Part shown: positions 1 to 64,000 of the stretch, in pieces
Layout: every line of letters begins with the position of its first letter
Numbering within the stretch: the stretch's first letter is position 1
Assembly: GCA_964019335.1 (NCBI GenBank)
Contig: OZ025665.1
Location: 1 to 64,000, forward strand
Direction: 5' to 3'
Length of the DNA stretch: 64,000 nt
From: Diplonema japonicum
Lineage: Eukaryota > Protista > Euglenozoa: Diplonemea
Translations under genes and position numbers: made by a program
The notes under the pieces: model-generated
What the model saw: the letters and a program-made list of their open reading frames with translations, nothing else
Told to the model about the DNA's origin: nothing
Databases searched by the model: none

Positions 1-3000
1 CCCTGTCAGGTAGAACGCCGCCTCAGCTACCTCCTCCTCCATTCCTGTAGCCGCAGCTTCCCGTTCCATCGCCTCCTGATCCTCCCGCTCCCTCCTCTCC
101 TCCTGGGAGTGCTGCTCCGCTTCCGAGTCCAGTTCCATCTTCTCCACCAGAACCTTCCCCTTCCTGATGGCCGCCCTCGCCACGCCCTTGACCACGGCCG
201 CCGACACTGCGGCCTTCATGTCGTTGAAGACCTCCACCCTGTGTCGTCGCGTCCTCTTCGCTGCTTCAGATGCCACCTCCTTCAAGAACTCCCTGGCCTG
301 CCCTGCCAGACCCCCAAACGTTTCCACCGCAAAAGGGCGGAACTGCTTGTGAGCCTCCTTGCACGCTTCCATGTGCTTCTTGTTCTTCGCCTCCTGGGCC
401 TTGTTCGCAGCGTAGCCAGCAGTTTTTGAGGCCTGTTCCAGGTTGCCCACCGTCCGAGGGTGCACCACCGTCACATCCACCGCCAGCCCGTGGCCGTTTC
501 CTTGTATCCCGCTCGGGAGGAGGATGTCCGCTGGCTTTGCCGATGAGCCAGCCACGATGTGCTTCTCCTCCCTGACCACATCTATCGCCCCCTCCCTGCA
601 CTGGTCATACAGGACGTCCCTCACCCCGTTGTGGCGGTGTTGCGTGGTCCCTCCGTTCTTGCAGCACTGCGCGTGGTCTCCTCGGGCGTCCATTTCCTCC
701 CCGCAGTTCAAGCACTGTGTGCCCTCTTGGTATAGAGGCGCCCCGAGCCACCACCTCGTCGCCACCTTGAACTCCTCATCGTTCATCAGGTTGCCATGGG
801 TGAGGGGGGCCACCAGCCATGCCCCGGCTCCTTGCATCGCCGTCCCGCGGATCCTGGCCTTGTCTTCCTTCCCTGCCTCCCCCAGGAGGCCTTGCCATGC
901 GCTGTCCTCGAGAATGAGGGACAGGAGCCTCTGCTGAGCTGCCTTCGGGTAGTCCTTCAAGAGCCCCACGCTCATCAGGGCCGCCTCGCCCGGGACCTTC
1001 TCGTTCAGCCACCTGCAGTGCTCCTCCCAGTCTGCCGCGGAATCCCAGTCGTACATGGGGTCGATCTCCTGGGAGATGTTCCGCGTCGCCACCAGGGATG
1101 CGATGTTCGCCACTCTCAGGTGCTCCTGGCAGCTCCTCAGGCCCAGCCCTCCCCTCCTTACTGCTAGGCTTGCTTGTTTCCACTGGTGCCCCTCCAGCTC
1201 CCCTCCCGCCAGGCACCCCATCGTCGATCTGACCAACTCGTCGAACCTCTGCATGGCGTCCCCAACATGGGTCTCAGGGATGGTCCGCATGAAGTGCACC
1301 ATCTTGCCGAAAGACTGGCAGCTGCGAAGGAGGGCGTACCCCGACTGTGCCCGCATCTTCGACTGCATCCGGAAGGTCTCCGCCAGCCTGTCGATCTTCC
1401 TGTGGAGGAAGGCGGTCGTGTACTCCGGTGTGCCGATCGGTGCCCCTAGCAGCTCGAAGTTGCCGTCGCGGGACACTTTGTCCTTTCTGAAGCCCTTGAA
1501 GCCCCACTCGGCTGGGTCGTTGGGCTTCTCCCCGCGTACCCAGATGAGTTCGCATTTCGCCGGCTTCACCGACAGGTGAACATCTGCGCTCAACTCCGTC
1601 AGGATGTCCACCGCCTTCCTCACTTGCTCCACCTCGCCCGCGAAGACCCCATCGTCCAGGTAAAACTGACAGATGTCCAAGTCCGTCTGTTCCTTGACCT
1701 TTTCAATGATGGGTTGGAGGGCGAGGGAGAAGAAGAGGGGTCCCAGAGGATCCCCTTGCTGCACACCCTCCTTCGACTGCAGGACCTTCCCATCCCCGTA
1801 CAGCAGGTTCGTGGGATTCTTGTAACAAAGTTGCGCCCATTTTTCCGCCCCAGCAGCCTTCGCCCTCACTTGTCGCAAGATCTCGTGCCTGCTCATAGAA
1901 TTGAAGGCGTTCGCGTAGTCCACCTTCACGATTACCCTGTTTCCCTCTCCCTGTTCCCTCTCCCTCTTCACGTATTGCCTAAAGGTGTGCACAGCCGCTT
2001 CCATGCCCGCCGGCACCGCCACCCCCAGTTGACCACCTTTCCTCAAGTACTCCGTGGCAACTGCAGGGGCTATTTTCACGACCAGGGCTTTCGCCACTAA
2101 CCTCCTCAGGCATTCGCCCACCGCGATTGGGCGAACTCCCTTGTCCGGCTTCTTCAGCGGAGTAAGTGAACCGCCTGCTAGGAACGGGACGACGTCACTC
2201 GGGACCTCCCCCTGGACCATCACATTGCACGTCCTTGTCAGCGACTCTGTGATCCCTTTCGCCTTCGCCCTGCCCTCCACAGCTGCCCGGAGATGTTCCA
2301 CGCTGAGGCCCGAAGGGCCCGCCGACTTCCCCTTGCCCAGGTCCTGCAGGGTGCGGACACACTCCAGGGGTGTAAGCACTTCCGCCTCTTCCGGCTCCCC
2401 CAGGTCCAGCAGGCTCGGGTCATGCATTGGTCTCGGGTGTAGCGCCTCGAGTTTCCTCTCTGTGTCCTCGTCGTCGTCCGCTAGCCCTACCGCCGTCAAG
2501 GCCGCATTCGCCTGGGAGAATCTCATCTCCCTGGTCAGCGTCTCCGCTCTGCTCAGGCGTGTCTCCTCCGTCGGCTCCTTCGGAGGTACATACTTAGGCT
2601 TCGGCAGGTCCTCCCACAGCTCCTTGTGTTCTCCCCTCAGCCACTGTGCGAGCTTGTTCTTGTTGTTCTTCTCGTTGGTCTTCCTCCTATCCTTCCCACC
2701 CTTGCGCTTCGAGAGGCACACCTTGGGGAGCATCATGAGCATGACCCAGGACTCGTAGGTCTTCTCTTCCACTACCCTGTCCATGCATTGTTTGAGTGCC
2801 ACACTCCAGTCCCTCCTCAGGCTGTCTGGGACCCACTTCAGCACCCTTACTTTTGCCGACATCACTTCATCCAGGGAGGGGAGCTCCGACCTGTGCGGCG
2901 CCGCGCATCTCTCGGTGGGGGCGAACTCTCCCATCTCCTTCAGGCACTCCTCGTGCGCACCCTTCTCCGTGCTCGCCAGTCTCCCACAGACACACGGGCG

Positions 3001-5611
3001 CAGGCCTATGCCCCGCAGATCCGCCTGCGATACCTCCGACTCCATCAGGTGATCGTTCAGGTGCTCCGTCAGGGTCGCGAACGACATGAAGGCCCTCCCC
3101 TTCATCCTTAGCGACCTCTCGCACCCATACACGGGGCAGTACAGGTCTGTCTTTGACTTCAACGGGGCGGCTTCCTCCGCTCTTCCGACCCCCGGGTCCA
3201 CTCTTTTCTCTACTGGATCCGATACCTTCATGAAGTCTTCGCTAGGTGCCGCTGCGGGTTGCACCCCTGGCGCCTGCGACCTCACGCTGTAGGCCCACCC
3301 TCTCATCCTTTCCATCTGTTGTGTGTCTGCCTCCACCGGGTCATAGTGCTCGCCGTTGAAGCCCATGACGATGTGCGACCCTGCCGTCCCCAGGTCCACA
3401 CCCTCTGCCGCTATCTCCAGCACCGACCACTCGCCTCCCACCACCACTAGGATAGGCCTCTGCCAAAGATCCGAGGCCGCCACCAGACATACGTGGTCTC
3501 CCCACGACTTGTCCTTGCTCATCTCCCTGACGTATTCCTCCAGGCCCTGGCTGCCCTCCTCCATGAAAGGCGAGTACTTCCCAGCCTCGGCCCGCATGTG
3601 CTCCATCACTTCTGCCCTCACCTCTGCGTGCTTCCGTTCATCTCGGTGGAGGAAGTGGGCGATGGCTCGGAACATACAGTTCCCGTCTCCCGCCACTGGG
3701 ACCAGTCTCGCGCCCGTGAACGATATGAGTGCATCCATTGTTGCTCTTCCGTCACCCTGGAGGCTTGGCTTGGCCTGCTGGGGCTTCTTCTTCTTCGACT
3801 TGGTTTTCCCGGCACCCGCCTGGTTCGAGCATTCCGGACACTTTTTGCTGCTAGCCGCGCATATTCCCGGGCAGCTCTCGCATATTCCAAAACCCATCTC
3901 CACTACCTGCTCCGCCGTGATGCCGTCTTGCTTCCGCCAGTGACCAGCGACATGGTACCGGAGTCCCCCCTTGGTCTTCGCCTTGAAGTCGCAGCTTTTG
4001 CACTCGAATGCTGCCCCTCCTCTCAAGGCACCTCCTGGGAGGGCGACACTGCGTCTCGAGCATGGGGGGGGCTCGGCGGTTGCTTTCAGCCCCTGATGGA
4101 AGGGGAGGGGAAGGGACTGGGGAAACGGAGGAGGAGGGGGTAGTGGAGACGAGGGAAGGAAGTGGGGGTTAGAAGAGCTCCTGCCCCCAACCTTGAATGA
4201 AGGTCTGCCAGGCCTTCTACCCACCCACCTTCTCCTCGTTCTCCTCGTGGGACGCGACCCTTCCCCTTGTGCACTTGAGTGGCCACCAAGGTCTGGGGCA
4301 GGGGCGAGGGTGACAAGGCAGCATAGAAGGTGGAACAGAATGGGGAGGGCAACCCTCCACCCACTACTCTCCACTTCCCTTTCCGCCTGCCCTTCCTCCA
4401 GCCTCCTGCGCCTCGTTCTTGCTTCCCTCCTGCCTGCGTTCTTCGCTTCCCTTCTCGCTCTCTTCCTCTCCTGCCTCCCTGCCTCTTCCCTGTCGGCCTC
4501 TGCTTCCCTGGCCGCCTGCCTCCTCCGCCTCCTCGCCTCCAGAGCAGCCTCCGTCCTCCTCCTCTTCCTCTCCTTCTTCTTCGGGGCTGCCTCCTTCTTC
4601 CTCCCAGTTCGCACACCCCTGCGCCTTTCCCTGGGTGGGTTCCACCGGGTCGCCCTGCCAGCCGTTTCCACCGTGTCTCCTCCCACTATTCCTTGGAGTG
4701 GGGGCAGGGCGTGCGTGGACGGTGGGCGCGGTCCCTCTTGGGGTCTCCTCAAAGTCCTGAGGTAGACCTTATTCCCCATATGCACGTCTACATAGGGGGG
4801 AAGGGGTGCCTTCGCTGGGGCAGGTGCGGGTTGGGTGTGTGGCCTAGGGGCAGGGTCCCGGTGGCTCTCAGGGGGGATGGGTATGTCTCCTACAGGGGGT
4901 GGGGGTGGAGTTATTAGTGGAGGGGGGCTGGTGGGGGGCTGCACATGCTTGTCCTTTTCGGGGGAGGAGGGTGGGTTTGGTAGTGGGAGGGGGTTGGTGG
5001 GGGGCTGTACAGGGGTAGGGAGGGGGCTGGTCTCACGCGGGTCCTCCGGATGGCAGGGGGTTGGGTCGGGGACACATCTGAGGGTGACGGAGACCCTCCG
5101 GCCCTCCGTCGCTCCTGCCGGGATGGTGTGTGTCCACCCGTGCCTCGCTTCCCCCTCCAGCACCGCCCACGACCTGGGGGGGACGTGGAAGCGTGCTTCC
5201 TTCCCACCCTTTCGGAACACCATTTTCGTCGGTGTTCCGAACGAGAGGATCAGCACGATCCCCCCCAGCACCCGGTCGTCGGTGTGCTCCGCGATCCCCA
5301 CCCCAGGCTGGTAGCTATTAACCAGCACCTGGTTGGGGACCCCCTCCAGCCCCGCCTCCTCCCACGCCCTCTTCACCCAGGGGACAACCCCCTCGGGGAT
5401 GCCCCTGGTGGGCCTCACCACCCCCCTCTTCCTCCACTCCCAACCCCACTGCTGCACCCTTCGACCGGTGCCACAGTGGGCGAGCTCCTCTCCCTCTTGG
5501 GTGAGGAGCTCCACCGGGAGCTGGAGGGGGAACGGCCCCGTCCGCATTCCCCCCGGCCTTTCCCCCTTCTCGAGCCGCCAGGGGGCGCCCTTCCTCTCCC
5601 CGTTCTTGCCC

Positions 5612-5613
<2 letters not shown>
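1..5613 (-). CDS. Retrotransposon polyprotein >1871 aa: AlkB - basic/TM region - ZnF - OTU - ZnF - RT - RLE - C-terminal extension (3'-partial)
   Basis: ATG at 5613 follows a pyrimidine tract. Hand translation puts AlkB (5077-5470), C2H2 finger (CKSC..HVAGH, ~3940-4005), OTU (GDGNCMF ~3670-3690; FNGEHY ~3345-3362), YLDD (~1650) and RLE (~170-720) in one frame. The ORF track lists no stop-terminated minus ORF in that frame between 1 and 5613. Confidence 0.88.
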
Positions 5614-5645
<32 letters not shown>

Positions 5646-5837
5646 AAGGAAAAGAGAGAAAAGAGAAGAAAGAAAAGAAAGGAAAGAGGATTTCTAGTGG
5701 GTTTCTATGTAAAAACAAACAAAAACAAAAAACAAAAACAAAAAAAAAGAGAAAGGAAAATACAGGGATTTCTAGGTGACTTTTTTTTTTTTTTTTTACA
5801 GATGAACACAGACAACAAAAGAAAGAAAGGAAAGAAA

Positions 5838-6215
5838 GGGAAGATAAACAAGTCTACTTTTTTTTTTTTTTTTTTTTTTTTCTAAGGGAGTTTGCCGACT
5901 TTGACTTGACCGAAGTTGTCAGGGGTCAACACAGTTGTGTCGGGCTTTTCGTGGCCGGAGTAGGGGCCGGGGGTGAGGCTGCTCAGCTGGCGTCTGATGT
6001 GAGACGCTGGTGGAGCTGAGCGCCGGGACTTGGGGGCGGGAGGAGGGAGGGAAACACCAGACAGCGCGCACAGCAACAGCACAGCACCGACAACCCACAC
6101 AGCAACACCACACACGCAGCGTTCGACTGCCTGCCGCCTATTTTTTTCTTTTAGGGGGCGGGTTGCTGTAGGTCAGGGGGAGGGTCCCTTCCCTTCCCTT
6201 CCCAATAAACTTTTT
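5838..6215 (-). repeat. Conserved 5' non-coding module of the retrotransposon family, copy 1
   Basis: Close match to 16104-16497; 6111-6179 is identical between copies. Several stems and a (GGGAA)3GGG run. Confidence 0.9.
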
Positions 6216-6216
6216 T

Positions 6217-6287
6217 AAAAAGGGGGACTTGAGAAAATAAATAAAAAGGGGGACTTGAGAAAATAAATAAAAAGGGGGACTTGAGAA
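6217..6287. repeat. 26-bp tandem repeat, ~2.7 copies (aaaaagggggacttgagaaaataaat)
   Basis: Seen directly at 6217, 6243 and 6269. Confidence 0.95.
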
Positions 6288-6289
6288 TG

Positions 6290-6738
6290 TTTTTTTTTTT
6301 TTTTTTTTTTCTTCAAAAGACACACAAGGCACGATAAATCTTAAGAGAAAATAAAAATATTCCAAAACAGACAATCAAGTTCCAACCTGGGAGGAAGGCA
6401 TGGGTTTCTCTTTTTCTTTATGGGAGGGAGAGGGGAAGAAGAAGAAGCAACTCCAAATGATAAAAATTCAAAAATAAAAATCTCAAAAAAGGCTTAAAAG
6501 AAGAAGAGGCAAATTCAAAAACATACTAGGGAGGAATGAGTGGGGCAGGGGGTAAAATTTAGGAGGGGGAAAGAGGGAGAATCAAAAAAGGGGAAAGGGG
6601 CAGAGTGACCAATGTCCACTCTCCTCCTGCGAGTCGTCTTGGATCCATTTTTTTTTTTTTTTTTGTTTTATAGTGTGTGTTGGGGGGGAGGGGATCCTTT
6701 CAATAAAGTACAGAAACTGTAGCTTTAGAATCGTTGGT
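6290..6738 (-). pseudogene. Processed retrocopy of a short trans-spliced, polyadenylated RNA (SL exon ... A21)
   Basis: SL exon at 6738-6701 is joined to non-GT sequence, followed by a short 29-aa ORF (MDPRRLAGGEW...) and a poly(A) at 6310-6290. Confidence 0.6.
6701..6738 (-). ncRNA. Spliced-leader exon copy, diplonemid type (not a complete SL RNA gene)
   Basis: Reads ACCAACGATTCTAAAGCTACAGTTTCTGTACTTTATTG, with the euglenozoan CAGTTTCTGTACTTTATTG 3' end. It is followed by AAAGG rather than the GT donor. Confidence 0.92.
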
Positions 6739-7444
6739 GGACGGGAAGCCCCTCGAGATTGATTCGCCGGAGGTCAGTGGGAACAGGGGTCTGGCGAGGA
6801 AGAGGGTGCCCTCGAATGAGGCTCAGTCCGCCCAGCGGACCCCAAAAGTGAAGAAGGGTCGCGGCCAGCTGGACGTAAGAGAGTCGAGCCTAGCCGCTGG
6901 CATGCGCGTGCTGTTCGGAGCGGTTCCGCCCCCTTCCCTGACCCCCTTGGCCGTGGGTAGCAGGCCGCCGCAGGAGGAAGGCGAAACGGTGCAATCTCCC
7001 ATTCCGGGGGCGAGCGGTGCAGGGCTCTACTCTCCAGAGGCGAGGTTCCCGGAGGCGCCTGTGGTGTCCATGGCCGCGGACCTGTGCGAGTCGGACGGGA
7101 TGGAGGCACATTCGGCCTCCTCCGGTGTGGACAGAGAGCCTTCGCCCGCTCGTCCGTCGCAGTCTCCCGTGCTGGGGGCTGAAGGCGGGGGGCGCCTCTC
7201 TCCGGAGGTCAGTACCCCAGAAACCTCCAACCCCGATGTCCGGGTAGAGGGCGGGGAAAAGGTCGCCAGAAAAAGGGTACCTTCCCACGAGACCCAGTCG
7301 GCCCAACGCGCCGCTAAGGTCGGGAAGGGCCCTGTCCAACGAGATGTGAGGGGGCCCCAGGGTGGTCGATCCACCCCCTGGGCTCGCAAGGGCCCAGGGC
7401 TTGAGCAGCCAACATTAAGGGTTCCTGAGGGAAGCCCACTTTAG
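6739..7444 (+). pseudogene. 5'-truncated GC-rich coding fragment with an internal duplication, probably from a mobile element
   Basis: The open frame starts at the SL junction with no true ATG and contains ARKRVPS.E.QSAQR..KV.KG..Q.DVR twice. Confidence 0.4.
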
Positions 7445-7448
7445 AATT

Positions 7449-7488
<40 letters not shown>

Positions 7489-7625
7489 CCATTACAACAA
7501 ATCGACAATGGGGAAAAAAAAAAAAAAGAAAGATAGCAAAAGAAAAAAAAAGGGGACCGGGAGTTTTCCCCCCTGAAGTTCCTTTGTTAAAACATGTTTG
7601 CTGTTGGGTTTCCGTTTCTTTTCTT

Positions 7626-7821
7626 TTTGGTTTAACTAGGAGTTTTCCTTCTACAGCTTGTTTGCTGATGGTTTTGAGTTGATTCTCTTTTATTTTTATT
7701 TTTATCTTTGGTTTAACTACAAGTTTTCCTACAGCTTGTTTGCTGATGGCTTTAAGTTGACTCTTTTTTATTTTTATTTTTGGTTTAACTAGAAGTTTTC
7801 CTTCTACAGCTTGTTCGCTGA
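7626..7821. repeat. Tandem repeat with 72-81 bp period, ~2.6 copies
   Basis: tttggtttaacta..agttttc..ctacagcttgtt.gctga at 7626, 7707 and 7779. Confidence 0.9.
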
Positions 7822-8758
7822 CGGGTGGGTTTATCGGGCGGGCTTCCATAGCTGGTGATCTATGGAAGCCTTCCCAGATTTTTTCTTTTTTTTTTTTTTT
7901 TTTTTTTCAGGCCGGGCTGGGGAAGGACGACAAGACCACCAACGGAGGAGAAACCGCTGCAGAAAGGGGAAAGGTGCAGGAAGACGAAGAGGACGAGAGG
8001 GCGTCTCACAAAGACTCCCTTTAATTCATATATCTTTTATTTTCCTTTTTATTTTTCTTTTCTTTATTTTCTTTCTCCCAACCCAACCCCCGAAAAAAAA
8101 GAAAAGAAAAGAAAAGATTCATTCCTCCCTAGTTTATTATATTTTGCATCAGGTTCGCCGAGAAAATAAAAGGAAAAACAAAGAAAGAGAACGGCAGCCA
8201 AATTTTAAATTTTTATTTTATCATCAAAGGAGGTTTGAAAAAGAGAAAAATTAAAGAGAAGAAAGAGACCTTTTTCTCCTCTATCGATAAGTGGTTCACG
8301 AACTCGAATCTTTATCACCACTTTTTAGTGCATGCCAGATTTTTTTTTTTTCTCCCGCCTTGTTAAAGAAGTTTTAATTTACTAATAAAAAAAAAAAGTG
8401 AAAAGAGGAGTAGAAGACGATCCGGTGGGGGGCATGGGAACCATAAACCGTGTCTTCCATCGCGATCGGCAAGGCGGGGGCTTTTCCGTCCCATGGGTGA
8501 AAAGAGGCGGATAAAACCACTATTCCGGACCCCCCCCCAACACTGAGCATGCACTTTTTCCCCCCAAAAAAAAAAAAAAAAAAAAAAAAAGGAAAAAAAA
8601 AAAAAAATCTAAGTGGTTCTATCTAGCCTGGCCGTTGTAGCACCTGTTCCCTATTCTTTTATTTTTCCCTTTTTTTTTTCTCAGAAAAAAAAAAAAAAAA
8701 AAGTTTCAGATCTTCCTATGGCGGGGGGGGGAGACCAGCCCCCCACACCCCCGCTGGC

Positions 8759-11700
8759 CTATCTGGCCAGCGAGCCTTTGGACCTCTTCTTGTGGGGTAT
8801 GGGCCCCACCCGTGCCCTCCCCGACTCGAGCTGCAGCCAAGCCACCGCACTGTTCACCGGGGCCCAGTTCTCCTTGTTGCGCACCTTGACCGTGTCCCGC
8901 ACCAGGTCGTCGCTCCCCAGCTCTTCCATCAACCTGTGCTCCGCCAAGAACTTGAACTGGGGCCCGGTCATCCCCTTGAGCTCACCCCTGCATATGTTGG
9001 CTTCGACCACGGTGCCATCCGCCCCCGTACCCTTCAGATAGATGTAGCCACCCTCCACACAATCCGAGTCAGTACTGGCCGATCGGGCCCGGGCCCGCTT
9101 CTTGTCCTTCTTGCTCCACTTCAGCTCTTCCAGGGTGGGGAGGTCCGTGGCAACCACCTCAGGCCGCCTCTCCCTGTCTTCCTCCTTCTTCCGGGCCAAC
9201 AGCCCAAGGTACCTCTCACGAGGAGGTACCTCTCAGGAGACGTCCTCGAACAACCCCGGGACCGTCACCACCGCTGACTGCAGGTCGACCTCTTCAACAC
9301 CCATCTTCCGCAGATGGTCCTGGACAGTGCGCCTCGTCTCCTTCTCGCAGGGCCCCCTCCCCTCGTAGACGTCGAGGGTGACCTTCCTTCCATCCCTCAC
9401 CCACGCCTTCACTTTGATCAGGTCCTTGACCTTTCCCACTGGGGCCCTTATCCTTGCGTCGCACCTCTCCAAGAACTCACGTAGTGTCACCTTGGTAGCG
9501 CCGGCTCCCGCCGCAATGCCCACTACCCCTTCCTTCCCCGGTGTCGGGTGGTGTCTGCACCCCCGGGTCTGCAACTTGACCACCCTCCATGCCGTTTCCA
9601 GAGTCCCCTTGAGCACGCCACCCTTGAAACGAACAGGTTGCACCGCCGAACACCCACACGCGTACGTGATCTGGAAATCCTGGACCGTCCTCGGGAACTC
9701 GAACTCGCGGTATGTTTCCGACTTCTGCACCTCACAACCCACAATGCGGCTGCGGCGCTCTCCGTCCGACCCACCTTCCAAGCTTGCGAAGTACTGCTTT
9801 ACCATCATGTATCCAAGTCCAGCGATACCAATCTGGCCAGCCATAGCCACCTCCAGTGGAACACCCAGCGACTCGGCCTTCGCAAGAAGCATCTCCTCAG
9901 TCCTCTCCCTTCCAGGGTCCGTTCCTTCTTCAAGGATGATCTCCACCCGGCCCTCGAACTGGATGATGAACTTGAGCAGTCGGTCCCCCGGCCTCGCCCT
10001 CAGTGGCACCATCGCTCTCGGAATTGGGATGCCCATCACCACATCAATCGGGTCAAGCTGAACGAAGTCTCCCCCTACTTCCACCTGCTGTTCCCTTTCC
10101 GGTGCCCCGACTCCCATCAGCTGATCTCCCTCCGGCGTCTGGATCCCACCCCTAGGTGTGTCAGGCCCCGACTGGCTGCCTCCGCTCGGTGCGTTCCCGC
10201 CCTCTTTGGTCCCTTCGGGGGCGTCATCCGCCTGCGGCTTCAGAGTCCTCCCACCGCCCTGTCTCTTCGCAGCTTGTTCCCTACAGAATTCGCTCACGGT
10301 CATCTTCCTCGTAGCAGTTGTCGCACTCTGGTCCCCCTTGTTCGAGTCCCTCTGGGCCTCCGTATCCCCCTTAGGACACTCGTCCAAGGTCTGGTTCACC
10401 GCAGCGTCAGTCGCCCCTTGTCTCTTCCCATCTTCCTGGGCCTTCGGGTCAAGCTCCCCTCCCTGCCCAGCCCTCTCGCTGGATCCTGTTCCGGCCATCT
10501 CCGTGTCTTCTCCTCCCGGCGAGGCTGCTTCGAGTCCTGCTCCCGCTTTCCCTTGTGTTCCACCCTCCACCGGTTCCGCCTTTCGCTGCTGCTGCATTCG
10601 GGCGTCCAGGTCCTTCTTCGTCTGCTCCAGAAGGGCATCCAGCTGGTGGGCCACCGTGATTGGGGGTCCGCCTCCCTGTCCCTTCACTTCCCGGACGACT
10701 CCTCAGCTTCGGTGGTTTTTTCATTGCCGAAGGAGTCCTCTGTGAGGTCAGTGTTGGATTCAGTGTTGGGTTCGTTGTTCGCTTCCTCGTTGTCCTTTTT
10801 TTCCTCTTCGCCGTCCGGTACCGGGGGCCCTGGATCCAACTGTACAGGCCCTTTGACTAACAGCGCCCCTGCTTCGATCTCATCATGGCCGTTGACACCT
10901 CTTGGACCACGCGCCTGTGTATCGAGACTCTGTCCCCGTGAGCCCGCGCAGCTATGCTCCTGGACAGTTTCTTCGTGAGGTAGACTGCTGCCTCCCCGAA
11001 CCCCCCAAAGGTCTCCATCGCGAAAGGTACAAAGGCCACGCGTGTCTTGGCGAGCTCCGCCTCATACTTCTGGCGCTTGTAGTGTTCCGCCTTCGCCGCT
11101 GCGTACCCCGCAGTCTTCGCCGCCTGGTTGACACAAGACTCGTTCCTCGGGTGCACGATGACCACGTCCATAGCCATTGGGCGGGAACCCCCCACCCCAC
11201 CTGGGAAGAACACGTCCGCCGGGCGCTGGGACGACCCCGGGATCAGCCCCGTCTTCTCCATCGTTGCGCTCACCCCGGCCCACTGACAGTGTCTGTGGAT
11301 GGTCTCCTTCACCCGGTCGTGCCTCGCAATCCTGGCGTTGCCGCATCCCTGGGCATGGTCACCCCATACGTCCATCCCCTCAGTCTTGCACCTCGGGTCG
11401 TGGCAGCTCTCACCCTGCTTGTAGACCGGAGCCCCCAACCACCACTTGATCAGAGCCCCAAACTCGTTGTCCGACAGCTGGTTGTAGAAGTCAGGCGTCG
11501 CCGTCAACCACGCCCCCGCATAGTGCATTGACTCCGACATCAACCTCGCTCTCGAGCGTGCATCTGCTTTCGCCAAGAGGTCCTCCAGCGCCTTCTCATC
11601 AAGCACCCTAGAGAGCCACCTCTGGCTGCAGATGTGGGGGGCCTTGGCCACCATGTCGGGTGTAATCTGCATGCCGCCCTTCGTCCTGTTGAACCACTCG

Positions 11701-14700
11701 AGCCAGCTCCCCCATACACCCCCTTCCAGCCCATGTTCGTATTTGGGATCCAGCTCCTTGCACAGCTTCATCGTCGACGCCCTCGAAGCCATGTTGGCCG
11801 CGCGCAGGTGCTCCTGGCAGCTCCTCATCCCAAGCCCACCGACTTTTACGGACAGTTTCGCCTGCTGCCATTCTTTCGACCCGTTCTCGAACTGCATGCC
11901 GCACACCTTCGACATCGTCTTCCGCACCATCTCGTCGAACCTGTGCATGACCCCTCCCACATGCGAGTCTGGGACCACTCTCATGTAAAACACCAGTTTG
12001 CTGTATGAGCTGCAATACCGGAGAAGTGTGTACCCTGTCTGCCTCCCCACCTTGGTCAGCATGTCGAAGTTCTCTTCCAGCGCGTCCAAGCGTTTGTTCA
12101 GAAAGGCTTGCGTGTACTCCGGCGATCCTATCGGCGCCCCCAGGAGCATGAAGTTCCTCTCTTTGTGGAAATTCTCTTCTGTCAGGCCATCGAAGCCTGT
12201 GTCCTCCACTGTCTGGGGGAGGTCGCCACTAACCCATATGAGCTCGCACTTCTGGGGTTTCACTTTCAGCCCTATCATTCCGCTCAGCTCACACAAGATG
12301 TTGTACGCCTTTCTCACTTCATCCACATTCCCCACAAGGACGCCATCGTCCAGGTAGAACTGGAGGATGTCCAGGCTGCAGTCTTCACTTATCTTGTTCA
12401 CCAGGGGTTGGATGGCCAGAGAGAACAGCAGCGGTCCCATCGGGTCCCCCTGTTGCACCCCTTCCTGGGACTTAATCACCTTTCCGTTGTAGTATAATTG
12501 GGAGGGCACCCTGTAGCACCAATCGGCCCACGCATACAGCCCCGACGCTTGCTCATAGGCCTGTGAGCACAGCTGCCTCCGACAAACACTGTTGAAGGCG
12601 TTGGCGTAGTCGATCTTGAGGATCACCTTGTTTTCCTGCTTGTTGCCCCGTTCCCTGTCCACATACTGCCTGATGGTGTGTATAGCCGCCTCCATTCCAG
12701 CAGGGACCGATACCCCCACCTGGCCGCCTTTCTTCAGGTACGAAGAGGCCACTTCCGGAGCGATCTTCTTCACAAGGGATTTCCCCACCAGCCGACGCAG
12801 CACATCCCCAACGGCTATGGGCCGCACGTCCCTGTCGTTCTTCTTGAGGGCCACAAGGTTCGCCCCTGCCATCAGCGGAGCCACCTCCCTAGGGGCCGTG
12901 CCTCTAGCTAATGCGTTGACTGCCCTCGTCACCGACATCAAACAGCCTTGAGACTCAAAAGCTCCGTCCACCGCGTCCTTGATGTGCTGGGCTCTCAGAC
13001 CAGTCGGTCCCGCAGCAGTCCCCCTCGGGAAGTCCCTGATTGCGTCCAGCACTTCTTCTGGCAAGACTTCTACCGCTTCCTTCGTCTTCGCCGGGTTGTC
13101 CCATTGGGGGTGTAGTGGCTCTGGATGTTTGCTCTGCAGCGCTCTCCAGCAATCCTCATTGTCTTCCGCCAGCCCCTGGGCTACAAGCGCCGCGTTTCCT
13201 GCCGAGAACCTCCCTTTGCTGCACAGTTCCGTGGCCCTGGCGACCTTAGAGACCTCGTCGTTCTTAGGTTCCCCCTTCTCACCTGATTCCAGCTTATTCC
13301 AGAGGGCCATGTAATTTCCCTTCTCCCACTCCTCCATCTGGCCTGGACACTCAGCTCCGTCTCCTTGTCCCGCTTCTTCCCTCCCCTCTTCTTCCACAGG
13401 CAGGCTTTGGGGAGCATCGCCACCAGCAGCCAAGCCTCCTCTGTGTTGTCCTTCACCGCTCGGCCCAGAGTGTGCTTAAGGGTAAGCCCCCACAGTCTTT
13501 GAAGGCTCGTCGGGATCGACCCCATGGTCGTGACGTTCATGGCGGCTATGGTTTCCAGGCTGGGTAACTCGGTCCTCGTCGGGGCCGGCGGGGGGGTCGT
13601 GTATTCCCCTTCCCTTCGCACCGCCTTTTTGCACTCGTCGTGGCACCCCTGACCCTTCCACACACAGCCCCTGCACACCAGGCACCTCTCGAGGTCCAGT
13701 CTCCTCAGAACGCTCTCCGGGATCTCATCACTCTCCAGGTGCCCATCCAGGTGACACTTCCATACCCTTGTCGAGTTGAACGGGGTCGTGCTTTTGCACT
13801 TCGACCTAGCGCAGTTCGCCACCGGACAGTACAGGAATTGCTGGTTCCTTGCCCCCATCTGGTCCAACACCCCTGCCTTCCCATATCCAGGGATCGCACG
13901 GTCTATTATGTCCCACTCCCCGATGTCCTCACCCGGGGCCTCGGAGGGTTGCTTACCTGCCTTTTGTAGAGCTACCGATTGGGACTCATCAAGGAGCATC
14001 ATCATCGACTCCTCCTCTCCGACTGCATACTCGTAGTGGTTGCCGTTGTACGCCAGCACCACCACCTTCTCGTGGTCGGAGTTGTACTCCCCTATCATCA
14101 GGACTGGGTTGTTCCCCCCAGCAACCACGAGTATCGTGCGGCCAAACGCTTGTCCTGCGGCTGCCAGGCACAAGTGGTCTCCCCACGTCGCTGCCGTGCC
14201 CATCCCTTCCAAGTACCGGTCCCAACCCTCACTGCAAAACGGGGCATAGTGCTCCTCCCGGTGTTTCATCCATTCTACAACCTCGCTCCTGATGTGGGTG
14301 TGGTCGCCGTAGGCTTCCCCGAGCGAACCGGCCAGGGCGTGGAACATGCAGTTCCCGTCCTTCTCCGTCGATCTCCTCGTCAGCTTGAAGCTCTTCATGA
14401 TCTCGTCCACTGACTTGCCGGCCCTGGGTTGTTTGTCGGGGTTCCACAGATTCCGCTGCCTGTGTAGTGCACAGTGCGTCTGGTTCGACGAGCACGCCGC
14501 AGCACACGTTCCACAGAGGTTCACCTTCATGCTCCTCGCCTGCTCTTGTTTCACAAAATGATGGTGGACCGCATTGAGGTGTTTAACTAGACAGCTTGCC
14601 ACACTGGTGCGGAAAGAGCAGTCTTCCATCCGGCATTGATGTTTGTCTGATCCTTCTTTTTCCCCCTCCTTCTGCGCCTCCATGTGCTCATCATCCAAAT

Positions 14701-16072
14701 CCATGGGGGGAGGGTCACCACCTCCTTGCAACGCGTCCCCTGCCAGCGTCAAGTCCGCAAAGGGGTCCAGGTGTTCGGCCTGAAAGAGCTTATCCTCCGT
14801 CTCAGCTCGTTCCTTCGCCGCTTGCTTGGCGTCCTCCTTCTTTTTTCTGCGTCTTGAGCTTCTAGGCGGGCCCAAGTACACCGGCAGGTAGTGACCTCTC
14901 GATCCGCGTCTTGTCTTCTTCAGCTTTACCGGTCCGAATCTCTGGGTCGGGCCAGCACCAGCTTTCCCCACCATCACTTCCGACATGGCCCAGAGCGACA
15001 TCAGCCCCCCTATCCAAACTGAAGTGCTTCCCACCAGGGTGCCTCCTACCGCTAGCCAAGCGAGCTCCCCGGCGGACCATTCATCCCCTCGGGGCCCCAC
15101 CTGTACCCTTGACCTGCGGGTGGTCCTCCTGTCGCTCCCCGGCCTCTTCCACAACACTGCAGCATGCAGGAAGGAGGGGGCCATCCCGATGCCCGCCCCC
15201 AGCACCTGCCTCACCCCTGGGATCAGCAAGAGGGAGAACAGGGCGACCCAGGCCCACACCCCCAGGTGCTCCCATCTCATCCCTTCCTTGCTGTGTCCCG
15301 TCCGTCTGCGGTGCCTCCTTGCACCGGTTGCAGCCCCAGGTGCCGGGATTCTGGGTGCCAGGGGTTGGGCTCCAGGCGTTCCCACCTCGGTCAGCTTCAG
15401 CCCCATTGCAGGGTCATCTGGCTTCTGTTCCAGGGCGGCCTCGTGTTCCTCTCTGCGGGCCCTCCTCCTCCCTTCTTTCCTCGCACGACGGTGCCTTTTC
15501 TTCTCCTGTCTGGCAGCCTCCCTCGCCCCCTCCCTCGCCTTGGTCCTCTTCTCCCGACGCCTCTGAAGGGCCGTTTCGCTCCTGTGCCTCCTCTTGTTCT
15601 TCTTCCTCTTGGGCGCTGGCTTAGGTTCCCTGCCACCCATGGCAATCCAGGGGGCTCTTTTCTGTCTTCTCACAAGGGTGTGCAGTGGTGCTCTCACGTC
15701 GCTCGCAGCCTCCGCCCCAACCACACCTTGGCAGGCGGTGGGGGCGGGTGCTGGGTCCCCCTGGTTGTTTGAAAAGAAAAAAGGTTCCTTCTTGTTTGTT
15801 TTTTTTTTTTCTTTCCCTTCCACCCTCAAAAAAAGCCCCCGGCCCTTGGGGACCAGGGTGTACACCTCCGTAGAGGGTCCAGAAAAAATGGGGGGCAGAG
15901 AGGGAGGAGCACTACCTTCTCTCGGGCGTGCTGTCTCTCCCTCTGCCTTTTTTTCCTCCGAAGAGGGTCTGTTTTTCACCTCCGTGGAGGGTCCCTCTGG
16001 GGAGGGCTCTAAAAATGAAAAAGGGGGGGACAAATGGGGGGGAGGAACACTACCCTCTCTCGGGGGTGCCAC
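8759..16072 (-). pseudogene. Disrupted polyprotein of element 2
   Basis: ORFs 13181-16072, 10857-13433, 9233-10687 and 8759-9199 join through three 1-nt frameshifts (~13338, ~10865, ~10690) and an in-frame TGA at 9233-9235. The joined protein is collinear with element 1. Confidence 0.82.
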
Positions 16073-16103
16073 CTCTTCCCCTCTCTCTCTATAGGAAAGA
16101 AAA

Positions 16104-16497
16104 GGAAGATAAACAAGTCTACTTTTTTTTTTCTTTCTAAAGGGGGTTTGCCGACTTTGACTTGACCGAAGTTGTCAGGGGTCAACGCAGTTGTGTCGGG
16201 CTTTTCGCGGCCTGGAGTAGGGGGCCGGGGGTGAGGCTGCCCAGCTGGCGTCTGATGTGAGACGCTGGTGGAGCTGAGCGCCGGGACATGGGGGTGGGAG
16301 GAAGGAGAAAAACACCGGACAGCGCGCACAGCAGCAGCAGCACAGCACCGACAACCCACACAGCAACACCACACACGCAGCGTTCGACTGCCTGCCGCCT
16401 ATTTTTTTCTTTTAGGGGGCGGGTTGCTGTAGGTCAGGGGGGGGGGGGGGGGGGGGGTTCCTTCCCTTCCCTTCCCTTCCCTTTCCAATTTTAAAAA
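16104..16497 (-). repeat. Conserved 5' non-coding module, copy 2
   Basis: Matches 5838-6215. Confidence 0.9.
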
Positions 16498-16645
16498 ACC
16501 AAGTGGTTGCTTTATTTCTCGTGCGGGTTTGCGGACTACTCTTGTACTTAGAAACTTTCCGAGGATTGCAAAAGAGGGTCAGTTGTTGACATTTTTTTCC
16601 GGACGAGCTCATATCACGCTCAACATTATATTCACTCCCAGCTTA

Positions 16646-16732
16646 GCTTATAGAGAAATAAGGCCCAGGAGTGACATAATGTACAGGAGTGATATTATGT
16701 TACATTATGTCACTCCTGCACCTATTTTAAGC
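16646..16732. repeat. Palindromic element with 18-bp perfect arms and an internal direct repeat (MITE/transposon-end-like)
   Basis: caggagtgacataatgta (16666-16683) pairs with tacattatgtcactcctg (16701-16718); the spacer is a degenerate copy of the left arm. Confidence 0.8.
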
Positions 16733-17461
16733 CAAACTCCCTAGAAACACAGAAAACTATGGGAAGAAAGCCTAACGCGATGGAGAGGACGTCTCGGAGT
16801 AAATAGATATTTTTTAAAAGGTCGTCTGCGTGGCCTGGCTTGCCCTTTCAGGCTTGGGAGTGAAGTCGTGCCACTTCATGGAGGAGTTTCAGCGGGCATT
16901 TCAGGCGGCTGATGAACTTGGCCTCCGACACGGACTCGACCAGTATAGCACAGCCGCGGCCCCAGCTATAAGGGCATTGCCCCCCCCCCCCCCCCCAGCC
17001 CAGCGCAGTTCACAGTGCCGTTTCCGGACAGACAATTAAGGTACACGGTACCATGACGCAACCCGATTGTGACGTCGGTTCAGCTCCGCAACAGAGCACA
17101 GCAGAGACTACCTTCACTGCTGTCTCACGTATTAGTACTTGACCTCTACAGCTTGCCTGTTGCCACCCACCCACGTTGCTGTCTATGTTCACGTCATAAC
17201 TTCCTTCGGTGTAAACCCGCCCGCCATTTGGTGTTTCCCTGTAAGAGGTAAATCTCGAAAAAGCAAACCAAACCAAAATAAAACGAGTAAAAACTCGATA
17301 AAACTTCAGTGTGCATGGGGGTGCTCACTGTTCCGAGGGAAAAAAAAAAAAGAAAGGACGAAAAGGTCGCATCACTGCCATGAAAAAAACAAAACTCTAA
17401 CAGTATGGCATGTGTGTGTCATAGAGATGGGTGAAAGACACGAGCACACGCACAGTGTCGC

Positions 17462-19843
17462 TCAAAAGCATTCATCTTCGGAGCTTGCGTCGTCACACGA
17501 CAGAGCGGTCGAAGGCGACGAGCATGGACTAGAGGGGACCGAAGAATCCCCTAAGCTGGAGGTGTCATCTGTCCGCTCTAAGGAATCAAGTTCTTTGATG
17601 TAAGTAACGCTCTTCGGAAGATGCTCTTCATTGGCTTCCTCGAGCTCCTGTTGCAAGTCGTAGCCTTCAGCAGTGAAGGTGAGGCACGGGAGCTCGCCAT
17701 TGTACTCGAACAGCTTCCTGATCTCATCAGGAGACCACTTCGAAGGGTTGTGGACGGCTGTCTTGTCGACTAACATATTACTTGACAACTTCATCTTTAG
17801 TAGTTGCCTTTGCAAGATCCTCTCCTCCAAGGTCCCTCTGCACACCAATCTGTATATTTTGCACGGCCTTGTCTGTCCTTCTCGCCATATCCTAGCCACC
17901 GCCTGCAGGTCATTGGCTGGGTTCCAATCCATATCAACAAGTACCAGCCTCGAAGCACCGACAAGATTCAGCCCTACACCGCCTGCCTTGCAGCTGAGGA
18001 GCATCACATCGATGTCGCGCGAGCTGTTGAAAGAATCCACGATGGCCATGCGCTTGGCACTGGGAACCTTCCCATCAAGCCGCTCGCTGCGCAGGCCTGA
18101 CAAGGAACTGGCTATCATATCCAACACTTTCACAGACGATGACACCACGACGCACTTGTGCCCTTGTGACTTGAAGGAGTCAAGGAGGTGCTTTAAAAGA
18201 GGTATCTTTCCTACGTTATCCTTACTACTGATTCCGTTCGCAGCTTTCTGGCACGCTTCGCGTAGGTCGGAGTTGATTGCCTGCTCACCTAAAATGAGAG
18301 AAGGGTGAGTTAGGACCTGCTTAAGAGCAGTTATGGACTGCAAAGGATCAAGCAAGCTCCCTGTAAGGCTCAATATGTGCTTGTATAAATGCTCCTGCAA
18401 AAGTGACGGCTTGAAGAATAACAAAACTTCAGATTTTGGGGGAAGGTGGCTGCTGATGTCGGCAGAAGTCCTCCGCAAGATGTACTGCTCAGTAAGATCC
18501 TTCAGCTTACTCTGCATCGTGTTGCCCGTGACTTGCTGTTCCTTGCTGCATCCTGCTTCTGCCATCTTTGTGATGTGGGACGCGTATTCTTTCAGATACC
18601 CCTTCTTGTCACCAAGGAGACCTGGGTTCACGAAGTCAAGAAGTGAGTAGAACTCAGCAAGGTTGTTCTGCACAGGCGTGCCAGTGATCAAAACTCTCCT
18701 AGTTGTTGGTATTTTTTGCAACACAGTGGAGATCTGTGTGTTAAAACCTTTTAGTCGGTGCCCTTCATCGCACAACAATAAGTCACATGACACATTTGAG
18801 AGTGCGCTGCTGTAGCTTCTGCACATCTCGTAGGACAAAATGAGGACGTTGCACATGCTATTTAGGTTGAAAGTTTTGATCTTCCCTGAAGTGTAGTCTT
18901 TCTTGTCAGCTGCTGCCAACAACGTAGGTTGCGCCCTTGGGTTGTTTCCGAGCCACTTCTTAAACTCTCTGCCCCAGCTTCCAACCAGGCTCGACGGCAC
19001 CACAATGACCACCTTCTTTACGCTACTATGTTTGTTCTTCACATGGGCCTGAATAAGTGAGATGCACTGCAGAGTTTTTCCTAATCCCATCTCGTCAGCT
19101 AGTATGACGCCCCTATAGCCACTCGGCCTGCTAGTGACATCGTACAAAAACTTCACACCTTCCCGCTGATGTGGTCGGAGATGCCTGCCGAGGGGCACAG
19201 CGGGCAGATGGGCCAGCACCTTTCCGTTGCTCTCTTTGAGAATTAAGGTGCCCTCTGGAAGAGTGTCTGGCGTCATCTCAGGTTGAACAGCGGCCTTTTT
19301 TCCACCATGCAGAGGGCGCTTTAGGGAGACTGGCAACCTTTTAACTATGGATGGGGCTGGCGCCGATGGACAAGCGTTAGGAATAGAAGACGTCTGCTTG
19401 GCCCCTACTTCAACAAGGAACGCACCGCACTCAAGTTCATCGCCCATTTCCCATTCCTTGAGACTCTTGAAACTCTTCCCGATAACCTTGTCCGTCTCAT
19501 CATGCAGTGTCAACGTGCGCTCTGCGCACACCATAGTCCCCGGCTCCCAATTCTTGTGCTTCTTACTTGAATTCTTTGCAAAGTTCACCTCATACACGAC
19601 ATCGCCTCCCACACCTGCCTGTCCCACGGCGGGCTGTGGTGCGGCTTCTACGACGGCAGGCCGCTTCCGCCCTTTCAGATTAGGCCTTAACACAGATGCT
19701 TTTGTTTCGTCTTGTTTAGCCTTTTCGCCATCCCCTAAATCAATGTCGATGTCCAGTAGCCCACCCGACTCAGATGCAGATTCACGTGCCTCGACACGCG
19801 GCTTCTTGGCAAATGGCGTCACGAAAGCCTTCCTCTTAAACAT
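17462..19843 (-). CDS. RAD54B: RAD54B/Rdh54-like SNF2 DNA translocase
   Basis: LRPHQREGV, ILADEMGLGKT, CDEGHRLK, TGTPVQNNL, AGGVGLNLVGASRL, WNPANDLQAVARIWREGQ, plus an N-terminal KKHKNWE motif. Likely ATG at 19843. Confidence 0.85.
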   Translation of the reverse strand: MFKRKAFVTPFAKKPRVEARESASESGGLLDIDIDLGDGEKAKQDETKASVLRPNLKGRKRPAVVEAAPQPAVGQAGVGGDVVYEVNFAKNSSKKHKNWEPGTMVCAERTLTLHDETDKVIGKSFKSLKEWEMGDELECGAFLVEVGAKQTSSIPNACPSAPAPSIVKRLPVSLKRPLHGGKKAAVQPEMTPDTLPEGTLILKESNGKVLAHLPAVPLGRHLRPHQREGVKFLYDVTSRPSGYRGVILADEMGLGKTLQCISLIQAHVKNKHSSVKKVVIVVPSSLVGSWGREFKKWLGNNPRAQPTLLAAADKKDYTSGKIKTFNLNSMCNVLILSYEMCRSYSSALSNVSCDLLLCDEGHRLKGFNTQISTVLQKIPTTRRVLITGTPVQNNLAEFYSLLDFVNPGLLGDKKGYLKEYASHITKMAEAGCSKEQQVTGNTMQSKLKDLTEQYILRRTSADISSHLPPKSEVLLFFKPSLLQEHLYKHILSLTGSLLDPLQSITALKQVLTHPSLILGEQAINSDLREACQKAANGISSKDNVGKIPLLKHLLDSFKSQGHKCVVVSSSVKVLDMIASSLSGLRSERLDGKVPSAKRMAIVDSFNSSRDIDVMLLSCKAGGVGLNLVGASRLVLVDMDWNPANDLQAVARIWREGQTRPCKIYRLVCRGTLEERILQRQLLKMKLSSNMLVDKTAVHNPSKWSPDEIRKLFEYNGELPCLTFTAEGYDLQQELEEANEEHLPKSVTYIKELDSLERTDDTSSLGDSSVPSSPCSSPSTALSCDDASSEDECF

Positions 19844-19925
19844 GACTACTGGCACCTGGTGAATTAAACTTTTAAGGGCAGGCCCTTTTAATAAAAGGTA
19901 ACAAATACAAGTGACAACGCGAGAG

Positions 19926-22900
19926 CTAGTCACGCAACATGTCTGCGTAGGTATCTAAAGTGGTCGTTAGTGAATGCAGTGCATTCTCTAAGGTCATAGC
20001 CTTCCCAGCGCTTCCGGTGCTTGTGTTACTACCAGCACTATCACTTCTCAAGGGCAATGAAACCGTTGCTTTGGGAGTCGCTGGTTTGTATACGAGGGGC
20101 GCTTTCTTAGACGCTGAGTGGGAATGGCTCTTGGGCATGCACAACTTTGCATTCTCAAGTGCTGCCTGGTGCGTCTTGAGCTGCGATGCCTGAGCGGGTA
20201 TGGTTGTGATGACTACATACCAGCTTCAATAACTCTCTCTCTTTAGCTACGAGCGCTGCTTGCATCTCTTTCTCCCTCCTGCGAAGGGTCTCTTCCCTTC
20301 TATCGTGGGCCTGTTCGCGCGCTGCAAGTGCAGACTCACGAGCTGGTCTTGTCATGTTTCTCTCTTCTATTTCCTTCAGTTTCATTTCTTTCTTTGTCAA
20401 CCTACTCTGCAGGTCCATCTGGATAGACTCCCTCTCATCCAGCCTGCTTTGCTGGTCTTCTAAGCTACGTGCTTTAAGCCTCACCTGAGTAAGGAGCTCT
20501 TTCATCTCCTCACTCCTAGCTTTCAATTCCTCCTCTCGCTCCTGCTTGTGCTTCAATGACTGCTCCCTGGCTTCGAGGTTCTGCAGCGTACGGGTCCACC
20601 CCTGCTCATTAGCCTTGAAAGCGGCTTCTTTCTCTTCGATTCCCTTCGCTTGTTTTCGTATCCCTGCTTCACGTGCTTTATTCTGTGGCCAGTGTTGAAG
20701 ATGCTCATTTGATGCACACCTGAAGTTCTCTCTGGTCGAGCTCCATTTCCCTTGCGGTCAGCTGCTCTTCATGCTCGCTGAGCTCCTTCTGCAGCATCGT
20801 CATATCGACCTATGAAGTAGATAAGTGTGGTGAGTCATACCAAATCGTCCTTCTGGGAACTTTCAAAAAAATGGTACTCATGCTCTGTGAGCTGCGCCCA
20901 CCTTCTGTCAATCTCCCTACTGCTGCTGTCGAGGTTATCCTCCCTCTCCTTAATGATGAGTTCTTTCTCCACGACAGAAACCTCACGCTGCGACAGCAAC
21001 TGCTCTTTGTCGCGCAACAGCACTCTCTCCTTCTCCAGGCCTTCTTCTTTTTCACGTTCTTTCTCAGCGTCGAAAGAAGGAGGCGAGCATGCTCCCAAGG
21101 CCTCTTCCCGCTGCTGAAGCCCCTTCTCCCATTCTGACAAATGCGCAGGGCTTTGCAGATTCTTTTCCTTCTCCTGCAGCTCTCTCTCCAGAGTAGCTAG
21201 CCTCAGTGCCTCTTCTGCCAGTTTGTGCGGGGTCATGCTATCAAGCTCAGCCTCTCTTTTCTTAAGTTGCGTCTCGAGCTCTGAAACACGCTGATCATGG
21301 GAAGCATCTCCCATCTGGCCCAAACGCGCTTCCTTGACCTTAAGCTCTTCTTCCTTCGCATTGAGGTCAGCTGTCCTTGTCTGGATGAGTCTCAGCCTCT
21401 CCGCCGCAGCTGCTTCAGCCCTGTCAGTGTCGAGCTTCCTCTCTTCCATGGCTAGCTTGTCCTTTCTCAGCAAGTTTAGATCAATCTCAAGTTGTAGACA
21501 CTTCTCAACAGCAGTATCGCGCTCTTTCATGAGGAGAGAGTCGGGTGGTGTGGTGCCTCTGTCGCCTTGGAGCTTCTGCTTTTCTGCTTCCAACATTTTG
21601 ATCTTTAATTCTTCCAATTGGCATGAAACACCTGCTTCGCGCTCGTTGATCTCTTGCTCTCGAGTAGCGAGCTCTGTCTCTTTGGCTTGCAGCTCCTTGC
21701 TGAAATCGTTGGCCTTCTTAAGTTTGGCAGCAGCGTCTTCGGACTTCTTTTGCACTTCCTCATACAGCCTTTTAGTCTGGTTGTTTACCTGCTCCCTTGT
21801 GGCTGTGATCCTCCTCTCTTCTTCTCGCACCTTGTCCATACGCGAGTTCAGCCCTTCCTCGTTAGAACTATGAGATACTGTTTTGGTGCTTACCTCTCCT
21901 TGAAGCTGCTTGATTGTGCGTTGCAGCTCTTCCTCCCTGTTCGCTGCTTTCTCGAGTTCCTGATCTGCGAGACGCTCTTTGTACTCAAGCTTTGCCCTTG
22001 CTGCCTCCAACTCTTGCTCTTTTCTAGCCAACACCTGTTCTAATTCTTGGACCTTCGACCCATCGGCACCATCAGTAGAAGCTTCTAGCTGTTTGAGATG
22101 CGTTTCACGTGTGTTGAGAGAAGCTTCCCTAGTGTCGTGCTCCTGCACTCTTTGTGAGATGATATCTTCCGTCTCTTGCAGCTCGGTTTTCGCTTCTTGC
22201 AGCATCTTTGCAACCTTTTCCAACTCCTCCTCCTTCATCAACTGCTGCCCATTCAGTCTAGAAATATTGTCTTCTACTTCCGAAAGCACAGTATCTGTAT
22301 TGCTGGTCTTGGACATGATCGCTTGTTCTCTTTCACGGAGCTTCTCGTCCCTTGCCTCCAGCACCTCTTCCTGCTGTGTCACAGCGTCCTCCCTCTGGTC
22401 TACCTCTTGCTCCCTGATACGTAAGGATTCCTCTCTGTCACCGTCAGCTGGTGGCTGGGTTTCCTTCTCTGCGTTTGCCTCTTGCTCCGCTTTCTTAAGT
22501 TCATGGGCCTCTAACGTAGATTCTAAGGTTTCTATTTTGCTGCTGAGCCGCTTTTTAGTATGCTCTTCATTGTCTACAGTTTCAATCAATGCATCGTTCT
22601 CCGCCTTCAAGTCCTTTACCTTTACCATCAGCTGCACGATCTGCTCTTTCTGTTTTGCAATGGTTGCGTCCGTGCCTTCCATAGGCTCCGTGTTTTGCCT
22701 CAGTTCATTTTCTGTCTCGGGCTCTTCCTCTGGCTCTACAGCATCAGGTTCCTCTTGCACTTTTTCAACAGAGGGCAAGGGTGAGGAGGAGGGTGATGGC
22801 ATCGCCTCCTCTTCGTCTTCGTTTCCATCTTCAGGTTCTTCAGACGGCGCCACTGAAGGCGAAGAAGGTGCAGAAGAAGAAGAAGACGAAGAAGCCGATG

Positions 22901-23504
22901 AACTCGATGACACGTCAGGCTCGGGGCCGTACCTCTTGACTAAGGCAGCAATGAGCTCGTCGTCAGTGCGCTTGTTACTAGAAAGGATGTGTTCCAGTCC
23001 TGCCAGCTTTTCCGGGGCGTATTTCTTGTATATCCTAGAAGCCCTCTTCCTTATCTCGGGGCTAATCACTTTCCCATCTGGAGATTGCGGGCTCTGTGGG
23101 CTCTCAGACGACGCCCTAGGACGCACAGGTGATCCCGCTTCAGATTTCACCCTGATGCTGAGCACGATCATCCCTTCTTCCTTTCCTTTCAATACAAGCG
23201 GCAACTTGAGCTGCTTCACCTGATCGTATCCTGCAACCTCGACAATCTTTGCAAGGTTCAGCTTGCAGCCTCCCATGTCCTTCCCGTTGGACTTCACCAC
23301 GACATCGATGACCGAAGCGTCGCTCTTCACGGGGAAGCCCAACTTGTAATCGAAAGCTGGGCTAAGCGTTTTTTTCCTCTCCTTAGACTTCCCAATCCGC
23401 TTCCCGTCACAGTCAACCACAACATAAGGGCTCGGCTTGCCAATCCTGGCGACGTCCTTCAGGTCCTTTGCCCCTGCAATGAGGAGGTCGACAGAGACGG
23501 CCAT
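19926..23504 (-). CDS. C2-domain, long coiled-coil protein (3 introns)
   Basis: N-terminal C2 (PSPYVVV..KTLSPAFD), a YAPEK..LVKRYGPEP motif and an E/K/Q coil. GT-AG introns 20810-20840, 20683-20719 and 20190-20220 restore one frame to TAG at 19926. Confidence 0.85.
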
Positions 23505-23564
23505 TTTGTTGTAACCCTTGCGATGAGAATAAGACAGAATAAACATGACATTTCTTCACTTAAC

Positions 23565-24970
23565 TTAAAATCTAACGTCGCTGTCATGAAGAGACGCAAT
23601 GGTAACGTAAACACTGCTGCCAATGCCGTCAACTGTGGAGATGGAGATGTCACCGCCTAAGTACCTGCTGTAGGTACGGGCGATGGGAAGGCCATGGTGA
23701 GCTGTGGTCAGGGCACCCATGTCACTCTTGTGCTCTCGGTGTATCCAGTTCTTCAAGCCTCCATCCACGTCTGAGGCCCTGTCATCCAGCAGCTCCGCAA
23801 TCTCTTTTTTCTTAGCTGCCACCAGCTCAGGGATGTTCTGTCCCCTCTTTCTTCGAACCTGCGTAAGTTCCATAGGGATATCCAAAGAGCTTTCGTGGCT
23901 CTTGTCTTTCCCACCCCATTCCCATGCATGCAGCACTGAGTCACCTTGGAAACCACCGCCCTCGTCGGTGATCTTTAGTACAACGTTGTTCCCAGAATGG
24001 ATTTTCACCTTAATGGGGGGGAGCTGTGCCTCCCCTAAGATCATATTCCACTTCACAGTGTGACGCATGGCGTTCTTTAGCAATTCAATAAGAATGTACT
24101 CCAGGTGGTCCGGAATGTATGAAACCTCAGCGTCGACATCGCCAGTCACCACCACCTCTGGAGCCTTCCTGAAGCGCTCCATGCAGACTTTGCTCACCAC
24201 CTTTGCAGCATCCTCGATGACTTCTCTCGGTTTGCAATGCAGATCGAACACACCGAAGTGCCCCGCCCGTCCCTTTGTGTTTAGGTTTTCCGCAAGAGCA
24301 ATTTGATGTGCAACAAGCACACGTCTGCCGAGTCTTGCTTGTACGAAATTATTCATGAACTGGTCCTGCAGGAGGTAATTATTTTCCTTTTACCCCACCG
24401 AACCCATACCAAGTCGTTCTCGTCTACTCCAATTGTCTTTGGAAGAAGCTTTGCCTCGGCAATGCCAGCATGCAGCCTCTTAAAAACATTTCGGTGCAGC
24501 TTTGTCACATGCTTCACGTAGTTGGTGTACTCGTAAGTGTCTTCTAAGTTTTGGACAGGCTTTGTCTTTCGCAGCGCTTCGAAGGACTCCAAGTATGCAA
24601 GTAACACCTCTATCATGTGTGGATTCACCGTCACGATGTAAGGCAGGTGATGGAACACCTGTACTGCCTTTGCGAGGCGGATGGGAAGTTCCTTCTGCAC
24701 GTATTGACACGCGGCAACTAGTTTCTGTTTACATTAAACTGAAAAGTGTCAAAATAGGTGCTTACCTTCTCATTAAGATTCTGCGCGAATTCAAACGCAT
24801 ACTTCAGATTCATCTGCTGGCTGTGGTGTTGAAGTCAACTGGAAATAAGATCGCCTATACCTCTGCAACTCCGCGTACTTAGTAATGTGCGGGCTGTCTA
24901 AGCTTGTCATCACAGACATGCATCGTCTGCTTTGGTGCAAGGCTCCTAGCCCTGTTGTAGCAGCTTTCAT
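23565..24970 (-). CDS. Mitochondrial pyruvate/branched-chain ketoacid dehydrogenase kinase (3 introns)
   Basis: KELPIRLA, ELLKNAMR, ITDEGGG, GLPIARTYSRYLGGD; introns 24821-24860, 24725-24765 and 24366-24409. Confidence 0.9.
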
Positions 24971-25434
24971 TGTTTAAACAGTGTATCACTGTTGAAGATG
25001 TAGCAAACATGTAGTAACAGAAAATAGGGGCGAACAGAGGCGGAACTCTTTCCGTTCTTTTCTTTCGAATTCTCAGAAATAGGAGAAAAGAAAACTGAAA
25101 GTTCCTTTCTTCTTCTTTGTTGTTAATGCAATCAAGAAAATATAAAAAGAGCCGAACCTGTAGAGGCCGCACTGCGCTGCCCCGACAACAACTACAATTT
25201 AATTTAAAACATTGAATATCCAAAATTCGCTAAAGTGTCGCAGACGAGATGGTAAGAAAACCCTCTGGATACCTTTGCAGATACTGGATGTGGCAACCTC
25301 GTTAGTTAACAAAAAGAAATCTAGAAAGGGGAACACGGAGCAAGGCACTCACCTCTTTCTTTAACAATGAAATAACAACGGGAGATAGAACGTTGAAAAG
25401 GCAAAGACATAGGGAACGGGATCTAACTCCTATT

Positions 25435-27075
25435 TCACATTTTCCATTTTTTACCACAACTCAGGCACTGGACAAAGTGGGTCATGGGCTCGGTTGCATC
25501 TGATAATGAGCATCGTCGCTTTTTGCACCTCCCACAAGTGTACATCGAGGTGTCGGTGGTGAGAGTGCTTACGGCTGAGATGTCTGCCGTGATTTCTGCT
25601 CTAATGCTAGATGCTTCTGCTTGCTTGGTGGGATTTCGCAAAGCCTGCGCAGTCATGGTGGGAAGGTCCGACGAGAGGATTTCTCCTTGCAGAAGCTGAG
25701 ACCTCAGAACCTCGTTCTGCTTGTCCTGGAGGTTCGACAGCAGTGTTCGCAGCTGTGTTCTGTACCCCGCATTGTTCAAGGCACCGAAGTGGTTGAACAT
25801 CGCCACTTCTATCTCGACAGCCTTCGCTACTACGTTCTCCCCACCCTCGAGGAACACAGCCTTAAACCTCTTCCTGATGTTCAACCTCTGCTGCTTGTGT
25901 TCTCCCGCCAGTCCTTCCTCCAGCTCATCGGCATTTTTCGCAATCTTTGCCACTGGATCCTCCCTTCCCATCTCTGAGAGGGGCCGCTTCCTCTGCAGCT
26001 TCGGAGACCTGTCCACATCGGACTCAAGGTACTGCTCTTTTGTTGAAACCTTCAGAACTTCAAACACGTCTCTATACTCCGTCACAAGCTTTTCCACATC
26101 CACCCCGCAGCTCTCGGGTGGCAGTCCAAACGACAGCCGGTATAGAAGTGTCCCATACTTAGCATCCTTCAGTACTTCCTTGATGTGCCTGGTGTGTGTG
26201 ACTATCTTGCGAACAAATCATACCTGGCTAACCCCGGCATCATGGGGAACAAGACCCACTTGCAGTTGTGCCGCCCGCACACAGCTAAGAGCGAACGTAG
26301 CTTGTCCTGTATTTCCACCTGTAGTGACTGGTGAGTGAGACAAAGTGCATACGCAAGTGGTGTACTTCGCATCACGGGGAATGTACGAAGGCAGAGACAC
26401 TGATACCATATTGAGGTGGTACGGTGTCGACAAAAAGGGATACCCTTCGTTGAGGGGGCCCCGCGTTATCATTACATTGCCGCTATACATAACTGCAAGA
26501 GGCGGCAGGGGGTACGGCCACTTCCGTGCGTACCGTTTCTGTGGGTCATCAATACACATAAATATGTTCGTCCGTCTGTGAAGGTCTTCTTCCGTTCCAG
26601 GCCCTCCTGCCTTGTACCTCCCACCTGGTGCTTTCCTGTCTGTAAAATTGACTGTCACAACAGAGTTGGTAAAGAGTGTGCTCCTCGCTGCAATAGTGGT
26701 TGCAATACTAAGATAGTCGCACAGCACTAAGTCTACCTCTGTCTTGCTGAACCTCCGAACGAAATGCGGTACCTGCGTGATCCCTGGGTAGTAGAATGTG
26801 TTACGTGGTGCTTCCTCGTATCCCTCGAGTACAGTATTCCCGTACCGCCCATCGAAGAACACCTTCACTGTCCCGTGCTGCACATACCGCATCAGCACAG
26901 CCTTCTTCGTCTCGTCTTTTGTCTTGCTGTACGTGTCCTTCCATGCAAAGCTGTCGTACGGCAAGCTGAGTAGCTCCCGTAAACATGCAGACACACCGCT
27001 CTTGCTGTCCTGCATCATGAGATGTTCCAGCTTTCTGCCGTACTCGGCATCGGCTGCGGAGCCCTCGGCTTCCAT
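25435..27075 (-). CDS. Fusion of a microbial-type PARG-like (DUF2263) domain with TFIIS central domain and Zn ribbon (2 introns)
   Basis: VNF..KAPGG....GTEEDLHRRT..YPL...MYS.NV.ITRG. Introns 26319-26352 and 26189-26223 join in frame to YRTQLRTLLSNLQD.QN..LR..LL.G and CGRC..EPMTHFVQCLSCGKKWK. Confidence 0.75.
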
Positions 27076-27148
27076 CCCTGCGTGAATGTAAAGAGATGTA
27101 ATGTTCAAAACGCAATATTCGGAACAAGAAGCACCCTGTAAAGGGTGG

Positions 27149-27811
27149 TTACTCAACTGCCTCACCTGCCTTCACGGCATCGAGCAGCACATCAAAAAAC
27201 TCATCGAGACGCAGCTTTTCGGAGGCAAGTTTGCTTCTATCGATTTTACTAAAGAGTAGCTGGAGCGTCTCTTCTGAAGGAATCGCATCGGCGAAGGGTG
27301 TCAGTGAGGGGTGTTCGAGCGTAGGAGTGGGTGGCGGCGTGGCACGTCGCTTAGCTGTAGCTGGCCCTTGTGATTGCATCGCTTGTTCTTGTGCTCGGCT
27401 CTGAGCGTACGATTCTAGCGAGTTGTGACAATCATGGTCCTTAGGCACGAACATCCTCTGCACCTCATATTTGTCCCTGAATGAATCTGCCTTCGGTAGA
27501 GATGGCCACACACCTTCCCTTATGCTATCTTTCACAGATGGAGCTCCGGTCTCTTCCGCACGCAAGCGACCTTCCGCCTGAGCAAGACACAAACCCTTGT
27601 ATGCCAGCTCCTTCCCTTTATACTTCCCCAACAGTCGTGTGACATCGCTGGAATCAGTGCCCTGCTTCAGCTCTTTTATAATCCGACTCTGGCTGGCGGT
27701 GAGCTGTGCCAAGGCATCCCCTACCGTGGCCTGGTACTGTGTGGCATCGGTTATGGCATTGTACACATGACCCTCGTTTTTGTCAGACACGAGGCTGCGG
27801 ATATGGACCAT
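27149..27811 (-). CDS. Hypothetical protein (~220 aa)
   Basis: Clean ORF filling the gap between neighbours on the cluster strand; no motif recognised. Confidence 0.6.
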   Translation of the reverse strand: MVHIRSLVSDKNEGHVYNAITDATQYQATVGDALAQLTASQSRIIKELKQGTDSSDVTRLLGKYKGKELAYKGLCLAQAEGRLRAEETGAPSVKDSIREGVWPSLPKADSFRDKYEVQRMFVPKDHDCHNSLESYAQSRAQEQAMQSQGPATAKRRATPPPTPTLEHPSLTPFADAIPSEETLQLLFSKIDRSKLASEKLRLDEFFDVLLDAVKAGEAVE

Positions 27812-27921
27812 CTTCTGGCGGCGGGTCAAAAATACAAATAGGGGGAAACAAAGAAAAAGTAAAACTCACCAAGAGCATAACCCTGGGATAGTTGCGGGTA
27901 GTGCTCCTAATAACAATACAT

Positions 27922-28413
27922 CTAGCTCTTCGGCGGACTCCGCTTCACCTTTACGACCTTCCATGACCCTGCATCCTGAAGTGCTTTATTAAAGATGGGG
28001 AGGCCCTTGCCTGCCTTGTTGCCGAGTCCCATGCTCATAGCACCGTCTTCTGGCTTGCACTGGATGGCCATAAGCTGTGCGATAACCAGTGAGGGCACTA
28101 CGAATTCCATTACGGTTGTAGGAGAGCTGTCCACCCACTTCTTGCCATTAAGGTACTTCTCCGCGTAGATACGCCCCCCGTCGCCCTCAATGATCGCCTG
28201 GTAGGGCTGTGTGTCAGGCAGCTGCCCGTTCGCGATCACAAACTCTGCTTCATTGTCTCCCATAGGCCGATACACCCGTGTCATCCCTTCCTTGTCCTCA
28301 CTGCTCTCCGCCTCTAACCAGTAGCTACTTCCTCCTTTGTGCGTCACATCTTTCAGACACCCTTTCTTGAGAAGCTCCTTATCATATGCTGAGAGCCTCG
28401 CGCCTTTCACCAT
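27922..28413 (-). CDS. Hypothetical 163-aa protein, candidate ART-fold/Tse6-like NAD glycohydrolase
   Basis: Clean ATG-TAG ORF with RVYRPM..E, YAEKY, VMEFVVP and KPEDG.MSMGLG...GLPIFN. Confidence 0.6.
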   Translation of the reverse strand: MVKGARLSAYDKELLKKGCLKDVTHKGGSSYWLEAESSEDKEGMTRVYRPMGDNEAEFVIANGQLPDTQPYQAIIEGDGGRIYAEKYLNGKKWVDSSPTTVMEFVVPSLVIAQLMAIQCKPEDGAMSMGLGNKAGKGLPIFNKALQDAGSWKVVKVKRSPPKS

Positions 28414-28542
28414 CTCCTAAAAAAATTAACTTAACAGCACAATAAGGGGAAATAAACACTGTGACACACTTCTGTTAAAAAAAAAGGAAGAGAGGGTGAG
28501 CAACACTAACTTCTTTTCTTTTTTAAAGCACTAACCTTGTTC

Positions 28543-29302
28543 CTATTGTCCCTCCCCCATGCACTGCAGGTTGTACCTCGCCAGGCACTGGGGCAGGGAA
28601 GAGAGGACGGAGCCGTATCTTTTCGTGTTCTCGTAAAGCTCGAAGAGGGGGACGGCGAGGATTTTGTAGTTCTTAGGGATCGCGAAGTTCATCTTGCTGG
28701 GGAGGTGCACGAGGTACAGTCTGCAGTGCTTACAGTAAAATATTTTCAGCTCATACTTCTTCACCTCCTTCGGCTTCGTTACGTGGGGCGGGACGTAGGG
28801 ATACATCAGTGCTTCGAAGTTCGGTCGGTGCCACACAGCCACGCACTCCCCAACCTGCCAGTTGCTTGTCTGTGGTGTTGGTGGTATACAAAAAAAAAAC
28901 TTATACTTGATAGTCCGGAGGTGCCAATTTAGAGCTCATTTTTCTTTTCAGACAAGTGATCTCGTCTTCTCCTGGTTTACATTTCCCACCGGGGAGTTTA
29001 AAAATTTGCCCTTGCTGCAACAACAAGATGTGGGGGTGGTTGTGCTGTTAAGTTTGATTAAGATTGGTTTCACTCCATACCTGGTGCACCAGCATCACTG
29101 CATCCACTGTCCTCCGTAGCCCCTCTTGCTCATATTTGTCTCTCATCTGCATCAGCCTTACCGACGCTGAGCTCTCCTTCTCGTCATGGACCGCCTTTTT
29201 TTTTTAAATCGTTTTTATTTCTTTTAGTTCTACCTTTAGCCCGATATTGTAACTTTCCAAGTTGTAGATTTCAACCTTCTGTTGCTGCCCTTGTTGCGTC
29301 AT
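28543..29302 (-). CDS. NUDT21: Cleavage factor Im 25-kDa subunit (Nudix; 4 introns)
   Basis: GLRRTVDAVMLVHQ|HNHPHILLLQ, FKLPGG, WHRPNFE..MYPYVPPHVTKPKE, LAVPLFELYEN..RYG. Confidence 0.93.
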
Positions 29303-30476
29303 CTTCTTTTTTCTTCTTCTTTTTTCGTTTTCTAAATACTCCTCCCCCCTCTTCCTCCTTTTCTTTTTTGTCCTTTTTCTTATTACTCTGTATTACACTG
29401 TAAAATGAAAAAGGTACCGCACTGACGACGTCGAATATCTCGGCCGGAATTTGTCACGCTCGATATCTTTCACTTACAGCATTTATATTCTTTCATTGTT
29501 CGAAGGGCGCGTAATAACAAAGAGAAAACCGGAAGAAAAAAAAAGAAGAAGAAAAAGGAAGAGAAAAGGAAGAATTACTGCGAAACAAGAAAAAATAGAT
29601 CGTCTTTCCGCATCCTGACCTTCTTATCATCTGTTTTTCAGTTTTTGCAGTAAAATGGGAAGGGGGAGGGGGGGCAAAGAATGTGCGTAGCATGACCGAA
29701 TGGACGTGGAAGGGTGATGGCAGTGTAGGCTATGATTCTATTCGCTCCTTCTTTGGCTTTCTTTTTTTTTTTTTTGCGAACCAGTACACCCTCTCGCTCC
29801 ACCTTTCCTTTCTTCCTTCTCTTTTTTCCCTGTATCCCATCCTAGCAATCATAAATCATAGTTGCAAAAAAGATGAAGGGGAGAATTTAGATTTCCTTCT
29901 TTAAAAAAAAATGAATTAGAGAAAAAACAGGGATGAAAGTCCAAAAAAAAAAACTCAAAGTACAGGACAAGCCCCCCGCTAGAGGGCCGCCCTATAGGGA
30001 GGGGGGGGTCTATCTGTTAATACTCCCCAAAAAAAAAAAGAAATGTTCTTCTAAGGAGAATCTAGGAAGTCTCCTATAAGTAGCTAGCTAACCATTAAGT
30101 GAATGCCGCATGGAAAGCTCGAAACCGAGCACACAAGCCCTGTTTATGTCTATCCATCCTTGAAGACCTACTTGGCTACTTATTTCCCACCGTTCGCACT
30201 ATTACAGACAAAAGAAAATAGAAGAGAAACCTATAAAAAATACAACGAAAACAGAATCGAGAGGGGGGGGGGGGTAAAAAACTACCTAAGCTTTCTTTTT
30301 TCCGTCCGTTTTCTGTTCTTAAATTGAAAAAAAAAAGATAAAAAAAAGATAGAATCACAGCTGGTAAGCGTGCACGAGGGAACGGGGAGAAACCTTTTTT
30401 CCTTTTCTTTTTTCTTTTTTTCCACCATTCTTTTTCGTTTTCTTTCTTTCTTTCTTTCCCCCCTATTCTCCCCTAC

Positions 30477-32251
30477 TTATTCCTCCGCCCCTTCAGCATT
30501 GTTCCTTTCTGCGTCGGCGTCCTGTGAGGCGTCCTGTGATAAATAAAGGAAATTGAAAACCCAGGTCACATACAGGAGCTGTAGTCCCCTCTCTTGCACC
30601 CTGCTCTGTTGTCTGCGGCAGTTCCTCATCTTGCGCGCCATCGTCATCGTTGCCCTCCCTTTCGGAGGTTTGCTGCTCCCGCTGTCTTTCCGCATCGACG
30701 ATGGACTGGAAACGCTCCTTCGCGATCTCCTTGATGCCCTTGCTCTGTGTGGGGAACTTCTTCATGACCTTCTTGAAGTCCTCTTTTGTCAGCACGAACA
30801 TGTCGCAGTACGTACGCGCCACGATACTGGCGGTACGCTTCGTGTCGTACAGCAGAGCGATCTCACCGAAGAAGCCGCCGTCCTTCAGCGTGAAGACCAC
30901 CTTGTCGTCGTCGCTCACCACGTTCAGCTCGCCTCTGCTGATGAAGAACATCTCTGTCCCCACCTCGCCCTTACGTACCACGAAAGAGTTGGGCAAGCAC
31001 ACCCTTGGCTTTAAACACTTCACGATCTCATTAATGAATTCCGTGTCGTCTTTGCACTGCTGGAACAGCGGCACCTTCTTGATGATCTCCGAGTTCAAAA
31101 TCACGCTCATCTTGTTCTTCAGGTACGGCGGCAAGTCGTCCAACACCTTGTTCTTGTCCAGACCCTTCCCGGACTTCCACAGGTAGGTGTAGTAGTTGCG
31201 CACCTCGTTCTGCAGGTCCTGCGGGATCCTCTTGTACTTCATGTAGTCGTTGATACCGTCCATCTTCTGACGGAAGTACAGAGCAGAGCTGTCCAAGTTG
31301 GTCACCAGCGACCCGACAGTACCTGCAGCGGTTTCCTTTTTACTGGCCGCATACCAATGATTGTGGCGAACAGGCTGATACCCACCATCGTCACTGCAAT
31401 CGAGAAGATTGTCTCCAGCTGCAAAGTGTTTGGTGTTAAATTTTAACAAAATAAACCAAAAAAGAAAAAAAAACCCCAAACCTGCGTGTGAGGGTTCGTG
31501 TTGTTGTAACCCGTCATAGTGACGAAGGACCAGTAGAAGGCGCGAATGTACTTCGAGCCCAGGCTTCTATTCAGGATGTTCTCGGTCCCAGTGAAATCCA
31601 CCTTTGCCTGTTTTTTTTTTTTTTTTTTCTTTTCCACCCTCATACATCATCTCCCTCGATGAGGATGACCAAGAAGAAGGCGCAGCCAATGAAGTGCGCC
31701 AGGAAAAGAATAACGAAGGTCGACTTAAAGATCCTGATGACAGACGGCTTCAAACTAGTGACCTTCTCCCACTGTGAAAAATAGTACGTAAGGCGACCCA
31801 TGCGGATGAGGCGGTTGGCACGGTAGGCTGGGTGGTACTTCTTCGTGATGAGGCAGATGAACTCGAAGGGGAAGACAGAAAGGAGGTCAGCCGCGAACCA
31901 ACCACGCAGGTAGTGGTGGAGGATGGTGGTCCTGTCTTTGATGACTTCGCCGTCAACTTCGAAAGTTGTCATTGTGCAGATTACAATGTCCAACGCCAGA
32001 AGCACGTCGCTGAAGATGTCCATCACCAACCAGTACTGCCACTCCATGATCAGGAACCCCAGCCTCAGGGGGACCACTATGCATATGAAAACAACAGTGC
32101 AAAAGATCAATATGTCCCACCTGTTCCTGATAACATCTTCCTGTGCAAACAAGAAAGCATCATCCCTCTTCCTCGCCTGTGTGTCCTTTCCCATCGGCTG
32201 TACTGTACTGCTCTTTCCAAAACAGCTGCTCAGTGCATCGGTAATACCCAT
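30477..32251 (-). CDS. Cyclic-nucleotide-binding-domain cation channel (CNG/HCN/KCNH superfamily; 4 introns)
   Basis: S1-S6 with S4 RANRLIRMGRL, pore helix FYWSFVTMT, C-linker and CNBD (GGFFGEIALL...RTASI). Confidence 0.9.
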
Positions 32252-32667
32252 TATGTATGTGTGTCCCCCACCTTTTGTTGTGTACGTACTAGAAATCAAG
32301 AGTAAAAAATAAAAAAACAGAGAAAAAAGGGGGTGGGGAGCATATCGAGGATCAGGGAAGAGTGGGGAATGGGTTTCAATGGGTGTTTCTCCTTTTCTCT
32401 TTCTCCTTTTTATTTTTCTTTCGTGTTAAGTTGTTAAGTCTAAAAATAGTGGAGGACCTTTTCTTTATTCTTTTTGTAAATCACCATTTTTCTTTTCTTT
32501 TTTTTTCTTATCCATCTGCTGCCGCGGGTCTATTTTTCTTTTCAAGTATCCGGGGCTAGGGAGAACATTCTGGTTTGCCGTCAGTCTCCTGCTTTTTTAA
32601 AAAAGAAAGCCTCCATTCGCAATTATTCTTTTTTTTTTCAAAAAAATCTTTTTTTTTTTCAAACATC

Positions 32668-34864
32668 TCACAGCACCATGACCGTTGCGTTGCCTGAGCC
32701 GCCTATCATGAGGCCCTCAGTCAGCATGTCGGAAGGGCTCTTGTCCTTCTCGGTGGTCTCCCGCTTATAATAGTTCACCTTGCACTCCAACAGCCTCTGC
32801 AGGTTCTTGAACCACTCCATCTGCTGCAGGTTGTGGTCGTGGTTCTGCTCGATATCCTTCTTCTGAATGCGCAGCTGCTGGCTCTTCTGCTCCAGCTGCT
32901 TCGTTGTCGACTCGAACATCTTGCTCCACGTGTCGTAACGCTCGTCCAGCTTTCGTTCCCCGTGTGCGAAGTCTTTCTCGTCCTTCACCCTGTTCCACGC
33001 GATAGCAGCTATGTTCAGCTGGCAGTTCAGTCTGTGGTACAGCGACTCGTTCAGCTTGCACTCGCTCTGGTACTGGTCTACCTCCTCCTGCAGCTTACCC
33101 GTCTCGCTCTCCAGCCTGCCTTGCTCTGCCTCATATGTGTCCTTCTTCGCTTGGTAGGCCGACTCCACCACCTGGGCCTTCTGTCTCCTGTTCCTTAGAT
33201 CCAAGATCTGCGGTGCCAGTTTCACCCGTCTCTCTTGCAGATCGCTGATGAACTGTTTCACAACGTCCGACAGCTTCTCTAGCTTGTCCGTCTTCTGCTC
33301 GTCCAGGCCTTGCATCTCCGCGTCCAGCGTTGCCATCCTCTGTTCCGTGTGGAGGAGGCCCTGGTATTCCTTCTTGTCAACCTTCGCAAGAAGTAGCTCC
33401 TCCGTCCGCTGCAACACACCGTATTCGGCACGAAGCTCGCCCAGCTCAGCACCCATCCGCTTGTAGTTGCTGTAGTTCTCTCGAAGGGAATTCACGTACT
33501 TCACAAAGTCTTCGCCTTTGGGTATCTTCTCATTCGAGAACCTGCTCAAATCGTCTTCTTTGTGCTGAATCTCCGTCTTTACTCTAGAAATCTCACTCTT
33601 CACTGTCTGCAATTCCTCATGGAACCCTGCCTTCCGCCCTGCTGTCAGAGTGGCCTGCTGTCTGAACATCTGCAGGCGCTGTGCTTCCTTGTCTTTCATC
33701 ATTTCTTCCTTCTTCTTCTTGAGCTCTTGTATCTCTGCCTCGTAGTTCTGAATGTCCTGCTGCAGCGCAGCAAGGTCGATGGTCTCGTGCATTGCAGTGT
33801 GCAGTGTGTGCAGCTGGTCCCTCTTCCTCTCGATGTCTTTCGGGAGCTTGTCTTGAATTAGCATCTCGTTCATCTTGATGTCCTCTTGCATCTTCTTGAT
33901 CATGTCCTCATGGTTGAAGGACACAAGGTCACGCCGCAGCTCTTTCAGGGTTTGGTCAGAGGCAGCGAGCTTCATCTCTGCGTTGTGCAGTGCGTTCGCC
34001 TGCGTCTCAAGTTGTTCATTATTCTTCAGCTGGTCTTCCTGTGCCTGTCGCAGAGTCTGCGCAGCCTTCAGCAGCCCCTCCCACTGCGGGATCGCCTTCA
34101 GCTTCTCTTTTGTTGTTGTGATCTTCTGCTTGAGCGTTTCCCTCTCCTGCTCCAATGTCTTGATCACCTTCCCAACGTCCTGGGGGTTTGTGACGTTCTC
34201 CCTGAGCTTTTCCACAGTTCTGTGGGTCTGGATGAAATCCTCAATGTGCTGCTTGTATTGACTGTACACCTGCGGTGCATGTTAAGACTATGGACACTGA
34301 CATACCTCCCGCACCCCGTCGTCGCTTGCCCGGAGATCCTCAGGAACCTCTACAGGGATCAGGTACTTCGAGAGGTACACTCGCTTCCTGTTCTGAGGCA
34401 TGTGGCTCAGCACCCAATGCATTATCGGGTACAGGACCTGCTTCTCGCCATTCACAAAATTCTGCTCGAAATCTGCTTTTAACGACTGTTTTTTTATTTC
34501 TTTGTTCCCCTCTATTTTCTTCGCCTGACTTGTTCAATCTCATACGTTAGGCAGCTTATAATTCAAGATTGACTGCAAAAAATTGGTCATCCTGCTTAAT
34601 GAAGTTCCCATTCCACCCGTGGTGGCCTGCTCCTGCACGATATCAATATTCTGCTCCGGCTGCAGCTCAGCAAACACATCGTTGAGTCTCTGGAGCAAGG
34701 CCAGTCCAGTGAAGGAGTCGAACTCAACTGCGGGAATGGGTTTCTTTGTGCCTTGAAGCTGTCATACCTAAGCTGTATTGCGTGTCAAGATACTGGTTCG
34801 TCAACTTCACAATAGTGGATATCTCATTCCCACTGGTTGGCTCTTCGACATCTTCAGCCGACAT
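32668..34864 (-). CDS. IFT81: Intraflagellar transport protein 81
   Basis: YSLVEFDS..LLQRLNDVF, KRVYLSKYLIPVEVPED, QMFRQQA, FVKYVNSLR, EYGVLQRTEELL, KLAPQI.DLR; short introns in the 5' part. Confidence 0.9.
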
Positions 34865-35227
34865 TTTGCTATTCTTTACTGGGTACGGTGCTGCGCTGAA
34901 AAGGGAAATGAAACTATTCTTTATGGCTTGGCTTTCGCTACTTGTCACTGATTAAGGCCGAAACAGAAAGCTATTTATTCTGCTAAACGGGACCCATAGT
35001 GCATGTTGCATCTGACCGCAAATGTCGCGGCCAAAATATGCGAAAGAAAACTGTGTCTTCGTCTTTGGGTCCCCTTTATCCGGGGGAGATTCTTGAGAGA
35101 TCTACAGTAGAAAAGGTTTAGAGAAGAAAAAGGAAATCAGATAGTTAACCGAAATGGTACTACGTAATTAAAGACCGCTTTTCAAAGATCAGCCAACAGG
35201 CAACGCCAATCATTGAGGACGTTACCC

Positions 35228-35500
35228 TCAGGTAAAGGTTGCAAGGACGAATCTCCGATCCCACGCCTTTGGAAATGGAGCGGAAGCTTTTCCATGCCCT
35301 CGCACATCATGGCTTTGGCTTGTCTCTGGTACCTGATGGGGAACTGGGAGGCTTCCTTTCACTCCTCGCTGCCCCCAGTGCTCCTTGTGAATATGCTCCA
35401 AAACATGTGCTGCAGCATGTGCTGTTCTCTTCTCTCCGTGGCCTTCTGGGAAACTACCAGCACCTTTGTGAACGTGTCCTTCGACAGCGATTTTCTCACG
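35228..35500 (-). pseudogene. Possible degenerate integrase Zn-binding (HHCC) fragment
   Basis: KVLVV../VLEHIHKEHWGQRG/..PKAWDR spread over shifted frames with stops. Confidence 0.3.
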
Positions 35501-36227
35501 CCTTGCATCTTGCAACACGTCTGTCTCTGTTGCTTTACTTCAGTCGTAGCTTGGTCTTATCTCCATTTCTTGCCCTGTGATCTCTTTCTCCTTCATTTCG
35601 ACACATGCCTGAGCTCCTGCGGTGTCAACCCCGCTCATGTTAATTATGCATCCTGAAATAAAAAGGTAAAGGGTGTGGACAGTTAAGGCGGGGGGAAAAA
35701 AAGAAACTATGGCGTGAATTTCCAAAAGTCGTTTTCTATATCGTCGAGAACCGGGTCTTTGATATCTTCTTCGGCGAGAAAAAACGGCAGCTGTTGTGCC
35801 CCAAAATAGTGTATTCCACTTTACAACCAAATGCGGTTTTTTCAGGCCCTATGTCCCCAAAAATCGGAAAATCTTTCTTTTAAATCTTCCCCTGGGCCCC
35901 ATCCCATTTAGTACTATACCTTGGAATACTCTGTTTTGACTCGTTTTCTAGAACGAATCAAAAGTAGCGGTGTCACCCCAAAATAATTTTTGACACCCCA
36001 GATTTCACATCTGGTACTATTCCGGGTCGGGGAAAAGATCTGTCAAAAACCTGATCACCTTTTCGCATCTCCGATTAGTGCTGACTCTTGGAAATTCACG
36101 AACATAAAACTATATTCGTTTTTTCTAATTTCACAGAACGAAGTAAAGCTTAACTGACCAAAATAAGGTGACCTTATAAATCTAGGGGCTGAGAAGTAGA
36201 ATACAAAATAGAGAGAGAAACTACTAC

Positions 36228-39200
36228 TCAATTCGAATGGAACGCTTCGTTGGGTTGTCCGTTGGGAGTGTTGGGAAAGACAGTGGACAGCGGGTTAGAG
36301 GGCTGGCCAGATTCTTCTTGATGTAGCGTTGGCTCACCTTCGATTTCAATTTGCTGCGGCGGCTCCTTATTAGACGCAGAACCTGATCTAGCAATCCATG
36401 CCGCGGTGAAGCCCAGCACCACAAGAACAGCTAACGAGGCAATCACGATAGCGGCAATGACCATCGGGCTGAGTGCCCCGCTGTCGTCGCTGCTGGTTTG
36501 CTCAACAGTATCCTTGCAGACTCCAGAAGACACAACACAAGGTGCAACACAATCGGCAAGATTCCTCCCAACACACAACACAGGCACCTCTCTGGGGGTG
36601 GCGGCGGTAGTGTTCCCAGGAACGTACCGTAAGGGCACTTCGGCTGTGCCCTCGTTCACAGAACGTATTTGAAGACTCTTCCTTGTCTGCTCTTTGACGG
36701 GGTCCGTGACAATACCCAACAGTGCATTGAGTCCTTGCAGATCTGCATCGTCCATCAGTGTCACCTGCACGTCGACACCACTAGGTACTTGCGTCTTTCC
36801 CATGACCTTCACAGTCCCCATTCCTTTGTCAATCGACGCTGCAAGCTGGTTCTCCCACGCAGTCCCCACCACCGCCCCTTCCTCTACCCCTACCACAACA
36901 GTCGGGTTTGGCGAGTCTCTGCTGTCCACCACCATCACAAGCAGCAGCACATCCTGCGACACCATCCCCTCCGAGTCCCTCGCTGCCACGGTAAACAGCC
37001 CCTCGCCGCTCGTCCCTTGCCTCGGGAACACCTCCATCACTCCGTCACTTCCGACCCTCGGTGCCGACAGCAAGAACTGCCCTACAGCTTGTGCCATCCT
37101 GACTGCGGGCTCTTTCACGTCAAACATGACGCTCTGAGTTGTTTCCTCCGGCCCTGGCGATATCTCCATAGCCCACTGTCGCTGCCACACAACATTGCTG
37201 TAGAGGGCTATGCCTCTTACAACCGGCGTGAAGGAAGGGGGATCGTTCACAGGTGTGATAGCTATCCGAAACATATGCTGAGCACTCAGGAAGGGACAGG
37301 AGTCACACACTTTATCCGTCGTAGTGATGGTACACTCACTGTCACCGTACTTATTAGGCTGTGTACGGTAGCTCAGGTCACCTGTCGTCCCTGTGGTAAC
37401 CAATGTGGGGGGAACAGCAAACAACACCTCAGAATTAGCACACACAATGTTCACTGAGAGGGTCTGGGAGGCTTCATTGTTGCCTGGACTCAGATTCGTC
37501 ACCCAATCATCAACTACCACAGCCCCTTGGTCTTCCATGCTCACGATAACACTGTCGCTGATGGTGAACTGCGGCTTGTCGTTGATGGGTAACACGTTCA
37601 CCGTGAAGCTTGCAGAGGCCGTTTCGTTGTTCTTGACTGCTGTCACCATAAAAACAGCTGCGCCATTCCTGTCTGCTGCGGGAGTAAAAGAGACATCGGC
37701 CTTGCCGTTCTGAATAGAAGCCACAACTGGCGCCCCTGTAAGTTGCGGGTTGGAACTCAACACGCTCACTATGGCACCATCAGGAATGTCGTATAAATGC
37801 CCCACTAGCGTCGTGAAACCATTGTCTTCGTTAATAGTGACGTCGCCCAGAGTGCTGAGCGACAGTGCTTGTGTCGTAGGAGTCACAGTAACTGTGATAA
37901 GCGTGGTACCCGACGTGTCGTACCCACCATTGGTGGTGCCACCATCATCCTTTGCCCGCAACTGAATCTGTGTTGTGCCTGACTTCCCAGATGCTGGCTT
38001 TATATGCAACATGCCATCAGTGGTTACAGCCACCGTACCCTCAAAGAGGCTGGCCTCGGGTACCGTAACGACGTAACCTACCGACTGAGTTCCTTCGTTG
38101 GCTGGTCCGGAGGTAGCGTCTCGTGCGACTTGAAGTACATTCACACCACTGTCTTGCAACACAGTGACAGCATTAGTCACAATGGTCATCCCTGGGCGAT
38201 CGTTGACCCCAAGCACCTCCAAGGCAAGCACGACAGGCGCTGTACTGTCAATGCCATCGGATGCTATTATCTCTAAACTGTAGGAGCCGTATTGGTCTGG
38301 TGTGAGTGTGAACTCAAGATGGCCTTCAGTTGTGATAACAGGTTGGGATACAAAAGATGGGTTTCCAACCAGTACACCATTCTGTTTGGTTTTAACAGTA
38401 AAGGTGACAGGCTGCTCTTCATACTCTCCGGCAGTCACTTGCACCACTGTGTTCTGAAGAACATGCCGTCCCGTGTCTTCGAGAACCCGCACTTCAGTTC
38501 GCGACAACTGGAAGGTCGGCGGGTCGTTCGAAGGTGTGACATCAAGAATCAAAACCCTCGTGAAGGAGTCTTGCCCACCGTAGTCGGTCCCACCGTTGTC
38601 CTTCAGCACTATGTTCACTGAAGCGACACCAAAAGCATTGGGCTTCACAGCGAACGTGAGGTCCCCTGTCGCCATGTCAACTTGTGGCAGTTCCAGAAAC
38701 ATATCGGGTTTGTCAGTACTTGTAGTGAGAGAGAGAAGCTGCTGCATGTGTTCATCCGAAGGTCCTGTGATAAAGGTGTGCGCCCAGTCACGAACTCTCT
38801 GCGGAGGAGAATCCTCAGGCAAGGTGAGGCGCTCGGTGAGAACAGTGAAGTGTGGCCTGTCGTTCACAGGAGTGATATTGATTGTGATTGGTCTGCAAGT
38901 CCTGCTGGAACCCCCACCATTGTCCTCAGCGCACACCTCCACCGCAACACTTCCACTACTATTCGCTGCGCTCTGATACACCAGCGCACCTCCAGTTACA
39001 ATAGGCTGAGCCGAAAAGAGCTTCTTGTCACTTTCCTTGACAATCACGCTAACACCAACTACTTGGCTGCTCTCCAGCGGTGGGCCTGCGCTCGTTGTTG
39101 CCCACCCATCCACTCGAACTAGTCCCGCGTCCTCGAGAGACGAAACGGTACTTGTAGCAAGCACCAATACAGGAGGGTCATTCACTTCAGTTACTTGTAT

Positions 39201-42200
39201 CGTGAACACGCATGTCTGGGACACACCCCCAGCAGCATCCTCTAGCTGCAACGTAAGCGGAATGCTACCCGAGAAGTCTGCCGCAACGCAGTAAGAGAGA
39301 GAAGCAGTAGATGGTGATCTCCGAGGAGTTACAGGGATCGCCAGCGTTGGCTGGTGGAGAAAGGCTGCTTGGTTGTAGTTCGAGAAAACAGCAGTGAGAC
39401 CCTCAGACTGATCTTCAGTTGCGTCCCCCGCTGTGACTGCTGTGGCCCAATCGATGTGAGTCTGCCTATCAGAGCCCCCCGTAAAGCACCCATCTTCATC
39501 CACTACCACGTCACCACCGCATAGCAGGTTGGGGTTTCTATTCCCGTGTACTACATTCAGCACTATCTGCCGAGGCTTCGAAGTATCGTCACCCTGCCTC
39601 GCGGTTCCGCCTGTGTCGACTGCTGTGATTGACAGCGTTGTGCTACCTGTCTTGCCTGGTATGGGTGTAAGTTTCAAGTCCCCCGTGAGTGGGTCGATCG
39701 TCGCTCTTCTCGAAGATGATTGAGCTGCGTGCCCCTCCAGGTACTCGGGGTCGGCAGGTGTTACAATATATGATATGGTTTGTGTCCCTTCTTCGTATCT
39801 TCCCACGTGTGACGTGCTGATGAGGCCGGGTATGGTCTGCTCCCCTTTGTTGTCGACGACAGTCACCGACGGCAACGACAAGGTGAAAGTAGGCTCATCA
39901 TTCTTGGGGAGAACAGTAAGAGTGAAAGTGTCAGAGCCACAGCAGTCCATCGGTGCCCCGTTGTTTAGCGTGCAAGTCACAGTAGTACTCCCATATCTGT
40001 CGTCAGCCGGAGTCAGCGTAAGCGTACCCGTTATAGCATCGATCTGCACTCCACTGATCGTCACGAGGCTCGCATTCGCTGCAACGCAAGAAAACCCTGG
40101 AAGTCCCACTCCCCCAGTACCGTAGTCGATCCCCACTGCCCACTGGATCACAGTATGCTTCCCAGAGTCTTCTACAATAGTAACATCACCTCCTTTAATG
40201 AACGAAGGCTGACGCCCTGCCTCACCAACACGCAACAGAATGTCATTGCTGAACGTCGACACACCACTGCAGCCAACACCATTCGTGCCGTCATCCACCA
40301 CTGTTATAGTGATGGGGATATACGCACCCCCTGTATCCTCACCAGGCTTTAGCTCAAAGGACATAACGCCAGTGGCAAGATCCACCACAGGGTTGGACAC
40401 AAACAAGTTGGAGAACCTCGGATCAGGCGTGACAGTGATACTGGTGATATGCTGTGACGCTTCGCCGGTACCAGGAGAGGGACTTGTGATGGCAGGAAGC
40501 GGTGACGTCCACTTGCAAGCTGAAGCAGGGTCGGAGAGCTGACAGCTCGTTGCAGAAAATCTGTCGTTCAGCACTGTGAAAGATGGCTGGTCGTTGGAAG
40601 GCTTGACAGTTATGGTTGTGGGGGGTGTTACGGTGGTTACGCCCGCCTTGTCTGTCACAGCGAAAGTCACTTCAGACGTCCCGTAGGCGTCAGGGGCAGG
40701 CGTGAAGGAGAGTGCACCTGTGTCGGAGAGAGAAGGCTGCACGGCGAACAGTGTAGGGTTAGTGGCAGTTGCTACGACAGTCAGCTGGTCACCTGCGTCT
40801 ATGTCGCTGAGAGCACCCCAAGCAGGCAGGGTCACAGGCCCTACATCCTCGCACACCGCGACATTGTCACCAGGGGATACCTGTGGCGGGTCGTTCGTGG
40901 GGTTCACTTTAATCTTGAACCGCCGCACAGTAGAATCATCACCACCGCAGTTGTGCTCGCTGCTTGTCCCTCCGTTGTCTAGCACTGTTACCTCCACGAA
41001 AGCCTCACCATTGGCATTGAGCTCCGGTGTGAAGCACAGCTCTGCGTCAGTAGTAGACGTCTTTGTTAATTTCGGCTGCTCGGAGAAAAGGGTCTGAGGG
41101 GTTGTGACCAACGTGATAGACGTGCTTTGCGAAGGTTCGTTGAGCCCTGCAGTAATGCCAGTCGCAAAGGATGGGATGCAAGTCCTGCCGGAGTCTTCAT
41201 TCACCTCCACCAGAGGGAGAGACTTGAAGTATGTGGTAACTGTAGTTGAAGCAGCGCAGCTTGACTGCACACATGCGGTGCGCAACCTGCAACCAGCTGC
41301 GTCCATCGTGAAGCATTCACAAGTAGGCGTTGTGTCACATGTTTGCTGGCAAACGTTAAGCACCGTTGAGACAACGCCGTTCCCTAACAGCGGCACACCT
41401 CCAGAGCCTGTGGTACATTCCACGCCTTGTGTTACGTACTCGTTGGCCTGTCCACCTAGTACTACTGTAGGGGGGTCATTCACGTCAACTACTGTGATCA
41501 CTAGCTTGTCCGTGCGGCTGTTTGGCAGGGGGCCGCCGTCGTTAAGTGTCACTGCCACCTCTGTAGTCCCACTGACACCTGGTGCTGGTGTGAAAGTTAG
41601 CTTGCCAGTTGCGTCCACTTGAGGCTGCCCACCGGCAGTGAACAACGACGTGTCATAAGCACCAAGCGTAAATGTGAAGCCCTGGTTCTCCGGGGGGAGG
41701 AGCTCATTGTCTGCACACAGTGAAGGGCTGAGACCACCAATGCACAGGTCAAGGGCCCACTGGCCATCGTATGGGGCGTCTTCGCACACTACCACGTCGC
41801 CTGCAGGCCTATAGCTAGGGGGGTCATTGATGCTATTTATAGTGATGCAGATCTGAGTTGGTGGGTTAGCTGTATCGACACCTCCATCATTAGTGCCACC
41901 GTCATCTTTGAGCACAACAGAGCATGTCACGCAAGAGGGATTCTTGGTGCTCGTGAACATGTGTGGGGCAGGAGTGAAGGAAAGGTCCCCAGTGAGAGGG
42001 TCGATGGTAGGCTGCGTTGAGAACAACGACTTGTCGGCACAGTCAATAGTGAAAGTGAGAATCTGGTCTTTCTCGCACTCGCCTGGCCCTGGCGTGATAT
42101 CAGTGGCCCACCCTGCGTAGCGGAAGGGGCCGCTGTCCTCATCGACGGTAAGGGGGTCACCTTGCAGAGGGCCTGGGAGGAAGGTAGGTGGGTCGTTTAC

Positions 42201-43907
42201 AGGTTTTATGGTTAACACAAAAGACTTTGTCTGAGAAATGAAGCAGCCAGCGTTAGACTCCCCACCATCATCACGAGCAGTGACTGTGAAAGTGACTTTC
42301 CCGCATGCATTAGGCTTGAGCACAAAGTTTACATCCCTGGCAACGAAGTCAGGGGCATTAAAAGCAGCGTCAGAAGCCCTCCCACACTGCCCTGTCCGGG
42401 GGACGAACTCAACGCAAGGCACTGATGCAGCGTCTAAGAACAACTCTGGTCTGTTGACCGTCACATCGAAGTAGACGCTCTGGTAGGGGTGCTCATTCCA
42501 CCCGCCTTGGTTGATATCATAGATCCAGTCATTCAGAATGCAGCCTGCAGCGTGCCTTGGGCAGCAACATGTGCCGAGGTTGTTCAGGCACCCCGGTGCC
42601 GCCACAACACCACCGCCAGCAGCAAGCTCATTGCAAGTACCAACGGGAGACCCTGTGCATGTGGCACTGTCTTCTAGTATTGTGGCATCGCCTTGCACCT
42701 TGAAGGTCGGGCAATCATTGACAGGTTCGATATAGATGCATGCACGCACAGAGGGGCTCTCGTCACATGGCCTAGTGCTGCATCCAGGCTGGCAGTTGCA
42801 CGACCCGGGCAACACGTACGGGATCCCGTCATCTTCTGCCCGCACATCGTAGCACACCCAACCCCAGTGGTTTTCAGAAGGGTCAGCCTCTAACCTTGCG
42901 TGTGCCCCACCGCTCCTCGTGTCATCCCAACATCGCACATTACATTGAGACGCAGCATCCACTGTCGCTGCAGGGGGCATACCCATCTTGACACATGCAG
43001 GGCACCTCTGTGGAACACCAGCGCACCGAGGGCCACCCCCTATATTAGGGAGTGCTGGGGAGATGGGGTTGGTCTGCAGGGTAGATGGCCACTTGCACCA
43101 GTACCTTCCCTGTACCTCTGCCGCAGCACAACCCTGGCACATCCCGCCTCCATCGTTAGTGTTATAGCATGAAGGCTCTTCGATACCGACGCAAGTGTTC
43201 GGGACACGGTTCCCTGCAGGGTCTTCTGGCCACTGACGACCACCACCGCCGCAACCAACACCAGCACCACCTCCAGGACAATTCTGGATGGGAGCAACGT
43301 TCATGAGACGGCGAGTGGCGAGTGGGCCACGGTCGAAGTAGGTGTCGGGGTCGTTATCGGGGGAGGGAGGCGTGACACGGGGTACGCCTCCGTTGACCAG
43401 GCAGGGGTCGGGGTTGGGGAGCTGTGGAACGCCGTTAAAGAAACGGAACAGGAGGTCCTGGTCGTCGCCGTTGCAGTCTGAGACGCCGCACAACCAGTAG
43501 TCACCGTTCTGCAGTTCACCTTGGTCTTCGTGCATGATAACGGTCGGCCGTGCTGGGTTGAGCGTGAATTCCGGTGGGTGGTTTGCCTCCACAGCGTTCA
43601 CGATGTGCCCCAGTACATGGCTTTTGCGTGGCACGCTGACAGGGAACACAACCCCCAAAGGCCACCCGAACACACGTTGATCTTTATGGATCACTCCCAC
43701 GTATCCATTTCCCTCGTGCACCACTGTCCCTATTGTCCCTAGCAGCTCCTGCATAGAGGCCTCGTCCCACGTGATGTTGTTTTTCAGCTCTCTTATGCTG
43801 GACACTACCTGAACTTCATCTGAGTCTATCCTTACCTTCACCCCTTGTCGAGGTCGGGCGTGCTCGGTCGCACCAATCACAAACAATGCGAGCAGCACTG
43901 CTGACAT
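36228..43907 (-). CDS. 2559-aa type-I membrane adhesin-like protein with tandem cadherin-like/bacterial Ig repeats
   Basis: Signal peptide, Mib-repeat-like segment, Cys-rich region, many ~110-aa repeats ending in (V/I)ND.P, a PAN/apple-like insert and a C-terminal TM helix; no introns. Confidence 0.88.
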   Translation of the reverse strand: MSAVLLALFVIGATEHARPRQGVKVRIDSDEVQVVSSIRELKNNITWDEASMQELLGTIGTVVHEGNGYVGVIHKDQRVFGWPLGVVFPVSVPRKSHVLGHIVNAVEANHPPEFTLNPARPTVIMHEDQGELQNGDYWLCGVSDCNGDDQDLLFRFFNGVPQLPNPDPCLVNGGVPRVTPPSPDNDPDTYFDRGPLATRRLMNVAPIQNCPGGGAGVGCGGGGRQWPEDPAGNRVPNTCVGIEEPSCYNTNDGGGMCQGCAAAEVQGRYWCKWPSTLQTNPISPALPNIGGGPRCAGVPQRCPACVKMGMPPAATVDAASQCNVRCWDDTRSGGAHARLEADPSENHWGWVCYDVRAEDDGIPYVLPGSCNCQPGCSTRPCDESPSVRACIYIEPVNDCPTFKVQGDATILEDSATCTGSPVGTCNELAAGGGVVAAPGCLNNLGTCCCPRHAAGCILNDWIYDINQGGWNEHPYQSVYFDVTVNRPELFLDAASVPCVEFVPRTGQCGRASDAAFNAPDFVARDVNFVLKPNACGKVTFTVTARDDGGESNAGCFISQTKSFVLTIKPVNDPPTFLPGPLQGDPLTVDEDSGPFRYAGWATDITPGPGECEKDQILTFTIDCADKSLFSTQPTIDPLTGDLSFTPAPHMFTSTKNPSCVTCSVVLKDDGGTNDGGVDTANPPTQICITINSINDPPSYRPAGDVVVCEDAPYDGQWALDLCIGGLSPSLCADNELLPPENQGFTFTLGAYDTSLFTAGGQPQVDATGKLTFTPAPGVSGTTEVAVTLNDGGPLPNSRTDKLVITVVDVNDPPTVVLGGQANEYVTQGVECTTGSGGVPLLGNGVVSTVLNVCQQTCDTTPTCECFTMDAAGCRLRTACVQSSCAASTTVTTYFKSLPLVEVNEDSGRTCIPSFATGITAGLNEPSQSTSITLVTTPQTLFSEQPKLTKTSTTDAELCFTPELNANGEAFVEVTVLDNGGTSSEHNCGGDDSTVRRFKIKVNPTNDPPQVSPGDNVAVCEDVGPVTLPAWGALSDIDAGDQLTVVATATNPTLFAVQPSLSDTGALSFTPAPDAYGTSEVTFAVTDKAGVTTVTPPTTITVKPSNDQPSFTVLNDRFSATSCQLSDPASACKWTSPLPAITSPSPGTGEASQHITSITVTPDPRFSNLFVSNPVVDLATGVMSFELKPGEDTGGAYIPITITVVDDGTNGVGCSGVSTFSNDILLRVGEAGRQPSFIKGGDVTIVEDSGKHTVIQWAVGIDYGTGGVGLPGFSCVAANASLVTISGVQIDAITGTLTLTPADDRYGSTTVTCTLNNGAPMDCCGSDTFTLTVLPKNDEPTFTLSLPSVTVVDNKGEQTIPGLISTSHVGRYEEGTQTISYIVTPADPEYLEGHAAQSSSRRATIDPLTGDLKLTPIPGKTGSTTLSITAVDTGGTARQGDDTSKPRQIVLNVVHGNRNPNLLCGGDVVVDEDGCFTGGSDRQTHIDWATAVTAGDATEDQSEGLTAVFSNYNQAAFLHQPTLAIPVTPRRSPSTASLSYCVAADFSGSIPLTLQLEDAAGGVSQTCVFTIQVTEVNDPPVLVLATSTVSSLEDAGLVRVDGWATTSAGPPLESSQVVGVSVIVKESDKKLFSAQPIVTGGALVYQSAANSSGSVAVEVCAEDNGGGSSRTCRPITINITPVNDRPHFTVLTERLTLPEDSPPQRVRDWAHTFITGPSDEHMQQLLSLTTSTDKPDMFLELPQVDMATGDLTFAVKPNAFGVASVNIVLKDNGGTDYGGQDSFTRVLILDVTPSNDPPTFQLSRTEVRVLEDTGRHVLQNTVVQVTAGEYEEQPVTFTVKTKQNGVLVGNPSFVSQPVITTEGHLEFTLTPDQYGSYSLEIIASDGIDSTAPVVLALEVLGVNDRPGMTIVTNAVTVLQDSGVNVLQVARDATSGPANEGTQSVGYVVTVPEASLFEGTVAVTTDGMLHIKPASGKSGTTQIQLRAKDDGGTTNGGYDTSGTTLITVTVTPTTQALSLSTLGDVTINEDNGFTTLVGHLYDIPDGAIVSVLSSNPQLTGAPVVASIQNGKADVSFTPAADRNGAAVFMVTAVKNNETASASFTVNVLPINDKPQFTISDSVIVSMEDQGAVVVDDWVTNLSPGNNEASQTLSVNIVCANSEVLFAVPPTLVTTGTTGDLSYRTQPNKYGDSECTITTTDKVCDSCPFLSAQHMFRIAITPVNDPPSFTPVVRGIALYSNVVWQRQWAMEISPGPEETTQSVMFDVKEPAVRMAQAVGQFLLSAPRVGSDGVMEVFPRQGTSGEGLFTVAARDSEGMVSQDVLLLVMVVDSRDSPNPTVVVGVEEGAVVGTAWENQLAASIDKGMGTVKVMGKTQVPSGVDVQVTLMDDADLQGLNALLGIVTDPVKEQTRKSLQIRSVNEGTAEVPLRYVPGNTTAATPREVPVLCVGRNLADCVAPCVVSSGVCKDTVEQTSSDDSGALSPMVIAAIVIASLAVLVVLGFTAAWIARSGSASNKEPPQQIEIEGEPTLHQEESGQPSNPLSTVFPNTPNGQPNEAFHSN

Positions 43908-44470
43908 GGCCGCCCTCCTGTGATGTGTGTTGGGCAGAAGGAGAAAAACTAAAAAAGATCACATCTCAACATGCTAGGTCAGCCTTGCGCACCTCTTTGG
44001 ACACATAAAGGGAAAGAATGAAAAGAGGAGGGAAAAAAAAACGAACTCTCTGAAAAGTAAAACAAGAGAATGTGAATAAGCACGTAATCGAAACTGTGTT
44101 ACCTTTCAGAAGAGATCAGAGGGGGAAGAAGGGGAACAGATAGAGAAGGGAAAGAAAAGGGGTTCTTTTCTTTTAAGCGGCATGCAGCGATGTACAGCCG
44201 CATTCAAGGGTAAGACAACTCATGCAAAAATGAACAGGGGAAAGAAAAAGAAACCGTGTCTGTAACGCAAGAGACATCCGAAGTAGCCTTCAGGCTTACC
44301 TTATCTGCCAACTGTTCCCCATTCTTGTTTCTGCCTAAGCCCACCTGTCTCCTTTTCATCTCTTTTTCCTTTTTCCTCTTTTCAAAAAATCTAAGTTCCC
44401 TCCTAAAAAAAGAAAAGGAAGAAGAAAAAACACTATGAAAACAGCGGGGAAGAAAGAAACAGTCTTTCCC

Positions 44471-46434
44471 TTAGTTGCATGCCGTGAGTCTCACACCTTC
44501 CTTCCCCTTGTCGTCCATGTCAGGCAAGTCAACAGTGTACTGGGTCAGATCGACGGTGCTCTTGTAAGGACCGTTGTAGGCCACCTGTGTTTGTTTTTCC
44601 TTTTTTTTTCTCCCTCTTCAAACCTGTCCCCCCTGGAATGCCACCACATGGTTGCAACACTTAAGGAGCTCCTCGTCGTGCGTCAATGCTATCACGGTTC
44701 GGCGGGATGACTGTGGATGGTCTTTGTTTCTACTTCTCTTGCACACCTCATCTCCCTCACGGACGTCCATGATGATCGAGCGTATTGTCTCTTGAAGAGC
44801 TTTCTGTGTTTTGTGTTTCGAGACCTTCCTGCGAGCATCCGACATACCTTGTTGACGGGGTCCAGCCCTGTCGTTGCCTCATCGAAGATCAGCAGGCGAG
44901 AGTTCCCCGCCATGTCCTTCGCCAGCGCCCTAGCAATGGCAATGCGCTGCCTCTGCCCGCCGGACAACTGCGACCCCTTCTCGCCAACAAAGGTCCCATA
45001 CCCGTCCTTCAGTGCCTGGATGAAGTCGTGTGCCCTGGCACGGCGGGCTGCGGACATGGCAAGGTCCATGGGGTCGACACCCGGAGGGACCACTACCCCG
45101 AACAGGATGTTGTACAGCACAGTGCCACCGAAGAGCAGCGGGTCCTGCGGCACGTACGCAACAAGCTTCCGTATCTGCGCATTTGTGATGTTCGCAAGAT
45201 CGACACCTTCCAGCTTGATGCTGCCCGACTCAGGGGTGTACAGCTTCAACAACAAGTTCACTAGTGTAGTCTTCCCTGCACCAGAGTGCCCCACAACAGC
45301 ACAGCACGATCCTGATGGAATGCTGAACGACACGTCCCTCCACACGGTGCCCTGCCGCGAGGGGTACCGGAACACTACATTCTCGACCTTGAGGTCGCCG
45401 CCAACAGCGGACTCAGGCAACATGTGCGTCTCGCAAATGCTGCGGTCGGAGGCGAGCTCCTCCTGAGGGAGGTCGAGGAGGTGGAACATCCTGCCTGCGG
45501 TGCCCATGGACTTCATGAGGTCCGCTACGAAGTTGCCGACACCAAGAATGCCGACACCGCCGAACATGGTGTAGATGAGAAGGGAGGTGAGGGAGCCAAC
45601 TGTGAGCTTGTTCTGCGAGACCTGGATGCCGCCCGCCCACAGCAGGGTCAGAACGACGACGTAGCCAGAAGTCTGAAGGAAGGACTGGTAGGAGGCGGAG
45701 GCAAGAGTGCCCCTGTTCGCAATGTCAGTGACACTGTCTAGTGCTGCGAAGTACTGCTCTTCGGCGGCTTGCTGCTGACCGAAGGCTATGACGAGCCTAA
45801 TATTGCTGAGGAACTCCTCTGCGATGACAGACTTGAGTGCGAGCTCGTCGCCCGCTTCGCGTTCAATCCGCCGTGCGAGGCGGCCGTAGGTGCCAGCTGA
45901 GAAGGCAACGGGGGGGAGCATCATGAAGAGGAGAGTTGCGAGCTTAGGTGATATTTTGAACATGACGGCTAGAGCGCCAATGGTCTGCGCGATGTTCTTG
46001 AGCCCTTGGAGCAGGGACTCTGTCAGGGACTTGCCTATCTTCTCGGTATCGGTTGTGAGGCGGGCTAGCAGCTCGGCGGTCCTGTTTGCCTCGTCGTCGT
46101 AGAAGGCCATCCCCCTCCCCATCAGCTTTGAGAACAGGTTCCTCCTTAGCCTTGCTACGATCCTCTCGCTTGCCCTTCCCGCCAAATACTGCCTCCCAAA
46201 GTTCGCCACCCCTCCTAAAGCAAACAGCCCAAGAAGCTTCTGGCAATGCGTTTTAATAGACTCCGGCGACCCCTTGCCCCCTAGGTCAATCAGCATGCCT
46301 AGCCCCTTCGGGATCTGCAACGTCACATAGCTATAAGCCCCAAGCATCACCATCGACACACCAAGTGTGCCTGCCTCAGGTGCAGCATAACTCATCAGCT
46401 GCTTCATCGTCCCCTCCTTTCTTTCATTTGTCAT
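44471..46434 (-). CDS. ABCB half-transporter (ABCB10/Mdl1-like; 3 introns near the 3' end)
   Basis: TMD, Walker A GHSGAGKT, LSGGQRQRIAIARA, IFDEAT; spliced tail TVIALTH...CN stop. The start may lie further upstream. Confidence 0.9.
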
Positions 46435-46827
46435 GTTTCTTTTTCTTTTTTATCCTCTTCTTCTTTTTCTGCCTTTCTTTGCCTCTTTTGATACCTTAGT
46501 GCGAAACGGAGAGGGGGGGGGGAGAAACCTCTTTGTTTTAGTCCTGAAAGTTTTAGAAAAAAGAAAAACAGGGGGAAAGAAAAAATGAGTGGGTCGGGGA
46601 GGGGGCATCACTGCACAAAGAATTATCATTTTCCTCTTAAATTGAGGTATAAAAAAAAACGAGAAAAAAAAAAGTAGAGAGAAGAGAAGAAGAGAAAGAG
46701 ATATAAGAAAAACCCCCCTCTTCCGCGTGCTAGAGACGCACGCAGTCCCCTTAAGAAGTATTGCACCGTCTCGGGCAGATGTATGTCCCCACGAAGGTTA
46801 ATACAACGTACCCTAAACGACAGTACA

Positions 46828-46885
46828 GGACAGGGCAGGGTAGACCTGGGACAGGGCAGGGTAGACCTGGGACAGGGCAGACCTG
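46828..46885. repeat. 21-bp tandem repeat (ggacagggcagggtagacctg), ~2.6 copies
   Basis: Seen directly. Confidence 0.9.
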
Positions 46886-47725
46886 CCATGTGATGAAGAA
46901 CCAGGAATAAAGAAAAAATGTAGCGTGCAAAGGAGGGCACGAGTAGGGGGTGATATTGCTATGCTGCCGCTCTGCATTCTTTCAATAATAAAACCAGAGA
47001 AAAAAAAAAGGGGGGAAAAGAAATATATGAAAAAGGAAAAAGGAAGAAGAGAAAAAAAAATATGACACAAATAAAAAGTAAAAAATAAAGACCTCGGAGG
47101 AAGCTAACGAAGAAAAAAAGAAAAAAAAAGAGGAACAGGTGCTGTTGCCTGTGCAAATGGCTAGACGCTGCTTGATGTGTTCCTCAACGGGGAGAAAAGA
47201 AAATGAGGCGAGGGAGAGGGAGAAAAACATATAAAAAAAAAAAGAAGGTTGTAACTATTCCATTGTTAATCCTGAGTGGCGAATAAATACCCGTGGGGGG
47301 ACAGAATGGATGTAACCCCCTTACCTCTATCTTTCTTTTTTCTTCTCCTTTTTCTTTTTCATTCTTTCTTTTAATTATTCGTTCTTTTCCTTCCCCCCTC
47401 CAAGGCTAGCAAGGGTGCGCTGAAAGAAGAAACAAAAAAAAGGGGGGGGAATGGGGGAAAACACACTAAATTCTGGGTTTGGAACTTATCTTTTTCTTTG
47501 TTTAAAAAAAAAAAAAGCGAGAACGGAAACGAAGGGGAAGAGGGGGAACAGGAATAAAAAATTTAGTAAAATCAATCCAGGAAAAAAAAAGGGGGGGAAA
47601 AATCTACTCTCTTCTTTTAAATCTCTTCTACCATAACAGACTCCTTTTTAAAACCTTCCATGACATAACAAAAGCGGTAAAGCCAAGCTGTCAGAGCGCA
47701 AACTTCACTTGCCTTTCACTGCAGC

Positions 47726-47768
47726 CTCCGATGCCTAGTAACCTTTGGAGGGTTACTAGGCATCGGAG
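47726..47768. repeat. Perfect 18-bp inverted repeat with 7-nt loop
   Basis: ctccgatgcctagtaacc-tttggag-ggttactaggcatcggag. Confidence 0.95.
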
Positions 47769-47965
47769 CACAACCCTGTTAGCAATAAACCAAGCATAGG
47801 GCGCCTTTCATCCACAACGCTATTCCCACTACTCTACTTGATCCTTTTTTTTTCTCGTTTTACAGTATTTATTTTAATTTCTTTCATCTTTCTTTTGTAT
47901 TCTTTTTTTTTTTCTTTTTTTCTTTTCCCGCCTAATAAAAAATCACTGTTCTCCTTTTTCTTATC

Positions 47966-48776
47966 TTAATCGCTTGCCAGCATATCGAGTGCCTTTTCCA
48001 GGTTCCCTTTGCATTTTTCTAACACCTCCAGATGCTGTAAAAAAAAGGGGTTTGCGAGTTTTCCCCTCCCAACTCCATACCATGTCTTCATTAGGTATCC
48101 CCATAGCCTTGAGCTGGGCAAGCTCCGAGCTGTACTGCCCGCCTTCCATGGACTCCTCTTCATCATCATCATCACAGTACATGTCTTCATCGTCATCGTA
48201 AAGAGGTGTTGCTTCTGCTTCCCGAAGGGCGGCAGAGGGCCGCTTGTCTTCAGTGAGAGGGGGTTCGAAGTCTGCTGGGAGCTGTTTGTTCGCCTTGTCC
48301 ACCAGCTTGCGGACACGCTCGTTGTAGCACTCCCGGTTCTTTCTCCACTCCACCAGTGCGTCCACATTGGCAGGTGCACCCGACTCAGAAGGGTCGGGAT
48401 CGGCGATCATTGAAATTACAGATAACAACACCTTCTCAAGGGATTGGACGGGCGTCCATCTCATTTGGGCAGTCTCTGAGCTGTTCATCTCGTCCGTTCC
48501 CGGAGGGTGCAGGATGCTGATGCACACCGTCCCATTGGTGTACACGTTGGGGTGCCAAAACTCAGAAACGAACCGCATCTCAGGCGGCTTCATAGGGAAG
48601 TCCTCCGTAAAGGTGAGCTGTGCATGGAATGTCCCGTTCATGTAAGGCGTGTCCTTCGGGCCCAGCAACCACACATCCCACTTGAACAGGTTCCCGTCGG
48701 ACGGTTCCACTTTAAACCCCGCCACGGGGTTCCTCATTAGATCGTTGAGCTGCTTGGCCAGGTGTGCCTTCGCCAT
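47966..48776 (-). CDS. Ubiquitin-conjugating enzyme E2, Cdc34/Ubc7 family, with acidic linker and UBA-like tail (1 intron)
   Basis: WHPNVY.NGTVCISILHPPG with acidic-loop insert, RWTPVQS, PANVDA. Intron 48035-48080 gives QLKAMGI..GNLEKALDML. Confidence 0.92.
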
Positions 48777-51178
48777 CTTTCTTTCTTTTTTTTTTTTCTT
48801 TTTTCTTCCCTTCCTCTTTTTTCCTTTTTTTTTTCTGTTTCCAAGAAAAGAGGAAAAAAAAATGAGGGCAGAGTGCTTATTGCGTGAATACTATGGTGGA
48901 AAGAAAAATAAAAGGATGAAGTGTGGGGGGGATAAATAAAAAATAAATAAAATCTTGTTTCCATGCTCCCCCCCACCCTCCAAGGGAGAGGAGGGCCCTT
49001 GTGACCTTTTTCTGAATCATTTTAACTCCTCCTTGAGAAAACCCAAAAGGAAAAAGGGGGGAAAGCGGGGTAAGAGAACGAGCGTCAACCGTCTTAAAGG
49101 AAAGGCATCAAATTAACTAGAAAAAAATCCCTGCTTTCCTGCACTCCCTTTTTTATTTTTCATTTCTCTTTTTCTTTTTTTTTTTTTCTTTCTTTCTTTC
49201 TTTTGCAAACTTTTCAACAAAAGGCTTAAAAAACTATTCTTGAGCAGTTTTTTAAAGAGGGGAAGAAGGTGAAACAAAGGAAAATCTAACAAAGGAAAAG
49301 AGAACATTGGTTAATTTCTAAATAGGGAGTCATATTTGTGCCCTGATGCTGGTCTTCTTGACGAAAACACCCCTAAGATAGCACCCCACCTCTATGACCT
49401 CATTGAGGCCCTGCAACTAGCCTAGGGGTACATAAGTATAATCGCATCTCAACCCTCTGGGCCTCGTGGGAAGGCATCAAGTGCTACACAATTGCCCCTT
49501 ATTTAGAAATTCCCCCAAAATCTTTATAAAAAAAAACCTTAAAAAATCGAAATGAGATTCGAAAGAAAAAAGAAGGGGGGGAGGGAATGGGTTAACCCTG
49601 TTGTTCTTCTTTTCCTTTTCTTTTGGTTTTTTTTTTTCTTTTCGTTCTTCTCTTCTTTCTTTTTCATTGCTCCGACGCCCAAGAATCCAGCCACACGGTG
49701 CTGTCATTTTGAATTGCAGTTCATTTGTATAAGAGTGCGAAAGGGCGTAAAAAGGCGGGGAAAAAAATTTCTTTTTTAGAAAGGGTATTCTTTTCTTCTT
49801 CTTCGTTTTTCTTTTTTTTCTTTTTTTTTTTACAACAGCTCTTAGTGGTGAGGGAAAAGGATGCCTTGCTGACATGCAAAAAAAAAAAAAAAAATAGCTA
49901 TCTATTGCCAACAAGTTGTAATGACACCACCGCAAGTCCTGAGAGAGGACATGGCCCTGTACCTGAGGACGGCTGGTGCCTCTCTACCTCGCACCAGTCC
50001 TTCTCTTACCTCGCGCGGCTCTATGAAAATAGATAGCTATGTGTTACCATAAATAAGTAAACATTAAGTAAGTAGTTCTACTACACCCTTTCACCGCTTG
50101 AGCCTGCCATCTCCTGCTAAACAGGTTATCGCCCTTCACATCTGAAGGTGCTCCTGCACGAAGGGTGCATGAAAAAAAAAGGGGGGGGGTAAACAAAACA
50201 AACAATTATAAAGTGTCACTATCCTTTTTTTTAAAATATCTACGAAAATTAATAATGAGAAGAAAGAGAAGAAAGTTACACGGATGATGGCGAACGGGCC
50301 CTCAAAATAAGGAGAGCAAAGGTACTCTTACCCGCCCCGCCTTGCTGATACGTCAAAGTACACGGTTCCTTCTCACTTTGAGGTCTAGCTTAAGGGGTGC
50401 CACCACCCGATAACTTTGGTACTGCTGCCTTGCTAGCTTTGCTGCCTTGAAAAAAAAAAGGGGAATGAAAAGCCTTATATCAACCCCGACCGGAGTGCAC
50501 AAATTCAGCCTAAGAAGGAACAATAAAAGAAAACAAAAAAAAAAAAAAACTGGGCCTAAACAGAGGGCAGGAGGCAAGAGTACACCCCTGACCAGACCTA
50601 CCCTCTTTTCAGGCACTTCTTGTGGCATCGAGAAGAAAAAAGCAGTTTACAAGTAGGAAGGAGAGGGGAGGGGGATATGGAATGAAAGAATGGGGATAAG
50701 AATCTCGTTTGTTTTATTTATTCTTTCCCTTGAAATTCTTCTGGGAAAGAAGAAAAAGAAAAAAAGAACAGCCCCAAGCTCCGTTTTTCTTTCTCTTCTT
50801 CCCCTCTTTTTGTTATCCTTTTCCATCTTCCTCTTTCCCTGCTCTGAGGTCCAAGCTCAGTTAAGGAACAAATTAAAATAAAAGGGAACAAGAAACATAA
50901 AGAGGAGAACGAAAATAGGAAAAAAAAGCCGAAGACAAGAAGGGGCTTGGGAGAGAATAAGAAAAAAAGAAATAAACATTCACATTTAGTTATATGGACG
51001 GACAAGGTGGAGAAGAGGAGGGACCAAGGGAGGGGAGCCCCCCCCTGACCCTTCCTGCGGTCGTTGCTGCGACGTACTCGCCACCTATGGTTTCTTCTTT
51101 TCTTCTTTTTATTTTCTTGTTTTTTTCCATTAAATCCCTGAGGGACAACCTACAGGGTTTTAACAGTTTTATGAAATT

Positions 51179-53265
<2,087 letters not shown>

Positions 53266-53494
53266 ATTCTGTTATCTTATTTACTTTTTTTCTCCTTTTT
53301 TCCTTCGTGAAACTGATCACCCCCGCTGCCTGTCTTTGAAGTTGATACGCGCTTGCTGTCGCTGTGGCTCAATTTAAGAAAAAAGAAAATAAACAAAAAA
53401 ACGAGGGGGAGTGGGAGAAAAAAAAATCAGGGGGGCTTTCGGGGATTTAATAGTGTAATAAAAAAAAGAAGAAGGAATCTTTTAAAATTGTCCT

Positions 53495-53737
53495 TCAGTA
53501 TCCCTTGTAGGTAACCCACCAACCGGGTCCTGAGACCTCTGAGTAGTCAACGGCGTTCCAGCCAGTCCCCTTCACGATGTTGGGGTTGTGGATGGAACCT
53601 TCTTTCTTCTGGTGCTGGAGCTGTTTGTGAGTAGTGGTAGCTTATCGCGGGCGACAACACACCTGAAGGGTGGACTTCACAGCCGACTTGCTGGCAGACG
53701 GGATGATGGCAGGGCTCGACACATTGGGGTGGGCCAT
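53495..53737 (-). CDS. Small 66-aa two-exon protein (not in the ORF track)
   Basis: ATG 53737 after an A-run, GT..ACAG intron 53621-53662, TGA 53495: MAHPNVSSPAIIPSASKSAVKSTLQ|LQHQKKEGSIHNPNIVKGTGWNAVDYSEVSGPGWWVTYKGY. Confidence 0.7.
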
Positions 53738-53814
53738 TTTTCTTTTTTTTGTTGTTTTTTTTGTGTAGTGTGGGAACGCCTTTTCTTTTTCTTTCTTTTT
53801 CTTATTTTCGGCTT

Positions 53815-53904
53815 ATGTCGGCTCTTCCTAACCTAGACAAGCAGAATTGTCTAAGGGTTGGATTGTTCACCCACTAACAGGGAACGTGAGCTGGGCTTAG
53901 ACCG
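53815..53904 (+). rRNA. Isolated 90-bp fragment of cytosolic LSU rRNA domain V (non-functional copy)
   Basis: ATGTCGGCTCTTCCTA..GGATTGTTCACCCACTAACAGGGAACGTGAGCTGGGCTTAGACCG is the conserved peptidyl-transferase/A-loop sequence; the flanks are not rRNA. Confidence 0.9.
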
Positions 53905-55440
53905 GGTCTGATTTAATCTGTCAAGATAGAGTAAAAAAAAGAATCCCAAACCGCCAAACTTATGCCAAGGCTGCGGCCTCTGGCTAAGCCGTTGTCTTCG
54001 AGCAAGGCACCGAGTAGCTACCCTTTCTTAGCTCGATTCTTCTTCTTTTTCTTTTCTTTTGTCGAAGCAAAAAAAAAAAAAAATAATAATAATAAACGAC
54101 AAACCTACCCTATCAATGGCCCTAGGGAGGGGAAGGATATACAGAAGAAAATAAAATAAAAAAGCGAATTTGGATCCTTGCGATAAAATATATATATGAG
54201 TTAAAGGAGGCCGGTGTTGGCGGCGCCCTGCACAAGAACTGTCTACTTGATTACAGGGGGCGCACCGCGGCCGAGTTGTAGCTTCTTCTGCGTTCCGCGT
54301 CGTGTCCTTAATGCGTGCGGTGTACAGCTCAACCCCAGCCGGTGCGTCCCGGGTAACCAAGATTCTGCGCTCGTGCAGTTTGCTGCCTGTTCGTCACCCT
54401 GAGCATCTGCATTATGTTCTTCCACTCGGGCGCTACCGGTGATGACCGACGAGGAGGTCAACAGCGAACAACACATCTGATGTACTTCTTATATTTCCAT
54501 GTTATCCCCACCACCACCATAAAATAGAGGGGAAGGGGTGGCGTGTTTGCGTAAAAGAGGAAAGGAAAGGACAGAAAAGGAAGAATGGGGACAAAAGACT
54601 TTTCGGAGAAGGGGGGGGGGGGGGGGGGGGGGTATGTCTTCCTGTCGATTCATGTTCTGTTTCTTTCTCTTTTTCCCACCTTTTTTTTCCTTCTTATTCT
54701 CCATCATTCTCAATGTCCCTCCCCTGTTTTAAGAAGGGCTTGGGAGGGTGGAGAACAAAAAAAAAAGAAAACACACACTATTTTTTTTTTCGTTCTTTTC
54801 TTTTTGTTTTTCATGTTTCTTTTGAAGGGGGTTCTTTATTCTCGTCCCCTTCCCCCCCCCCCCCCCCCCCCTTTCCCCCCCTCCCTTCACTAAACCTGAT
54901 AATATAAAAACCTTCAAAAGAAATGTATGGTCACTTCCCTTAATCCCTCTGGCAGAGTCATGACTCATACCTCAAACGGAAAAAAAAGAGAAAGGGAAAA
55001 GAAATTAGATCGGACAGAGGAGGGGATACCTACGAGAAAAAGAGAAGGTGTTCTTTTTCTTTTTTTCTTCTTTCCTTGAATAAGACACGTGCAGACACAC
55101 AGGTAGGGGATAAATCATAAAAGAGAAGGGGTTGAAAGGCCGCATGAGCCCTTTAAGGAAGAAGAAGAAGGAAGGAGTAAAAAAAAAAAAAGAGAAAAAA
55201 AGCTAGTGGGTAGGAGGGGGAAAAAAATAAAGCGGGGGATAGGTTGTGAAAAAAAAAAAGAGAAGAATACAAAATAAGAGTGGAGAAGGAACGAAAGCAC
55301 AGAGGACGAGGACTGTTTTCTTTTCATCAGTTCCCCCCTTCTTTTTTTTTTCCTTTTCCCTGGCACAAAAGGAAAGAAAAAACCTGGATGTGGTTGGCTT
55401 TGGTTTCAGCATTGTTTACCGTGGCAGAAAAAAAAGATCG

Positions 55441-55900
55441 ATTTATGAAAAATAAAGTGGACCTTATTTCCCGCGGCTGATAATCTGTCTTGGGGGGTGA
55501 TTTTCCCTCGCTTCGCTCGTGAAAATCAGATTCGAGGAAAGATTATCAGCCAAGGGAAAGAGTAAAGTCCACTTTAATTCATGAATACGTTATTTTATTT
55601 ATTTTCTGGTTCCCGATCGCACTCCCAACCCCCCCAAAGCCAGGAAGTCCAGGATTTGACATAACATTAAGACAGGGGGTTGCTTGCACTGCTCGTCCAC
55701 GCCTTCAGCATGGCAGTCAACCTGGGCCAGTCTTGCAGGTTTGTGCTCATGCTTCATGGTATGGTTCAGGCGGCTATAAAGGGACCAGAGGCTCGACTTA
55801 AGTCTTCCTTTGTACAGGGCATCGAACTACGTTATCATGTCAGCCTCCCTGGGCTTTCTGGTGCGGATGCGGCTGAATTCGATGAACTCCCTGAGGAACC
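55441..55900 (-). mobile_element. Crypton-like (tyrosine recombinase transposon) relic: degenerate N-terminal coding fragment plus long terminal hairpin
   Basis: FIEFS..PREADMIT*FDAL..KSSLWSLYSRLNH..H/LQDWPRLTAMLK (one stop, one frameshift), and a 146-bp imperfect palindrome 55441-55586 centred on ctcgcttcgctcg. Confidence 0.5.
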
Positions 55901-56962
55901 TGGGTGCACCAGCGACGCATGGCCCCTGTTCTCGTCCACCCACAGCTCCCTACTTCCAGAGGGGCTGCGAGCGATGCTCTTACCGCAGATGCCATCCATG
56001 ACCGAAAGGCAAACCCCGACAGCCAACACCGGGATGCAACAGTAGAATGGTGACAGGTACGTGTAGGATCCCCTGTCCACGGTGGGCACCAACCATGGCA
56101 CAAATACCGCAAAACCTTGTTGATCTTCCGGCCTCCTTTCTTTGACGCCCCATTTTCACAAATCTGCTTAAAACATGAGGAAAAAAAATAAAGTGCTTTA
56201 TTTTCCCTAGGGAAATATGGAAAACTATTTTCACGGCTCTAGCCAAAATTCCTTTAGAGGGAATCCAGAAAATAAATAAAAGAGAAAAAAAACACTTCAC
56301 TCAAAAAAGGAAGAGAAAAAAAAAAAGAAACAGTCCGTAGGGAATCCTGTTAAATCAACGAGGAACTTTATCAACAAAAAAAAAAATAACCACCAACTAC
56401 CTTCAGTTTGCCAGAAGAAAATAAAGAAGACCTACCTACCCTGCCAAGAAAGGGGAAGAAGGAGAATGGGGGAAAAAAACACGAACTCTGTGTCTTTTTT
56501 TCCTTTTTTTCCTTTTCTTTTCTTTCTGTTATTTCTTTTCTCTCAATCTTATGAATCCTTTTTTTTCTTCTTTTCTTTCTTTTTCTTCTTCCTGTTCTCT
56601 CGCGAAAAGAAGTAAAAAAGGGGTAACGGCGGAGGGGTGTGGACAAAAAAAAAAGAATAATACTGCAACCTCTTAATTTCTGCCTCGCAAGACGAACACC
56701 TCGAAATAATCCTTGTACAAAGGGAGAAAAGGGGCAAAATAAAAAAATTTCAAAAAAAAAAGGCCCACCAATCAGCAAAAAAAAAAAAAAAAAAAAGATC
56801 GAGCTTCGTTAGATTCTTTTGACATAACTTAAGAAATTGCAGTAAAGTCGAAAAAAAGTAAGTAGTTGTTTAAATAATACAAAAAAAAAAAAAAATGGGG
56901 GGGAAGACGTACCCCACCCACGCATGCCCACACCGCACCCCACAACCCCAGTTTGAAATTCT

Positions 56963-58440
56963 TTAAGTCAGGTCCCTCGAATGATACGGAACCTCGTAAG
57001 TAACAGCCTGCTGTGCCTGTTGGGGTGCCTCTGCCAGTGGTCGTGATGAAGGGACGCCCTCACTGAAACTCCTATTCTTGGCTCCGCTTGTGTGTGGTTG
57101 TGATTGTATTTGTGCTGCTTGTGCTTGTGCTTGCAGAGGTTTAGGTGCGGTGTAAGGAGAGACAGCATCCTGAGGGGTAGATGTATTAAGCACTGCTGCT
57201 TGACTATGATCCCTTTGCATCTGATGTTGCTGCTGTTGCTGCTCTCCATCACCAGAGAAAACAGCCGCTGCGGGATTGCTCGTAAATGGAGTTGGGACAG
57301 GCTGTTGCTGCAGCTGTCGCTTCATTTCTGACGACTGTTTAATTGCTGCCTTTGTTTCTTTATTGAATACCTCTCTTGTCCGATGCACGTGCAGCTGATG
57401 GCAGTCGACCCCTGCTGGGCAGCAGCCTGCCCCTCTTGCGAAGTCGCCACAGTGCGGGATCGTTGTGGGCCGCAGCCTCCATTGTGACTGTTGAAGGGTA
57501 GAAGTACACTTGCTACATACCTGGCAGATTCTGCACCGCAGAATAGCCCACCCTCGCTTTATTCTGACGTTGTCCCATGAGTTGTGGGAGCATGGCCGTG
57601 TCAGCGCCACGCCCACAGGCCCCGACCGGATGGACTCGGCAAGGGACGGCATGGAGATGCAGGACGCGGTGTCGCTTGTGTCAGTAGTTAGAGATGGAAC
57701 AGGTGGGTGGAGAGAAGCTGTGGGGGAGGGGGTGGGGGAGGTGGATGGAGAGGGAGACTGCACAGCTGGAGTCGGAGCAGCCGTTCGTGGATGGCCTGGT
57801 GGGGTCATGCTTGCCAGGGGGTACATCCGGCTGTAAAAAAGAAAAAAAAATTACTTTTCCACATTCCTCTTTTCTTATTTGCATACACTTCAGAAAGCCT
57901 GCCTCCTTGAACATGGCACGCCCACAGCTGCCTGGGATGGGTGTGCCCCTTCGGGACTACGTCCACGTCGAACTCAGCCATCACAACGCCTGTGCCCTTC
58001 CCCATCGAGTAGAAGGACCGCGGTGTCCATGTGATGGTTGCGTTCCCGTTGTCCCAGACCTTCTTCAGTACAGTGTTGTAGTAAGTACACACGTCCTCTC
58101 TCCCGTTGCAAGTGTAAGCCCCTGCACGGCCGATGGAATCCGATAAGAAAATGTCAGGAGTCGTGAACTTCTCTACCCACTCTGTGACCCATCCCTCGTC
58201 CATGGCCTGTTGGTACAAAGCCCATACATGCTTCACGAAATCCACATCCTTCTCAGGGGACCCGCCCCCAGCAGCAGCAAGGGATGCAGATGCGATACTC
58301 GGCCCCTCGTCCCCGCCATGCCCCCGAAACAGTGACCACGCACTCACCATAAAATCAACCGCTGTCGTTTGCTCCCTCCCAGCAGGTTCGGGATTCTCAT
58401 ACCCTCCCCTGCTCCCGCTCATAGGCCATGCGAAGTCCAT
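56963..58440 (-). CDS. NTF2/SnoaL-like domain plus Cys/His Zn-binding domain protein (2 introns)
   Basis: WVEKFTTPD..YTCNGREDV..YY fold pattern; CSHNSWDNVR..LRCRIC..W..C.DF..C..G..C..LH; GT-AG introns at ~57831-57885 and ~57488-57520. Confidence 0.7.
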
Positions 58441-58860
58441 CTCCGCTTGCTATTGGATAAATCCTATTGTCCTCTTTTCTTTTTTCTTCTTTTTTTCCTC
58501 TTTCTTAATAAGGTCGTAACGGGCTTTCCCGCCCCACCCGCACCCCTCCCTACGACCTGTGGTGGTTGGCACGGTGGCGAAGGGAAACACAGACAAATAA
58601 CCTCGTAGAACGAAATTTTAAAATTAATTAAAACCTTTATTTTAAGCTTGGCTTTCTTTATTTATTTCTTGTCCCTACGCAGACCTACTTTCGTTCTCAC
58701 AATGAAAAGAAAAACAAAGGGGAAGGAACTGGACAACCCAAAGGAGATCCTCTAAACAAATGAAGTAAACTGTACATTACATTCGAAAGGGGGAGAAAGA
58801 AGAAGAAATTCATTAACATGGGGAACCTGAAGAAAACAGGGAGAAAAAGAAAGTAGACAC

Positions 58861-61800
58861 TTACACGATAACTATGACCCCTTGGGTCCGGAATCCCATT
58901 TGTTTGGGTGATTCATTAAGGTCTAGCAGGTCGCCTGCGGTCATCTCTGGTAGCTTGGTGCTGTTGTAGTAAAGACTGTGGGTGGTGACATCAGTCTTAA
59001 GCTTCTGGCTGATAATACTGAGGGACCTTACAAGGGGCACATCGCGGGGGACGCTCTGTGTGTGTATGTGTAAAATGGTCCATTGTGCACAACTTTGTGT
59101 CAAGCAAAAAGTCTTAAAAATTTCATTGTGTCAAAGAAAACAATATCATGAATGTCTCCAGAAACAAAATCCTGCCATAGGGAACAGTGTACCACACTAT
59201 GCTGCTATTTCTTTTCGCTTTTTTGACGCAAAGGCAAAAAAGTACCCCCCCCCCCCAGGAACTAAACACAAAACTTGATAAAATGCCAGGGAACTGCCCC
59301 CCATGTGTTCACACAACACGAACAGCAGCAGTGTCGTGAATCACAGATTTTCGTCCAGCTTGCGGACAAACGAAACTCTCACTTTCTTTTCGTATTCACG
59401 CACAAGCTCTGTCGTGCCATGCACAAATGATTTGGTAGCTCTCACCCTTTAGTGATACTATCTGGTTGCTTTCTTAGCTATTCTTTGAAGTCGGTTTTTT
59501 TTTAATTTCAGGAATTTCCATGACAAATAGCATACCACGATGAAAGAAGGTGTAGCGCGCCCCTCCTTCAGAGGCCACCTCGCCCCAACAAAGCCAAGCT
59601 TCACCTTCGGCGTTGTATCCGATGCGCTGCTCCACCCTTGGCTCTCGTGCGACACTAACCGGTCGCTCCCTTCCTCTGACTTCGGTTGCATGACTGGCGT
59701 CGGGTGGGCCACCGACCCCGGCGGCGTGGGCGTAACGTTCGCAGAGCTCGCTGGTTGTACTGACGGCATCGACTGCAAAGAGTGCACTGACGTGTCCTGC
59801 TTGGGTCCGAAGGAAGGCGTGGCCTGCGGCACGTATTGAGCAGATGCAGGCTTTAAACCTGAAGGATGCCCGGCCGGTTGTGAAGATGGGTGCTGGGATG
59901 GAAGTTGAGACGGCGTGCCAGCTGGACCTGCCTGAGTCTGGCTACCAAATGGCGCACCCGATGGTTGCACAGAAGGTGTGTGATGCCGCGAAGGCGCATG
60001 TTGAGCGGAAGGGTGTTCAGAAGCCGATTGCCCGAACTGCACACCGGATGGGTGAACAGAAGGTTGGGTGGGGGGTGTCGGGAGTGCTGGCTCGGAAGTA
60101 ACCTGTTTGCTGAGCTGCGCACCTTGAAGAGTAGTACGTTGGGAGGGCATCAATTGTGCAGTAGCTGAAAGATTCGCGGAGGGGGGCTGATTGGTCTGCA
60201 CACTGGGGTGAACAGAAGGCACAGAGGGCACCGGATGCTGAGAAGGTACTGGCTGCGCTGTTTGGGCAGACGGTTGTACCGAGAACTGCGCACTTGACTG
60301 CACCGAGGATGTATGCTGAGTGGCCACTGGCTGAGCAGATTGTGCCAAGTACACGGAGTGCACAGGTGCAGGTGCGCTACTTAGCTGTGCGCTCGAAGGG
60401 TGCCCGGAAGGCTGGACAACCGGTGTTGCACGCTCAGATGTCCGGTCTGCAGGTTGGTGCTGTGAGGCAGGGGGTTGCACGGGCTCTTGTGTAGAGGACG
60501 GCGCACCAAAGGAGACAGGCTCCTGCGCAGAAACTGCTGAGGGCCGTCCTGAAGGTGTGCTTTGTGCTAGCGGCGGCTGCGCGACAGATAAGAACGAAGA
60601 AGCTTGATGCATGGAAGCCATCGACTGGTTGGGCTGCTGGACGGCTGATGCATGGCTGGAGGGGGGCGCTATCTGCATCGAGGGTACAGGGTGCATGGAA
60701 GGTGTAGGGTGCTGTGAAGGCGGTACAGAGCCCGGGGCTGGTTGGGAAGGGTCAGGTGCAGGGACGGCAGAAGGCTCGAGGTGCATTGAAGGCATAGATT
60801 GCGTGCTGCGCGGATGGCTTGCCGAAGGCTGTGCAGGTAGCATAGAGCTCTGGGGAGCAACAGGCCGGGATAACTGCGCAGACGGGTGCCCAGCAAGTGC
60901 CTGGCCACTCAATTGTGCGCTTTGTTGCTGAGCTAACTGTGCAGAAGGATTACTAGAAGTCGCGGATACCTGGTGGTGCGCAGAAGGCATGGACTGCGCA
61001 TGGCTGACAGGGCTCGCAGGCTCAACTGAAGGTATGGGTTGCGAAGCCACAAGCTGAGGCGACTGCGTAGACGGGAATCCAAAAGGTGCTTGGCTAAACT
61101 GAGCACCTGCTGAAGGATGCACAGAGGATGCCTGGATACTCTGCTGTGTGTTGGGTGGGTCAGCGGGCTGTTGCGAAGACACTTGATTGGCAGGAGGCGC
61201 CTGCTGCTGGCTAAACTGTGCACTTGTAGCCGAAGGGTGTACAGAGTGTGCTTGGCTAAATTGTGTGTGTGCAGACTGCTGAACAGCAGGAATCTGCTGA
61301 GCAGATGCTTGGTTACTAAACTGTGTGCCCACAGCAGAAGGATGTGTGGAGTGCCCTGACGGCTGCTGGGAATGCATTTGCTGAGCTGATTGCGCAACAG
61401 AAGGCTGTTGAGAAGGCACCGGCTCAGAAGGTGCCTGATTATTGAACTGCGCTAACTGGTGTGATTGGTTAAATTGCGAGGCCGACGGCTGAGCAGAAGG
61501 CTGCTGGGAAGGCACATGCTGAGCTGACTGCACGGCAGAGGAGTGCACAGAAGGAGCTTGATTGCTGAACTGTGCCGACGGCTGCTGTGCAGGCTGGGTG
61601 TTGAACTGAGAGGTCGACGGCTGCGCGGAAGACTGCGCACCAGAAGCCTGGTGCATCGGAAGCGTGGCGAAATGCTCGGAAGCTGCGGATGCGTAGCTCG
61701 ACGCGGGTTGCACGGAGGGAGCGTCGGTGCCCTCGGTCGTGCGCTCAGAAGACGTGTGGGACGCGAGGTTCACGGACTGTGCGAAATTGACAGAGGGGTG

Positions 61801-62433
61801 GATTGAGGGCCCTTGAGACAGCGCAGATTGCCGAGGGCCAAATTGTGAAGGAACGTGCATGAGGCTGGCGGATGCCGAGGGCTGGTACTGGGATGCAACC
61901 ATGTCACCGGACACGTGGTGAGAATAGGGTGTTGGATGTGATGAAGCAGGCTCTGAGGGCACCTCTGGACCTGGTGACATGTGCCCCTTGAGCAGTGCGA
62001 GTTCACACGTCAATTGTGTGCATTTCAGGGTCATCTCAGCAAGCTGATTCTGCAAGCGCATAACGTGTGTCGGTGTCATGTCAACGCAGATATCAGGTCC
62101 TGTGGGACCGTAGTCCGTGAGGTGGATGGGATGTTGTTCGCTGGGGGGGTAGTATGTGTACAGAGAAGCCAACGTGACAGGCACCTTTCCAAACACCACA
62201 GGGACGTCGATGTCTGTCTGAGTCTCCGCAGTGACCACCTCGCGATGTTTGTAGTGCTCGATCATCCCCTGTTCTCCTTGCAGGTGTCGGTCCAACCTCC
62301 TCATGAACTCTCCTCCATTAGACCGCCTCACGGGGGACAGCGTTCTCGAGGCAGGGATGTTGTACCCTCCGCTGTGACAATTGTGTCCCTTCGGAGGCGA
62401 CATCGCCTGTGAAACCATAAACGGCCATGTCAT
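58861..62433 (-). CDS. Large Q/P/S/A-rich disordered protein with a short coiled coil and a C-terminal ubiquitin/SUMO-like domain
   Basis: 991-aa ORF; a 480-nt GTATG..ACAG intron (59056-59535) joins PSFIV|SVPRDVPL..LDLNESPKQMGF..GVIVIV stop in frame. Confidence 0.7.
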
Positions 62434-62707
62434 AGATGGGTGGGAGGAACACCACCTGTGTGTGATGACTTGGTGTTATGTGACAGCATATAAAAAGATA
62501 TGATGAAAGGAGGGATCCTCCCGTCTTTTTTAGGATTTCAATTATTTTATTCTTTCACCTCCTCCTTTTAAAATGCAAGACAGAGCTGACCCGAAAGTCA
62601 ACTTTTAAAAAAATAAAATAAGAAAAGAAGGAAGAAACGAAACAAAGGTGTCGAGGCATCAGTACCCACGTTACGAAGGGGAGCACACTTTTCCTATTGT
62701 TTGCCTT

Positions 62708-64000
62708 TTATAAAAGCTTCTGCGTTCCTCCGAACTGTGAACTTCTGATTTCGAGGTTACGCGTCCTTCCATTGGAGGATACTAGGTTCTTGATATACTT
62801 CATGGGGTCTTCCTTGGGCTTCCTGAACGAAAAAGAAATGAAATCAAACATGAGCGGCATACTTGGCTTCATCAGTGACGGACCAGTCGTCGTTGCAAGA
62901 ATAGTCGGGAAGATCGAAGTGGGAGCACCCGGTGATTAAGCCGAAAGAACTGCCCCCATCATCCACAGCAGAGCTGTATAAACCGCCTGCCTCGATGTAA
63001 TCGTTGTAAGCTTGGCTTTCCTGTTGTGTGTTGCTACGGGTCTGCAAAGCATACCATTTCACCTGCCTTCTCAGCATCATCATCAAGGAGCAGACTCTCG
63101 TGTCTCATGACCCTGCGCAGCGGGGGCTGCTTGCTCTGCAAGAGTTTATTATTCACGTGATTCATCAGCGGGCTCACTGACAAGCAGTGCGACGTCTCCA
63201 TCTTCAGATGATCTGTAGCCCAAGCGGACTCCTCCTGGCCCAGCAGCAAGGTATCATCGTAAACACCTGAGAGGCCAGAGCCTCTGACGTTCTCCCTGGA
63301 AGGAATCGAAGAGTCAACCACTTTCTTCGCCATCCATTCCTTGCTGACGCACGATGAGAAAATATGTGCTTCAGGGGTATTGTCACTTACCAGCCTATAA
63401 ATTGTCACAGGATGCTTCAGCCCGTACCTGTAGCACCTAAAGATGGCTTGTTGGTCAAGCGCTGGGTTGAAGCTGACATCAAAAAGCACTGCCTTGTGCG
63501 CCGAGCACAAGTTAATCCCCACCCCACCTGCCCGTGTCGAGATTAAGAACACCCCCCACGATGTGTGCTCTTGGAAGTTCTTGATACTCTCCGCCCGTGA
63601 GCTACCCGAAGACGACCCGTCCAGTCTCCACATGTTGCGGCCCTTCGTTAGCTTGCTTATCTGCGTTTCCAAATACTCCAGCGTCTGCACGAATTGCGAA
63701 AACACAAGTAGCTTCTGCTTGTTCTTCACACAGTACTCCACAATGATGAGTAGGCATAGAAGCTTTGGGCTGTCCATTATCTTCCCAACAGAGCGACTCT
63801 GCCGCATCAGTGACGACCCCTCCCAAACCTGCCCATACGTGACCTCAACACCCAAGTCCTGGTCCTTGTTCTTCTCCTTAATAAAATTTCTGAGAAGATC
63901 AGGGTGGCCACCAAGCTTATTCACGATCGAGATGAAATACAGCATGTTCTTCTTCAATCCCGTGTGGAAGTCCCCAGGGCATTCCTGGTACGCCGTCCGG
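62708..64000 (-). CDS. ATRX/ARIP4-like SNF2 helicase, C-terminal part (5'-partial)
   Basis: KLLVFSQ, RLDGS, FLISTRAGGVGINL, FDVSFNP..DQQAIFRCYRYG; two short 3' introns extend the frame to TAA at 62708. Confidence 0.82.

Follow-up and report, generated by a model that had tools for sequence, protein, structure and literature searches.

The window analyzed here is a stretch of 64,000 nucleotides from Diplonema japonicum (contig OZ025665.1, positions 1 to 64,000). On its minus strand, which carries all features described below, translation from 5613 to 1 gives a frame (element 1) without a stop over 1871 codons, which is open at the window edge and thus encodes at least 1871 amino acids. The ATG at 5613 is the first on this strand after position 6401. 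A contig of sequencing run X2 extends 605 nt beyond position 1. The earlier note on this DNA had described one long frame with AlkB, a basic tract, a hydrophobic helix, zinc fingers, OTU, reverse transcriptase (RT) and a restriction-like endonuclease (RLE). All of these are found with their catalytic residues present, and in the profile search of the frame that it had proposed, Pfam 2OG-FeII_Oxy_2, OTU and RVT_1 all score over the curated cut-offs.

The protein starts with an AlkB (2OG-Fe(II) oxygenase) domain (aa 1–185; 5059..5613), matched by 2OG-FeII_Oxy_2 at aa 66–179 (E 2.4e-11), in which the iron triad HxD...H (H110-x-D112, H162) and the 2OG-binding motif RxxxxxR (R173, R179) are in place. 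This part is a predicted nucleic-acid demethylating oxygenase. It is followed by a Pro-rich linker (aa 186–305; 4699..5058), a Lys/Arg-rich tract read from the sequence (aa ~325–410; 4384..4641), which may act in RNA binding or as a nuclear signal, and a hydrophobic helix (aa 421–439; 4297..4353; a 19-mer with a mean hydropathy of 2.2), predicted to be a membrane or signal segment. An LRGG motif (aa 530–533; 4015..4026), a mimic of the ubiquitin C-terminus and a predicted cleavage site, precedes a first zinc-finger cluster, C2H2-like with a Cys cluster (aa 536–597; 3823..4008). Pfam C2H2 matches are weak here (aa 536–555; E 0.14–0.21); this Cys/His cluster, which aligns with element 2 (see below), and the second one (aa 826–895; 2929..3138), which is common to related elements, were both read directly from the sequence. 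Between them lies an OTU cysteine protease (aa ~630–762; 3328..3726), matched by Pfam at aa 642–725 (E 3e-16), with an Asp-x-x-Cys loop and a His as its catalytic set (D643, C646, H756). The RT (1414..2361; YLDD at aa 1318) matches RVT_1 at aa 1154–1358 (E 6.5e-19), and its best solved match is the R2 protein (E 5.6e-9). Behind it lie a CCHC knuckle and a PD-(D/E)xK endonuclease (169..714) with CCHC at 1634–1650, RH at 1660, KPAD at 1693, D1713 and K-x-K-K-H at 1743–47. They were compared with the CCHC, RH, KPD and K..KY motifs described for the R2 endonuclease in the sections available of PMC4838377. Finally, an acidic C-terminal extension begins at 1..168 and leaves the window; relatives carry long extensions as well.

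Classification, upstream region and relatives

The order of RT, CCHC and PD-(D/E)xK endonuclease is that of RLE-type non-LTR elements, and the predicted single ORF with zinc fingers, RT and RLE agrees with the CRE-clade ORF layout (one or two zinc-finger motifs, RT and RLE) as defined in the accessible text of PMC12278014. Element 1 is almost certainly an RLE-type, CRE/SLACS-like non-LTR retrotransposon; domains, motifs and RT relatives support the earlier reading of such an element whose one frame includes both AlkB and OTU. Like the members of the CRE clade (SLACS, CZAR, CRE1 and CRE2; PMC12278014, same text), it has a single ORF, zinc fingers before the RT and a C-terminal RLE, as well as a euglenozoan host, a spliced-leader (SL) exon upstream and a SLACS-like protein as its nearest named relative. 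Beyond the clade, it carries AlkB, the basic and hydrophobic module, the [LM]xGG motif, OTU and the C-terminal extension.

A search of 1.84 billion representatives gave as its best match a "Retrotransposable element SLACS 132 kDa protein" from D. papillatum, with the order ZnF-OTU-ZnF-RT. The two GenBank proteins of this name (KAJ9436461.1 and KAJ9439003.1) are 38% identical to element 1 over OTU-RT and share its hydrophobic and basic N-terminus, an ELAGG motif and the order ZnF-OTU-ZnF-RT-RLE. Unlike element 1, they lack AlkB and carry a C-terminal UCH domain. No mention of OTU or AlkB for these elements was found in the accessible parts of the genome paper and its supplement. In several relatives, the endonuclease is followed by a UCH domain or another OTU, and no [LM]xGG motif precedes those OTUs. 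Two RT trees were built as quick searches, excluding rows that were too short or lacked an anchor motif (14 in the first tree and six in the second, of 37 rows, from which the C-terminal-OTU protein P0103 is also absent). In the 37-row tree, all eight OTU-bearing rows fall in one 10-row clade that includes element 2 (SH-aLRT 99). The RT of element 1 groups with the D. papillatum protein annotated as SLACS-like (SH-aLRT 90) in a tree without labelled trypanosomatid, Cnl1 or MoTeR rows.

Element 2 (8700..16476) is a family without AlkB; it is sister to element 1 (SH-aLRT 99–100) with 44% identity over RT-RLE. Its order is basic tract, hydrophobic segment, LQGG (14731–14720), ZnF, OTU, ZnF, RT and RLE. 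The copy is damaged by a frameshift near 13340–13400, between ZnF and RT, and its C-terminal extension is broken and gave no match in Atlas or Pfam. CRE-clade elements have a 3′ poly(A) tail and a target-site duplication; around element 2, a search for these found only 8-nt matches, and the 3′ end of element 1 lies beyond the window. The Lys/Arg-rich tracts of both elements are homologous, and from aa 219 the linker of element 1 aligns with the start of the open frame of element 2 (blastp E 5e-18, inflated by the low-complexity filter being off).

Both elements also share a leader of ~380 nt (5828..6203 in element 1), alike at 89% with gaps and at 93–98% in its cores. It is structured as RNA (fold z of −4.0 and −3.4); Rfam and ARAGORN gave no match over it, and by eye no convincing HDV or hammerhead core was seen. 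Between leader and ATG, AG dinucleotides behind a pyrimidine tract (5694..5706) are candidate trans-splice acceptors. Further upstream, 1.1 kb from the ATG and on the ORF strand, lies the sole SL exon copy found in the window (6701..6739), which matches the "Euglenozoa 14" row of PMC3795323 at 36 of 39 nt. Trypanosomatid members of the CRE clade insert at a fixed site in SL RNA genes. No clear sign of such insertion is seen here, because this copy is followed by AAAGG rather than a GT donor and no SL copy was found at element 2.

The OTU protease and its candidate cleavage site

In all seven families with an OTU before the RT, [LM]xGG occurs 32–126 residues ahead of the catalytic Cys, compared to five of 95 control windows from relatives without OTU (Fisher p 4e-8, which overstates independence as the seven families are kin). 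The motif was first spotted in three families and was then present in all four families added later; the pattern was broadened from L to [LM] after the data had been seen. Per family, shuffling gives p values of only 0.03–0.35, and taken by itself, the 10-mer match between elements 1 and 2 does not survive correction for multiple testing (22 of 300). The distance to the Cys is 32–38 aa in proteins without the first zinc-finger cluster and 113–126 aa in those with it. We consider [LM]xGG a likely processing site, overlooked in the earlier note. Cleavage at LRGG is probable, and it is slightly more likely than not that the OTU of the element itself makes the cut, and not an enzyme of the host. 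The conserved motif ahead of the OTU lends support to the self-processing proposed in that note; cleavage itself is a prediction.

Such a cut would fit into the following course of events. The element RNA would be trans-spliced and translated from the ATG at 5613. Cleavage after G533 would then free aa 1–533 (AlkB, Pro-rich linker, basic tract and hydrophobic helix) from ZnF-OTU-ZnF-RT-RLE, taking the role likely filled by 2A-like peptides in related elements without OTU. Among 57 representatives whose N-terminus is long, six have 2A-like motifs, and no OTU family is among these six. Finally, the RLE would nick DNA and the RT would copy the RNA at the nick, as in R2.

Another possibility, which we hold to be doubtful, is that a host deubiquitinase cuts the motif or that it stays uncut, and that the OTU acts on host ubiquitin chains in chromatin, repair or degradation signals. 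LRGG is the C-terminus of ubiquitin, at which many host enzymes cut, and the OTU and UCH domains of relatives behind the endonuclease also suit such a role, as [LM]xGG precedes none of the four C-terminal OTUs. However, the narrow distance between motif and OTU, the rarity of the motif in relatives without OTU and the variable P3 residue (R, Q, A or S), unlike a strict copy of ubiquitin, argue against this reading. For DNA transposons that carry OTU or Ulp1, such roles in trans have been suggested, as far as the accessible part of PMC2836005 goes. Self-cutting and a host-directed role are not mutually exclusive.

Origin and role of the AlkB domain

AlkB and OTU had been viewed as one virus-like toolkit. 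Their distribution speaks against a common acquisition: OTU is common to the whole clade, including the D. papillatum GenBank proteins, and AlkB is found in the element-1 family only. It is absent from 150 representatives, 38 cluster members and 35 other proteins among the relatives and from element 2. A search with the AlkB region among proteins of 1029–3275 aa gave no match, and neither AlkB nor OTU was found by profile or phmmer search in 80 RT-related metagenome loci, most of them too short upstream. The OTU is old in the clade and the two domains differ in age, with AlkB a later, lineage-specific capture onto an old scaffold of OTU and motif. A viral origin is not supported either. The best solved matches are ALKBH8 (PDB 3thp, E 7.5e-9) and ALKBH6 for AlkB, and OTUD3 (E 1.7e-9), OTUD5 and OTUD1 for OTU, with viral OTUs weaker; as the best match of AlkB is ALKBH8, "virus-like" is an analogy only. 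The comparison comprised solved structures, viral contigs and phage records. No AlkB was found in the viral contigs and phage records, and alignments of the RT against viral contigs and of OTU-ZnF against metagenome contigs gave no match. The look-alike clusters in the Atlas consist mostly of DNA-virus or bacterial members and are leads only. A single-sequence model of AlkB, meant to show whether it has the double-stranded beta-helix fold of its family, reached a pLDDT of 41, and a fold search with so poor a model is uninformative.

We consider it likely that AlkB is a true part of a mobile family. The leader on one side of it and the Pro/basic region on the other both have counterparts in element 2, and its GC3 (0.86) resembles that of the OTU-RLE part (0.79), in contrast to four host genes (0.57–0.59). 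Other copies were sought in sequencing runs over window positions 1–5600. Contigs listed for X2, a run from a study other than that of the top-ranked run, cover most of 1–5359 without indels. Their depth is ~200–250 at the 3′ end and ~16–27 over AlkB; such depth cannot be read as a copy number, and the gradient is the pattern that 5′ truncation would give but also fits a single AlkB locus. Counting against the reading, some copies are frameshifted between AlkB and RT: X10 has a 1-nt insertion at 4300 and part of X5 a 2-nt deletion at 3949. X10 lacks cover over AlkB and that of X6 is patchy; such gaps prove nothing. Differences of the type C>T/G>A lie at CpG in 12 of 21 cases (background 20%, p 2e-4), compared to two of 13 in the reverse direction. 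The pattern agrees with the window copy, together with its AlkB, being young and older copies decaying alongside it; the variants could also be alleles. Synonymous changes make up 18 of the 40 variants listed, where 33% would be expected; the list leaves out 21 more.

Alternatively, an AlkB gene or retrocopy may have entered the 5′ part of one OTU-type copy in frame and never spread, which we deem unlikely. In its favor, all relatives and element 2 lack AlkB, the X2 depth is lowest there, and loose ends in X2, X5 and X6 show another AlkB sequence, diverged from this one, which may be a host donor. Moreover, the listed AlkB variants (two synonymous, five non-synonymous) show no selection. On the other hand, the GC3 of AlkB is like that of the element, the 1871 codons are clean with an intact catalytic set, and the X2 version of AlkB differs from the window by transitions, five of six at CpG, with the CpG always in the window copy. 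In-frame 6-nt indels in X5 (4946 and 5361) mark further versions.

For AlkB as part of the family, the basic tract would keep the freed domain on the element's own RNA, where it may strip methyl adducts or marks that would block the RT or flag the RNA. We give the element's own RNA or cDNA an even chance of being the substrate. That AlkB instead acts as an anti-silencing factor on host chromatin DNA or host RNA seems improbable: its best matches are of the ALKBH8 and ALKBH6 types, 5mC removal is known from TET enzymes, and a cut at the predicted site would leave AlkB apart from the enzyme that carries out integration. In bacteria, protozoa and mimivirus, ALKBH8-like enzymes that stand alone show DNA repair activity in vitro, according to the sections available of PMC4051686. 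Nevertheless, the CpG-biased decay suggests host CpG methylation of the family, and D. papillatum encodes DNA methyltransferases (PMC10161547, in part). Lastly, a fusion of AlkB to the RT frame by assembly artefact or sequencing error is very improbable: none of the listed contigs spans AlkB to RT in one piece, but a 481-nt X2 contig crosses the AlkB-linker junction with five differences from the window, X2 contigs overlap by 30 nt from there onward to the basic tract without indels, and leader and linker on either side of AlkB are both homologous to element 2.

Comparison with known systems and significance

OTU-like proteases and cleavage at LxGG occur in viral polyproteins. Flexivirus and closterovirus replicases, which carry AlkB according to the accessible text of PMC9289625, resemble element 1 in the logic of the polyprotein, where a polymerase is accompanied by AlkB and a protease of the deubiquitinase type. 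Element 1, however, has RT-RLE rather than an RdRp, both domains find their best solved matches in cellular proteins and there is no viral-contig match, and convergence is the simpler reading. AlkB in retrotransposons has already been published, which corrects the earlier note: Ty3/Gypsy elements of Phalaenopsis orchids captured an AlkB domain with m6A RNA demethylase activity in vitro (PMC9289625, same text). As described there, AlkB resembles plant m6A demethylases and occupies an ORF of its own within an LTR element, whereas element 1 is non-LTR and has AlkB in frame, with ALKBH8/6 as its closest solved structures. NeSL and Utopia-1_TSP are likewise RLE non-LTR elements with a protease for ubiquitin-like modifiers before the RT, but belong to another clade, carry Ulp1 instead of OTU and lack AlkB, with no cleavage motif mentioned in the sections available of PMC4640811. 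Ginger1 and Helitron/Helentron proteins contain OTU but belong to DNA transposons, and no processing site is mentioned in the accessible parts of PMC2836005 and PMC6431247. In the literature searched, which covered subscription papers thinly and lay outside Repbase and Dfam, we found neither OTU nor AlkB nor an LxGG site described for CRE-like elements; a Repbase entry may exist. Within that literature, the earlier claim of an undescribed architecture holds for the combined layout, its separate parts having precedents (AlkB in orchid Gypsy, OTU in DNA transposons and Ulp1 in NeSL).

Taken as a whole, an RLE non-LTR element with an AlkB-OTU-RT-endonuclease frame, its polyprotein likely cut after LRGG (G533) and most likely by its own OTU, is on balance the model we favor. 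More tentatively, and with less than even confidence, the polyprotein of this CRE-like clade might process itself in the style of a virus, its OTU cutting a ubiquitin-tail mimic to free a membrane-anchored RNA-binding protein, and in the element-1 family an active in-frame AlkB on the freed part would strip methyl marks from the element's own RNA and counter host RNA methylation.

Transposons repeatedly carry proteases that act in the ubiquitin/SUMO system, such as Ulp1 in NeSL and Utopia or OTU in Ginger and Helitrons, with a role only loosely proposed in the accessible parts of these sources. Element 1 offers a conserved candidate substrate within the same protein as the OTU, which reduces the question to one construct. 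If true, single-ORF RLE elements would gain an ORF1-like accessory protein through a protease in one clade and through 2A-like peptides elsewhere. Diplonemids are an abundant marine group, with D. papillatum as the model species. The in-frame AlkB would extend demethylase capture from LTR to RLE non-LTR elements and would suggest that diplonemid transposons are under pressure from nucleic-acid methylation.

Domain composition of the element 1 polyprotein

The minus-strand retrotransposon frame of element 1 runs open for 1871 codons from the ATG at 5613 to the window edge and carries three Pfam matches above the curated cut-offs, namely 2OG-FeII_Oxy_2 (AlkB; E 2.4e-11), OTU (E 3e-16) and RVT_1 (E 6.5e-19). 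This agrees with the single frame reported in an earlier note, as do the basic tract, the hydrophobic helix (aa 421-439) and the two zinc-finger clusters (ZnFs). The expected catalytic residues of the AlkB (H110/D112/H162/R173/R179) and OTU (D643/C646/H756) domains are present, and the RT has YLDD at 1318. The restriction-like endonuclease (RLE) retains CCHC, RH, KPAD, D1713 and K-x-K-K-H, the same motifs as those described for R2 in the excerpted text of PMC4838377. Among solved structures, the RT is nearest to R2 and the AlkB domain to ALKBH8 (E 7.5e-9), followed by ALKBH6. OTUD3, OTUD5 and OTUD1 are the closest to the OTU domain, ahead of viral OTUs. In this comparison with solved structures, a flexivirus origin finds no support. 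Atlas look-alikes of the AlkB domain, which are leads only, are compact clusters of 183-201 aa, predominantly from DNA viruses or bacteria. Stand-alone ALKBH8-like enzymes perform DNA repair in vitro (PMC4051686, excerpt).

The host genes of the window (RAD54-like, PUF, TFIIS, ubiquitin-conjugating) are eukaryotic. A further host frame of 2576 codons (36228-43958, minus strand) encodes bacterial Ig/cadherin-like repeats, with a hydrophobic segment at the C-terminus. Upstream of element 1, a 39-mer at 6739-6701 equals a euglenozoan spliced-leader exon at 36/39 positions (table row in the excerpted PMC3795323). This lone exon (6701-6739, minus strand) lies 1.1 kb upstream of the ATG without a GT donor. 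It is either what remains of a spliced-leader target or the 5' terminus of a trans-spliced transcript that was reverse-transcribed. The matched row is presumably the Diplonema leader. A GC-rich open frame of 245 codons on the plus strand (6707-7444), which is internally duplicated and matches nothing in Pfam, is adjoined by three short tandem-like repeats (7619-7824).

The OTU-bearing clade and its [LM]xGG motif

The nearest named proteins come from Diplonema papillatum and D. ambulator, and the top match for the OTU-RT-RLE query, among 1.84 billion representatives searched, is the D. papillatum 'SLACS 132 kDa protein'. Together with the spliced-leader exon, these nearest proteins indicate a probable diplonemid host. 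The OTU profile matches six of the 150 best representatives (E < 0.01), one of which had served in building that profile. An OTU ahead of the RT occurs in seven families, including both window elements (element 2 being the sister family at 8700-16476, minus strand) and the fetched protein P0002. In a 37-row RT tree, obtained by a quick search with six rows dropped, 8/8 OTU-bearing rows fall within one 10-row clade (SH-aLRT 99). The sister of the two window elements in this tree is the D. papillatum protein (SH-aLRT 90). C-terminal of the endonuclease, some members of the clade have an additional OTU or a UCH (ubiquitin C-terminal hydrolase) domain. Because the OTU rows form one clade and AlkB is missing from the relatives searched, the OTU is ancestral to the clade and AlkB specific to the family of element 1.

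Several relatives show other accessory domains. The SLACS-annotated D. papillatum proteins P0194 and P0198 have UCH in a C-terminal extension, so that P0198 carries both OTU and UCH. An OTU follows the endonuclease in P0003 and P0103, and also in P0200, P0206, P0207, P0214 and P0215, which have one ahead of the RT as well. P0005 contains a Dam-like methylase and four 2A-like motifs, and related elements contain MLLE (P0047, P0055), Prim-Pol (P0057, P0082), Ulp1 (P0084, P0129) or RNase H-like (P0108) domains. By eye, the RT-related metagenome loci L055 and L071 have Ulp1-like protease motifs upstream of the RT match, and L055 has a hydrophobic N-terminus ending in LWGG.

Immediately N-terminal of ZnF1, element 1 carries LRGG (aa 530-533), which is the C-terminus of ubiquitin. 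The motif was first noted in element 1, element 2 and P0002, and all four families fetched afterwards possess it (ELAGG, ALRGG, AMQGG, MRGG). With the pattern broadened from L to [LM], [LM]xGG lies 32-126 aa N-terminal of the OTU Cys in 7/7 families, compared with 5/95 same-size windows of relatives without OTU (Fisher p 4e-8, a value that takes no account of the kinship of the seven families) and 0/4 C-terminal OTUs. No single family is strong for the motif (shuffle p 0.03-0.35), and the match between elements 1 and 2 alone fails multiple-testing control (22/300). Upstream of it, a basic tract is found in 6/6 families with sequence there and a hydrophobic segment of at least 1.8 in 5/6 called proteins. 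In relatives without OTU, 2A-like motifs occur in the N-terminal region in 6/57 cases; 2A peptides are described for APE-type elements (PMC3708506, excerpt).

Most likely, a trans-spliced RNA would be translated into a single polyprotein, with cleavage after G533. Of the two products, the C-terminal one would nick DNA and reverse-transcribe the RNA at the nick, and the N-terminal one would bind the RNA through its basic tract. The cutting enzyme is probably the element's own OTU. That a host enzyme does the cutting, or that the OTU acts in trans, is a possible though less probable account, which can coexist with parts of this scheme.

AlkB and the mobile unit

Element 2 (~16476-8700) has the part order of element 1 minus AlkB, in a frame broken by frameshifts, and shares 44% identity with it over RT-RLE and 30% over ZnF-OTU-ZnF. 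The alignment of its open frame with element 1 begins at aa 219 (low-complexity sequence, with an inflated E-value). A leader of ~380 nt is common to both (5828-6203 and 16093-16476, minus strand; 89% identity), with cores 93-98% identical, whereas the proteins are only 44% identical. The leader folds better than shuffles (z -4.0 and -3.4), and contains internal poly(A). Possible readings are exchange of a 5' leader, a common target or a separate small element. In element 2, ~700 codons in broken frames (10860-8760) form a C-terminal extension, including a globular-looking part without a match in Pfam, NCBIfam or Atlas.

AlkB lies inside element 1, since it is flanked by two parts common to element 2. 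The pair alone does not tell gain from loss, but gain in element 1 is favoured because all other relatives are without AlkB (0/150 representatives, 0/38 cluster members, 0/35 other proteins and 0/80 loci); Pfam scans of 20, 29 and 37 of the relatives gave no 2OG family. Contigs of four sequencing runs (X2, X5, X6, X10) were compared with window 1-5600. The listed X2 pieces are free of indels and account for most of 1-5359. Some copies have a frameshift between AlkB and RT (at 4300 in X10 and at 3949 in part of X5). The AlkB-linker junction lies within one X2 contig, which differs from the window at 5 of 481 nt, and none of the listed pieces from the four runs reaches from AlkB to RT. X2 depth increases from ~16-27 over AlkB to 86 in the RT region and 200-250 at the 3' end, the gradient expected of 5' truncation, contig depth not being copy number.

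The 40 substitutions listed (there are 21 more) introduce no stop codon and include 18 synonymous ones (33% expected), with 2/7 synonymous among those listed in AlkB. C>T/G>A changes concentrate at CpG held by the window copy (12/21, background 20%, p 2e-4; reverse class 2/13), and fit a young window copy and older methylated copies. The GC3 of AlkB (0.86) resembles that of the element (0.79), unlike that of host genes (0.57-0.59). Loose ends at 5176-5595 in X2, X5 and X6 reveal a second AlkB-coding sequence that has diverged and whose N-terminus appears similar. We consider AlkB probably a true component of the family; a one-off chimera, with which the absence of AlkB from relatives would agree, is unlikely beside the element-like GC3. 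On the N-terminal product, AlkB would strip methyl adducts or marks. Action on host chromatin instead is doubtful, though compatible with parts of the same reading. An artefactual AlkB-RT junction is highly improbable.

Comparison with known elements

CRE elements, as described in the excerpted PMC12278014, are ZnF-RT-RLE and insert in SL RNA genes. Orchid Gypsy elements have AlkB in a separate ORF (PMC9289625), whereas in element 1 it is in frame. NeSL and Utopia carry Ulp1 (PMC4640811), Ginger and Helitrons carry OTU (PMC2836005, PMC6431247), and LINEs with DNA methyltransferases are known (PMC5890265), each according to excerpts of these sources. For the D. papillatum genome, SLACS RTs are listed in the excerpted text with no detail on their domains (PMC10161547). 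The AlkB-OTU-RT-RLE observation is real, and no published description of this layout was found in the openly accessible literature searched. The best new point is the clade of OTU-bearing elements and the cleavage-like motif conserved in it; the in-frame AlkB is a striking but less secure addition.

Follow-up and report, generated by a model that had tools for sequence, protein, structure and literature searches.

A predicted ALKBH8/6-type AlkB domain fused in frame to a CRE/SLACS-like non-LTR retrotransposon of Diplonema japonicum

A Ty3/Gypsy retrotransposon with an AlkB ORF has been described in Phalaenopsis (PMC9289625); like the Diplonema japonicum element analyzed here (element 1), it is a retrotransposon with a fixed AlkB-family oxygenase. 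The orchid element is an LTR element whose AlkB is a separate, ALKBH5-like ORF of demonstrated m6A activity, whereas element 1 is a non-LTR element in which a predicted ALKBH8/6-type AlkB is fused to the reverse transcriptase (RT) and the endonuclease. In the available parts of the reports on flexivirus and closterovirus replicases (PMC544882; PMC2553587), AlkB lies upstream of OTU in the replication polyprotein, as in element 1, and is patchily kept and lost, as in the Diplonema elements. The viral domain resembles bacterial group 1B and ALKBH2/3 enzymes, repairs RNA and belongs to RNA viruses rather than to a retroelement; we infer that it and the element 1 AlkB are of independent origin.

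In subfamily and single-domain architecture the element AlkB resembles the standalone ALKBH8-type oxygenases of bacteria, protozoa and giant viruses, as these are presented in the available text of PMC4051686. Identity to unnamed standalone members is 30-43%, and the element AlkBs differ from such proteins in a changed lid (QQWG, with the second Tyr and the post-HxD Phe lost), in a short C-terminal loop and in the transposon fusion. The trypanosomatid CRE clade (SLACS, CZAR, CRE1/2; PMC12278014) shares with element 1 a single ORF with zinc fingers, RT and restriction-like endonuclease (RLE) in a euglenozoan host. However, these elements insert into SL RNA genes while element 1-type copies appear dispersed behind A-tracts, and the descriptions in the accessible part of that paper include neither AlkB nor OTU, both present in element 1. 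The Diplonema papillatum protein KAJ9442719 has the same domain order as element 1 (AlkB, basic tract, OTU, RT, RLE), yet belongs to another family and another species (identity to element 1: AlkB 43-44%, RT 46%, RLE 38%, OTU 28%). Our literature searches turned up no account of AlkB cargo in CRE/SLACS-like non-LTR elements. The finding adds RLE non-LTR retrotransposons to plant RNA viruses and one LTR lineage as carriers of nucleic-acid oxygenase cargo; here the AlkB is of another subfamily, and its in-frame fusion has been retained in two species.

The window, that is, the whole 64,000-nt stretch analyzed, contains element 1 at its edge and a related element 2. The following features of element 1 were recognized:

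1..5613, minus strand: single ORF of 1871 codons counted from its first ATG, running off the window edge
5077..5547, minus strand: AlkB / 2OG-Fe(II) oxygenase domain, ALKBH8/6-type, at the N-terminus of the polyprotein (Pfam, PDB sequence matches, AlphaFold, Foldseek)
5278..5286, minus strand: HxD iron ligands (HTD), invariant in 121 of 121 aligned rows
5128..5130, minus strand: distal His iron ligand, invariant in the alignment
5311..5319, minus strand: NxY 2-oxoglutarate-binding motif (NSY), Y invariant and N in at least 90% of rows
5077..5097, minus strand: RxSxTxR motif (RX5R of the AlkB family), from motif reading and alignment
4627..5076, minus strand: Pro-rich linker, from sequence
4357..4626, minus strand: Arg/Lys/Glu-rich basic tract, common to element 2 and the D. 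papillatum element
4297..4353, minus strand: hydrophobic segment after the basic tract, from hydropathy
3940..4002, minus strand: motif that we take to be a C2H2-type zinc-finger-like one, from sequence
3343..3690, minus strand: OTU cysteine protease with intact Cys and His motifs (PF02338, E 3e-16)
3040..3138, minus strand: second zinc-finger-like motif, ahead of the RT, from sequence and alignment
1540..2154, minus strand: reverse transcriptase with QQGDPLG and YLDDG (PF00078, RVT_1, E 6.5e-19)
277..714, minus strand: presumably a CCHC knuckle and RLE (RH...PAD...D), from sequence motifs
5605..5690, minus strand: pyrimidine tract and first AG (5606-5605), likely trans-splice acceptor
5828..6203, minus strand: structured 5' leader, common to element 2 (89% identical)
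6701..6739, minus strand: spliced-leader-like 39-mer some 500 nt ahead of the element 1 leader, with no SL intron GT following

A stop-free frame running from 5853 to the window edge on the minus strand holds AlkB, OTU and RVT_1 together. Trans-splicing at AG 5606-5605 would leave Met 5547 as the start, which agrees with the D. papillatum model P0126. The leader region 5850-6210 is predicted to fold more stably than expected (z = -3.2), and Rfam gave only matches under the curated thresholds over positions 1-20000. The hydrophobic segment has hydropathy values of 2.2 in element 1, 1.8 in element 2 and 2.3 in the D. papillatum element. The 3' end of element 1 lies beyond the window edge. A sequencing artefact or chimera was ruled out, as no stop interrupts the frame and an independent assembly has the same layout.

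All motifs that the sequence-only reading had named, RRVQQWG (5463-5443), PNQVLVNSYQPG (5337-5302) and RRVSVTLR (5100-5077) on the minus strand among them, were located, and the domain begins at Met 5547, some 75 nt upstream of the range given there. With the HxD...H triad, NxY and RX5R all present, the element 1 AlkB is catalytically complete as judged from its motif set. Pfam assigns it to PF13532 (E 2.4e-11; 44.6 bits, with the cut-off at 31.2). The AlphaFold model (pLDDT 90.3, pTM 0.86) predicts the double-stranded beta-helix of the AlkB fold, and every listed match in the Foldseek PDB search was an AlkB-family protein, the best being ALKBH6 (E 4.7e-12) and ALKBH8 (E 1.7e-11). A single-sequence fold prediction (pLDDT 41.5) was set aside as unusable.

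The ALKBH6/ALKBH8-like pattern proposed earlier is in agreement with the sequence searches, in which the best solved relatives of the element 1 AlkB were ALKBH8 (E 7e-9) and ALKBH6 (E 4e-6). ALKBH8 fits the family profile end to end (8-183, E 7e-52), while ALKBH5 fits its core only (58-182, E 3e-15); ALKBH5 gave no match to element 1 at E 0.01 in the PDB sequence search and one of E 0.94 to the D. papillatum AlkB protein. By sequence, including the lid, the domain is accordingly classed as ALKBH8/6-type and not as ALKBH5, ALKBH2/3 or E. coli AlkB. The subfamily cannot be read from the fold, since the TM-scores favour ALKBH5 and NMAD-1 (0.82-0.84) over ALKBH8/6 (0.75-0.77). Pfam found no RRM, zinc finger or methyltransferase of eukaryotic ALKBH8 in element 1, and the C-terminal loop is short and lacks the ALKBH8 zinc loop. 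At the lid and active site the AlkBs of element 1 and D. papillatum deviate from the family (Y to W, Y to K or Q, F to L), so their substrate may not be predictable from relatives.

On sequence grounds element 1 is a CRE/SLACS-like non-LTR retrotransposon: it has a single ORF with RT and RLE, and its zinc-finger-like motifs comprise two N-terminal ones and the CCHC knuckle. Its best named RT relatives are the D. papillatum 'SLACS 132 kDa' proteins, which are SLACS by annotation only, and the RT tree was drawn without trypanosomatid rows. The RLE region 277..714 has no Pfam match and aligns with proteins named SLACS. The upstream 39-mer is identical at 36 of 39 positions to 'Euglenozoa 14' in a table of PMC3795323; it occurs once in the window, in none of 100 shuffles and not at element 2.

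Element 2 has the following parts:

16093..16476, minus strand: copy of the 5' leader
13181..16174, minus strand: N-terminal frame with duplicated Pro-rich motif, basic tract, zinc finger and OTU, without AlkB
10857..13475, minus strand: RT-RLE frame, 45% identical to element 1, with a shift relative to the preceding frame near 13340
9233..10702, minus strand: likely C-terminal extension in a further frame, no Pfam match

Long C-terminal extensions are also present in D. papillatum relatives. As the earlier reading had it, AlkB is at the N-terminus of element 1 and missing from element 2: an AlkB profile run over six frames of the window gave one match (E 2e-43), the next best having E 4.5. 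The duplicated Pro-rich motif of element 2 was found as well (15902-15944 and 16040-16082, 81%). Homology of the two elements from the basic tract onward was borne out in part. The tract aligns (score 127, reached by 0 of 300 shuffles, a compositional signal), as does the first zinc finger (1 of 300 shuffles), but the sequence lying between gives no alignment beyond chance (163 of 300).

In D. papillatum, AlkB was detected in six gene models on six contigs (KAJ9442719, KAJ9464152, KAJ9446222, KAJ9435373, KAJ9439924 and KAJ9438978), which are 43-45% identical to the element 1 AlkB and identical to one another (6 of 6) over 141 aa, with all ligands kept. Their automatic names are 'SLACS 132 kDa protein', 'tRNA methyltransferase' and 'hypothetical', and they are SLACS-like by name or cluster with such proteins. 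Because six models on six contigs carry it, the domain is not a chance capture. Conservation of AlkB between the species is about that of the RT core. Model P0275 contains AlkB, OTU, RT and RLE; the models are automatic, and since P0126 and P0275 differ downstream of AlkB, the D. papillatum fusion may run through predicted introns. The available text of the D. papillatum genome paper counts a dozen AlkB homologs in the species, taken there to point to gene regulation, and, supplement included (Additional file 1 aside), does not link AlkB to these elements (PMC10161547). At least six AlkB-bearing gene models of this species, whether or not they belong to that dozen, are copies of this transposon domain, which bears on annotation. 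The sequence-only reading had named a missing beta-helix fold match and a single-copy, neutrally evolving domain as grounds for doubt, and neither ground holds: the AlkB fold was found with AlphaFold and Foldseek, and the domain has six copies in D. papillatum and is conserved between species.

The D. papillatum proteins rank third to fifth among the best 150 of 2328 AlkB matches. In four of four trees drawn from these 150 matches their AlkBs are sisters of the element 1 AlkB (SH-aLRT 87, 94, 59 with bootstrap 93, and 87); these are quick trees with long branches, and support is moderate. The two are also mutual best matches for rare residues (13; median 4). In the RT tree element 1 is sister to element 2, which makes loss of AlkB from element 2 the simplest reading. 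No AlkB was found in the best 120 of 166 RT relatives. An AlkB profile over 124 RT-relative rows picked out P0275 alone clearly (P0085 being marginal, E 0.013), although only 18 of the 124 rows have at least 600 aa upstream and most are uninformative on AlkB. AlkB was likely captured once in diplonemid elements and then lost from element 2.

A competing history, which we consider rather unlikely, is that 5' recombination carried AlkB from one element family to another, or that there were two captures. A grouping of the two AlkB-plus elements is rejected on the RT tree (AU p 1e-11), AlkB tree support is moderate, plant-virus AlkBs have spread by recombination according to the available part of PMC2553587, and the leaders of elements 1 and 2 are 89% identical where the RT DNA is 65% identical, which shows that 5' ends are exchangeable or can be homogenised. 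Against this, the position of AlkB and the downstream order are equal in both species, AlkB divergence matches RT core divergence, so that any transfer would be old, and a single loss accounts for the rows with a known N-terminus. The earlier description of AlkB as a swappable module therefore holds in that the domain is an optional part of the element; swapping is unproven, and trees and domain order favour old capture followed by loss.

Reads of public runs were compared with window positions 1-5750. A diverged AlkB copy has 9 of 17 listed differences synonymous against an expectation of 24-30% (p 0.011-0.042). Contig depth drops from 3' to 5' along element 1, some copies begin behind A-tracts, one of them within AlkB, and further AlkB-like copies in the host's runs seem to be cut short or to carry deletions. 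Together with element 2, such copies indicate that the domain is dispensable. None of the public-run contigs reached from AlkB to RT, and an RT scan gave nine short loci, none with AlkB.

What the domain does may be approached through its relatives. In the available part of PMC4051686, all standalone ALKBH8-type enzymes tested repair DNA etheno adducts in vitro, some repair m3C and some prefer ssDNA, while the bacterial, protozoan and mimivirus enzymes do not rescue methylated RNA phage and barely repair m1A. In the same text ALKBH8 hydroxylates the uridine C5 side chain (mcm5U to mchm5U), which a standalone Tetrahymena enzyme does without RRM or zinc finger and bacterial and mimivirus members do not; the repair activity of the protozoan enzymes, with little in vivo rescue, is regarded by the authors as a promiscuous 'ghost', and the role of standalone enzymes is an open question in the field. 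Demethylase activity of human ALKBH6 was not seen, according to the accessible text of PMC8892091.

It is highly probable that AlkB is a selected part of element 1. The chain of events that we prefer, to which as a whole we give somewhat less than an even chance, comprises single capture, selection, loss in element 2, travel with the element RNA and repair of alkyl/etheno lesions on single strands. After trans-splicing at AG 5606 and translation from Met 5547, the polyprotein would bind its own RNA and be brought to the target site, as is general for proteins of non-LTR elements. AlkB, possibly released by the OTU protease, would act on the opened target strand, on newly made cDNA or on the RNA template, taking out etheno or m3C-type lesions by oxidation, and more copies would be full-length. 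The substrate is the least certain step, lesion repair in cis on single-stranded intermediates being our best guess by analogy.

An improbable alternative is counter-silencing, in which AlkB would oxidise a host DNA pyrimidine mark (base J, hydroxymethyl-U or 5mC) at a new insertion and render the copy transcribable. The argument is a chemical analogy only, and no AlkB is known to act on base J, which counts against it. In the available parts of the sources, ALKBH8 chemistry is on the uridine C5 side chain (PMC4051686), base J is a C5-substituted uracil that occurs in Diplonema DNA and stops Pol II in kinetoplastids (PMC10325913), and D. papillatum has J and 5mC pathways (PMC10161547). Truncated copies starting behind A-tracts imply targets that are T-rich on one strand, and the lid residues are unlike the family. 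However, a glucosylated base takes up much room in a duplex, and the substrates preferred by ALKBH6/8 are unpaired ones or tRNA (PMC8892091, available text). A base J eraser proper, hydroxylating glucosyl-hydroxymethyluracil with release of glucose and formyl-uracil, is a long shot; if true, the element would clear a Pol II stop mark from its own insertion at a T-rich target, and would encode both a counter-silencer and the long-sought J-removing activity.

Equally improbable is that the domain clears m6A, m1A or m3C from the RNA of its element and so helps translation or reverse transcription, a role close to the m1A/m6A RNA eraser of the sequence-only reading. The orchid Gypsy AlkB demethylates m6A in vitro (PMC9289625), plant-virus AlkBs repair RNA (PMC2553587, available part), the domain is in cis, being part of a protein that presumably binds its own RNA, and TM-scores to ALKBH5 are high. 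Yet both precedents are in other AlkB subfamilies, ALKBH5 is distant, fitting only the profile core where ALKBH8 fits the whole, and ALKBH8-type proteins failed to reactivate methylated MS2 and were nearly inactive on m1A in the accessible text of PMC4051686; this weakens the proposal.

Less probable still is hydroxylation of wobble uridine, as by eukaryotic ALKBH8, tuning translation of the long ORF. ALKBH8 is the closest solved relative and the standalone Tetrahymena enzyme acts on mcm5U, but element 1 is without RRM, methyltransferase and ALKBH8 zinc loop, bacterial and mimivirus members are without mcm5U activity (both activities as given in the available part of PMC4051686), and a benefit in trans would go to AlkB-less elements as well, which makes it harder to select. 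Finally, a neutral passenger or non-catalytic nucleic-acid-binding module is very unlikely: AlkB is dispensable, as element 2 shows, and public runs contain decayed-looking copies, but both species retain every iron and 2OG ligand over an RT-RLE distance of 1.66 substitutions per site, and the diverged copy has a synonymous excess.

Sister families with and without AlkB make ALKBH8-type function testable, and the genus Diplonema has a transformable model species.

As to the AlkB donor, the trees from the best 150 of 2328 matches contain no supported sister group. A word-index search with the AlkB region found nothing among proteins of 1029-3276 aa and a second one gave one short match, but both missed the D. 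papillatum proteins, so that these negatives carry no weight; scans of viral and metagenome contigs found neither AlkB nor a neighbour. The nearest non-element AlkB proteins are mostly unnamed metagenome entries. Two long AlkB matches carry cap-methyltransferase or NADAR partners, the Atlas clusters for AlkB are mostly viral, and the best BFVD matches are giant-virus proteins.

A single minus-strand frame without stops runs from 5853 to the window edge, and its product contains PF13532 (aa 67–180, E 2.4e-11, exceeding the curated Pfam cut-off). The AlkB motifs proposed in the sequence-only reading were all located where it had placed them. HxD, the distal His, Tyr and the final Arg were invariant in all 121 rows of an alignment of the element 1 domain with 120 of its 150 best matches (the short ones, plus the Diplonema papillatum gene model P0126). 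With this alignment AlphaFold modelled the AlkB domain at a pLDDT of 90.3 (41.5 from the single sequence). Among the Foldseek matches listed only AlkB-family entries were present, with ALKBH6 and ALKBH8 at the top by E-value and ALKBH5 and NMAD-1 above them by TM-score. The predicted structure has an AlkB fold.

ALKBH8 matched the full extent of the family profile (E 7e-52), followed by ALKBH6 (E 3e-29) and by E. coli AlkB, ALKBH2/3 and ALKBH5 (E 1e-16 to 1e-13). The same ranking was obtained from the element 1 domain alone and from the D. papillatum element domain alone, and the suggested ALKBH6/ALKBH8-like assignment holds at the sequence level, with ALKBH8 the closer.

In element 1 the fusion of AlkB to the RT-RLE region is uninterrupted in the window, and the 3′ end of the element lies beyond it. 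AlkB is followed by a Pro-rich linker, a basic tract, a hydrophobic segment, a zinc finger, OTU, a second zinc finger, RT, a CCHC knuckle and RLE motifs. The names zinc finger, CCHC knuckle and RLE are our presumptive readings. Two domains were assigned by Pfam:

aa 643–726 of the element 1 product, minus strand: OTU (E 3e-16)
aa 1155–1359 of the element 1 product, minus strand: RVT_1, reverse transcriptase (E 6.5e-19)

A long upstream pyrimidine tract extends as far as the first ATG of the element, and the first AG then follows at 5606–5605. If trans-splicing used this AG, translation would begin with the Met at 5547, which matches the start of P0126. Among named proteins, the closest relatives of the RT-RLE region are D. 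papillatum "SLACS 132 kDa" proteins (38–41% identity). A hydrophobic segment resembling a membrane helix lies behind the basic tract in all three polyproteins inspected (element 1, 4297–4353, minus strand; element 2; the D. papillatum model P0275), with no detectable sequence similarity among the three segments. Elements 1 and 2 carry OTU instead of the ubiquitin/SUMO proteases of other folds (PF00443, PF02902) seen in the RT relatives P0006, P0008, P0100, P0101, P0106, P0107 and P0123; this RT clade repeatedly acquires ubiquitin/SUMO-type proteases of different folds.

An exhaustive protein search with the AlkB domain gave 2328 matches, and three long proteins ranked 3–5 among the best 150. 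All three are D. papillatum models whose clusters include "SLACS" proteins, and AlkB was found in three of nine further cluster members scanned. P0276 and P0275 combine AlkB, OTU (below the cut-off, E about 7e-4) and RT; identity of P0275 to element 1 is 43% in AlkB, 28% in OTU, 35% before RT, 46% in RT and 38% in RLE. These proteins are automatic gene models, and the fusion may include predicted introns, since P0126 and P0275 differ downstream of AlkB. Six D. papillatum AlkB copies, on six contigs, show no differences over 141 aa and retain every ligand. AlkB is part of the retrotransposon. A neutral, single-copy host capture is at odds with six intact copies in SLACS-like models and with conservation between species; AlkB is very probably a real, selected accessory domain in one diplonemid retrotransposon lineage.

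Element 2 (about 16476 to <9233, minus strand) is spread over three or more frames, one shift lying near 13340. It contains OTU and RT by Pfam, and its RT-RLE region shares 45% identity with that of element 1. A six-frame AlkB profile scan of the whole window matched element 1 only, confirming that element 2 lacks the domain; its duplicated motif was also found (15902–15944 and 16040–16082).

The RT-RLE tree comprised 18 rows, 17 of them the best of 113 covering >600 aa, with two near-copies of P0275 left out. Elements 1 and 2 were sisters (100/100), the D. papillatum families formed their own clade, and a clade uniting both AlkB-bearing elements was rejected (AU p 1e-11). The other two D. papillatum rows start downstream of the AlkB position and are uninformative on its presence. 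In AlkB trees both element domains were sisters in all four runs, with moderate support throughout and long branches: SH-aLRT 87 (150 rows) and 94 (149 rows), bootstrap 93 and SH-aLRT 59 (50 nearest rows), and 87 in a 39-row mixture-model tree with long-branch decoys. Thirteen rare residues are common to the two domains, more than either has in common with any other row (runners-up 9 and 12, median 4); they include a W in place of the Y of the QQYG motif and an L where 93% of the others have Phe. The simplest history is a single old capture with later loss in element 2; an old swap between element families is possible. Of the proposed swappable module, the optional nature of the domain stands, while one capture plus loss is simpler than swapping. 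No supported sister group, and hence no donor, emerged among the nearest non-element proteins compared.

Positions 1–5750 were compared with contigs of four of 15 listed public runs. AlkB bins were covered in three of the four, and no contig in these runs joined AlkB to RT. In run X2 the contig depth, which is not a copy number, drops in steps, with 200–250 at the 3′ edge, 86 across OTU-RT and 17–34 across AlkB, as 5′ truncation of copies would give. Several copies begin behind A runs on the element strand (among the loose ends listed); one such start, at 5219 within AlkB, is weak (a single contig, 20 letters). X2, X5 and X6 also contain two diverged AlkB-like copies; the first matches 5527–5221 only, the second lacks 243 nt, and both look decayed. 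In the first (X6), nine of the 17 differences listed, of 21, are synonymous against 24–30% expected (p 0.011–0.042), or eight of 14 when the codon adjoining the indel is dropped. The truncated copy (5221–5527) has a contig depth of 106 in X6, where most of element 1 is <12, a hint of a derivative that is amplified or expressed on its own.

AlkB may remove lesions from single-stranded intermediates in cis, a tentative reading that we rank ahead of the others. According to the sections available of PMC4051686, etheno adducts in DNA were repaired in vitro by ALKBH8-type proteins from bacteria, protozoa and mimivirus, two of which also repaired m3C. The changed lid makes relatives poor guides to the substrate of the element domain. 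Oxidation of host DNA marks, e.g., base J (background in part of PMC10325913) or 5mC, is unlikely. About as doubtful is the earlier proposal of an RNA m1A/m6A eraser. Given the ALKBH8-type placement, its precedents are confined to other subfamilies: the ALKBH8-type proteins tested all failed to reactivate methylated MS2 RNA phage and showed almost no m1A repair (PMC4051686, same sections), while human ALKBH6 bound ssDNA and RNA with no demethylase activity seen (PMC8892091, in part). Hydroxylation of tRNA is less probable again. Two protozoan enzymes hydroxylated the wobble uridine, their true role in the view of the authors (PMC4051686, same sections). A non-catalytic role is the least probable.

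Among the papers listed by literature searches for AlkB/2OG-FeII with non-LTR elements, LINE, CRE clade or OTU, none indicated an AlkB-bearing non-LTR element; the one retrotransposon with AlkB in it was an orchid Gypsy (excerpt of PMC9289625). Plant viruses offer a parallel, with AlkB then OTU, patchily lost (excerpts of PMC544882, PMC2553587). CRE-clade features and euglenozoan AlkB clades are treated in parts of PMC12278014 and PMC4738411. The available text of the D. papillatum genome paper (PMC10161547) names both SLACS and a dozen AlkB homologs, and neither this text nor seven supplementary files link the two; Additional file 1 (repeats, DNA modification), beyond that set, may bear on novelty.

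Elements 1 and 2 have a common 5′ leader that is 89% identical, while their RT DNA is 65% alike:

5828–6203, minus strand: 5′ leader of element 1, structured, with a long hairpin
16093–16476, minus strand: 5′ leader of element 2, structured, with a long hairpin

In folding, the leader outperforms 99 of 100 shuffled sequences, and it has no match in Rfam. The likeness of the two copies could stem from a recent exchange of 5′ ends, from a small mobile unit distinct from the elements or from a conserved promoter/ribozyme. Upstream of the element 2 leader lies an inverted repeat of 28 nt (16656–16728) that has a direct copy inside it. Behind its RLE, element 2 has what is probably a long C-terminal extension (9233–10702 and 8759–9232, minus strand), whose non-repetitive part has no Pfam match; D. 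papillatum relatives likewise reach far past RLE.

A 39-mer at 6739–6701 (minus strand) shows 36/39 identity with a euglenozoan spliced leader (table in the accessible part of PMC3795323). In the stretch 6739–6600 (minus strand) a near-full spliced-leader exon with a different first base passes into sequence other than the intron, with an A-tract and a short ORF. The arrangement resembles the 5′ terminus of an SL-capped RNA that was retroposed, or else the left-hand flank of an SL-gene insertion. We take the matching table row to be the Diplonema leader, and the host is probably a diplonemid other than D. papillatum. Adjacent is a GC-rich block of 700 nt (6740–7444), with the SL-like 39-mer on one side, a long A-tract on the other and open frames on both strands. 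Further along, a host ORF of 2576 aa (36228–43958, minus strand) presumably contains numerous "PVNDPP" repeats of cadherin-like type, with an N-terminus rich in Cys and a membrane segment at the C-terminus.

Follow-up and report, generated by a model that had tools for sequence, protein, structure and literature searches.

The window analysed here, a stretch of 64,000 nucleotides of DNA, carries two retrotransposons, elements 1 and 2, in which a short ubiquitin-like tetrapeptide precedes an OTU protease domain. The question raised by this locus is whether the tetrapeptide is a site at which such an element cuts its own protein. An earlier note on this DNA had placed LRGG and LQGG shortly before the first zinc finger of elements 1 and 2, respectively, and had proposed that the OTU domain cleaves there. 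Minus-strand translation confirmed both tetrapeptides. The parts of element 1 are as follows.

1..5613, minus strand: single open reading frame (ORF) of at least 1871 aa, extending past the window start
5077..5418, minus strand: AlkB-like 2OG-Fe(II) oxygenase domain (PF13532, E 2.4e-11)
4390..4647, minus strand: Arg/Lys-rich region (best window 16 of 30 residues)
4297..4353, minus strand: hydrophobic segment of 19 residues (mean hydropathy 2.2)
4015..4044, minus strand: extended motif P10-P1 (family pattern hydrophobic-x-[PG]-x-[ASDE]-[LM]-x-G-G)
4015..4026, minus strand: LRGG, residues 530-533, predicted P4-P1 of a cleavage site (Leu codon TTG)
3934..4002, minus strand: first zinc finger, C2H2-type, read from the sequence
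3331..3729, minus strand: OTU domain (PF02338, E 3e-16) with Cys646 (3676-3678) and His756 (3346-3348)
3049..3138, minus strand: RT-proximal zinc finger CPxxxC...H...H, invariant across nine aligned families
1540..2154, minus strand: reverse transcriptase, RT (PF00078, E 6.5e-19)
304..711, minus strand: CCHC zinc finger and restriction-like endonuclease (RLE) motifs (RHN, PAD, D), read from the sequence by their motif pattern, with no profile used

In order, element 1 encodes AlkB, a Pro-rich stretch, a basic region, a hydrophobic segment, LRGG, a zinc finger, OTU, a second zinc finger, RT and RLE. The hydrophobic segment is a possible membrane anchor. The tetrapeptide reads VALPGGALRGG/AAFEC in context (slash, predicted cut), and it ends 4 residues before the first zinc-finger Cys and 113 before the OTU catalytic Cys. 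Element 2 has the following parts.

13184..16174, minus strand: upstream frame, first Met at 15640, with the order basic, hydrophobic, LQGG, zinc finger, OTU, zinc finger
14720..14731, minus strand: LQGG, residues 482-485 of the stop-to-stop frame (Leu codon TTG)
14021..14401, minus strand: OTU domain (E 5.8e-12) with Cys609 (14348-14350) and His713 (14036-14038)
10860..13475, minus strand: RT-RLE frame, with a frameshift near 13340 between it and the OTU frame

Here the context is LTLAGDALQGG/GDPP, ending 28 residues before the first zinc-finger Cys and 124 before the OTU catalytic Cys. The RT-RLE parts of the two elements are 44% identical over 829 aa, and both elements have a PF00078 RT match above cut-off; their PF02338 OTU matches score 60.5 bits (element 1) and 46.7 bits (element 2) against a cut-off of 23.3. 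The N-terminal AlkB part described in the earlier note is present in element 1, but a Pfam domain search found no AlkB in element 2. Likewise, all parts of the claimed ZnF-OTU-RT-RLE enzyme (ZnF, zinc finger) are present in element 2, but the frameshift lies between OTU/ZnF and RT.

A non-coding block upstream of both ORFs (5830-6205 versus 16095-16480) is 89% identical over 393 nt, unlike the proteins of the two elements, which share only 44-53% identity. Its minus strand folds with a z of -2.6, and Rfam gave nothing at gathering level in 5500-17500, which includes the block. It could be a 5' element that both share, or a target sequence common to the two. Immediately 3' of the RT-RLE frame of element 2 is a 489-aa frame (9236-10702, minus strand) with no Pfam match and no BLAST match among the relatives tested; it is possibly a C-terminal extension or the ORF of another element.

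One further feature bears on the class of these elements.

6701..6740, minus strand: nearly complete exon, which we take to be a spliced leader (SL), 1.1 kb upstream of the element 1 ORF, with no GT intron start after the exon

This SL-like exon is single copy within the window, with none near element 2, and the 3' end of element 1 lies beyond the window. It may have been left as a scar by a CRE-type insertion, or it may represent the 5' end of a trans-spliced RNA that was retrotransposed. Because of this exon and the source names of relatives with the same architecture, we assign both elements, from their sequences, to the CRE/SLACS-like RLE-type non-LTR retrotransposons of a diplonemid-like host, with the qualification that our RT trees contained no SLACS, CRE1 or CZAR reference and that the SLACS name is a source label on the D. 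papillatum relatives only. Those relatives are named "Retrotransposable element SLACS 132 kDa protein" in the source, and the others are transcript products of Rhynchopus humris and Diplonema ambulator. The CRE clade (SLACS, CZAR, CRE1, CRE2) is described in the available text of PMC12278014 as having one ORF that encodes zinc fingers, an RT and a restriction-like endonuclease. Elements 1 and 2 likewise have N-terminal zinc fingers, an RT and C-terminal CCHC plus restriction-like endonuclease motifs, in one ORF in element 1 and with one frameshift in element 2, and the SL-like exon lies upstream of element 1. Unlike the CRE clade as described there, the family considered here adds an N-terminal OTU protease, an [LM]xGG junction and AlkB; the word "protease" has 0 occurrences in that paper.

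LxGG is common in these proteins, with four copies in the 1871 aa of element 1 against 1.2 expected from composition and one in the upstream frame of element 2 against 0.64 expected, and the two window copies are therefore insufficient by themselves. For each element, the chance that a 40-residue window contains the motif is about 0.03. An RT search for relatives, from which 120 of 160 proteins were listed, was combined with cluster members and an OTU profile and gave seven further N-terminal-OTU families among the relatives listed (P0193, P0019, P0151, P0023, P0032, P0093 and P0134). Six of the seven have [LM]xGG 8-17 residues before the first folded domain; P0134 is without it. A later profile search covered 1.84 billion representatives, and the best 150 of its 6141 matches, which we examined, added P0239 and the R. 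humris protein P0240, both with MRGG; P0246/P0254 of D. papillatum, whose LAGG precedes the first finger by 11 residues; and P0249, which has no motif and was counted as a miss. Because the profile used in this later search took in the poorly aligned motif region, there may be a small bias to motif-bearing matches. The family-wide conservation that the earlier note had named as a check was borne out: [LM]xGG closely precedes the first folded domain, be it a zinc finger or the OTU, in 9 of the 11 testable families beyond the window, or 11 of 13 with the window elements, versus 0 of 69 control clusters.

The 13 families counted are those with in-frame sequence at the junction, and six proteins were left out. 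P0243 starts too near the OTU domain, P0242 and P0139 have their upstream parts deleted or replaced relative to their families, and P0026 and P0043 are N-truncated. The upstream part of the sixth, P0244 from D. ambulator, is compatible (28 of 1000 shuffles) with a shifted frame encoding both the motif and a zinc finger, and it was left out as a protein with no DNA. Of the two families that lack the motif, P0249 is probably a chimeric gene model, because over residues 1-141 it matches what is the C-terminal end in other elements. P0134 has an OTU domain that looks intact and no in-frame motif. A frameshift as the reason for the missing P0134 motif was unsupported (16 and 74 of 100 shuffles reach the score).

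The controls were the 69 of 178 RT clusters without an N-terminal OTU that have at least 40 residues before a zinc finger. The zero count refers to [LM]xGG within 40 residues of the first zinc finger; within 100 residues, 4 of the 69 have it. Among other OTU proteins from the best 150 of the 6141 profile matches, the motif occurs 40 residues or fewer from the OTU domain in 3 of 107. Fisher tests of motif families against controls gave p values of 2e-10 to 2e-7 with kin treated as independent, and these values overstate independence because all of the N-terminal-OTU families fall in one clade. That clade, with nine families in the tree plus two N-truncated proteins, had support of 91/95 in IQ-TREE. 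As read from the tree, the co-occurrence of OTU and motif is one evolutionary event, and the link between them is a single contrast.

DNA scans with the RT alignment yielded loci in metagenomes (80) and in the genome collection (49), and no viral loci. An N-terminal OTU of the diplonemid family type was absent from all loci of the metagenome and genome-collection scans, and these loci were therefore used as controls; one of them, L011, has a diverged OTU in another frame. The five genomes behind scan loci contained 5 OTU matches, all in one genome, and in the stretches read none of them lay beside an RT of CRE type. When the ZnF-OTU region was searched against proteins of 1029-3275 aa, nothing was found, and a two-sequence profile found 17 stand-alone host-type OTU proteins. 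L083, L088, L098 and other loci are prokaryotic MAG records that carry eukaryotic retrotransposons and Helitron-like OTU genes, which indicates contamination of these prokaryotic bins by host DNA.

When the sequences are anchored on Gly-Gly, which is invariant, the flanks are 10% identical between distant families. P4 is Leu or Met (Met in 5 of the 11 motif families), P5 is mostly Ala, Ser or Asp, P7 is Pro or Gly, and P1' varies among A, G, N, C and D and is never Pro. The pattern [PG]x[ASD][LM]xGG, which was defined after the fact, is confined to the OTU clade among 324 sequences with 359,136 residues (many of them near-copies), with one occurrence within an OTU; among the later families, P0240 matches it and P0246 has Glu at P5. 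In near-identical copies (contigs, four runs), an adjacent LPGG has changed to LPGS, and no change in LRGG appears among the 40 rows listed of 56, which is a weak indication. Between the eight lineages, identity in the OTU/ZnF regions is mostly 22-39%, and every lineage has at least one motif family.

The simplest explanation of the motif would be chance, or passive inheritance of a Gly-rich linker, given the abundance of LxGG and the single ancestor shared by the motif families. Against this, only P4, P2 and P1 (weakly P5 and P7) persist between flanks that have otherwise diverged, none of the eight lineages is without a motif family, and the controls have none. We consider this explanation very improbable and largely refuted. 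The motif appears to have arisen once and then been kept over long branches, which is good evidence for selection. Judged by these alignments, [LM]xGG is a real, selected and conserved junction motif of the OTU-bearing diplonemid CRE/SLACS-like lineage.

The motif lies at the join between a variable N-terminal part and a conserved (ZnF)-OTU-ZnF-RT-RLE part, the two being carried in one long frame. From its end to the OTU catalytic Cys there are 32-38 residues where no zinc finger lies between them and 108-126 with an intervening finger. Upstream, an Arg/Lys-rich window (13-17 in 30 residues) is present in each of the nine families that have sequence in that part, and hydrophobic segments above threshold were found in 6 of 10 proteins examined. 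AlkB occurs in two families only, element 1 and the D. papillatum family, and is 43% identical between them.

The position of the motif at this join could also mean that it marks a translation start or ORF1/ORF2 boundary, with its Met or Leu codon (ATG, TTG or CTG) as an internal start for the enzyme part. The frequency of Met at P4 fits such a start, as do eight gene calls in two families that begin at the Met of MRGG, the TTG that encodes Leu in both window elements, and a pyrimidine-rich tract ending in CAG about 60 nt upstream of the element 1 motif, which is a possible trans-splice acceptor. Gene callers often choose an internal Met, however, and the eight calls were examined as proteins. 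In 9 of the 11 motif families 134-920 in-frame codons lie upstream of the motif, and these include AlkB in element 1 and the D. papillatum family. An internal start also leaves the invariant Gly-Gly and the P5-P10 pattern unexplained, and we regard it as improbable.

We consider it probable, from the conservation and by analogy with viral enzymes described below, that [LM]xGG is a site of proteolysis, the OTU domain of the element itself making the cut behind the second Gly. The OTU catalytic Cys and His are invariant in nine aligned families. In the earlier proposal that the OTU domain releases the enzyme by self-cleavage, the kept motif and the kept catalytic residues stand as found; the cut and the enzyme that makes it we infer.

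The same site could instead be cut by a host deubiquitinase or ubiquitin-like protease, with the OTU domain of the element having another role. Processing by a host enzyme is plausible because P0060, an OTU-less relative, carries LRIRLRGG upstream of ZnF-RT, at the end of an apparent ubiquitin-like domain (residues ~270-347; identified by eye and not called by Pfam). In contrast, neither window element has a ubiquitin family match upstream of the motif at E up to 0.1, the sequence there being Pro-rich or basic low-complexity. Host deubiquitinases generally need the ubiquitin body and not a bare tail. The motif had been called ubiquitin-like, and it is of LxGG type, but no pure ubiquitin copy occurs: besides Met at P4, P5-P7 follow the family's own pattern and are unlike the ubiquitin tail. 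In the sequences compared, moreover, the motif is confined to the OTU-bearing clade. Cleavage by a host enzyme thus seems unlikely to us.

The fold of the OTU domain complicates the assignment. The best fold matches of the predicted structure of element 1 were OTUD3, OTUD1 and DUBA (E 4e-7 to 1e-6), followed by nairovirus OTUs. In AlphaFold2 models of element 1 residues 505-880 and of P0216, built on shallow alignments of 9 and 24 rows, the motif is in coil with pLDDT <50, and the ESM Atlas gave only OTU1-type clusters, under 0.9. Of the viral OTU-type enzymes, EAV PLP2 and TYMV PRO process their own polyproteins and the CCHFV OTU does not, according to the part of PMC3968130 available to us. 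The predicted nearness to host OTUD1/OTUD3/DUBA and to the nairovirus enzyme, which leaves its own protein unprocessed (PMC3968130), argues against self-cleavage, as does the absence of the motif from P0134, with its intact-looking OTU, and from P0249. A deubiquitinase can also be retained for other reasons, because other CRE-like lineages carry a C-terminal OTU or USP with no motif before the zinc finger.

These C-terminal domains, USP (PF00443) or a second OTU, were seen in several CRE-like lineages (P0022/P0193, P0118 and P0132; P0019, P0032, P0086, P0104 and P0122). P0193 combines an N-terminal OTU with a C-terminal USP and RNase H1 N-terminal repeats. Because such domains recur, the sequences indicate that deubiquitinases have been captured repeatedly by CRE-like lineages. 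A separate cluster, P0342, consists of 15 members of ~954 aa from long ENA contigs, a repeated protein with an internal OTU and without RT; it is probably another diplonemid-type mobile element ORF.

Deubiquitinase domains are known from other transposons. The available text of PMC2836005 describes OTU domains in Ginger1 and Helitron transposons and the recurrence of ubiquitin-system proteases, their role being left open, and a 2026 preprint (PMC13405545, as far as its available text goes) describes one Symbiodinium ORF2p with an N-terminal OTU and OTU/Josephin domains in Haematococcus Dualen/RandI. In all of these a deubiquitinase is fused to a transposon enzyme and is proposed to act on host ubiquitin pathways, and the available parts of the two sources describe no LxGG self-processing site. 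Such recurrence with no known self-processing (PMC2836005; PMC13405545), together with the host-type predicted fold, would fit a regulatory role for the motif, as a pseudo-substrate or docking element of a pure deubiquitinase: it would bind at the OTU active site and be either uncut or cut without consequence. Yet P1' is free and never Pro, no sequence feature is present that would block hydrolysis, and the 2A-like peptides at the matching junction in relatives, described below, point to splitting. We find this role improbable.

Cleavage by the element's own OTU has close viral counterparts, and viral OTU proteases process sites of this kind within the polyproteins that contain them (PMC3968130 and PMC8348309, available text). 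Marafivirus PRO cleaves ubiquitin-like LXG[G/A] junctions in cis, and it also hydrolyses LRGG-AMC (PMC8348309, in part). Like the tymovirus and marafivirus PRO and arterivirus PLP2 in these partial accounts, the diplonemid OTU is an OTU-type Cys/His protease in a polymerase polyprotein with a junction motif resembling the ubiquitin tail, and by analogy it likely works with the motif as they do. Unlike these viral enzymes, it has a retrotransposon host, a predicted fold nearer to OTUD1/OTUD3 and a single predicted site; the MRFV cis site is C-terminal to the protease, whereas the diplonemid motif is N-terminal to the OTU domain. Among retrotransposons, the RLE-type NeSL and Utopia-1_TSP carry a Ulp1 protease before the zinc fingers and RT (PMC4640811, available text). 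They share with the diplonemid elements the RLE type and a ubiquitin-system protease, and differ from them in protease family and clade; the available part of that description does not mention a self-cleavage site.

A different means of splitting is known at a comparable position. In the non-LTR elements L1Tc, Ingi, CR1, L2 and Crack, 2A peptides provide a splitting signal upstream of the enzyme domains, and the available text of PMC3894237 describes 2A mainly in APE-type elements (for the elements named, see also PMC13405545, in part). The 2A mechanism is ribosome skipping, unlike proteolysis at [LM]xGG. None of the 11 motif families has [NH]PGP before the OTU Cys, and the 2A core D-x-E-x-N-P-G-P is absent there. 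In contrast, CRE-like relatives of the OTU elements have 2A-like motifs at the corresponding junction, and [NH]PGP is found within 150 residues in 10 of the 69 control clusters. We observed GDVExNPGP, GDIHPNPGP and GEAxxPGP in RLE-type CRE-like elements, ahead of the zinc finger/RT and in D. papillatum and Symbiodinium among others (P0042, P0044, P0045, P0050, P0051, P0074, P0083, P0109, P0114, P0117, P0126, P0129 and P0136). Two 2A-bearing elements fall inside the OTU clade in FastTree and outside it in IQ-TREE, and an AU test did not reject their joining with the OTU clade (p 0.232).

If [LM]xGG is cut by the OTU of the element, the OTU domain would bind the motif like a ubiquitin tail and could cut in cis or in trans, and one ORF would give an ORF1-like protein ending in -GG and a free (ZnF)-OTU-ZnF-RT-RLE enzyme. 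More speculatively, the cut may release the enzyme from a membrane-bound or RNA-coating N-terminal part and so give it access to the nucleus, and the OTU domain may deubiquitinate as well. We judge it slightly better than an even chance that the whole history is of this kind: a host deubiquitinase captured by a non-LTR lineage and turned into a polyprotein protease, which separates ORF1-like and ORF2-like products by self-cleavage at a site mimicking ubiquitin, with relatives using 2A or a ubiquitin-like fusion at the same junction.

Non-LTR elements are generally described as having one or two ORFs whose protein products stay unprocessed, 2A skipping being the exception, in the available text of PMC3894237, which concerns APE-type elements. 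The D. papillatum genome paper and supplements, in the parts available, list SLACS RTs, and the OTU/motif architecture was not found there. Our literature search found no account of an LxGG site conserved in elements of this type; it did not extend to subscription papers, Repbase Reports or bioRxiv supplements, where OTU-bearing CRE elements may be described.

If the self-cleavage reading is true, these elements would have a virus-style processing that is not described for non-LTR elements in the papers found. A candidate substrate beside the protease gives the role of a transposon deubiquitinase a direct test, and the family is present in the model diplonemid D. papillatum. RNA virus replicases combine OTU-type processing and, in some plant viruses, AlkB. 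Plant RNA viruses encoding AlkB are mentioned in the available part of PMC9289625. Self-cleavage at [LM]xGG, if true, would represent convergence of these retrotransposons with the replicases of plant and animal RNA viruses.
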